Shown one piece after another: positions 1 through 32,000 of a DNA stretch of 32,000 nt. This DNA comes from Erysipelotrichaceae bacterium (GTDB taxonomy: Bacteria; Bacillota_I; Bacilli_A; Erysipelotrichales; Erysipelotrichaceae). Position numbers and translations under genes: made by a program. The notes under the pieces were generated by a model. The model saw only the letters and a list, made by a program, of their open reading frames with translations, had not been told where the DNA came from and made no database searches. The stretch is from the NCBI GenBank assembly GCA_963676105.1, contig OY781039.1:1620001-1652000 (forward strand), read 5' to 3'. Position 1 is the first letter of the stretch; every line of letters begins with the position of its first letter.

Positions 1-1090
1 TATCAAATAATTCACCAGTTAAGCGATGACCACCATAAGCTAGTTTTGCGCCTTCATCTAAACCAATTTGAATATAGTTTAAAACTGACTTCATTTGTTT
101 TTCACTGATTAAGGTAGCCATACGTGTATCTTCGTTTTCAGGTAAGCCAACCTTAACTTTCTTAAATATACTAATCATCTTTTCAAGTGTTTCTTCATAT
201 ATTGACTCATGAATAAAAACACGTGATCCTGCATTACATACTTGTCCTTGTCCATAAAGGATTCCTAGTACGGCACCTTCAACAGCTTTTTCCATTGGTG
301 CATCGGGGAAAAGAATATTCGCTGATTTTCCACCCAATTCAAGGGAAACGGGGATAACATTTTTAGAAGCTGTTTTCGCAATATTCATCCCAACACCTGT
401 TGATCCAGTAAAGGCAACTTTATTAATGTCAGGATGTTCAACCATTGACTGACCAACAACTGATCCTGCACCAGTGACAATATTAAATACACCAGCAGGA
501 ATAATATCTTGAGTAAGTTTCGCAAGTTCTAAAATAGAAACAGGTGTTAAGTCAGCTGGTTTCATGACAATCGTATTACCAGCTGCTAAAGCTGGGGCAA
601 TCTTCCATCCACCTAAAAGAAAAGGAAAGTTCCAAGGAATAATCTGCGCAACAACACCATAAGGTTCACGCATCACAAAAGCCATATTGTCTTGATCAAA
701 ACGTGTAAATGAATCTTCTTCAGCACGAACAAGGGCAGCAAAATAAGCAAATTGATCAGCAATAGCTTTAACATCTTCACGTGTTTCAACAATCGGCTTA
801 CCACTATCGAGCGTTTCTGTGTGGGCTAAATATTCTAAATTCACTTCGATGACATCTTTGATTTTGAGTAAGATAGTACTTCTTTCAATGGGTGTCGTTT
901 TCTTCCACACTTTAAAAGCCTTCCGTGCAGCTTTAACGGCTAGATCGACATCTTCACTTGTACCACGGTAAACTTTTGCGATTATTTCGCCCGTAGCAGG
1001 GTTTTTTACTTCTTCAGTTTCTTTTTTTACAGATGGAATAAATTCTCCACCAATAAAAACACCATATTCTTGATAGCTATATTTCATCAT
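1..1090 (-). CDS. NAD(P)+-dependent aldehyde dehydrogenase (partial; C-terminus lies beyond the window edge)
   Basis: Absent from the ORF track because it runs off the edge. My minus-strand translation from ATG 1090 gives MMKYSYQEYGVFIGGEF... with ALDH hallmarks PWNFP, ELGGKS (catalytic Glu) and GQGQVCNAGSR (catalytic Cys). The start overlaps the upstream stop as TAATG. Confidence 0.85.
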   Translation of the reverse strand, partial: MMKYSYQEYGVFIGGEFIPSVKKETEEVKNPATGEIIAKVYRGTSEDVDLAVKAARKAFKVWKKTTPIERSTILLKIKDVIEVNLEYLAHTETLDSGKPIVETREDVKAIADQFAYFAALVRAEEDSFTRFDQDNMAFVMREPYGVVAQIIPWNFPFLLGGWKIAPALAAGNTIVMKPADLTPVSILELAKLTQDIIPAGVFNIVTGAGSVVGQSMVEHPDINKVAFTGSTGVGMNIAKTASKNVIPVSLELGGKSANILFPDAPMEKAVEGAVLGILYGQGQVCNAGSRVFIHESIYEETLEKMISIFKKVKVGLPENEDTRMATLISEKQMKSVLNYIQIGLDEGAKLAYGGHRLTGELFD

Positions 1091-2709
1091 TAAACTCCTA
1101 ATTTCCAATCTTTAACATGGACTTCTATTAATGTTGGATAGTGTGTATTGAAAGCATCTTCACATGCTTTTTTAAACTCTGTTTTATTTGTTGGTCGAAC
1201 ACCTATCATTGAATAAGCTTCTGCTAATTTCATAAAGTTTAGTGGTGCACTATCAACTGCGATGAGTTGTTCAAAATCCATAGCTTGCTCATTGCGTTTG
1301 ATTTCACCATATCCATCATTGTTGAAAATGATAATTGGTAAGTTTTGTTTATTCTCACACGCAACAGCTAATTCTTGTAGCGTGAATTGGAAACCACCAT
1401 CACCACTAATCGTAATGATTCGTTTATCTTTTTGAGAAAACTTTGCGCCAACTGCAGCTGGCATGGAATAACCTAAAGTTCCAAATCCTGCAGGATGACA
1501 AAAACTTAAAGGGTGAGTACTTTTATATTCGCTAATGCCAATATAAGCAGGGCTACACATGTCGGCAAATAAATGGCCTTTTTCACCCAAGACTTCACTG
1601 ATGACGTCTAAGACTTCTACACCCATCTCAAAGCTTGTATGATTTCCACAGATATCTGAGGTAATGGCTTTAGTAGAATCCACTAAGTTTCTAACGGTAG
1701 ATTTTGTGTCTAAATTTTTAACGTTCACTTTATCTAAGATATAAGAGACAATCGTTTTCGCATCACCCAATAGACCAATATCAGCTTGTGGATATCGATA
1801 GAAGATATCTGCGTCTAGATCTATTTGAATGAGTTGTCCATTTAAGTTTAGTTTAGAATCCCATAAATCAGTAGGTGCTAATTGTGATCCAATTGCGATG
1901 ATTAGATCACAGTTATTAATATGTTCATTGACTAAAGGATAGTGTAAGCGTGCGCCTAAAGATAATGGATGATTATCAGATACAACCCCTTTACCTGCGG
2001 CGGTTGTGATCACTGCTGCATTTAATTTTTCAGCTAGCGCAGTGATTTCTTGTGAAGCATTGATTGCTCCGCCACCACAAATAATACAGATGTTTTGTTC
2101 GTTGTTAATTAAATTAATGGCATTATCTATATTTAATGGATTAAATGATGATTTTATCTTAAAGCTGTTTTCACTTAATTCATAATCAATGAATTGGTCT
2201 AAGATATCTAAAGGTATTTCAACATGAACCGGACCAGGACGTCCAGATAGTGATAGATGGTAGGCATCTTTAATAATCGATTCTATATGTTCAATTGATT
2301 CAATACTTCGTGACTCTTTGGTTACAGAGCTACTCATGATAGTTGAGTTTCTAAGTTCATGTAGAGTACCAGTATTTTGATTCTTAATATTAGTTGGCAA
2401 CTGTGTCGAGATGACCAACATCGCAACGCTATCTTGATAAGCTTGACCCATTGGGGTCATGATATTAGTTAACCCTGGACCAGTAATAGTAAGCGCAATG
2501 CCTACTTTATCTGAAATACGAGAATAGCCATCTGCCATAAAACCAGCGCCCGCTTCATTTTTAACAGTAACCGCATTGATCTTACTTTTAAGCAACGATT
2601 TATAGATTTTTAAATTATGTACACCAGGGATTCCAAAAAGGGTGTCTACCCCTAACTGTTCCAATGTTTGAACCAGTATATCGGCACCTGTTTTTTGTTT
2701 ATTATTCAT
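1090..2709 (-). CDS. Thiamine-pyrophosphate-dependent enzyme of the acetolactate-synthase-like superfamily (likely a 2-oxoacid decarboxylase; resembles the 5-guanidino-2-oxopentanoate decarboxylase/AruI-like subgroup from memory)
   Basis: ORF-track frame 1090..2736. The preferred start is ATG 2709 (MNNKQK...), 4 nt after AGGAGG (2714-2719). Motifs: GIPGVH, NEAGAGFMADGYSR, ITGPGLTN, MGQAYQDS, GTLHEL, and the C-terminal TPP motif GDGGFQF...NNDGYG. Confidence 0.8.
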   Translation of the reverse strand: MNNKQKTGADILVQTLEQLGVDTLFGIPGVHNLKIYKSLLKSKINAVTVKNEAGAGFMADGYSRISDKVGIALTITGPGLTNIMTPMGQAYQDSVAMLVISTQLPTNIKNQNTGTLHELRNSTIMSSSVTKESRSIESIEHIESIIKDAYHLSLSGRPGPVHVEIPLDILDQFIDYELSENSFKIKSSFNPLNIDNAINLINNEQNICIICGGGAINASQEITALAEKLNAAVITTAAGKGVVSDNHPLSLGARLHYPLVNEHINNCDLIIAIGSQLAPTDLWDSKLNLNGQLIQIDLDADIFYRYPQADIGLLGDAKTIVSYILDKVNVKNLDTKSTVRNLVDSTKAITSDICGNHTSFEMGVEVLDVISEVLGEKGHLFADMCSPAYIGISEYKSTHPLSFCHPAGFGTLGYSMPAAVGAKFSQKDKRIITISGDGGFQFTLQELAVACENKQNLPIIIFNNDGYGEIKRNEQAMDFEQLIAVDSAPLNFMKLAEAYSMIGVRPTNKTEFKKACEDAFNTHYPTLIEVHVKDWKLGV

Positions 2710-2735
2710 TTGACCTCCTAAAACAATACTATTCA

Positions 2736-2765
2736 ATTATAGCGTAGGGTCCTTTTAATTACCAA
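2736..2765 (-). promoter_or_regulatory. Putative sigma-A-type promoter of the TPP-enzyme/ALDH operon (AAATTGGTA - 18 nt - TATAAT)
   Basis: Minus strand reads CAAAATTGGTA ATTAAAAGGACCCTACGC TATAAT. The -10 is at 2736-2741 and the -35 at 2760-2765, about 25 nt upstream of the SD. Confidence 0.45.
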
Positions 2766-2881
2766 TTTTGAGGCGTTTGCATTTAGTTTATAAAGTCTTT
2801 AAGATGATAGTTAATGTTTAGACAATCATTGTAGTTATTAAACTTACATAAGATTGGTTTTTATATGAAAGGAATTGAATA

Positions 2882-3856
2882 ATGAAAATATTAATTTGTA
2901 GTTATGAAGAATTATTAAGCATGTATACGCCATATGCATTACAAGCGTTGAATGAGTATTTACCTGAAGCGGAAATAGTTGTTAGTCATTATACAGATGA
3001 AGCTAAGTTAATTTCGGACTTAAAGGATGTAGATGGATTAATAACTTTCTTTATTCCAATCACTCGTAAAGTAATAGCATCAACACAAATGTTAAAGTAT
3101 ATATCTGTTGCGAGTACAGGTTATTCTAATGTTGATATGGATGCTTGTAATGATTTCGATATAAAGGTTGCAAATATAAAAGAATATTGCACTGATGAAG
3201 TTGCAGATCATACGATGTCACTTATCTTAGCTTTAGCTAGAAAGATCACTGTTTTAAATGAACAAGTTAAGCAAGAACATATTTGGGACTATACAAGTGC
3301 CGGACAAATTCATCGTTTAAGTCAACATACATTAGGTTTATTTGGTTTTGGAAGAATTGGTCAAGCGGTTGCGAAACGTGCTAAAGCCTTTGGAATAAAG
3401 GTTATTGCCTTTGACCCCTATTTACCAGAAGAGATTGCGGCAGCACAAGAGGTTAAACTTGTGAGTGTTGAGACAATACAAGCTGAAGCAAGTATCATTT
3501 CTAATCATATGAATGCAAGTGATAAGAATACTGATTTCTTTAATGCTGATTTTTTTAAACATTGTAAACAAAAACCAATATTTATAAATGTAGGTCGTGG
3601 ACAAAGTGTTGATGAGGATGCCTTAATAGAAGCTTTAGATAAAGTATATATTCAAAGTGCAGGGTTAGATGTCTTTAAGTCTGAAGACCCTAATTTAAGT
3701 GAAATGAAACTAATTCAACATTCGCATACAATCGTGACTCCACATGCAGCTTTCTATTCGGAAGAAGCGATTGAAGATAGTGATCGTATATCTGTCATGA
3801 ATATGATTCATTCATTGAAAGATGAGCACGATAAAGTATTTGCATTTGTAAATTAA
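2882..3856 (+). CDS. D-isomer-specific 2-hydroxyacid dehydrogenase (NAD-binding)
   Basis: 324 aa. Rossmann motif GLFGFGRIGQAV. Catalytic Arg (NVGRGQSVD), Glu (GLDVF..E) and His (VTPHAAF) context. SD-like AAAGGAA upstream. Confidence 0.85.
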   Translation: MKILICSYEELLSMYTPYALQALNEYLPEAEIVVSHYTDEAKLISDLKDVDGLITFFIPITRKVIASTQMLKYISVASTGYSNVDMDACNDFDIKVANIKEYCTDEVADHTMSLILALARKITVLNEQVKQEHIWDYTSAGQIHRLSQHTLGLFGFGRIGQAVAKRAKAFGIKVIAFDPYLPEEIAAAQEVKLVSVETIQAEASIISNHMNASDKNTDFFNADFFKHCKQKPIFINVGRGQSVDEDALIEALDKVYIQSAGLDVFKSEDPNLSEMKLIQHSHTIVTPHAAFYSEEAIEDSDRISVMNMIHSLKDEHDKVFAFVN

Positions 3857-3867
3857 TAAACTTAAAA

Positions 3868-3894
3868 AAGGCTTAACCATTATGGTTAAGCCTT
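3868..3894. terminator. Bidirectional intrinsic terminator between convergent genes
   Basis: Perfect 11-bp stem AAGGCTTAACC / GGTTAAGCCTT with loop ATTAT. An A-run lies on one side and T-rich sequence on the other. Confidence 0.6.
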
Positions 3895-3898
3895 AAGT

Positions 3899-5137
3899 TT
3901 ATTTGGCTTTTTGAGCTTCTTTAATCTCTTCTTTATCTTCGACTGTTAATTCATCTTTATCAGCTAAAGCGGAAATAACGGATGCTTTGGAGATAATACC
4001 CATTAACTTATTATTTTTATCAACAACAGGTAGTGGATATGGATTATTAACTGATGGGGCTAGTGCATCATGGATAATTGTATCTAAGTCTAATGTTGTT
4101 AGATCTTTGATGAAAGTATCTTTGTTTAATACTTTATTATCCTTTTGTTTAGTTGCCTCATCTAAAGTAATGATACCTTCAAGTTCCATGTCTGCATTAA
4201 CAACGTAAGCAGAGGATACTTGGTTAACTTTCATTTCCTGAATAGCACGTTTAGGTCCATCACCGTATTTTAGAATACAGCTAGGTGTCATCATGATATT
4301 TTGTACTGTGACAATCTTAGTGATATCAGCACCTTCTACGAAGTTCTCTACATACTCATCAGCAGGATTTGTTAACATATCCTCTGGTGTGTCAATTTGA
4401 ATGACTTGACCATCACGCATAATCGCAACACGGTCACCTAATTTAAAAGCTTCGTTTATATCATGAGTAATGAAGATAATTGTTTTCTTCATTTTTTGTT
4501 GAATTTTTAAGAGTTCAAATTGCATATCTCTTTTAACAAGTGGATCTAAGGCAGAGAATGGTTCATCCATTAGTAGAATCTCAGGATCGTTAGCTAAAGC
4601 TCTGGCAAGACCAACACGTTGTTTCATCCCACCTGATAATTGTGAGATTTGGTATTGATCAAATCCTTTTAGACCAACGAGTTCAATCATTTCTAATGAC
4701 TTCTTTTCACGCTCTTCTTTAGAAGTGCCTTTTATTTCAAGACCAAGAGCTACATTATCCATAACAGTACGATGTGGAATTAAACCGAAATGTTGGAAAA
4801 CCATCGCAATTTTATTACGTCTGAAATCCATAAGCTCTTGTTTAGTATACTTTTGAACGTTGTCACCTTCGTAGTGAACTGAACCTTCACTTGGAACGTT
4901 AAGTCCATTGAAACATCTAACTAATGTGGATTTACCAGAACCGGATAATCCAATGATGACAAACATTTCGCCTTTTTTAACTTCAAAATTTACGTTATTT
5001 AAGGCAACGTTACAGCCTGTTTTATCTAAGATTTCTGATTTTTTAGCACCTTTTTTAATCATGGCCTTCGCTTTTTCTTTGTTTGGACCATAGAACTTAA
5101 ATAGGTTTTCTACGCGTAAATAAGTTTGCTTACTCAT
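3899..5137 (-). CDS. opuAA: Glycine betaine/proline betaine-type ABC transporter ATP-binding protein with C-terminal tandem CBS domains
   Basis: 412 aa. Walker A GLSGSGKST, signature LSGGMKQRV, Walker B LLMDEPFSALD, ITHD. The C-terminal ~130 aa is CBS-like and followed by a charged tail. ATGA overlap with the upstream permease gene. Confidence 0.9.
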   Translation of the reverse strand: MSKQTYLRVENLFKFYGPNKEKAKAMIKKGAKKSEILDKTGCNVALNNVNFEVKKGEMFVIIGLSGSGKSTLVRCFNGLNVPSEGSVHYEGDNVQKYTKQELMDFRRNKIAMVFQHFGLIPHRTVMDNVALGLEIKGTSKEEREKKSLEMIELVGLKGFDQYQISQLSGGMKQRVGLARALANDPEILLMDEPFSALDPLVKRDMQFELLKIQQKMKKTIIFITHDINEAFKLGDRVAIMRDGQVIQIDTPEDMLTNPADEYVENFVEGADITKIVTVQNIMMTPSCILKYGDGPKRAIQEMKVNQVSSAYVVNADMELEGIITLDEATKQKDNKVLNKDTFIKDLTTLDLDTIIHDALAPSVNNPYPLPVVDKNNKLMGIISKASVISALADKDELTVEDKEEIKEAQKAK

Positions 5138-6003
5138 GCATTATCCTCCTGACTAGCTTCAATTTTTGACCAACCTTGGCTTAAACGGTCAAGAAGAATT
5201 GCGATAATAACAACAGCTGTACCGGAAACAAGTCCGCGTCCAACTTCGATACGGTTAACAGAAATTAAGACTTCCATACCTAAACCAGTAACACCAATCA
5301 TTGATGTTGTGACAACCATAGACATAGCCATCATGATGGTTTGGTTAACACCCGCCATAATGGTTGGGAAGGCTTGTGGAATTTTAACTTTAACTAAAGC
5401 TTGCATTTGAGTAGCCCCAAATGAATGGACCGCTTCAACTAATTCTTTATCAACTTGTCTGATACCTAAGTCAGTTAATCGAATAATTGGAACAATCGCA
5501 TAAATGGTTGTTGCGAGTGTACCTGGCACTCGACCTAAACCAAATAGGATAATAGCCGGAATAAGGTAAACAAAGACTGGCATCGTTTGCATAGTATCTA
5601 AGATTGGTCGAATGACATTAGACAATCGATCAGATAGAGCCATTAAGACACCGATTGGGAATCCTAGTAATAAGGATAAGAACACAGCAGCCAAGATAAT
5701 GGCTAGGGTTGTGATCATTAGGTCCCATAGACCAACTAAACCAATAAGAAATAATAATAAGCTATACAGTGTGGCGGTTAAAAATTTCTTCGTCTTCATA
5801 AACATAAGCACAAATACAAATACAATATATACCCACCACGGAATAAATTGGAGTATGTTACCGATGCTTGTTAACCAGAAATTAAGGATATCTCTAATAA
5901 TACTTAAGATCCAGTCAGCATCTCTAGCGAATTGTCTAAATGCTGTGTCAATTGCGCCAGTGTTGATTTCAACCACAAATGGAAAATCAAAAAATGGATT
6001 CAT
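5134..6003 (-). CDS. opuAB: Glycine betaine/proline betaine-type ABC transporter permease
   Basis: 289 aa, multi-pass hydrophobic. ProW/OpuAB-like N-terminus and an EAA-like loop (VDKELVEAVHSFGAT). Translationally coupled to opuAA. Confidence 0.9.
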   Translation of the reverse strand: MNPFFDFPFVVEINTGAIDTAFRQFARDADWILSIIRDILNFWLTSIGNILQFIPWWVYIVFVFVLMFMKTKKFLTATLYSLLLFLIGLVGLWDLMITTLAIILAAVFLSLLLGFPIGVLMALSDRLSNVIRPILDTMQTMPVFVYLIPAIILFGLGRVPGTLATTIYAIVPIIRLTDLGIRQVDKELVEAVHSFGATQMQALVKVKIPQAFPTIMAGVNQTIMMAMSMVVTTSMIGVTGLGMEVLISVNRIEVGRGLVSGTAVVIIAILLDRLSQGWSKIEASQEDNA

Positions 6004-6076
6004 TTATTTTCTCTCTCTTTCTCTAAATTAATTTACATAGGACAAACAAAAAGTTGTTTTTACAAACCTTCTTTGT

Positions 6077-6121
6077 CTTATCAGATGATTAAATCTGCCA
6101 ACGTATACATCTATTTTAACA
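6077..6121 (-). promoter_or_regulatory. Extended -10 promoter (TGTTAAAAT) plus conserved inverted repeat for the permease/ATPase operon
   Basis: Minus strand: TGTTAAAAT (6113-6121), 10 nt, then GTTGGCAGAT-TTAATC-ATCTGATAAG (6102-6077). The same element occupies the same position in the three binding-protein genes. Confidence 0.4.
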
Positions 6122-6202
6122 AAATTGCCTTTTTTAAGCGAATACCCATAAAATATGGACACATACTTAAAGGTAGTTTTGTGAAACTAGATGGATGCCT
6201 TA

Positions 6203-6243
6203 AACAAAAGAAAACGGCGTATAAGACATTCTCAAACGCCGTT
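6203..6243 (-). terminator. Rho-independent terminator of binding-protein gene 1
   Basis: Minus strand: AACGGCGT - 15-nt loop - ACGCCGTT followed by TTTCTTTTGTTT. Confidence 0.7.
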
Positions 6244-6263
6244 AATCTAAAACTAAGTTTTAC

Positions 6264-7256
6264 TTATTCAGCTAACGCAGCAAATAATGTTTCTGCATCT
6301 TCTGCAGGTAACATAGCAGCAATTAAATCTTGGTTTTCCATAATAAACCATTTAGCTGTAGTTACATAATCAGCACCAGTTTCTTGCATATAAGCAAGGG
6401 CATTTGATGTTAATTGAGAAGATGTTGTGTAATTACCTAAGAATGCATCTAGTTCTGGGTTATCATCAGCAAATCCAACACGTGTACATACTGTAACGTT
6501 GTTTGAAGGAATTTCATTTAGACCAGCTAGATAGTCTTCGTTTGTTGTATATGGATCATCTTCTAGAAGTGTTAAGTCATACATACCAGTAACCCATGTT
6601 GGTTCCCAGTAGTAAGCAACAAATGCATTACCAGCTTCATATTGAGCTGAGATATTAGCAGCTAAAGCTGAGTCAGAACCAGGTGTGAAACCAACATAGT
6701 AATCAGTTAAACCATAAGCTTCTAATTTTGCTTTTAAGATTTCATTAACTTGCCATCCAGGGATTGCTAAGTAAATAGTACTCTTAGTAGGATCTTCATC
6801 ACTAGCTTCGAATAAATCAGCGTAGTTTGCTAAGTCTTTAACAGTTTTAAGATCTGGTGCTAAAGCATCATCACCTTCAACTAAATATGTAGGTACGTAT
6901 AATCCTTGAGCGTTATCAGCAAAGTTAGTACCTTTTTCGATAATATCACCGTTAGCGATTAAATCAGGATATTGAGCAATACCATCTGACCATGTTTCTG
7001 TATAAACATCAATCTCACCACTTCTCATACCTTCGATAGTGATGTTTGTTGAACCAGGAACTTCTTCCCAAGTTGTGTTGTAGAGTGTTTCACCTACAAG
7101 ACCAACAACTGCATTGTGGAATCGAACACTATCCCATCCTGGATCAGCAAGGACAATATGTCTTTCTTCCATTGTTTCGCCTTCTTCTGATGGCGCGCTA
7201 GAACAACCAGTTAAAACTAGTAGTCCTAAAATTAAAACAACTAAAAAACGTTTCAT
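6264..7256 (-). CDS. ProX/OpuAC-family (betaine-type) substrate-binding lipoprotein, paralog 1
   Basis: 330 aa. Signal peptide with lipobox LVLTGC. Trp-box context ETWSD / IPGW / YYWEPTW, resembling E. coli ProX aromatic-cage positions. AGGAGG SD. Confidence 0.9.
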   Translation of the reverse strand: MKRFLVVLILGLLVLTGCSSAPSEEGETMEERHIVLADPGWDSVRFHNAVVGLVGETLYNTTWEEVPGSTNITIEGMRSGEIDVYTETWSDGIAQYPDLIANGDIIEKGTNFADNAQGLYVPTYLVEGDDALAPDLKTVKDLANYADLFEASDEDPTKSTIYLAIPGWQVNEILKAKLEAYGLTDYYVGFTPGSDSALAANISAQYEAGNAFVAYYWEPTWVTGMYDLTLLEDDPYTTNEDYLAGLNEIPSNNVTVCTRVGFADDNPELDAFLGNYTTSSQLTSNALAYMQETGADYVTTAKWFIMENQDLIAAMLPAEDAETLFAALAE

Positions 7257-7273
7257 TAAGAACCTCCTATTTT

Positions 7274-7341
7274 GTTATCAGATTATAAAAAACCTGCCAA
7301 CTTCTGACACTATTATACCGAAAATAAAGCATAAATGCCAA
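7274..7341 (-). promoter_or_regulatory. Promoter (AAATTGGCA - 18 nt - TATAAT) and 5'-proximal inverted repeat of paralog 1
   Basis: The -35 is at 7336-7341 and the -10 at 7312-7317. Inverted repeat GTTGGCAGGTT-TTTTAT-AATCTGATAAC at 7301-7274 ends 5 nt before the SD. Confidence 0.5.
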
Positions 7342-7420
7342 TTTCACCATGTACACGGATACGGGTGGGCCCTTTTAAGCTAGGTTCTATAAGGTTTATT
7401 AGTGAATAAAAAAATTTCAC

Positions 7421-7467
7421 AAAATTATTAAAAAAGATGCTTTATAGATTAAATCTCAAGCATCTTT
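7421..7467 (-). terminator. Rho-independent terminator of binding-protein gene 2
   Basis: Minus strand: AAAGATGCTT - loop - AAGCATCTTT followed by TTTTTAATAATTTT. Confidence 0.7.
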
Positions 7468-7492
7468 GACTATAAATTCAATAAAAAATTAA

Positions 7493-8509
7493 TTAGTTGA
7501 GTGAACTAATAACCACTTCAGCATCTTCTGCAGGCAACCAAGCTTCAACTAAATCAGTGTGTTGAGCTAAAAACCATTTTGCTGTTTCAACATAATCTGA
7601 ACCTGTATCTAACATGTAAGCCAAAGCTTCAGATGTCATTGCACTATTAGTACCATACTTACTTAAGAATGCATCGAGTTCAGTATTTTCTTCGGCAAAT
7701 CCATCACGTACCGCTAAGGTTACATTACTTGTAGGCCAATCTCCAATACCATCTTGGAAAGTATCAGCATTAAATGGCTCGTCATTGGTTAAACGAACAA
7801 AGTCATATTTACCAATTAACCATGTTGGTTCCCAATAGTAACCAACAATTGGCTCTCCAGCTTCATAAGCTTCAGTAAACATTGCAGCTAGAGCAGCATC
7901 TGATCCAGGTGCGAAATATTCAAATGGTTCACCTTCATCGTTACCATCAGTGTTTGCTAAACCATAATATTCAGTTTGATTACGTAGAATATTGTCAGCC
8001 ATCCAACCAGGGATTGCTCCATAGATTCGACCCATTCCCTCAATATCAGGATTCTCAAAAACATCAACATAATTCAGTAAGTCTTGAATTGTTTCAAGAT
8101 CTGGTGCTAATGCTTCAATACCTCTTTCTTCATCACCTTCAATGACATAGCGGGGAACATAAAGACCTTGGATAGCATCGCCAAAGTTAACACCTTTTTC
8201 GTCGATTGCACCAGAAGCTTTATCTTCTTCGTAAGTTGCGATATTGTCAGTCCAGATTTCTGTGTAGACATCAATGTCACCAGTTTTTAATGCTTCATAA
8301 GTAATGGTTGAAGAGCCTGGTACTTCCTCCCATGTATAGTTATAAGCAGTTTCTGCAATATAACCAACGACAGCGTTGTGGAATTTAATACTATCCCAGT
8401 TGGCGTCTGCCATTTTAATGTGTCCACCTGTTTCTTCAGCAGGAGCGCTAGAACAGCCTGTTAAAGCAAGCATTGCTAAGAAAGGTAAAACTAAAAAACG
8501 TTTCTTCAT
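7493..8509 (-). CDS. ProX/OpuAC-family substrate-binding lipoprotein, paralog 2 (most divergent)
   Basis: 338 aa. Lipobox LALTGC. The same Trp-box context (EIWTD / IPGW / YYWEPTW). GGAGG SD. Confidence 0.9.
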   Translation of the reverse strand: MKKRFLVLPFLAMLALTGCSSAPAEETGGHIKMADANWDSIKFHNAVVGYIAETAYNYTWEEVPGSSTITYEALKTGDIDVYTEIWTDNIATYEEDKASGAIDEKGVNFGDAIQGLYVPRYVIEGDEERGIEALAPDLETIQDLLNYVDVFENPDIEGMGRIYGAIPGWMADNILRNQTEYYGLANTDGNDEGEPFEYFAPGSDAALAAMFTEAYEAGEPIVGYYWEPTWLIGKYDFVRLTNDEPFNADTFQDGIGDWPTSNVTLAVRDGFAEENTELDAFLSKYGTNSAMTSEALAYMLDTGSDYVETAKWFLAQHTDLVEAWLPAEDAEVVISSLN

Positions 8510-8527
8510 AAAAGAACCTCCTTCTTT

Positions 8528-8594
8528 GCTATCAGATTATAAAAAACCGTCAAACAGTACCTTTATGTTAACAGTAAAAATGATTAAATACCAA
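8528..8594 (-). promoter_or_regulatory. Promoter (AAATTGGTA - 18 nt - TAACAT) and degenerate copy of the 5' inverted repeat of paralog 2
   Basis: The -35 is at 8589-8594 and the -10 at 8565-8570. Element GTTTGACGGTTTTTTATAATCTGATAGC at 8555-8528. Confidence 0.4.
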
Positions 8595-8691
8595 TTTATA
8601 TGTCTAATTTATCAATTACACGGATGCGGGTGGGTCCAAAATATCGCTTTGCAAAGGGCTAAAATTCAGTTTGTATAAAATTTACAAAAAA

Positions 8692-8736
8692 TAAAAAAAT
8701 CGGCGTTAGAGCGTTGGCAAAACTCTAATCACCGAT
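8692..8736 (-). terminator. Rho-independent terminator of binding-protein gene 3
   Basis: Minus strand: ATCGGTGATTAGAG - loop - CTCTAACGCCGAT (one bulge, one G-U) followed by TTTTTTTATTTTTT. Confidence 0.7.
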
Positions 8737-8774
8737 TGATATATTAGACACTTTTTCAAGTGATCTAAACAGTT

Positions 8775-9755
8775 TTATTCAATAGCTGCAAAGAGTGCTT
8801 CTGCATCTTCAGCTGGTAACATACTAGAAATTAAATCTTTGTTTTGAATCATAAACCAGACAGCTGTGTCCTCATAATTAGCACCAGTGTCTTGCATATA
8901 AGCAAGTGCGTTAGATGTTAATTGAGATGAAGTTGTGTAATTACCTAAGAAGGCATCCATTTCTGGATTATCATCCGCAAAGCCTGCACGTGTACATACA
9001 GTAACGTTCATTGATGGAATTTCATTGATTCCGTTGTAGTAATCTTCTTCATTTGTATAAGGTGTATCTTCTAAAAGAACTAAATCATATTTGCCTGTGA
9101 CCCATGTTGGTTCCCAGTAATAAGCTACAAATGGTTCACCTGCTTCATAGAAAGCAGTGATATTAGCGGCTAGTGCTGAATCTGAACCAGGGCTCATGTA
9201 GTTATAGAATTCATCTAAACCATAAGCCACCATTTTGGCATTTAAGACTTCATTGACTTCCCAACCTGGGATTGCTAAGTAGATCATGCCTTTTGTAGGA
9301 TCATCTGGATCTTCAAAAACATTGGCATATTCTTTTAAGTCCATAACTGTTTTAAGGTCTGGTGCTAATGCGTCATCACCTTCAACAATATATGCGGGGA
9401 CATATAAGCCTTGAGCGTTATCATCAAAGTTTGTACCTTTTTCGATAATTTCACCATTAGCAACTGCATCTGCATATGGTGCGATACCATCTGACCATGT
9501 TTCTGTGTAAACATCAATTTCTCCAGATTTAAGTGCTTCAAATGTGATCGCAGTTGACCCCGGGACTTCTTCCCAAGTGGTGTTGTATAAGACTTCCGCA
9601 ACTTTACCAACGACAGCGTTATGGAATCGTACACTATCCCATCCTGGATCAGCTAAGACGATATGTCTTTCTGGCATTTCTTCTTCAGCTGGTGCACTTG
9701 AACAACCACTTAAAATTAGTAGCCCAAAAAGCGCAATACTTAAAAAACGTTTCAT
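8775..9755 (-). CDS. ProX/OpuAC-family substrate-binding lipoprotein, paralog 3
   Basis: The ORF-track frame extends to 9860, but the lipoprotein signal MKRFLSIALFGLLILSGC starts at ATG 9755 behind GGAGGG (9763-9768). By eye it is about three-quarters identical to paralog 1. Confidence 0.9.
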   Translation of the reverse strand: MKRFLSIALFGLLILSGCSSAPAEEEMPERHIVLADPGWDSVRFHNAVVGKVAEVLYNTTWEEVPGSTAITFEALKSGEIDVYTETWSDGIAPYADAVANGEIIEKGTNFDDNAQGLYVPAYIVEGDDALAPDLKTVMDLKEYANVFEDPDDPTKGMIYLAIPGWEVNEVLNAKMVAYGLDEFYNYMSPGSDSALAANITAFYEAGEPFVAYYWEPTWVTGKYDLVLLEDTPYTNEEDYYNGINEIPSMNVTVCTRAGFADDNPEMDAFLGNYTTSSQLTSNALAYMQDTGANYEDTAVWFMIQNKDLISSMLPAEDAEALFAAIE

Positions 9756-9774
9756 TAAAAAACCCTCCATTTCG

Positions 9775-9846
9775 ATTGTGAGATTATGTGTTAAAAACCT
9801 GCACAAATATGAGTTCATTTTACTGAAGAATTTAACAGAAAACCAA
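9775..9846 (-). promoter_or_regulatory. Promoter (AAATTGGTT - 18 nt - TAAAAT) and 5' inverted repeat of paralog 3
   Basis: The -35 is at 9841-9846 and the -10 at 9817-9822. Element TTGTGCAGGTT-TTTAACACAT-AATCTCACAA at 9806-9775. Confidence 0.45.
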
Positions 9847-9892
9847 TTTGAACAAGCCAAAAGAACTTGTATAGCACTATTTTGAATGGTAA

Positions 9893-9916
9893 CTACCCAT
9901 ATATATATATGGGTAG
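9893..9916. repeat. Perfect 24-bp palindrome CTACCC(AT)6GGGTAG in the divergent intergenic region
   Basis: Read directly: CTACCCATATATATATATGGGTAG. No flanking T-run on either strand. Confidence 0.9.
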
Positions 9917-10037
9917 AAAATTCTTTATGAAAATTGTGTGAAGAAGTCTGGTTTGCACACTATTTAGGGCTTTATTCATCCATTTGACTAAGATGAAAAT
10001 TTCATGAGAAAAAGTTCACAAATACAACTAGTTTCAT

Positions 10038-10065
10038 TGTTTGTTAGTAGGGGAAATGCTATAAT
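10038..10065 (+). promoter_or_regulatory. Putative extended -10 promoter of pgk operon
   Basis: TGCTATAAT (10057-10065) with a weak -35 TTGTTT. AGGAGG SD at about 10080 and ATG at 10096. Confidence 0.4.
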
Positions 10066-10095
10066 ATTGTGGAACTTTAGGAGGATTAAAATTAG

Positions 10096-11291
10096 ATGGC
10101 GAAACGCACTGTTAAAGATCTAGCGGTTAAAGGAAAAAAAGTAATCGTTAGAGTCGATTTTAATGTGCCATTAAAAGATGGTGTCATTACTGATGAGAAT
10201 CGTATTGTACAAGCTTTACCTACTATTAATTATTTAGTAGAAGAAGGCGCAAAAATTATTCTATTATCACACTTAGGAAAAGTGGATCATAAAGATCCTG
10301 AAAAAACAGAAGCTAATAAAAAGAAAAACAACATGGCTCCTGTTGCCGCTAAGTTAGCTGAAAAAGTAGATACAAAAGTTACATTCGTAGCTGAAACACG
10401 TGGTGAAGCAGTTGAAAAAGCTGTGGCAGATTTGAAAGATGGTGAAATCGTCGTTCTTCAAAACACACGTTATGAAAAAGGTGAAAGCAAGAATGATCCT
10501 GAATTGTCAGCATACTGGGCAAGTTTAGGTGATTTATTTGTGACTGATGCATTTGGATCAGTTCACAGAGCTCATTCAAGTACTGTAGGTATTGCTTCAA
10601 TCTTACCAAATGCATTAGGTTTCTTAGTTGAGAAAGAAGTAAACCAATTATCAAAAGCTGTTTATAACCCAGAACGTCCATTCGTGGCGATTCTTGGTGG
10701 ATCAAAAGTAAGTGATAAGATTCCTGTTATTGAAAACTTATTAACTTCTGCTGACAAAATCTTAGTTGGTGGTGGTATGGCTTTCACATTTGCCAAAGCT
10801 CAAGGTTTAGAAATCGGTTCATCTTTATTAGATGAAGCATCACTTGAACTTACTAAAAAATTCATGGCTGAAGGTAAAGACAAAATTGTATTACCTGTAG
10901 ATTACATGGTTGCAGATAAATTTGCAGAAGATGCTGATCACTACGTTGTTGATGCAGACAAAATTCCTGCAGGTTATATGGGTTTAGATGTTGGTCCTAA
11001 AACTTTAGAATTATTCTCTAAAGAATTAGCTGGTGCTAAAACAGTTGTTTGGAATGGCCCTATGGGTGTATTCGAAATGAAACCTTATGCTGCTGGAACA
11101 ATCGGTGTATGTGAAACATTAGCAAATATGAAAGATGCCTTCACTGTTATCGGTGGTGGTGATAGTGCTGCAGCTGCAAACCAAAATGGTTTCTCTGAGT
11201 CTTTTTCACACATCTCAACAGGTGGTGGTGCATCACTTGAATTTATGGAAGGAAAAGAATTACCTGGTATTGCGGTAATTCAGGAAGCATA

Positions 11292-11292
<1 letters not shown>
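10096..11292 (+). CDS. pgk: Phosphoglycerate kinase
   Basis: 398 aa. Canonical Pgk sequence ([20 protein letters not shown]...). Strong SD. Confidence 0.97.
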
Positions 11293-13350
<2,058 letters not shown>

Positions 13351-13370
13351 TTTCATTATTTAAATTAAGT

Positions 13371-13398
13371 GGCTACTCTATTGAGTAGCCCTTTTTTA
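13371..13398 (+). terminator. Rho-independent terminator after eno
   Basis: GGCTACTC-TATT-GAGTAGCC followed by CTTTTTTAT. Confidence 0.8.
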
Positions 13399-13409
13399 TA
13401 GGTAAAACC

Positions 13410-13438
13410 TTGTATTAAGTTTATTAGAGTGCTAAAAT
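13410..13438 (+). promoter_or_regulatory. Putative promoter of secG (TTGTAT - 17 nt - TGcTAAAAT)
   Basis: -35 at 13410-13415, extended -10 at 13430-13438, SD AAAGGAG at 13453-13459. Confidence 0.5.
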
Positions 13439-13466
13439 ATCAAAGCAACTATAAAGGAGATGCTGT

Positions 13467-13688
13467 ATGATTGATATCATTCTAATGGTAGTAGCTGCAC
13501 TACTTATTATCTTAAGTCTATTACAAAGTGGTAAATCTGAAGGCCTCAGTTCAGCATTCTCTGGACAAGGTGGTCTCAATTTATTTGAGAACGTTAAAGA
13601 ACGTGGACCAGAAAAAACACTCTCTCGCTTAACTATGGCGTTAGGTGGCGTATTTTTTGTTCTCGTTATCTTATCAAACATTCTTTAA
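13467..13688 (+). CDS. secG: Preprotein translocase subunit SecG
   Basis: 73 aa, two hydrophobic helices flanking the Gly-rich loop SGKSEGLSSAFSGQGG. Conserved secG-rnr-smpB synteny. Confidence 0.85.
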   Translation: MIDIILMVVAALLIILSLLQSGKSEGLSSAFSGQGGLNLFENVKERGPEKTLSRLTMALGGVFFVLVILSNIL

Positions 13689-13692
13689 TTAC

Positions 13693-13720
13693 AAAGGCCA
13701 CTAAAGGCCTTTTATTTTTA
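13693..13720 (+). terminator. Hairpin/terminator after secG (probably partial)
   Basis: AAAGGCC-ACTAAA-GGCCTTT followed by TATTTTTA. The rnr ATG follows immediately without an SD. Confidence 0.55.
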
Positions 13721-13721
13721 T

Positions 13722-15782
13722 ATGGAAAAAGAAACACTATTTGAACTAATACAAAATCACAATAAATTACGCTCGGCTGAAGAATGGGCTATTTATCTTA
13801 AGTTAAAAGATGAAGAACTTGAGTCGTTTTTTAGCTTGGTTTATCAACTTCAGTCAAATTATGAACTTATCACCACAAAAAAAGGGAAGCTTCAACTTAT
13901 TGAAGAAAGTGATTTAATCCAAGGGACACTAAGCATAAATCCTAAAGGTTTCGGTTTTGTGGATGGTGAAAATGAATCTATATATATTCCATCAGATAAC
14001 TTCAATACAGCTATGGATGGTGATAAAGTCTTGGTTAAACCTCGTGTCTTTAAAAATCAAAGTAAAGAAGGCATGATTATCAAAGTTTTAGATAGACACA
14101 CCAACCAACTTGTCGCAAATTATGAAAGAAAAGGCAAAAAAGAAAGTCTTCATATCGATGATCCTCGATTTATTTATAAAATTAAACTCGTTGATTCTGA
14201 TACATCGCATTGTGTTAATGGTTCAGTATTACTTTTAGATATCGTTAAATATGGAAGTATAACAGAAGTTAAAATTAATCACATTTTAGGTCATAAAGAT
14301 GACCCAGGAATGGATATCACTCAAATCTTAATTCAGCATAAGATCAATCTTAAATTTCCAGATGCGGTGATGGAAGAAACTGAACAAATTCCAATGAAAG
14401 TCAGTGAAACTGACATAGTTGGTAGAACTGATTATCGTAATGAAGTCGTAGTCACTATTGATGGTGAAGATGCGAAAGATTTTGATGATGCGATTAGTAT
14501 CAAACGTATTGAAAATGGTTATAAGTTAGATGTTCATATTGCCGATGTGTCTCATTATATACAAGAGAATAGTCCACTAGATAAAGAGGCAAGAGAACGT
14601 GGGACCAGCGTTTATGTTGTTGATAGAGTAGTTCCAATGTTGCCTCATACACTATCTAATGGTATCTGCTCTTTGATGGAAGGGGTAAATCGTTTAACTC
14701 TAACTTGCTCAATGGAAATTGATCATGGTGGATCTGTGATTAATTATGATATTCATCCTTCAGTCATTAAATCGTCAAAAAGAATGACCTATACCAATGT
14801 TAATAAAGTTTTAGATGGTGAAACACCTAAGGGCTATGAAAAGTATGTTGAGATGATTGAGCTCATGGATGAATGTGCGCAGCGTATTCGTTACCAAAGA
14901 GATGAAAAAGGATCGATTAACTTTAGTTCAGTTGAATCAAAATTCATCTTAAACAAGAAGAGAGAAATCATTGATATTAGTGCTCGTGTCCAAGACGATG
15001 CAGAGATGTTAATTGAAGACTTCATGGTTTGTGCAAATGAAACAGTCGCAAAACACATGAAGTATTTAGATGTTCCAGCACTTTATCGAGTACACTCATC
15101 ACCTACTAAAAAACGTTTTGATAATTTTTTAATGGTTGCGAAATATTTTAACGTGAAGATTCGTTATGAACATATTTCTCCCAAAGTACTACAATCTATC
15201 CTTAAACAATTTGAACATCATGATGAATATCAACTTATGAATGACATGATGTTGAGATCAATGGCTAAAGCTCATTATGATCATCAATGTCTAGGTCATT
15301 TTGGTCTAGCGTTAGCTGAGTATTGTCATTTCACATCTCCTATTCGGCGTTATCCTGATTTAATTGTTCATCGTATGCTTAGACGCCATGTCTTTACTTA
15401 TCATCCTGAACAGTTATCACAAGATGCTCATACAGTTGAAGAGTGTGGACTTGAAACTTCAAGAAGTGAACAAAGAGCTGTTGAAGCAGAACGTGCAGTT
15501 GAAAGTATGAAGAAGGCAGAATTCATGGAGAAACATCTTGGTGATGTCTTTGAAGGTGTCATTAGTTCAGTAACCAAATTTGGATTATTTGTGCAACTCC
15601 CAAATACAGTTGAAGGGCTCGTTCATATCTCAACACTTAAAGGTTATTTTGAATTTGATGAACGGAGATATGCTTTAGTTCGAGCAGGTAGTTATAAGGA
15701 ATACCGTTTAGGACAAAAGTTAAAAGTACGCGTCGTAGCGGCATCAAAAGAGAATCAAACGATTGATTTTCATATTGTATAA
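13722..15782 (+). CDS. rnr: Ribonuclease R
   Basis: 686 aa. Cold-shock/OB N-terminal region, RNB catalytic domain (IDGEDAKDFDDA, HFGL..YCHFTSPIRRYPDL), C-terminal S1 domain. Confidence 0.93.
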   Translation: MEKETLFELIQNHNKLRSAEEWAIYLKLKDEELESFFSLVYQLQSNYELITTKKGKLQLIEESDLIQGTLSINPKGFGFVDGENESIYIPSDNFNTAMDGDKVLVKPRVFKNQSKEGMIIKVLDRHTNQLVANYERKGKKESLHIDDPRFIYKIKLVDSDTSHCVNGSVLLLDIVKYGSITEVKINHILGHKDDPGMDITQILIQHKINLKFPDAVMEETEQIPMKVSETDIVGRTDYRNEVVVTIDGEDAKDFDDAISIKRIENGYKLDVHIADVSHYIQENSPLDKEARERGTSVYVVDRVVPMLPHTLSNGICSLMEGVNRLTLTCSMEIDHGGSVINYDIHPSVIKSSKRMTYTNVNKVLDGETPKGYEKYVEMIELMDECAQRIRYQRDEKGSINFSSVESKFILNKKREIIDISARVQDDAEMLIEDFMVCANETVAKHMKYLDVPALYRVHSSPTKKRFDNFLMVAKYFNVKIRYEHISPKVLQSILKQFEHHDEYQLMNDMMLRSMAKAHYDHQCLGHFGLALAEYCHFTSPIRRYPDLIVHRMLRRHVFTYHPEQLSQDAHTVEECGLETSRSEQRAVEAERAVESMKKAEFMEKHLGDVFEGVISSVTKFGLFVQLPNTVEGLVHISTLKGYFEFDERRYALVRAGSYKEYRLGQKLKVRVVAASKENQTIDFHIV

Positions 15783-15794
15783 TAGGAAGTGCTC

Positions 15795-16247
15795 ATGTCA
15801 GAAAAACTAATCGCAAAAAATAGAAAAGCTTATCATGACTACTTCATTGAAGAAACCTATGAAGCAGGACTTGTTTTATTTGGAACTGAGATCAAATCAA
15901 TTAGAAAAGGTGCAGTTCAATTTAAGGATGCCTATATTCATTTCGTAGATAATGAAGCTTTTATACGGGATATGTATATTGCTCAGTATGAACAAGGCAA
16001 TCGTTTTAACCATGAAGAAACTCGTGAAAGAAAACTTCTGCTTCATAAAGAAGAAATCATTAAACTACAAAAAAAGGTACAACTTAAAGGTTATACCGTG
16101 ATTCCACTATCAATGTATTTATCAAAAGGACGAGCTAAGCTAGAAATAGCACTTGCGACAGGTAAAGACCTTCATGATAAGCGTGAAAGTGATAAAGCCA
16201 AAACAGCCAAACGAGAAATGCAGAAGGCTCTAAAACAACATCGATAA
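15795..16247 (+). CDS. smpB: SsrA-binding protein SmpB
   Basis: ATG 15795 (MSEKLIAKNRKAYHDY...) behind AGGAAG. The ORF-track GTG at 15789 is less likely. Confidence 0.93.
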   Translation: MSEKLIAKNRKAYHDYFIEETYEAGLVLFGTEIKSIRKGAVQFKDAYIHFVDNEAFIRDMYIAQYEQGNRFNHEETRERKLLLHKEEIIKLQKKVQLKGYTVIPLSMYLSKGRAKLEIALATGKDLHDKRESDKAKTAKREMQKALKQHR

Positions 16248-16272
16248 CCTAGGGTAAAACCTAGGTTTTTAT
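16246..16272 (+). terminator. Rho-independent terminator after smpB
   Basis: AACCTAGG-GTAAAA-CCTAGGTT followed by TTTTAT. Confidence 0.75.
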
Positions 16273-16305
16273 ATAACTTATAAATAATTAAAGTAAAATA
16301 AGTTT

Positions 16306-16728
16306 ATGAGTACAGAAAACATTCCAAATTTTAAAACCGTCACCCATCAAAATTGTTTTGATATGGGGACACTTGCACTTCGACTTGTCAAAGAAAGACA
16401 ACTTAGAAGAATCGGGGTTAGAGTTACCCTAGAAGATAAACTCGTTTTTCAATACTTAATGGATGGTAAAAATGAAGACATCTATTTAAGAGGAAAAGAA
16501 AAAGTTGTGTTAGAAACTAAACACAGTTCAGATTATGTCTTTAATCATAAAGATGATTACGCTGCTTTATTAGATGATAAATCTTACTGCGTAAGTGGTG
16601 GCTCAGTACCGATTATTATCAATGGTGAAGTTAAAGGATCCATCAGTATTTCAGGTATGACGCAAGAAGCAGATCATGCATTAAGCTTAGAAGTATTAAA
16701 TACAATTTTTAATCAAACTCAGGAGTAA
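16306..16728 (+). CDS. Heme-degrading-domain / UPF0303 (GlcG/DUF336-like) protein
   Basis: 140 aa. C-terminal SGGSVPIIINGEVKGSISISGMTQEADH resembles the GlcG/HbpS-like fold signature. No SD. Confidence 0.65.
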   Translation: MSTENIPNFKTVTHQNCFDMGTLALRLVKERQLRRIGVRVTLEDKLVFQYLMDGKNEDIYLRGKEKVVLETKHSSDYVFNHKDDYAALLDDKSYCVSGGSVPIIINGEVKGSISISGMTQEADHALSLEVLNTIFNQTQE

Positions 16729-16732
16729 TATT

Positions 16733-17758
16733 ATGAAGCAAATCACCTTAGGAATCATTGGTAATGGAAAGAGTGCCAATCGTTATCACTTACCATTTAT
16801 CCTACAAAGAAAAGATAAGTTTAAAGTTAAAACCATTTATCAAAGAACAATCAAACATGAAGAATGGAAGAAACTTAATGACATTACTTATACAGATAAT
16901 ATGGATGAACTACTCAATGATCCTGAGATTGATTGTGTTGTCATCTCCACACCATCAAGTGTTCATTATTCCTTGGCAAAACAAGTCTTAAATGCGAATA
17001 AGAACTGTGTGGTTGAAAAACCATTTACCGAGACTTTAGAAGAAGCTCAAGAACTATTTGATTTGGCGAAGTCTAAAGGTCTAATGGTTCAGGGTTATCA
17101 AAACAGACGTTTCGATTCTGACTTAGTTACGGCTCAATCAATCATGAAATCAGGCATTCTAGGCGATTTATTAGAGCTTGAATTATCATTTGATTATGAG
17201 CGTTCAGAAGTGGTTGAAGCAGTTCATCATTTTAGTAAGATAAATTCCTTTTATTATGGCCATGCTTGTCACTCCATTGATCAAGTCATTCATGTTTTTG
17301 GTAAACCCAATAGAGTGGTCTATGATGTTCGTCAACTTTTAGGTGAAGGTCGTATGAATGATTACTTTGATTTAGATTTATTTTATGACACGATTAAAGT
17401 ATCAATTAAATCCTCTTTCTTTAGAGTTCATAAAAGACCAAGCTTAGTATTAGTGGGTAAAAAAGGCTCATATGTTAAAGTAACGAAAGATAAACAGGAA
17501 GACCAACTTAAATCATTCTTATGGCCAGACTGGCCAACATTTGGTCTAGATGATCGTGATGAGTATGGAACGTTGTATTATGTAGATAAAGATAAGAACT
17601 ATCATGAAGAAAAAGTAGAAACTCTAAAAGGTGACTATGGAACTTATTATGATTATCTCTATGAAACATTAGCGAATGGTGCAGAAAAACTCGTTAAAGA
17701 TGAACATACACTTTGGCAGTTAGAAATGTTAGAAGAAGGTATTGCTGGCCTTAAATAA
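16733..17758 (+). CDS. Gfo/Idh/MocA family oxidoreductase
   Basis: 341 aa. N-terminal Rossmann GIIGNGKSA and the family EKP motif (VVEKPFT). AGGAG SD. Confidence 0.85.
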   Translation: MKQITLGIIGNGKSANRYHLPFILQRKDKFKVKTIYQRTIKHEEWKKLNDITYTDNMDELLNDPEIDCVVISTPSSVHYSLAKQVLNANKNCVVEKPFTETLEEAQELFDLAKSKGLMVQGYQNRRFDSDLVTAQSIMKSGILGDLLELELSFDYERSEVVEAVHHFSKINSFYYGHACHSIDQVIHVFGKPNRVVYDVRQLLGEGRMNDYFDLDLFYDTIKVSIKSSFFRVHKRPSLVLVGKKGSYVKVTKDKQEDQLKSFLWPDWPTFGLDDRDEYGTLYYVDKDKNYHEEKVETLKGDYGTYYDYLYETLANGAEKLVKDEHTLWQLEMLEEGIAGLK

Positions 17759-17768
17759 GGAGCAAATT

Positions 17769-18539
17769 TTGATTATTGATCGACTACAAAAAGAAAGATA
17801 TTTTACAGGAAGAGATACCTCAATATCTCGATATATTTTAGCTAATCCTGAAGAAGTATTATCTTTAAGTGCGCATGAGCTTGCGCTAAAAGCTTATGTC
17901 AGTCCATCATCAGTTATACGTTTTGCGCAGAAGTTAGGTTATAAAGGTTATATTGAATTTCAAAGAGAATATAACTATGAATATGGTTTACGGATTCAAA
18001 AAGATCAAGTTATTAAAGAAACTCAAGATGACGATTCATGTGCAGATACCTTAGAAGATATTTATAAGAACGCGATTACGATTACGCGTGAACTCTTAGA
18101 TGATTCAAACCTAAAGAAAATTGTTCGATTAATAATGCAGTATAAGAAAATTGATTTCTATGCCAGTAATCAAAACTTCTTAATAGCGCAAGAATATTGT
18201 TTTAAATTAATGGCTTTAAATATTCGAGCTCAAGCATTTAATGATATTCATCAAGATTATTTGAAAGATACGTCTAATAGAGATACATTATGTATTTTAA
18301 TTAGTCATACAGGGCGTAATCCAACAATTCTGAATTTAGTAAAAACACTGAGTAATGAAGATTATAAGACAATTGCGATAACCAATCATGTCGATACATC
18401 CCTTGAAAAGTTATGTGACTTAAGTCTTTATACCTATTCCTCTGAAGGTTTAAGTGATCGAATTGAAAAGTTGATATCACTTCAATTTATTTTGGATGTT
18501 ATATATTTATCCATTATTCGTAGTAAAGAAAAACAATAA
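17769..18539 (+). CDS. MurR/RpiR family transcriptional regulator (HTH + SIS domain)
   Basis: HTH segment SAHELALKAYVSPSSVIRFAQKLGYKGY and a SIS-like C-terminal half. I prefer TTG 17769, 6 nt after AAGGAG (17757-17762), over the overlapping ORF-track start at 17742. The start remains uncertain. Confidence 0.75.
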   Translation: MIIDRLQKERYFTGRDTSISRYILANPEEVLSLSAHELALKAYVSPSSVIRFAQKLGYKGYIEFQREYNYEYGLRIQKDQVIKETQDDDSCADTLEDIYKNAITITRELLDDSNLKKIVRLIMQYKKIDFYASNQNFLIAQEYCFKLMALNIRAQAFNDIHQDYLKDTSNRDTLCILISHTGRNPTILNLVKTLSNEDYKTIAITNHVDTSLEKLCDLSLYTYSSEGLSDRIEKLISLQFILDVIYLSIIRSKEKQ

Positions 18540-18551
18540 ACCAATAAATTT

Positions 18552-18578
18552 AAGCAATGTTTATAGCATTGCTTTTTA
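18552..18578 (+). terminator. Rho-independent terminator after the RpiR gene
   Basis: AAGCAATG - loop - CATTGCTT followed by TTTAAAAA. Confidence 0.65.
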
Positions 18579-18585
18579 AAAATAC

Positions 18586-18616
18586 TTGACTTAGAGTTAA
18601 CTCTAGGTGCTATACT
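18586..18616 (+). promoter_or_regulatory. MerR-type promoter: TTGACT - 19-nt spacer holding a perfect 14-bp palindrome - TATACT
   Basis: TTGACT (18586-18591). The spacer TAGAGTTAACTCTAGGTGC carries the dyad TAGAGTT|AACTCTA (18592-18605). TGcTATACT at 18608-18616. Confidence 0.6.
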
Positions 18617-18633
18617 TGCTCAGCGAGGTTATT

Positions 18634-19788
18634 ATGAAGAAATTAAAAACAATTCTATATATTTTTAGTATTATGGCTTTTGTTTTAGGAATGTCCAACT
18701 TCGCATTTGGCGCGATCCTAGATAAAATCGCAGTCGATTTAAATGTAACAATTGCGCAAACGGGCTATTTATCAACAACTTATACTTTAGGTTCTGCTTT
18801 AGGAGGACCTTTAGTAATGATCGTTTTTGCGAAGATGAATCGCAAACATTTAATATTAACGATGTTAAGTTTAGGTTCTTTAAGTTTATTTGGAATCACA
18901 CTTGTTAACAGTTTTAATCAAATTTTGATTATCCGATTTATTAGCGGTGTAACCTTAAATAGTTATGGTATTCTAGCGTTTGCGAGTGTATTATCACTTT
19001 CTACACCTGAAAGACAAGGTCGATCACTTGCGTTTCTTATCAGTGGAACATCATTGTCACTCGTATTAGGTGTGCCTTTAACAAGAGTGTTGTCGGATAC
19101 TTTATCATGGCAAAATATTTTCGTTATATTGAGTATTATGACAGCACTTGTCGCAATATCTTTTGCATATGTACTTCCTAAAGATAAACATCATAGTGAA
19201 CGTATTAGTTTAAAGGATGAATTTGTTTATTTAAAATCTAAAAAAGTATTATCAATTTACACTTTTACAATTATGATGTTTATTGGTTATTCTGCATTAT
19301 ATACTTATGCAACTCCATTTATTACAGAACGATTTACAGATTATGCAAAATATATGCCAATTATTCTTCTTGTTATAGGAGTATCGACGTTTATTGGTAA
19401 TGAAATTGGTGGTCGTTTAAGTGATAAAATTGGATATGAAAAGTCAATGTTAATAGGTGCTGTGGCACAACTAATAAATGTTACTCTACTAGTTGTTTTT
19501 AGTTTTAATGTGATTTTATCTGTTATTTTCTTATCATTATGGGTAGTAAGTTCATGGGCGACAGGCTTACAAATGAATATTGGAATTGTGCAAACAACAC
19601 ACCATGAAGCAAACTTTGTCTTGTCTCTTAATGGTTCAGGAATCCAGTTAGGATTTACACTAGGTTCAATGTTGGCAGCATCAATAATACCGTTGATGGG
19701 GTTGGCAAGTATCACCTACATTACAGTTCTAACAAGTGTACTCATTGTCCTATTACAATTAATTGTTATTAAATATATTAAAAATTGA
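18634..19788 (+). CDS. MFS transporter (efflux-type, about 12 TM segments by eye)
   Basis: Start is ATG 18634 (MKKLKTILYIF...) behind GAGG. Hydrophobic throughout. The ORF-track 5' extension from 18607 is unlikely. Confidence 0.85.
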   Translation: MKKLKTILYIFSIMAFVLGMSNFAFGAILDKIAVDLNVTIAQTGYLSTTYTLGSALGGPLVMIVFAKMNRKHLILTMLSLGSLSLFGITLVNSFNQILIIRFISGVTLNSYGILAFASVLSLSTPERQGRSLAFLISGTSLSLVLGVPLTRVLSDTLSWQNIFVILSIMTALVAISFAYVLPKDKHHSERISLKDEFVYLKSKKVLSIYTFTIMMFIGYSALYTYATPFITERFTDYAKYMPIILLVIGVSTFIGNEIGGRLSDKIGYEKSMLIGAVAQLINVTLLVVFSFNVILSVIFLSLWVVSSWATGLQMNIGIVQTTHHEANFVLSLNGSGIQLGFTLGSMLAASIIPLMGLASITYITVLTSVLIVLLQLIVIKYIKN

Positions 19789-19809
19789 AAAAGGCTGTTA
19801 AGCCTTTTT
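19787..19809. terminator. Bidirectional terminator between convergent MFS and DUF4870 genes
   Basis: AAAGGCT-GTTA-AGCCTTT flanked by an A-run and a T-run. Confidence 0.7.
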
Positions 19810-20203
19810 AGTTTATATCGATATGTAATGTTCTTTGAAGCCATCTGAAGATGCCTTGAACAAAAGGAACTTCATAGGTTTCATAGTTCCAACCACGCAT
19901 TGCCGCAATTATTGAAAAGATAAATAGAATGATATTGAGTACAGGTACAAAGACAATTCCAACAATCGTAATAACTAAAATGAAATTAGCGAGTGCTGTG
20001 AAGATCATCAGTGAAGTTGCTTGTAGAGCGTGATATCTAACGAGTGAACTATCTTTTTCCATATACATAATCACGATTGGGACAAGTGGACTAAGTACAC
20101 CTAAATCCATCCAAGATAATAAGGTTCCACCAAACCAAACTAAAACAACCAGTAAATTCGCATCCATCCCTAGGGATGAACGATGCGGTTCATATTTTCT
20201 CAT
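19808..20203 (-). CDS. Small integral membrane protein, DUF4870-like
   Basis: 131 aa, 3-4 TM segments. The pattern EKDSSLVRYHALQA...IIAAMRGWNYETYEVP resembles the DUF4870 family. AGAGGAG SD. Last gene of the lemA operon. Confidence 0.6.
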   Translation of the reverse strand: MRKYEPHRSSLGMDANLLVVLVWFGGTLLSWMDLGVLSPLVPIVIMYMEKDSSLVRYHALQATSLMIFTALANFILVITIVGIVFVPVLNIILFIFSIIAAMRGWNYETYEVPFVQGIFRWLQRTLHIDIN

Positions 20204-20234
20204 ATTTTTTCTCCTCTAATTTAATTATAAAACT

Positions 20235-22130
20235 TTACCAGCTGCTTCCGCCACCACCGCCGAAGCCACCACCGGAAAAGCCGCCACCACCGCCTCCGAA
20301 GCTTCCACCACCTCGACCTGATGATTGAGGCATTGAAGTCATAGCGCGACTCATAGAACCAAGTGTTCTGTTTAAGTGACTAACAAAGATATAAGTATTT
20401 AGTGGGTTAGATCCACTATACCAATCAGGTTGTTGAATAACGATGTCTTCAAATTTCTTAGACCATACATCACTTACATTTAAGACATAGGCATAGGGTA
20501 AAATTCTGTAGAAATAAGAAGGATCATCATGAATCAACATTTCGAGTTTATCTTTTTCAGCGGCTTCAATAAAGTTTTTAAGACCTAAGATATGACCTAA
20601 GTATTTAGTCCCTAGCTCAGTGCGTTTATCCATAACAGAGGTAAATCCGATGTTTGTCGCAATTAAAGCATAGAGAACTAAGATTTTCCAGAAGGCAAAA
20701 TTCGCAAGGCTTAACAAGAAGAAACTTACAAATATAAAGAATGAAGTGACTAAGATTAAGCCAACGGTTGATAAAGATTTTTGAATCTTACGAAGCGATG
20801 GCCAAAACTTAACCGCAATAATCCATATAATCATTAATGCTGTACTTAAAGCTATAGATACAAGACCTAGGCCAATCGCCATTTCGATTTCATAGGTGTT
20901 GAAATAAATTTGTGCCGCAACAACAAGCCCCACAGGTAACATACTAAAGATAGCTAAGAAGACTTTAAAGACAGTTGCCTTAGGATCAAAGATACGTCTA
21001 CTTTTATTCCCAAAGAAATGACGTTGAATGTCTTTCTTTGCATATTCAACAGATGTATAGAATGAGTTTTTTAAATCATCACTGGTGACCACATCTCTGT
21101 TTTTAAAAAGTTTATTAAAGAGGGTAACTTCAGCTCTAATTTCAGTATCTGCAATTTCATTAATTTTAGTTAGGGTAAAGTCTTTACCTTTACTGTCATC
21201 TTCAGTGATTGTTAGATAACCTTTATAAGCCCATTCAATAATCAGTGATACTACATCTCTTGTATCAACAATCCCTTCATAGATATATCCAACTTGTGCA
21301 GATGATAGTCCTTCAATTGGATAAAACTCAACCACTTCAACCGTTTTTTCATCACGTCCAAATTTGAAGAACAAGAGTGCGGTTAAAGCACTGAATAATG
21401 AGAATAGGGCGAGTGCACCAATAGTATAGTCAGGTGCAGGAATAAAGGTAAAAAAATCATTGGCTAATGGAGCATAGATGGTTAAGGCTTGATTAGGACT
21501 TAATCCACCATTTAGAACACCTGTTAAGGTATTACCTGAAATACTATATGTCACATCAGCTTCAGTTTCTTGACCATAGTAACCAGAATAAAAATAAATT
21601 TCTTCTGGCCAAGCTTTAGGTAAGGTAATTGAGAATGACACTTCTTCCATACTCATATCCCAACCATCACCAACAATATTAGTGTAAAGGGCTTGCTGAC
21701 CATTTAAGTCTAAATCTCGCATTTGAACAGAGTAACTGTAATCATAGTTTTGTAGATCATCCACGTAAGTGTCAGCATCACCAATTTGAATTAAGACATT
21801 ACCATAACTATCGGTATCTGTGACATAGGTTCTATCATAGACTGTCACATTATTAACTGGGAAATAATAAGACTTTTCAACGGATTGTCCATCAATATCC
21901 CATACCATATCATAACGCTGAGGAATGTATGCAATGATGCCATGACGACTAACATTAAAAAATGCATCTATGCTTTGATTTACTTGTATCAAGCCGTTTT
22001 CATTAATATCTAATGAAATGTCAAAAGATGTGATAGACACATCTTCGTATGCAGATACAGTTGTAAAACTAAGCGCTAGCGCAAATATAGTCGCAAGACT
22101 CAGAGCTAGTGCTTTGAGTTTACGGATCAT
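20235..22130 (-). CDS. DUF2207 domain-containing membrane protein with C-terminal Gly-rich tail
   Basis: 631 aa. Signal peptide, about 230-aa extracytoplasmic domain, several TM segments, and the tail GRGGGSFGGGGGGFSGGGFGGGGGSSW. The start lies 3 nt after the lemA stop. Confidence 0.8.
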   Translation of the reverse strand: MIRKLKALALSLATIFALALSFTTVSAYEDVSITSFDISLDINENGLIQVNQSIDAFFNVSRHGIIAYIPQRYDMVWDIDGQSVEKSYYFPVNNVTVYDRTYVTDTDSYGNVLIQIGDADTYVDDLQNYDYSYSVQMRDLDLNGQQALYTNIVGDGWDMSMEEVSFSITLPKAWPEEIYFYSGYYGQETEADVTYSISGNTLTGVLNGGLSPNQALTIYAPLANDFFTFIPAPDYTIGALALFSLFSALTALLFFKFGRDEKTVEVVEFYPIEGLSSAQVGYIYEGIVDTRDVVSLIIEWAYKGYLTITEDDSKGKDFTLTKINEIADTEIRAEVTLFNKLFKNRDVVTSDDLKNSFYTSVEYAKKDIQRHFFGNKSRRIFDPKATVFKVFLAIFSMLPVGLVVAAQIYFNTYEIEMAIGLGLVSIALSTALMIIWIIAVKFWPSLRKIQKSLSTVGLILVTSFFIFVSFFLLSLANFAFWKILVLYALIATNIGFTSVMDKRTELGTKYLGHILGLKNFIEAAEKDKLEMLIHDDPSYFYRILPYAYVLNVSDVWSKKFEDIVIQQPDWYSGSNPLNTYIFVSHLNRTLGSMSRAMTSMPQSSGRGGGSFGGGGGGFSGGGFGGGGGSSW

Positions 22131-22133
22131 AAA

Positions 22134-22691
22134 CTAAAACTCAACTTTAACGTTTTTACGTTGGCTTTCTTCTTCAACTTCGAATAATGGTTTACGTGTG
22201 AATTTAAATAAATTCGCAATAATATTCCCAGGGAACATTTCAATAGAAGTATTATATTGACGAACAATACCATTATAGTATTTACGTGCATTAGCGATAT
22301 CTTCTTCAACCACTTTAAGTTGTCCCATTAAATCTTGGAAGTTCGCATTAGCTTTCAAATCTGGATAAGCTTCTGATAGAGCGAATAAACGACTTAGCAT
22401 ACCAGACACTTCACCTTCGGCTTTTAGTTTTGCTTCTGGTGTGGTTGCGCTGACTGCCATATTACGTGCTTTAATAACATTTTCTAATGTTTCTTTTTCA
22501 TGTTTCGCATAACCTTTTACAGTTGCGACTAAATTTGGAATTAAATCTGAACGTTTAATTAAATAAACATCCATGGTTGAGAATGCTTCTTCTGCTTTAT
22601 TTCGTGATGAAATAAACCCGTTGTATGCCGCAACTAAATAAAAACCTAATGCAATTATGAGGGCAATTAGCCCATAACCTAAATATCCCAT
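22134..22691 (-). CDS. lemA: LemA family protein
   Basis: Start is ATG 22691 (MGYLGYGLIAL...), 6 nt after GGAGG. The ORF-track ATG at 22706 overlaps that SD. One N-terminal TM segment, then the LemA signature YN..., RSDLIPNLV..VKGYAKHE. Confidence 0.85.
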   Translation of the reverse strand: MGYLGYGLIALIIALGFYLVAAYNGFISSRNKAEEAFSTMDVYLIKRSDLIPNLVATVKGYAKHEKETLENVIKARNMAVSATTPEAKLKAEGEVSGMLSRLFALSEAYPDLKANANFQDLMGQLKVVEEDIANARKYYNGIVRQYNTSIEMFPGNIIANLFKFTRKPLFEVEEESQRKNVKVEF

Positions 22692-22816
22692 GAATGACCT
22701 CCTCATAAGATGTACCTTATTATTATACCCTTAAGTTTATTGTTAATTATGTAGTTATCGTGAAAACTCTTAGGATTTACCTTCAATAAAGTACTGTTTC
22801 GTTTATAATAAGTCAT

Positions 22817-23833
22817 ATGAAAAAATCTTTAATTCTACTTATCACAAGTTCTATGTTTTTAAGTTCTTGTTCACTCTTTACTAAAGAAAAAATTGATCAG
22901 CTAACGATCGCGATATCTCCCGTCGCAATACCGGGTGATATTTTAGAGTCTTCTATATCTTTTTCAGATGATCTTCGTAGCTATTTATTTGATAAAGGTT
23001 ATGATGTTCAAAACTTAAATGTTGAAGTCTTTGATACGCATGAAGAAACTCGGTTAAGTGTTGTTGATGGAACAGTAGACATAGCATATCTACCTGTACT
23101 TCAATATTTAAAAGTCATAGAAGAAGTGGATTATATGGCAAGCATTACAAGTCCACAACTTGATATGGGGACTGAGCCAAGTGTTTATAACGATATTACT
23201 TCAAGCACAAAACCAATTTCTGATTTATCTTATCGAAATGCTTTAATCTATACGGGTCCATCAGAATATGGACAAGAGCTTTATTCTAAGTTTGTTAATA
23301 ATCAAACCATTACTTGGATTGATGTGAATGTGGCGAGTTGGTGTCATGTGGTTGTGACTAGTTTAGATGGTTATGTCATGCCAAGTCTTTGGTTAATTGA
23401 TGAATATGATCGTCGTATAGGTGAACTCTTTGATCATACATTAGAGGTAAGAGGTTATGAGGATGTCGTTAAATCGTTGGCTAGTCAAGATTGTGACATT
23501 GCGGTTGGTCCTAGTTTACTAAGATATGATTATGAAGATTTATGGAATACTGAAGATTATGGTGGTCAAAATAATATCTTTGATGATGTAAATGTCATTG
23601 GTGTAACGCAGCCTATTTATGACGATGTCTTTGTGAGTCGTAAGTTAGCTGAAGAAGATGATGAATTAAGTGCAGAGTTTATGGCTTTAATTCAAACATT
23701 CTTAGTTGAGAAAGTTGAAGAAAACCCAGAACTCTATCAAGTGCTGGGCTTTAGTGGAATTGATATCTTAGATAAAACTTTCTATGAAACAATGATTCCT
23801 GCTTTAGAATATGTAGAACGCATCATGTCCTGA
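22817..23833 (+). CDS. PhnD-like (phosphonate-type) ABC substrate-binding lipoprotein, orphan paralog
   Basis: 338 aa. Lipobox FLSSC. Shares blocks with the 25470 protein (YRNALIYTGPSEYG, ITWIDVN, GYVMPSLWL, QDCDIAVGP, VIGVTQPIYDD). TATAAT lies 7 nt before the ATG and there is no SD. Confidence 0.75.
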   Translation: MKKSLILLITSSMFLSSCSLFTKEKIDQLTIAISPVAIPGDILESSISFSDDLRSYLFDKGYDVQNLNVEVFDTHEETRLSVVDGTVDIAYLPVLQYLKVIEEVDYMASITSPQLDMGTEPSVYNDITSSTKPISDLSYRNALIYTGPSEYGQELYSKFVNNQTITWIDVNVASWCHVVVTSLDGYVMPSLWLIDEYDRRIGELFDHTLEVRGYEDVVKSLASQDCDIAVGPSLLRYDYEDLWNTEDYGGQNNIFDDVNVIGVTQPIYDDVFVSRKLAEEDDELSAEFMALIQTFLVEKVEENPELYQVLGFSGIDILDKTFYETMIPALEYVERIMS

Positions 23834-23846
23834 TGCGTTTTTTTCT
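23817..23846 (+). terminator. Rho-independent terminator overlapping the end of the orphan PhnD-like gene
   Basis: AACGCATCA-TGTCC-TGATGCGTT followed by TTTTTTC. Confidence 0.7.
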
Positions 23847-25352
23847 TTACTTAATGATTTTAATATTTTCTTTATGATTAATTTTTACAGGTGTATTTTT
23901 TTGGATATACTCCGCAATTAAATCAGTCATATCTAATGGTAATTCAGTCACTGTAATCGCTTCAGGAATCATATTAAAGTTACCGCCACCACTTGCACGA
24001 TAATTATTCATGACAATCGTGTAGTAATCATGATCAACCAAGTCTTCTCCATTGATTTTAGCTTCAATGAGACGTTTACCAATTGGATTAGAAATCTTAT
24101 AGGTATAATCTATACCATCCAACATATCGTAATTAAAGTGTTGTGGTTTAGGTTTGGCATATTCTGGTGTCACAATAATCTCATTATCTTTAATTGAGAA
24201 GTATTTTGCGTTTTGTTCAAGATAAGCTTTTATTGCTCTGCCAGTCATTTTCTTAACCACTAAACTATTTGGATAAACATAGTTATTTACAATATCACGC
24301 ATACGAATGTTTTGAGGGAAACCGAGTGGTTGGTTAAATAATGCTGTTGCGCTAATTTGAGCCATCGTGAAATTAAATTGAACTTGATTCAAAAATGAGA
24401 CCATTGGATGTTTATGTAAACGTGCTTCAAAAGGATCATTCACCAAACAATCTTCTTCTAATGTGCCGATGATGGTATCTAACCATCTATTAACATTTTC
24501 CTCAAATGGTTCGATGAGATTCTCGATTTCTTGATCAAATTCAACATCAGCCATACTGACAAGTTTAGCTTCTAGTTTTTTATCAATGATATCTACCTGC
24601 ATGATTTCAGAAGCATTCATTGCGGATTGAAGAAATAGGGTGTTATTGATAACTGTGTTGATTGATCGATGTTGATGCCCAGAGATGATCACATCAATGC
24701 AATCAATTTGCGCAAGTTCATAACCTACGTTTTCACCCGTTAAGGTTTCAGTAGGGATGCCTGTTTCAGGATCTTTTTCTAGACCACCATGATAGATGAC
24801 AAAAACGAAATCGACATTTTCTTTAAGTTCACAGACTTCTTTCTTAACCACTTCAATAGGATTTAAGAAAGTGAAATGTTTAATGTTTTCGGGTCTTTCC
24901 CAATGAGGGATATAATCAGTGACAACTCCGATTAAACCTATTTTAGTCCCATCATTGAATTGTTGGATTTGACTACTTCCAATTGGAATATCTTTATAGA
25001 GTACATTGCTGGTGATACATGTTGCCCCTAAATCATCTAGGAATTGATGCAATATTTCTTCACCATAATTGAAATCATGGTTACCAACGTTAGTATACAT
25101 ATATTCCATTTCATTCATGACTAACGCTAGTAGATTGGGTGATAGCTTGTTGTTGTGGGAATAGGTTAAAAGTGGACTTCCTTGAAGACTATCTCCATTA
25201 TCACAAAGTAAAACTTCATGTGTTTTTTCAAGTTCTTTTAAATAAGTAGAAACACGAGAAAGCCCATTTAAGTTAAGTTCATTATTGATGGATGATTTGG
25301 CTGATATTGTCCCATGAATATCAGTTGTAAATACACAAGTTTTGTTAAGCAT
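23847..25352 (-). CDS. Bifunctional metallophosphatase/5'-nucleotidase family protein (CpdB/UshA-like), no signal peptide
   Basis: 501 aa. Metallophosphoesterase motifs TDIHG, GDSLQGS, GNHDF, GHQH, plus a 5'-nucleotidase C-terminal-like half. No N-terminal hydrophobic leader. Confidence 0.85.
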   Translation of the reverse strand: MLNKTCVFTTDIHGTISAKSSINNELNLNGLSRVSTYLKELEKTHEVLLCDNGDSLQGSPLLTYSHNNKLSPNLLALVMNEMEYMYTNVGNHDFNYGEEILHQFLDDLGATCITSNVLYKDIPIGSSQIQQFNDGTKIGLIGVVTDYIPHWERPENIKHFTFLNPIEVVKKEVCELKENVDFVFVIYHGGLEKDPETGIPTETLTGENVGYELAQIDCIDVIISGHQHRSINTVINNTLFLQSAMNASEIMQVDIIDKKLEAKLVSMADVEFDQEIENLIEPFEENVNRWLDTIIGTLEEDCLVNDPFEARLHKHPMVSFLNQVQFNFTMAQISATALFNQPLGFPQNIRMRDIVNNYVYPNSLVVKKMTGRAIKAYLEQNAKYFSIKDNEIIVTPEYAKPKPQHFNYDMLDGIDYTYKISNPIGKRLIEAKINGEDLVDHDYYTIVMNNYRASGGGNFNMIPEAITVTELPLDMTDLIAEYIQKNTPVKINHKENIKIIK

Positions 25353-25380
25353 ATGTAAATTATATCAAGGCATTGAAAAC

Positions 25381-25408
25381 TTGTATAAAGAAATGCGCAA
25401 TTTATACT
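25381..25408 (+). promoter_or_regulatory. Putative promoter of phnDCEE (TTGTAT - 16 nt - TATACT)
   Basis: Read directly. About 60 nt upstream of ATG 25470. Confidence 0.4.
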
Positions 25409-25469
25409 TTAGTACTATATAAAAAGTGCTATGCTAGATATGTAATTATTTAATTACAGGAGGAAAATA

Positions 25470-26504
25470 ATGAAAAAGTTTTTAGCTGTGTTGATGCTTT
25501 CTCTTCTTGTATTAGGTGGACTAACTGCATGTTCATCTGAGCCTGCTGAAGAAGAAGTCACAACGATCTCAGACCTAGTTGTTTTATTTGTTCCTAGCCG
25601 TGACCCTGGTCTTATCCAAGAAGCGACTGAACCTCTAAAACAAATGTTAATCGATAGTTTAGCTACAAAAGGCTTCACTGTTGAAAATGTAACCATCGAA
25701 GTTACAACAGATTACAATGCTGCTGGTGATGCACTTGCTGCTGGTACTGCACAAATTGGTTTCTTACCAGGTGGTACATATGTTGCATACTCCGAAGACG
25801 GTGTTGAAGTAGTCTTAGCTGCTACACGTGCTGGCTTAAATAAAGACAGCGAAAATCCAGTAGACTGGAATGATGGATTACCAACTGAAGGTGATTCAGA
25901 AAATCAAGTTACTTACTATCGTTCATTAATTTATGCTGGACCAAGTGAATATGGTCGTACATTAGCTGATAAAGTGAACAGTGGTGAAGCTTTAACTTGG
26001 GATGATGTTAATGCTGCACAATGGTGTGTATCTAACTCATCTACTTCATCTGCAGGTTATGTTTACCCAACAATGTGGTTAATGGATAACTTCGGTATGA
26101 AAATCACTGATTTAGAAAACTCACCACTACTTGGTGGTTATGGTGATATCGCTGCTAACCTCGCAACAGAACAATGTGATATTGGTGTTGGTTATGCTGA
26201 TATTCGTCGTGACTATGATGAAAACTGGGTTGGAGAATGGGAACGTACTGAAGATATCTGGAATGAAACAGATGTTATCGGTGTAACTCAAGGTATCTTT
26301 AACGATACAATCTCTGTAAGCTTAAATCACCCAGACATGAGTGATGCATTAAAAGTTGCTATCCAAGAAGCATTTATTGAAATTGCTCAAACTGAAGCTG
26401 GTGCTGAAGCAATCGCTATTTATAATCACGAAGGTTACAAAGTTGTAACAGATTCTGATTATGATGGTGCTCGCGCTGCACGTGATATTGTACAAGGTAG
26501 TTAA
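25470..26504 (+). CDS. phnD: Phosphonate-type ABC transporter substrate-binding lipoprotein
   Basis: 344 aa. Lipobox LTAC, PhnD-like blocks, strong AGGAGG SD. First gene of a phnC/phnE-containing operon. Confidence 0.8.
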   Translation: MKKFLAVLMLSLLVLGGLTACSSEPAEEEVTTISDLVVLFVPSRDPGLIQEATEPLKQMLIDSLATKGFTVENVTIEVTTDYNAAGDALAAGTAQIGFLPGGTYVAYSEDGVEVVLAATRAGLNKDSENPVDWNDGLPTEGDSENQVTYYRSLIYAGPSEYGRTLADKVNSGEALTWDDVNAAQWCVSNSSTSSAGYVYPTMWLMDNFGMKITDLENSPLLGGYGDIAANLATEQCDIGVGYADIRRDYDENWVGEWERTEDIWNETDVIGVTQGIFNDTISVSLNHPDMSDALKVAIQEAFIEIAQTEAGAEAIAIYNHEGYKVVTDSDYDGARAARDIVQGS

Positions 26505-26518
26505 TTAGGTTTATCATA

Positions 26519-26548
26519 AGAGCGAGGCAATTGCTTCGCTCTTTTTTT
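26519..26548 (+). terminator. Intra-operon intrinsic terminator between phnD and phnC
   Basis: AGAGCGAGGC-AATT-GCTTCGCTCT followed by TTTTTTG. Confidence 0.75.
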
Positions 26549-26571
26549 GTTTTAAAAGGATGTAGAAATAT

Positions 26572-27336
26572 ATGATTAAATTTGAGAATGTCGTTAAGAC
26601 TTATCCAGGTGGGGTAACAGCTCTTAAAGGAGTTGATTTAACCATCGAACAAGGCGAGTTTGTCGCTATTATTGGTTTATCTGGGGCAGGGAAATCAACC
26701 TTACTTAGAACCATCAATCAGATGCATGACATTACCAGTGGCACACTGATTGTCAATGAAGTAAATGTGTCTGAATTAGCTGGTAAAGAACTTAGACGTT
26801 TTAGACGAAATATTGGAATGGTTTTCCAATCCTTTAACTTGGTTAGACGAACTTCAGTTATTAAAAATGTTTTAGCTGCTCGTGTTGCAGATATGCCTTT
26901 ATGGATGAGCTTACTTTCTCTTTATTCTAAAGAAGACAAAATTATTGCGCTTGAAGCTTTAGATCAAGTCGGTATTTTAGAAAAGGCTTATGTTCGTGCT
27001 GATCAATTATCTGGTGGACAACAACAACGTGTTGCGCTAGCTCGATGTTTAGCTCAAAAGCCAAGTATTATCTTAGCGGATGAACCTGTCGCATCCTTAG
27101 ATCCAGTTACTTCTAAACAAGTGATGGGTGATTTCTTAAAAATTAATAAAGATTTAAATATTACGGTTATTGCGAATATGCACCATGTTGATATGGCGCT
27201 TAATTATGCAGATCGTATCATTGGGATAAAAGAAGGGGTCATTGTCTATGATGGTCCATCTAAAAATGTAAACAATGATATCTTAAAACAAGTATATGGT
27301 CGTGAACTATCTAACGATGACCTAATGGAGCATTAA
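26572..27336 (+). CDS. phnC: Phosphonate-type ABC transporter ATP-binding protein
   Basis: 254 aa. Walker A GLSGAGKST, LSGGQQQRV, ILADEPVASLD, and the PhnC-like N-terminus MIKFENVVKTYPGG. Confidence 0.9.
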   Translation: MIKFENVVKTYPGGVTALKGVDLTIEQGEFVAIIGLSGAGKSTLLRTINQMHDITSGTLIVNEVNVSELAGKELRRFRRNIGMVFQSFNLVRRTSVIKNVLAARVADMPLWMSLLSLYSKEDKIIALEALDQVGILEKAYVRADQLSGGQQQRVALARCLAQKPSIILADEPVASLDPVTSKQVMGDFLKINKDLNITVIANMHHVDMALNYADRIIGIKEGVIVYDGPSKNVNNDILKQVYGRELSNDDLMEH

Positions 27337-27337
27337 G

Positions 27338-28159
27338 ATGTCATCATTATTTAACTGGTTAAAACCAAAACCAATTACACTCAGTAATGGTAAAGTAGTC
27401 ACACCTAAAATGAGTCCAGCTATTTATGTGGTCCCAATCATTTTAGTTCTAACTTACTTTAGTATTGGTTTAACACGCTTTAAACTCGATATGTTAATTA
27501 ATCGTGGTTATCAATTCTTTGTGATTGTATCGCAAATGATTCCACCGAACTTTGAATATTTTGATTCAGTGGTTGGACCATTAGTAGACACTATTTTAAT
27601 GTCAGTGGTTGGAACCTTAATTGGTACAAGTTTAGCACTACCTGCAGCTTATCTTTCATCAGAAAATATGATGAAAAACCCAGTTGTTAAATTTATCTTT
27701 AAATCCATGATGTCTGTGGTTCGTACATTCCCAATTTTAGTATTAGCTTTATTATTTAGAATTATTTTTGGGATTGGTGCTTTTGCGGGTACGATGGCGA
27801 TTATGGTCTTTACCTTTACCATTATGACCAAGATGTTTTATGAACTCATTGATACTGCAGATATGGGGCCTTTTGAAGCTTCATTATCCAGTGGATCAAC
27901 ACGTATTCAAGCCTTCTGGGTTGCGATTATGCCTCAACTATGGGGTCAATATATTTCACTTGCTTTATATAACTTTGAAATGAATATCCGTAATGCGGCT
28001 ATCCTTGGTTATGTTGGTGCGGGTGGTATTGGGATCGTACTTAATGAACGTTTAGGTTGGCGTGTTTATGAAGATGTTGGACTTATTCTTTTAGTAATGA
28101 TGATTACGGTGTATTCCATTGAAAGTACAAGTCGATATATTAGGATGAAATTATTATGA
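27338..28159 (+). CDS. phnE: Phosphonate-type ABC transporter permease
   Basis: 273 aa. Multi-TM, PhnE-like (ILGYVGAGGIG near the C-terminus). Confidence 0.85.
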   Translation: MSSLFNWLKPKPITLSNGKVVTPKMSPAIYVVPIILVLTYFSIGLTRFKLDMLINRGYQFFVIVSQMIPPNFEYFDSVVGPLVDTILMSVVGTLIGTSLALPAAYLSSENMMKNPVVKFIFKSMMSVVRTFPILVLALLFRIIFGIGAFAGTMAIMVFTFTIMTKMFYELIDTADMGPFEASLSSGSTRIQAFWVAIMPQLWGQYISLALYNFEMNIRNAAILGYVGAGGIGIVLNERLGWRVYEDVGLILLVMMITVYSIESTSRYIRMKLL

Positions 28160-28977
28160 GTCAAAATCAAGCTATTCTCGAAAAACTTAAACAAGAACCT
28201 AAATACACCGTTCAAATAGGTTTGGCAATAAGTGCTCTTATTGCGATTATTGTTGTTTCAAATATCTATATGCCTTTTAAAGGTTTAACTGAAACAGGTA
28301 TGAAGATAGCCTTTAATATATTGGGTTCTATCTTTAATCCAAATACAGATTTCTTATTTGATTTTAATAGTACAGGTGGCGTGCCTTACCTCATGTTAGA
28401 GACAATGGCGATTGCCTTTTTGGGCACGATTATTGGGGTCATTATTTCGATTCCAATTGCCTTTGTATCATCGCGTAATATTATGCCTAAGGCAGTGGCA
28501 CATTTAGGCGTTATGATGATTACGGTTATTCGTACATTCCCAGCGGTTGTTTATGGTTTAATGTTTATCCGTGTAACAGGTCCTGGTCCATTTACGGGTG
28601 TTCTTACTTTAGCGGTCGCAAGTATTGGGATGGTCTCAAAACTCTTTATTGAAGTTATTGAAGATTTAGATCCAGGTATTACAGAAGCGCTAGATGCTTC
28701 TGGTTGTAATACGATACAAAAGATTCAATATGGAATTATTCCCCAATTAATGAGTAACTTTATCTCTACTGCAATCTATCGTTTTGAGATTAATATCAAA
28801 TACGCCACGATCTTAGGGATGGTTGGCGCTGGTGGTATTGGTGCTCCATTGATTTTTGCGATTAGTGCTTATCGTTGGAAAGATGCGGGTGCTTTACTCA
28901 TTGGATTAATAATTACTGTTTTAATCGTTGAGATGATTTCTACTCGTTTACGTAAGAAATTGGCAACTGGTCAATAA
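28156..28977 (+). CDS. phnE: Phosphonate-type ABC transporter permease (second copy)
   Basis: 273 aa. Paralog of the preceding gene (ILGMVGAGGIG). ATGA overlap with it. Confidence 0.85.
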   Translation: MSQNQAILEKLKQEPKYTVQIGLAISALIAIIVVSNIYMPFKGLTETGMKIAFNILGSIFNPNTDFLFDFNSTGGVPYLMLETMAIAFLGTIIGVIISIPIAFVSSRNIMPKAVAHLGVMMITVIRTFPAVVYGLMFIRVTGPGPFTGVLTLAVASIGMVSKLFIEVIEDLDPGITEALDASGCNTIQKIQYGIIPQLMSNFISTAIYRFEINIKYATILGMVGAGGIGAPLIFAISAYRWKDAGALLIGLIITVLIVEMISTRLRKKLATGQ

Positions 28978-28981
28978 AGAT

Positions 28982-29015
28982 AAAGACATATCTATTCAAA
29001 GGTATGTCTTTTTTG
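28982..29015 (+). terminator. Rho-independent terminator after phnE2
   Basis: AAAGACATA - 12-nt loop - TATGTCTTT followed by TTTG. Confidence 0.75.
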
Positions 29016-29081
29016 TATAAGAGGCTTAACATTTATCACAAAAAAACCTAGACATATGAATTTGCGTTATAATTTTTATTG

Positions 29082-29825
29082 ATGAATGTGATTAGTATCA
29101 ATAAGAAATTAAGAATCCCTCTTTATCTGCAAATTAGAAAAAGTGTTATGGATGCGATAGAAGACGGACGATTAAAAGATAATGATCCTTTACCTTATGA
29201 AGAACATGTTAGTTCCTTTTATCATGTTTCACGGCAAGTGGTCAGACAAGCGTATCAAGAACTCGAAGAAGAGGGCTTAATCAAACGCGTTAGACGCAAG
29301 GGTACTTTTGTAAGCATAAAACCACATATAGTCGCAACACGTCCAGAGATGTTTAGCTTAAAGGGTATTATTGAATCCCGTGGCTATTCATATAAACGTA
29401 AAGTATTATTGGTTGAATCAGTTTTCGTGAATAGTGATAAATTTCCAGAAGTTATGAAAGAAAACTTTGATCATATATTACACGTCAGTATGATTATCTA
29501 TGCGAATGATTATCCTTTCTTTTTTGTTGATGTCTTTATGCCGGGGCAATATAAGTTGGATATTAATTTACTTGAGAATGAAGAATTCATCATGCAAGAT
29601 TGGTTTAATAAATTCATGATGACTGTAAAAGAAGCCATTTTTTCGATTCATCCCAAAATCGCATCTAATATTGATAAGCTAAGTTTAAATTTAACAGATG
29701 AAACGATTTTAACAGAACATAGTATTCACTATATTGATAAAACTGAATCCTGTGTTGCGGTTGAAAAAATATTAGTCAACGGGAACCTTTTCTATCAGGA
29801 AGCGATGGAACAAAATGAAAAATAA
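29082..29825 (+). CDS. GntR/HutC-family transcriptional regulator (wHTH + UTRA-like effector domain), PhnF-like by position
   Basis: Canonical GntR wHTH IPLYLQIRKSVMDAIEDG...HVSRQVVRQAYQELEEEGLIKRVRRKGTFV. TATAAT (29068-29073) lies 8 nt before ATG 29082, and there is no SD. Confidence 0.85.
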   Translation: MNVISINKKLRIPLYLQIRKSVMDAIEDGRLKDNDPLPYEEHVSSFYHVSRQVVRQAYQELEEEGLIKRVRRKGTFVSIKPHIVATRPEMFSLKGIIESRGYSYKRKVLLVESVFVNSDKFPEVMKENFDHILHVSMIIYANDYPFFFVDVFMPGQYKLDINLLENEEFIMQDWFNKFMMTVKEAIFSIHPKIASNIDKLSLNLTDETILTEHSIHYIDKTESCVAVEKILVNGNLFYQEAMEQNEK

Positions 29826-30579
29826 ACAAAAAATTGATCATCGAAAAAAGTTGAGTATTGAAGATCAATTTCGAAATGGTTTGCGAAATTTCTTAGTCGC
29901 ACAAAAACATGCGCAAAATCTTTTAATACCGACGCCCGTACTAATGGCAGAACTCTTAGGCGTGGAAAATGAAGTTGCCAAGTTAGTTTACGATGAATTT
30001 ATCCAATTAAACTTAATTGAAGTTAAAGACGATTTATATTATAAAGTTGAACCCTATAGAGTTATTTACGAAAATGAGACTCAAGATGTATCCTTGACTA
30101 AGTTAGCGAAGAAAATGGGTTTAGAATCACACTTTGAAATCTTAAGTCGTGAGTGGGTTGTGCAATTTGATTTATTAGATATTGATGATTTGTATTTAAA
30201 AGGACGTTATCTAAAAGTACGACGTTTAAATTACTTTGATGATGAGAAGGAAGCTATATTGATTGCTTATATTCATGAGTCACTCATTAATGATGAAGTA
30301 TTAAAAAATATTGAAAGCAATGGGTTCGCGAACATTATGGATGCTTTGATTAAAAATAAAAAATATCATCGACGAAGAGTACTAAGTATTATAGAAGCAA
30401 GTCTTGATGTTTATGAAAACTTAGATCTAGATAAGGGTATGCCTATCATTTTTTCTCATCAAACTGTTGAAGATGAAAAGAATGCATTACTATTTTATTT
30501 AGACTTCTATACAGCTCACGAAGCCTTCTTAACCTTAGAAAAGATTGATTTAGAACCACTAAGAGCATCTATAAATTAG
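29815..30579 (+). CDS. GntR/UTRA-like protein with a degenerate DNA-binding helix (paralog of the preceding regulator)
   Basis: 254 aa with the same domain order, but the recognition-helix region reads GVENEVAKLVYDEF instead of GVSR.TVR. It overlaps the upstream gene by 11 nt. Confidence 0.55.
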   Translation: MKNKQKIDHRKKLSIEDQFRNGLRNFLVAQKHAQNLLIPTPVLMAELLGVENEVAKLVYDEFIQLNLIEVKDDLYYKVEPYRVIYENETQDVSLTKLAKKMGLESHFEILSREWVVQFDLLDIDDLYLKGRYLKVRRLNYFDDEKEAILIAYIHESLINDEVLKNIESNGFANIMDALIKNKKYHRRRVLSIIEASLDVYENLDLDKGMPIIFSHQTVEDEKNALLFYLDFYTAHEAFLTLEKIDLEPLRASIN

Positions 30580-30609
30580 ATGTTCTTTTTAAATATTTCT
30601 ATTTACCTA

Positions 30610-30638
30610 TTGACCTAGTAGGTTGAATTTGATACACT
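30610..30638 (+). promoter_or_regulatory. Putative promoter of the metY-like gene (TTGACC - 17 nt - TACACT)
   Basis: Read directly. About 140 nt upstream of ATG 30778. Confidence 0.5.
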
Positions 30639-30777
30639 CATGATAATCTTAGTGAAAGGAAGAGATGACATGATAAGAACAAATACTTACTTGTTAATAT
30701 TTCACCATCGTTTCCATCGAATGTGAAGCTCACATTTTTAAACTTGCTTACACACACTCGAAAGGAACTTAACTAAA
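30639..30777 (+). promoter_or_regulatory. Unclassified 5' leader with a weak terminator-like hairpin and a competing upstream pairing
   Basis: AATGTGA-AGC-TCACATT + TTT (30720-30739). TTCAC (30701-30705) can instead pair with GTGAA (30723-30727). Direct repeats: CATGATAA x2 (30639, 30669) and CCATCG x2 (30705, 30714). Confidence 0.3.
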
Positions 30778-32000
30778 ATGAGTAAAAACTATAAATTTGA
30801 AACTTTACAACTACACGTAGGACAGGAAAATCCAGATCCTGCAACGGATTCTAGAGCTGTCCCAATCTATGCGACAACTTCATATGTCTTTAAGGATTCA
30901 GCACAAGCTGCTGGTCGATTTGCCTTAACAGAAGGTGGAAACATTTATACACGATTAATGAATCCAACATCTGATGTCTTTGAAAAGAGAATTGCAGCAT
31001 TAGAGGGTGGTGTAGCGGCATTATCTACTGCATCTGGTACTTCAGCTATAAACTATGCGATTTTAAATATCGCAAAAGCAGGAGATCACATTGTATCTTC
31101 ATCAACCGTTTATGGAGGAACCTATAACTTCTTCGCTAATACCATTAAAGAATGGGGCATTGATGCGACATTTGTTGATGGCAGTGATCCATTAAACTTT
31201 GAAAAAGCAATAAAAGAAAACACAAAAGCTTTATATTTAGAATCATTAGGAAATCCTAATTCAGATATTATTGATTTAGAAGCTGTGGCAGATATTGCCC
31301 ACAAACATGGCATTCCAGTGATTGTGGATAATACCTTCGCTACACCATATCTCTTTAGACCACTAGAACATGGTGCAGATATCGTCGTTCATTCAGCGAC
31401 TAAATTCATTGGCGGACATGGTACAGTTCTTGGTGGTGTCATCATAGATGGTGGTAAATTTGACTGGACACAAAATGATAAATTCCCTGGTATTACCCAA
31501 CCTAATCCAAACTATCATGGTGTCGTTTTCTCAGAAGCTGCAGGTAATCTAGCTTACATTATTAAGATTCGTACAACCTTACTTAGAGATAATGGCGCAG
31601 CTATTTCTCCATTCAACTCTTTCTTACTTCTTCAAGGTTTAGAAACTTTATCACTACGTGTTGAAAGACATGTTGAAAATGCATTAAAGGTGGTTGACTT
31701 CTTAAAATCACATCCACAAGTGGATAAAGTTAATCACCCATCCATCGCTGATGCGAAGACCCAAGAACTTTATAAGAAGTTTTATCCAAAGGGTGCAGGT
31801 TCAATCTTTACTGTTGAACTTAAAGGAAGCGAAGAAGATGCGAAGAAATTCACCGAATCACTTGAACTCTTTTCATTACTTGCGAATGTTGCGGATGTGA
31901 AGTCTTTAGTTATCCATCCTGCATCAACGACACACTCACAATTATCAACTGAGGAATTGTTAGAGATTGGTATTAAACCAACTACAGTTCGTTTAAGTAT
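30778..32000 (+). CDS. metY: O-acetylhomoserine sulfhydrylase / aminocarboxypropyltransferase (partial; C-terminus beyond the window)
   Basis: Absent from the ORF track because it runs off the edge. My translation gives [38 protein letters not shown]... with the PLP-lysine motif [19 protein letters not shown]. Confidence 0.9.

Follow-up and report, generated by a model that had tools for sequence, protein, structure and literature searches.

An AruI-like decarboxylase clade linked to betaine-type importers: a possible module for importing and converting a small organic cation

Does a betaine-type importer that lies beside a 2-hydroxyacid dehydrogenase, a thiamine-diphosphate (TPP) decarboxylase and an aldehyde dehydrogenase (ALDH) supply these enzymes, or are the two sets of genes only neighbors? 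The question is raised by the beginning of a window of 32,000 nt, the whole stretch of DNA analysed here, from an Erysipelotrichaceae bacterium (GCA_963676105.1, contig OY781039.1, positions 1,620,001 to 1,652,000). A first-pass annotation had proposed an undescribed pathway for a cationic acid. Its gene inventory holds: all eight genes are at or near the places it gave, and both the TAATG overlap and the motifs of the tryptophan cage are present. In comparison with a relative, dN/dS lies at 0.02-0.11, so that purifying selection acts on every gene. The proposal drew on two pieces of established knowledge. The aromatic or Trp cages of ProX/OpuAC-type proteins bind quaternary ammonium or similar cationic head groups, and in Pseudomonas the ALS-like TPP decarboxylase AruI, followed by the ALDH KauB, converts 2-ketoarginine to 4-guanidinobutyrate.

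The TPP and ALDH genes form an operon on the minus strand. The ALDH gene (1..1090; PF00171, E 6e-121) runs off the window after its first 363 codons. The product is BADH/ExaC-like, and the motifs with the catalytic Glu (ELGGKS) and the catalytic Cys (GQVCNAG) are in place. It shares 89.5% identity with an ALDH of 490 aa in the relative L001, for which the BADH family TIGR01804 is the best NCBIfam match, its 544 bits falling short of the 669-bit cut-off. The TPP gene (about 1090..2709) encodes 539 aa with all three TPP domains; its dN/dS against the relative is 0.11. At 1085-1098 (GGAGTTTAATGATG) its TAA stop overlaps the ATG of the ALDH gene (TAATG), and an AGGAG ribosome-binding site is present. 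The best family of the TPP enzyme is NF005712, the AruI-type 5-guanidino-2-oxopentanoate decarboxylases, at 478 bits, just below the curated cut-off of 500; the next family scores 360. Profile placement, suggested earlier as a check, thus groups the enzyme with AruI-like decarboxylases and not with AlsS/IlvB. An acetolactate synthase is ruled out, AlsS (221-240 bits) and biosynthetic ALS (326 bits) scoring under NF005712; pyruvate oxidase is likewise not its group. Neither Xsc nor the oxalyl-CoA decarboxylase or IpdC families appear among the best 25 of 54 matching families.

The family name calls to mind a true AruI, acting on 2-ketoarginine derived from arginine, D-arginine or argininic acid and yielding 4-guanidinobutyrate as in the Pseudomonas AruH-AruI-KauB route. 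We consider this very unlikely, even though many homologs found by protein search (41-54% identical to the window enzyme), many members of its clade among them, bear the 5-guanidino-2-oxopentanoate decarboxylase name in their sources, and KauB is found among the structural relatives of the ALDH. Moreover, in rhizobia and Roseibium, which hold more distant relatives of the enzyme, the TPP gene directly follows an aminotransferase gene, an order that resembles the aruH-aruI arrangement, and L086 has genes for a GABA transaminase and a succinate-semialdehyde dehydrogenase nearby. Yet the score stays under the family cut-off, and identity between the clade and the proteobacterial homologs reaches only 33-38%, with fixed differences (S122 for Q, E394, W283). 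The aminotransferase of the clade is HisC-like and not AruH-like. An arginase-family gene (guanidinobutyrase) was not noticed in the Pfam-annotated clade loci, nor did neighborhood clustering give a further shared gene family of arginase-family size. Finally, the linked transporters are of the aromatic-cage PF04069 type, for which the sources consulted here name quaternary ammonium or sulfonium compounds as characterised ligands.

The importer core is encoded on the minus strand. It consists of a ProV/OpuAA-type ABC ATPase whose C-terminal part bears a CBS domain and a charged tail (3899..5137; TIGR01186, 410 bits, cut-off 327) and a ProW/OpuAB-type permease of 289 aa (5134..6003), assigned by domain and family matches. 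Three PF04069/OpuAC lipoproteins follow on the same strand: SBP1 (6264..7256; lipobox LTGCSS) with a cage of four Trp plus a Tyr, the divergent paralog SBP2 (7493..8509; LTGCSS) and SBP3 (8775..9755; LSGCSS). SBP3 and SBP1 are 76% identical; SBP2 shares 52-54% with the other two and is absent from the closest relative. The end of the element at 9860 in the first-pass annotation reflects the mechanical TTG start of the SBP3 open reading frame; the gene probably starts with the ATG at 9755, which is preceded by GGAGGG. The Trp-box motifs noted earlier are real, except that the second paralog has EIW and not ETW. W41, W89, W168 and the stretch Y215-Y216-W217-E218-P219 are invariant in the three paralogs and in two distant linked homologs. 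The closest solved structure for SBP1 is the DMSP-binding protein DmpX (7YLE, E 1.6e-19), and 6 of its 8 DMSP-pocket residues are kept in the window proteins. The four Trp, Tyr200 and Thr64 are conserved; the three paralogs lack Glu113 and have Gln, Met or Glu in place of Ala153.

Does such an importer go together with such a decarboxylase elsewhere? The clade sample comprises 24 non-redundant loci from Bacillota, Synergistota, Spirochaetota and one Desulfobacteraceae contig. A PF04069 binding-protein gene lies within 10 kb in 21 of these, compared with 1 of 58 more distant TPP relatives (Fisher, p = 2e-15); for the linkage as a class chance can therefore be excluded. ProV and ProW genes are present in 20 of the 24 loci. 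In Eubacteriaceae ES3 the TPP, ALDH, binding-protein, permease and ATPase genes are co-directional; further cultured carriers are Fusibacter paucivorans, Alkalibacter rhizosphaerae and Thermovirga lienii. On at least three occasions a PF04069 transporter lineage was recruited independently. Importer and decarboxylase occur together in no fewer than three further bacterial phyla, and the combination thus looks like a real pathway. Conservation across distant phyla holds for the linkage of this decarboxylase clade with an enzyme that generates a 2-oxoacid, one that oxidises an aldehyde and an ABC importer of the betaine type, and the searchable literature yielded no description of such a pathway, in agreement with the earlier claim that it is undescribed.

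The entry enzyme alternates. Among the 24 loci a HisC-like aminotransferase is encoded in 19 and a D-2-hydroxyacid dehydrogenase in 6; the aldehyde step is represented by an ALDH in 11 and by a tungsten-type AFOR in 4. Every locus that lacks an aminotransferase and has a second cluster gene carries the dehydrogenase (the window, L002, L004, L087 and L026), while L008, L088 and L173 have both. The type of binding protein tracks the entry enzyme. An OpuBC/OpuCC-type protein, its cage residues W71, Y117, Y197 and Y221 invariant, occurs in 18 clade loci, and 18 of 18 also carry the aminotransferase. Dehydrogenase-only loci with a detectable binding protein have the DmpX-like type; in L026 none was detected.

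In the window, the dehydrogenase gene (2882..3856, plus strand) is divergent from the TPP operon. It encodes a D-isomer-specific, CtBP/short-PGDH-like enzyme of 324 aa with both Pfam domains and the GxGxxG, GRG and TPH motifs. Its orthologs adjoin the TPP cluster in L004, L008, L087, L088 and L173. The subfamily is common in Clostridia, often beside aminotransferases, and one member, P0196, is an aminotransferase-dehydrogenase fusion; for this reason the direction is uncertain, reduction of a 2-oxo acid fitting as well as oxidation of a hydroxy acid. This leads to a different reading of the locus, which we regard as rather unlikely: the pathway would stay the same, but a cationic amino acid would be imported, an aminotransferase encoded elsewhere would convert it, and the dehydrogenase would run in reverse as a redox valve. 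One 2-oxo acid would be reduced to the D-2-hydroxy acid and another decarboxylated and oxidised, a fermentative dismutation akin to the aryl-lactate and aryl-acetate branches of amino-acid fermenters. The frequency of the adjacent aminotransferase in the clade speaks for it, as do the three loci with both enzymes, which hold the closest orthologs of the window dehydrogenase (56-57% identity), the P0196 fusion, the two aminotransferases alongside the dehydrogenase homolog of C. tyrobutyricum, and the fact that the carriers are anaerobic fermenters. However, no aminotransferase lies within 10 kb in any dehydrogenase-only locus, and because the binding-protein type differs there, where detectable, a chemically different ligand is suggested.

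In the window itself the coupling is less evident. TPP or ALDH genes were found in 0 of 80 loci homologous to the window binding proteins. In the tree these proteins are nested in a large clade whose SBP-ProW-ProV operons are unlinked to the enzymes, and none of the cage residues, which are identical, sets them apart from the unlinked members. By sequence they belong to a generic OpuA-type family. Since they nest in this way and no cage residue distinguishes them, the importer may serve general osmoprotectant uptake. The coupling of importer and enzymes proposed earlier is thus borne out for the linkage as a class, but not by the receptors of this genome. The exact arrangement is common to only two closely related genomes. 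Measured against the relative, the transporter (94-98% identity) evolves much more slowly than the TPP (78%) and dehydrogenase (73%) genes, which also weighs against the coupling.

The regulatory elements point both ways. A promoter-like site of the TPP-ALDH operon (2736..2768, minus strand; AAATTGGTA, 18-nt spacer, TATAAT) has a core that is conserved in the relative. The region upstream of SBP1 (7258..7344, minus strand) contains a promoter-like TTGGCA-18-TATAAT followed by a leader element, TTGGCAGGTTTTTTATAATCTGATAA, and a further promoter-like site precedes SBP3 (9817..9849, minus strand; AAATTGGTT, spacer, TAAAAT). The pattern AAATTGG-N17-19-TAnAAT is common to the TPP, SBP1 and SBP3 upstream regions (4 matches, 0.18 expected), as far as this goes bearing out the shared promoter signature claimed in the first-pass annotation. 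The leader is repeated upstream of SBP2 (8512-8555) and of the permease gene (about 6080-6110), and is weaker upstream of SBP3 (about 9770-9800). It was found only upstream of transporter genes; the enzyme promoters lack it. A bidirectional intrinsic terminator with a 12-bp stem (3868..3894) lies between the convergent dehydrogenase and ATPase genes, and behind it the transporter forms a predicted transcription unit separate from the enzymes. One may then suppose a general importer for glycine betaine, DMSP, choline and the like beside an unrelated 2-oxoacid pathway, possibly with an uncharged substrate. The separate units, the generic receptors, the lack of the enzymes in the homologous loci and the narrow distribution of the arrangement agree with this, and because the transporter belongs to a generic lineage chance may have a part in the adjacency in this genome. 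Nevertheless, we judge it quite improbable: the TPP clade adjoins PF04069 transporters in 21 of its 24 loci, in distant phyla and through at least three unrelated lineages, which makes a coincidence in the window lineage unlikely, and the TPP and binding-protein genes share the promoter-like signature.

We give about an even chance to the view that the locus serves to take up and convert a small organic cation with a 2-hydroxy or 2-oxo acid end. The OpuA-type importer with its three aromatic-cage receptors would take up a trimethylammonium- or dimethylsulfonium-headed compound. The dehydrogenase would oxidise C2 to the 2-oxo acid, the AruI-like enzyme would remove C1 as CO2, and the translationally coupled BADH-like ALDH would turn the omega-onium aldehyde into a carboxylate with one carbon less than the starting acid, a solute of the betaine or DMSP type; two NAD(P)+ would be reduced in the two oxidations. 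Most other lineages would feed the same core through the HisC-like aminotransferase, from the matching amino acid and not from the hydroxy acid. Candidate substrates, which no hard evidence ranks, are D-DMSHB or S-methylmethionine (to DMSP), trimethyllysine-type acids (to delta-valerobetaine), and homologues of other chain lengths or guanidino acids. Glycine betaine and gamma-butyrobetaine, named in the first-pass annotation, are likewise candidate products.

Taken together, the locus resembles an Ehrlich/AruHI-type route joined to onium importers. The AruH-AruI-KauB route of Pseudomonas aeruginosa has the same logic, from a cationic amino acid via 2-oxo acid and aldehyde to a one-carbon-shorter carboxylate, and both the TPP enzyme and the ALDH have their relatives there. 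The differences are the entry by dehydrogenase or HisC-like aminotransferase, the distance in score and identity given above, the absence of a noticed guanidinobutyrase from the neighborhoods examined here, the betaine-type importers, and the anaerobic hosts, some of which use AFOR for the aldehyde step. The Ehrlich and indole-3-pyruvate routes employ the same enzyme classes (aminotransferase, IpdC/KdcA-type TPP decarboxylase, ALDH), with an aryl-lactate dehydrogenase side branch in which a 2-hydroxyacid dehydrogenase shares the 2-oxo acid node. In contrast, the window decarboxylase belongs to the AruI lineage, which is ALS-like and has three domains, and it is dedicated to a clade linked with onium importers.

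On the transport side, the window ATPase resembles that of the osmoregulated OpuA of Lactococcus lactis in its C-terminal CBS domain and its charged tail. The match to the DMSP importer DmpXWV (RnDmpX, PDB 7YLE) is distant, its Glu113 and Ala153 are not retained, and the window binding proteins are Gram-positive lipoproteins. Unlike DmpXWV and the Lactococcus and Bacillus OpuA systems, the window has three tandem paralogs on one core. In the choline to glycine betaine modules (Bacillus subtilis GbsB/GbsA, E. coli BetA/BetB; fed by OpuB/OpuC or BetT) a betaine-type importer brings the precursor and a BADH-like ALDH makes the final onium carboxylate, as proposed here. The locus has neither an alcohol dehydrogenase nor a choline oxidase; because a decarboxylation is inserted, the precursor would not be an alcohol but a 2-hydroxy or 2-amino acid with one more carbon.

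Plant and algal DMSP biosynthesis proceeds from S-methylmethionine via DMSP-aldehyde to DMSP, or from DMSHB to DMSP (PMC5395565, which gives enzyme classes and names no genes). The window trio, or its aminotransferase variant, would carry out exactly those conversions, although the clade carriers are heterotrophic anaerobes and not DMSP producers, and a sulfonium substrate is only a candidate here. The DavB/DavA route leads from trimethyllysine to delta-valerobetaine (PMC11773067), the same overall conversion if trimethyllysine were the window substrate. There, the monooxygenase DavB needs O2 and the route passes through an amide, whereas the window cluster would reach the same product independently of oxygen and with unrelated enzymes.

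The gene map which the first-pass annotation had drawn for this region was borne out exactly when the window was re-annotated. The TPP enzyme (539 aa) is encoded on the minus strand at 1093-2709. On its 3' side follows the aldehyde dehydrogenase (ALDH) gene (1-1090, minus strand) which runs off the start of the window; at GGAGTTTAATGATG the TPP stop codon and the ALDH start codon overlap by one base. Divergent from this pair and convergent with the transporter block lies the gene for a D-isomer 2-hydroxyacid dehydrogenase (2882-3856). The transporter block consists of five genes. They encode a ProV-type ATPase that carries a CBS domain (3899-5137), the permease (5134-6003) and three PF04069 lipoproteins, SBP1 (6264-7256), SBP2 (7493-8509) and SBP3 (8775-9755). 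A bidirectional terminator with a 12-bp stem (3868-3894) is located between the dehydrogenase and ATPase genes. Past 10096 the window carries pgk, tpi, eno, rnr and smpB. The closest genome, the Erysipelotrichaceae MAG OY760660.1, possesses the same cluster at the same site beside pgk, with only two binding-protein genes. SBP2, 52-54% identical to SBP1 and SBP3, is without a counterpart in this relative (L002).

No riboswitch or RNA gene was reported by ARAGORN or by Rfam, which was run in E-value mode for 1-10200 and in gathering mode for the entire window. After smpB there is a gap of about 480 nt (16248-16732) where a tmRNA might be expected; neither program found one there. Further along, a phosphonate-type ABC system extends from 22817 to 28977. 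Between its two PhnD-like binding-protein genes (22817-23833, 25470-26504) lies, on the opposite strand, a 5'-nucleotidase/metallophosphoesterase gene; the ATPase and two permease genes follow, and then two GntR-like genes (29079-30579).

In the TPP enzyme the N, central and C domains of the three-domain architecture are all found (PF02776, PF00205 and PF02775). Its best NCBIfam is NF005712, 5-guanidino-2-oxopentanoate decarboxylase, with 478.1 bits over positions 5-536 of 536, just short of the curated cut-off of 500 bits and 118 bits ahead of the next family (360). Biosynthetic acetolactate synthase (IlvB, TIGR00118) scores 325.7 bits against a cut-off of 538, catabolic AlsS 221.5 against 551 (TIGR02418) and 240.4 against 510 (NF006378), and pyruvate oxidase 218. 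Neither alsD nor a small-subunit gene adjoins the TPP gene in the window. With all AlsS and IlvB scores under their cut-offs an acetolactate synthase is ruled out, and the earlier proposal, which hinged on the enzyme not being a catabolic acetolactate synthase, stands on this point. Searches of solved structures with the TPP enzyme and the ALDH returned generic relatives only and no AruI structure; these matches are uninformative on the substrate. A pairing with an AruH-type aminotransferase was not encountered: the window has no aminotransferase gene, and relatives in the clade of this TPP enzyme use a HisC-like one.

The ProV-type ATPase reaches 410 bits against TIGR01186, over the cut-off of 326.6, and carries its CBS domain (PF00571) at residues 344-392. 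PF04069 is matched by the three binding proteins (E-values from 4e-42 to 6e-45), and the residues W41, W89, W168, Y215 and W217 of the aromatic cage for an onium head group are invariant. These results fit an OpuA-type importer with aromatic-cage binding proteins, as initially suggested. The permease best matches ChoW (255 bits, cut-off 363) and ProW (239 bits, cut-off 439), both under; judged by these profiles it is a family-level relative only. The dehydrogenase contains PF00389 and PF02826 with GFGRIG, GRG and TPH motifs in the translation and reaches no equivalog cut-off, the best being PGDH with 195 bits against 454. The full-length ortholog of the ALDH in the relative reaches 544 bits against BADH (TIGR01804), under the cut-off of 668.6 and level with ExaC at 543.6, and at this resolution the ALDH is classed as a member of the ALDH superfamily only. 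Since in each case a curated threshold or a defining residue set is missed, the module is not demonstrably within the AruI, AlsS, BADH or DmpX equivalog families.

TPP homologs and 80 genomic loci were collected, the flanks were annotated by BLASTP against the window proteins and by gene clustering, and Pfam-annotated contigs were joined to this set. At ≥39% identity a sharp TPP clade of 24 non-redundant loci is evident, and sequence comparison reveals residues specific to it, among them S122, W283 and E394. The hosts are Erysipelotrichaceae, Eubacteriaceae, Clostridiales, Fusibacter, Spirochaetia, one Desulfobacteraceae contig and, in Synergistota, Thermovirga, Acetomicrobium and Aminobacteriaceae. 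A PF04069 binding protein is encoded near the TPP gene at 21 of the 24 clade loci, as opposed to 1 of 58 distant relatives (33-38% identity, mostly Proteobacteria; Fisher's exact p = 2e-15). The adjacency of enzymes and importer which the first-pass annotation had noted is thus conserved. A ProV-like ATPase with permease is present at 20/24 loci, a HisC-like aminotransferase at 19/24, an ALDH at 11/24, the dehydrogenase subfamily of the window at 6/24 and a tungsten-type aldehyde:ferredoxin oxidoreductase (AFOR) at 4/24. The usual gene order runs from the TPP enzyme through aminotransferase, ATPase, permease and binding protein to an ALDH or AFOR. In the Eubacteriaceae strain ES3 the TPP gene is followed by those for the ALDH, binding protein, permease and ATPase, and the dehydrogenase and a GntR regulator are encoded divergently. 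The cluster is conserved enough to be real, and literature searches on the cluster or the candidate chemistry found no description.

An Abhydrolase_3/BD-FAE-type esterase gene adjoins the aminotransferase-containing cluster at three Bacillota loci (L003, 14385-15383; L088, 1-314; L173, 12264-13214). Its recurrence hints that the natural substrate may reach the cell as an ester.

The 2-oxo acid would be made by either of two entry enzymes. All clade loci which have at least one further cluster gene and no aminotransferase possess the dehydrogenase; these dehydrogenase-only loci are the window, its relative, ES3, a Spirochaetia MAG (L087) and L026. At L018 the TPP gene stands alone. Three Bacillota loci (L008, L088, L173) have both entry enzymes, and their dehydrogenases are the closest homologs of the window's enzyme outside the Erysipelotrichaceae (56-57% identity). 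The receptors segregate as well. Aminotransferase loci have binding proteins of the OpuBC/OpuCC type (best structure match E 2e-58) with the cage residues W71, Y117, Y197 and Y221 invariant in 18/18. Where a binding protein is detectable at dehydrogenase-only loci, it belongs to a different PF04069 lineage, for which the DMSP-binding DmpX is the closest match among solved structures (7YLE, E 1.6e-19). The DmpX pocket is formed by W35, T64, W84, E113, W152, A153, Y200 and W202 (PMC10030565). Six of these eight residues, all four Trp together with T64 and Y200, are kept in the window binding proteins; E113 falls in a gap. The position of A153, which follows the cage Trp and contacts the ligand, varies between the three paralogs (Q, M or E). 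That receptor type and entry enzyme vary together is the strongest reason to think that the compound imported here would be a hydroxy acid rather than an amino acid.

The reverse test weakens the link in this genome. When the binding-protein alignment was searched against metagenome contigs, none of the 80 homolog loci (43-53% identity) carried a TPP enzyme or an ALDH; nearly all of them are operons of the SBP-ProW-ProV type, and in some the binding protein is fused or in tandem. In a neighbor-joining tree the three paralogs of the window nest within the clade unlinked to enzymes, and the enzyme-linked binding proteins of ES3 and Spirochaetia form a separate lineage. Cage positions do not differ between enzyme-linked and unlinked binding proteins. 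The importer of the window is therefore a generic OpuA-type system, not a lineage co-evolved with the enzymes. Seen from the enzyme side, the decarboxylase cluster gained PF04069 transporters on at least three independent occasions, and it is difficult to account for this unless function is the reason.

Each binding-protein gene and the permease gene have their own promoter-like region upstream. These regions contain a leader element, TTGGCAG...TATAATCTGATAA, which the enzyme promoters do not have. AAATTGG-N17-19-TAnAAT is common to the upstream regions of the TPP enzyme, SBP1 and SBP3 (4 matches vs. 0.18 expected). Directly upstream of the -35-like AAATTGG of SBP1 and SBP2 stands, in a genome of 35% GC, the GC-rich GGGCCCACCCGTATCCGTGTA (7332-7372 and 8597-8637, minus strand), which the relative keeps as CACCCGTATCCGTGT; this element may be a regulator site.

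Compared with the relative, housekeeping proteins are 92-97% identical, transporter proteins 94-98%, the ALDH 89.5%, the TPP enzyme 78% and the dehydrogenase 73% (window 1093-3856 vs. L002 8844-11620, for the latter two). The dN/dS ratio is 0.02-0.11 for all genes; the enzyme genes are functional yet under weaker constraint. Separately, dS is about 1.4 for the enzyme genes and 0.2-0.8 for the others.

The direction of the dehydrogenase deserves attention. Its subfamily is abundant in Clostridia, often under the name 'C-terminal binding protein'. In one 525-aa protein (P0196; L169, 886-2463) a class I/II aminotransferase is fused to a dehydrogenase of this subfamily (49% identity), and a homolog in C. 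tyrobutyricum has two aminotransferases and a DDAH/ADI-family gene as neighbors. The fusion gene itself adjoins Peptidase_M20 and FmdA/AmdA genes. Because of the fusion and the aminotransferase neighbors the dehydrogenase may also run reductively. A dismutation, in which it may reduce one molecule of 2-oxo acid while another is decarboxylated and oxidized, is therefore kept as the main rival.

The aromatic cages suggest that the substrate has a methylated ammonium or sulfonium head. They argue against a plain arginine route in combination with two negative findings: an arginase-family gene was not noticed at the clade loci with Pfam annotation, and clustering the neighbors of the 24 loci yielded no additional gene family in common. 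Histidine or imidazole-lactate, suggested by the HisC-level scores of the aminotransferase, is disfavored by the four-sided onium cage of the binding proteins. A sulfonate route (sulfolactate/cysteate) is ruled out; decarboxylase and transporter belong to the wrong families.

The gene contexts of more distant TPP relatives again involve onium chemistry. In Chromohalobacter canadensis (L081, 7125-13779) a distant homolog is accompanied by a GbdR-like regulator, TmpA (449 bits, above cut-off), a TmpB-like HD-domain protein, a PF04069 binding protein and an aminotransferase. A literature search on TmpA/TmpB was uninformative. In two marine Gammaproteobacteria (L052, 9998-16472; L086, 6093-14126) the TPP enzyme and a 2-hydroxyacid dehydrogenase are followed by a transporter with a Gate domain and by a Rieske oxygenase whose best match, a weak one, is GbcA; L052 adds a reductase, L086 a succinate-semialdehyde dehydrogenase and a GABA transaminase.

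Two substrate pairs are chemically sensible candidates: D-DMSHB or S-methylmethionine (SMM) to DMSP, and trimethyllysine-type acids to delta-valerobetaine. For the plant and algal steps from SMM and DMSHB to DMSP only enzyme classes are given (PMC5395565). The sole bacterial route from trimethyllysine to delta-valerobetaine named in PMC11773067 is the oxygenase route DavB/DavA. We tentatively propose, and give it rather less than an even chance, that the cluster and its aminotransferase relatives constitute an O2-independent route, widespread in anaerobes, from methylated onium amino or hydroxy acids to omega-onium carboxylates, either from SMM/D-DMSHB to DMSP or from trimethyllysine to delta-valerobetaine.

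If confirmed, a conserved multi-phylum gene cluster would tie the uptake of onium compounds to an AruI-like decarboxylase, provide candidate genes for chemically known conversions without bacterial genes, and correct the source name '5-guanidino-2-oxopentanoate decarboxylase' on many homologs from anaerobes. The DMSP version would provide bacterial genes for the steps from SMM to DMSP-aldehyde and from DMSHB to DMSP, with marine and saline sediments as the setting; the trimethyllysine version would be an anaerobic source of the gut-derived metabolite delta-valerobetaine without the oxygenase DavB, in O2-free guts and digesters. Cultured hosts for testing are Thermovirga lienii, Alkalibacter rhizosphaerae, Fusibacter paucivorans and Eubacteriaceae ES3.

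In its chemistry the module would resemble the arginine transaminase pathway (AruH-AruI-KauB) and routes of the Ehrlich type, and uptake would be coupled to conversion as in choline-to-betaine modules. Finally, DavB/DavA depends on an oxygenase, whereas the route proposed here would be independent of O2.
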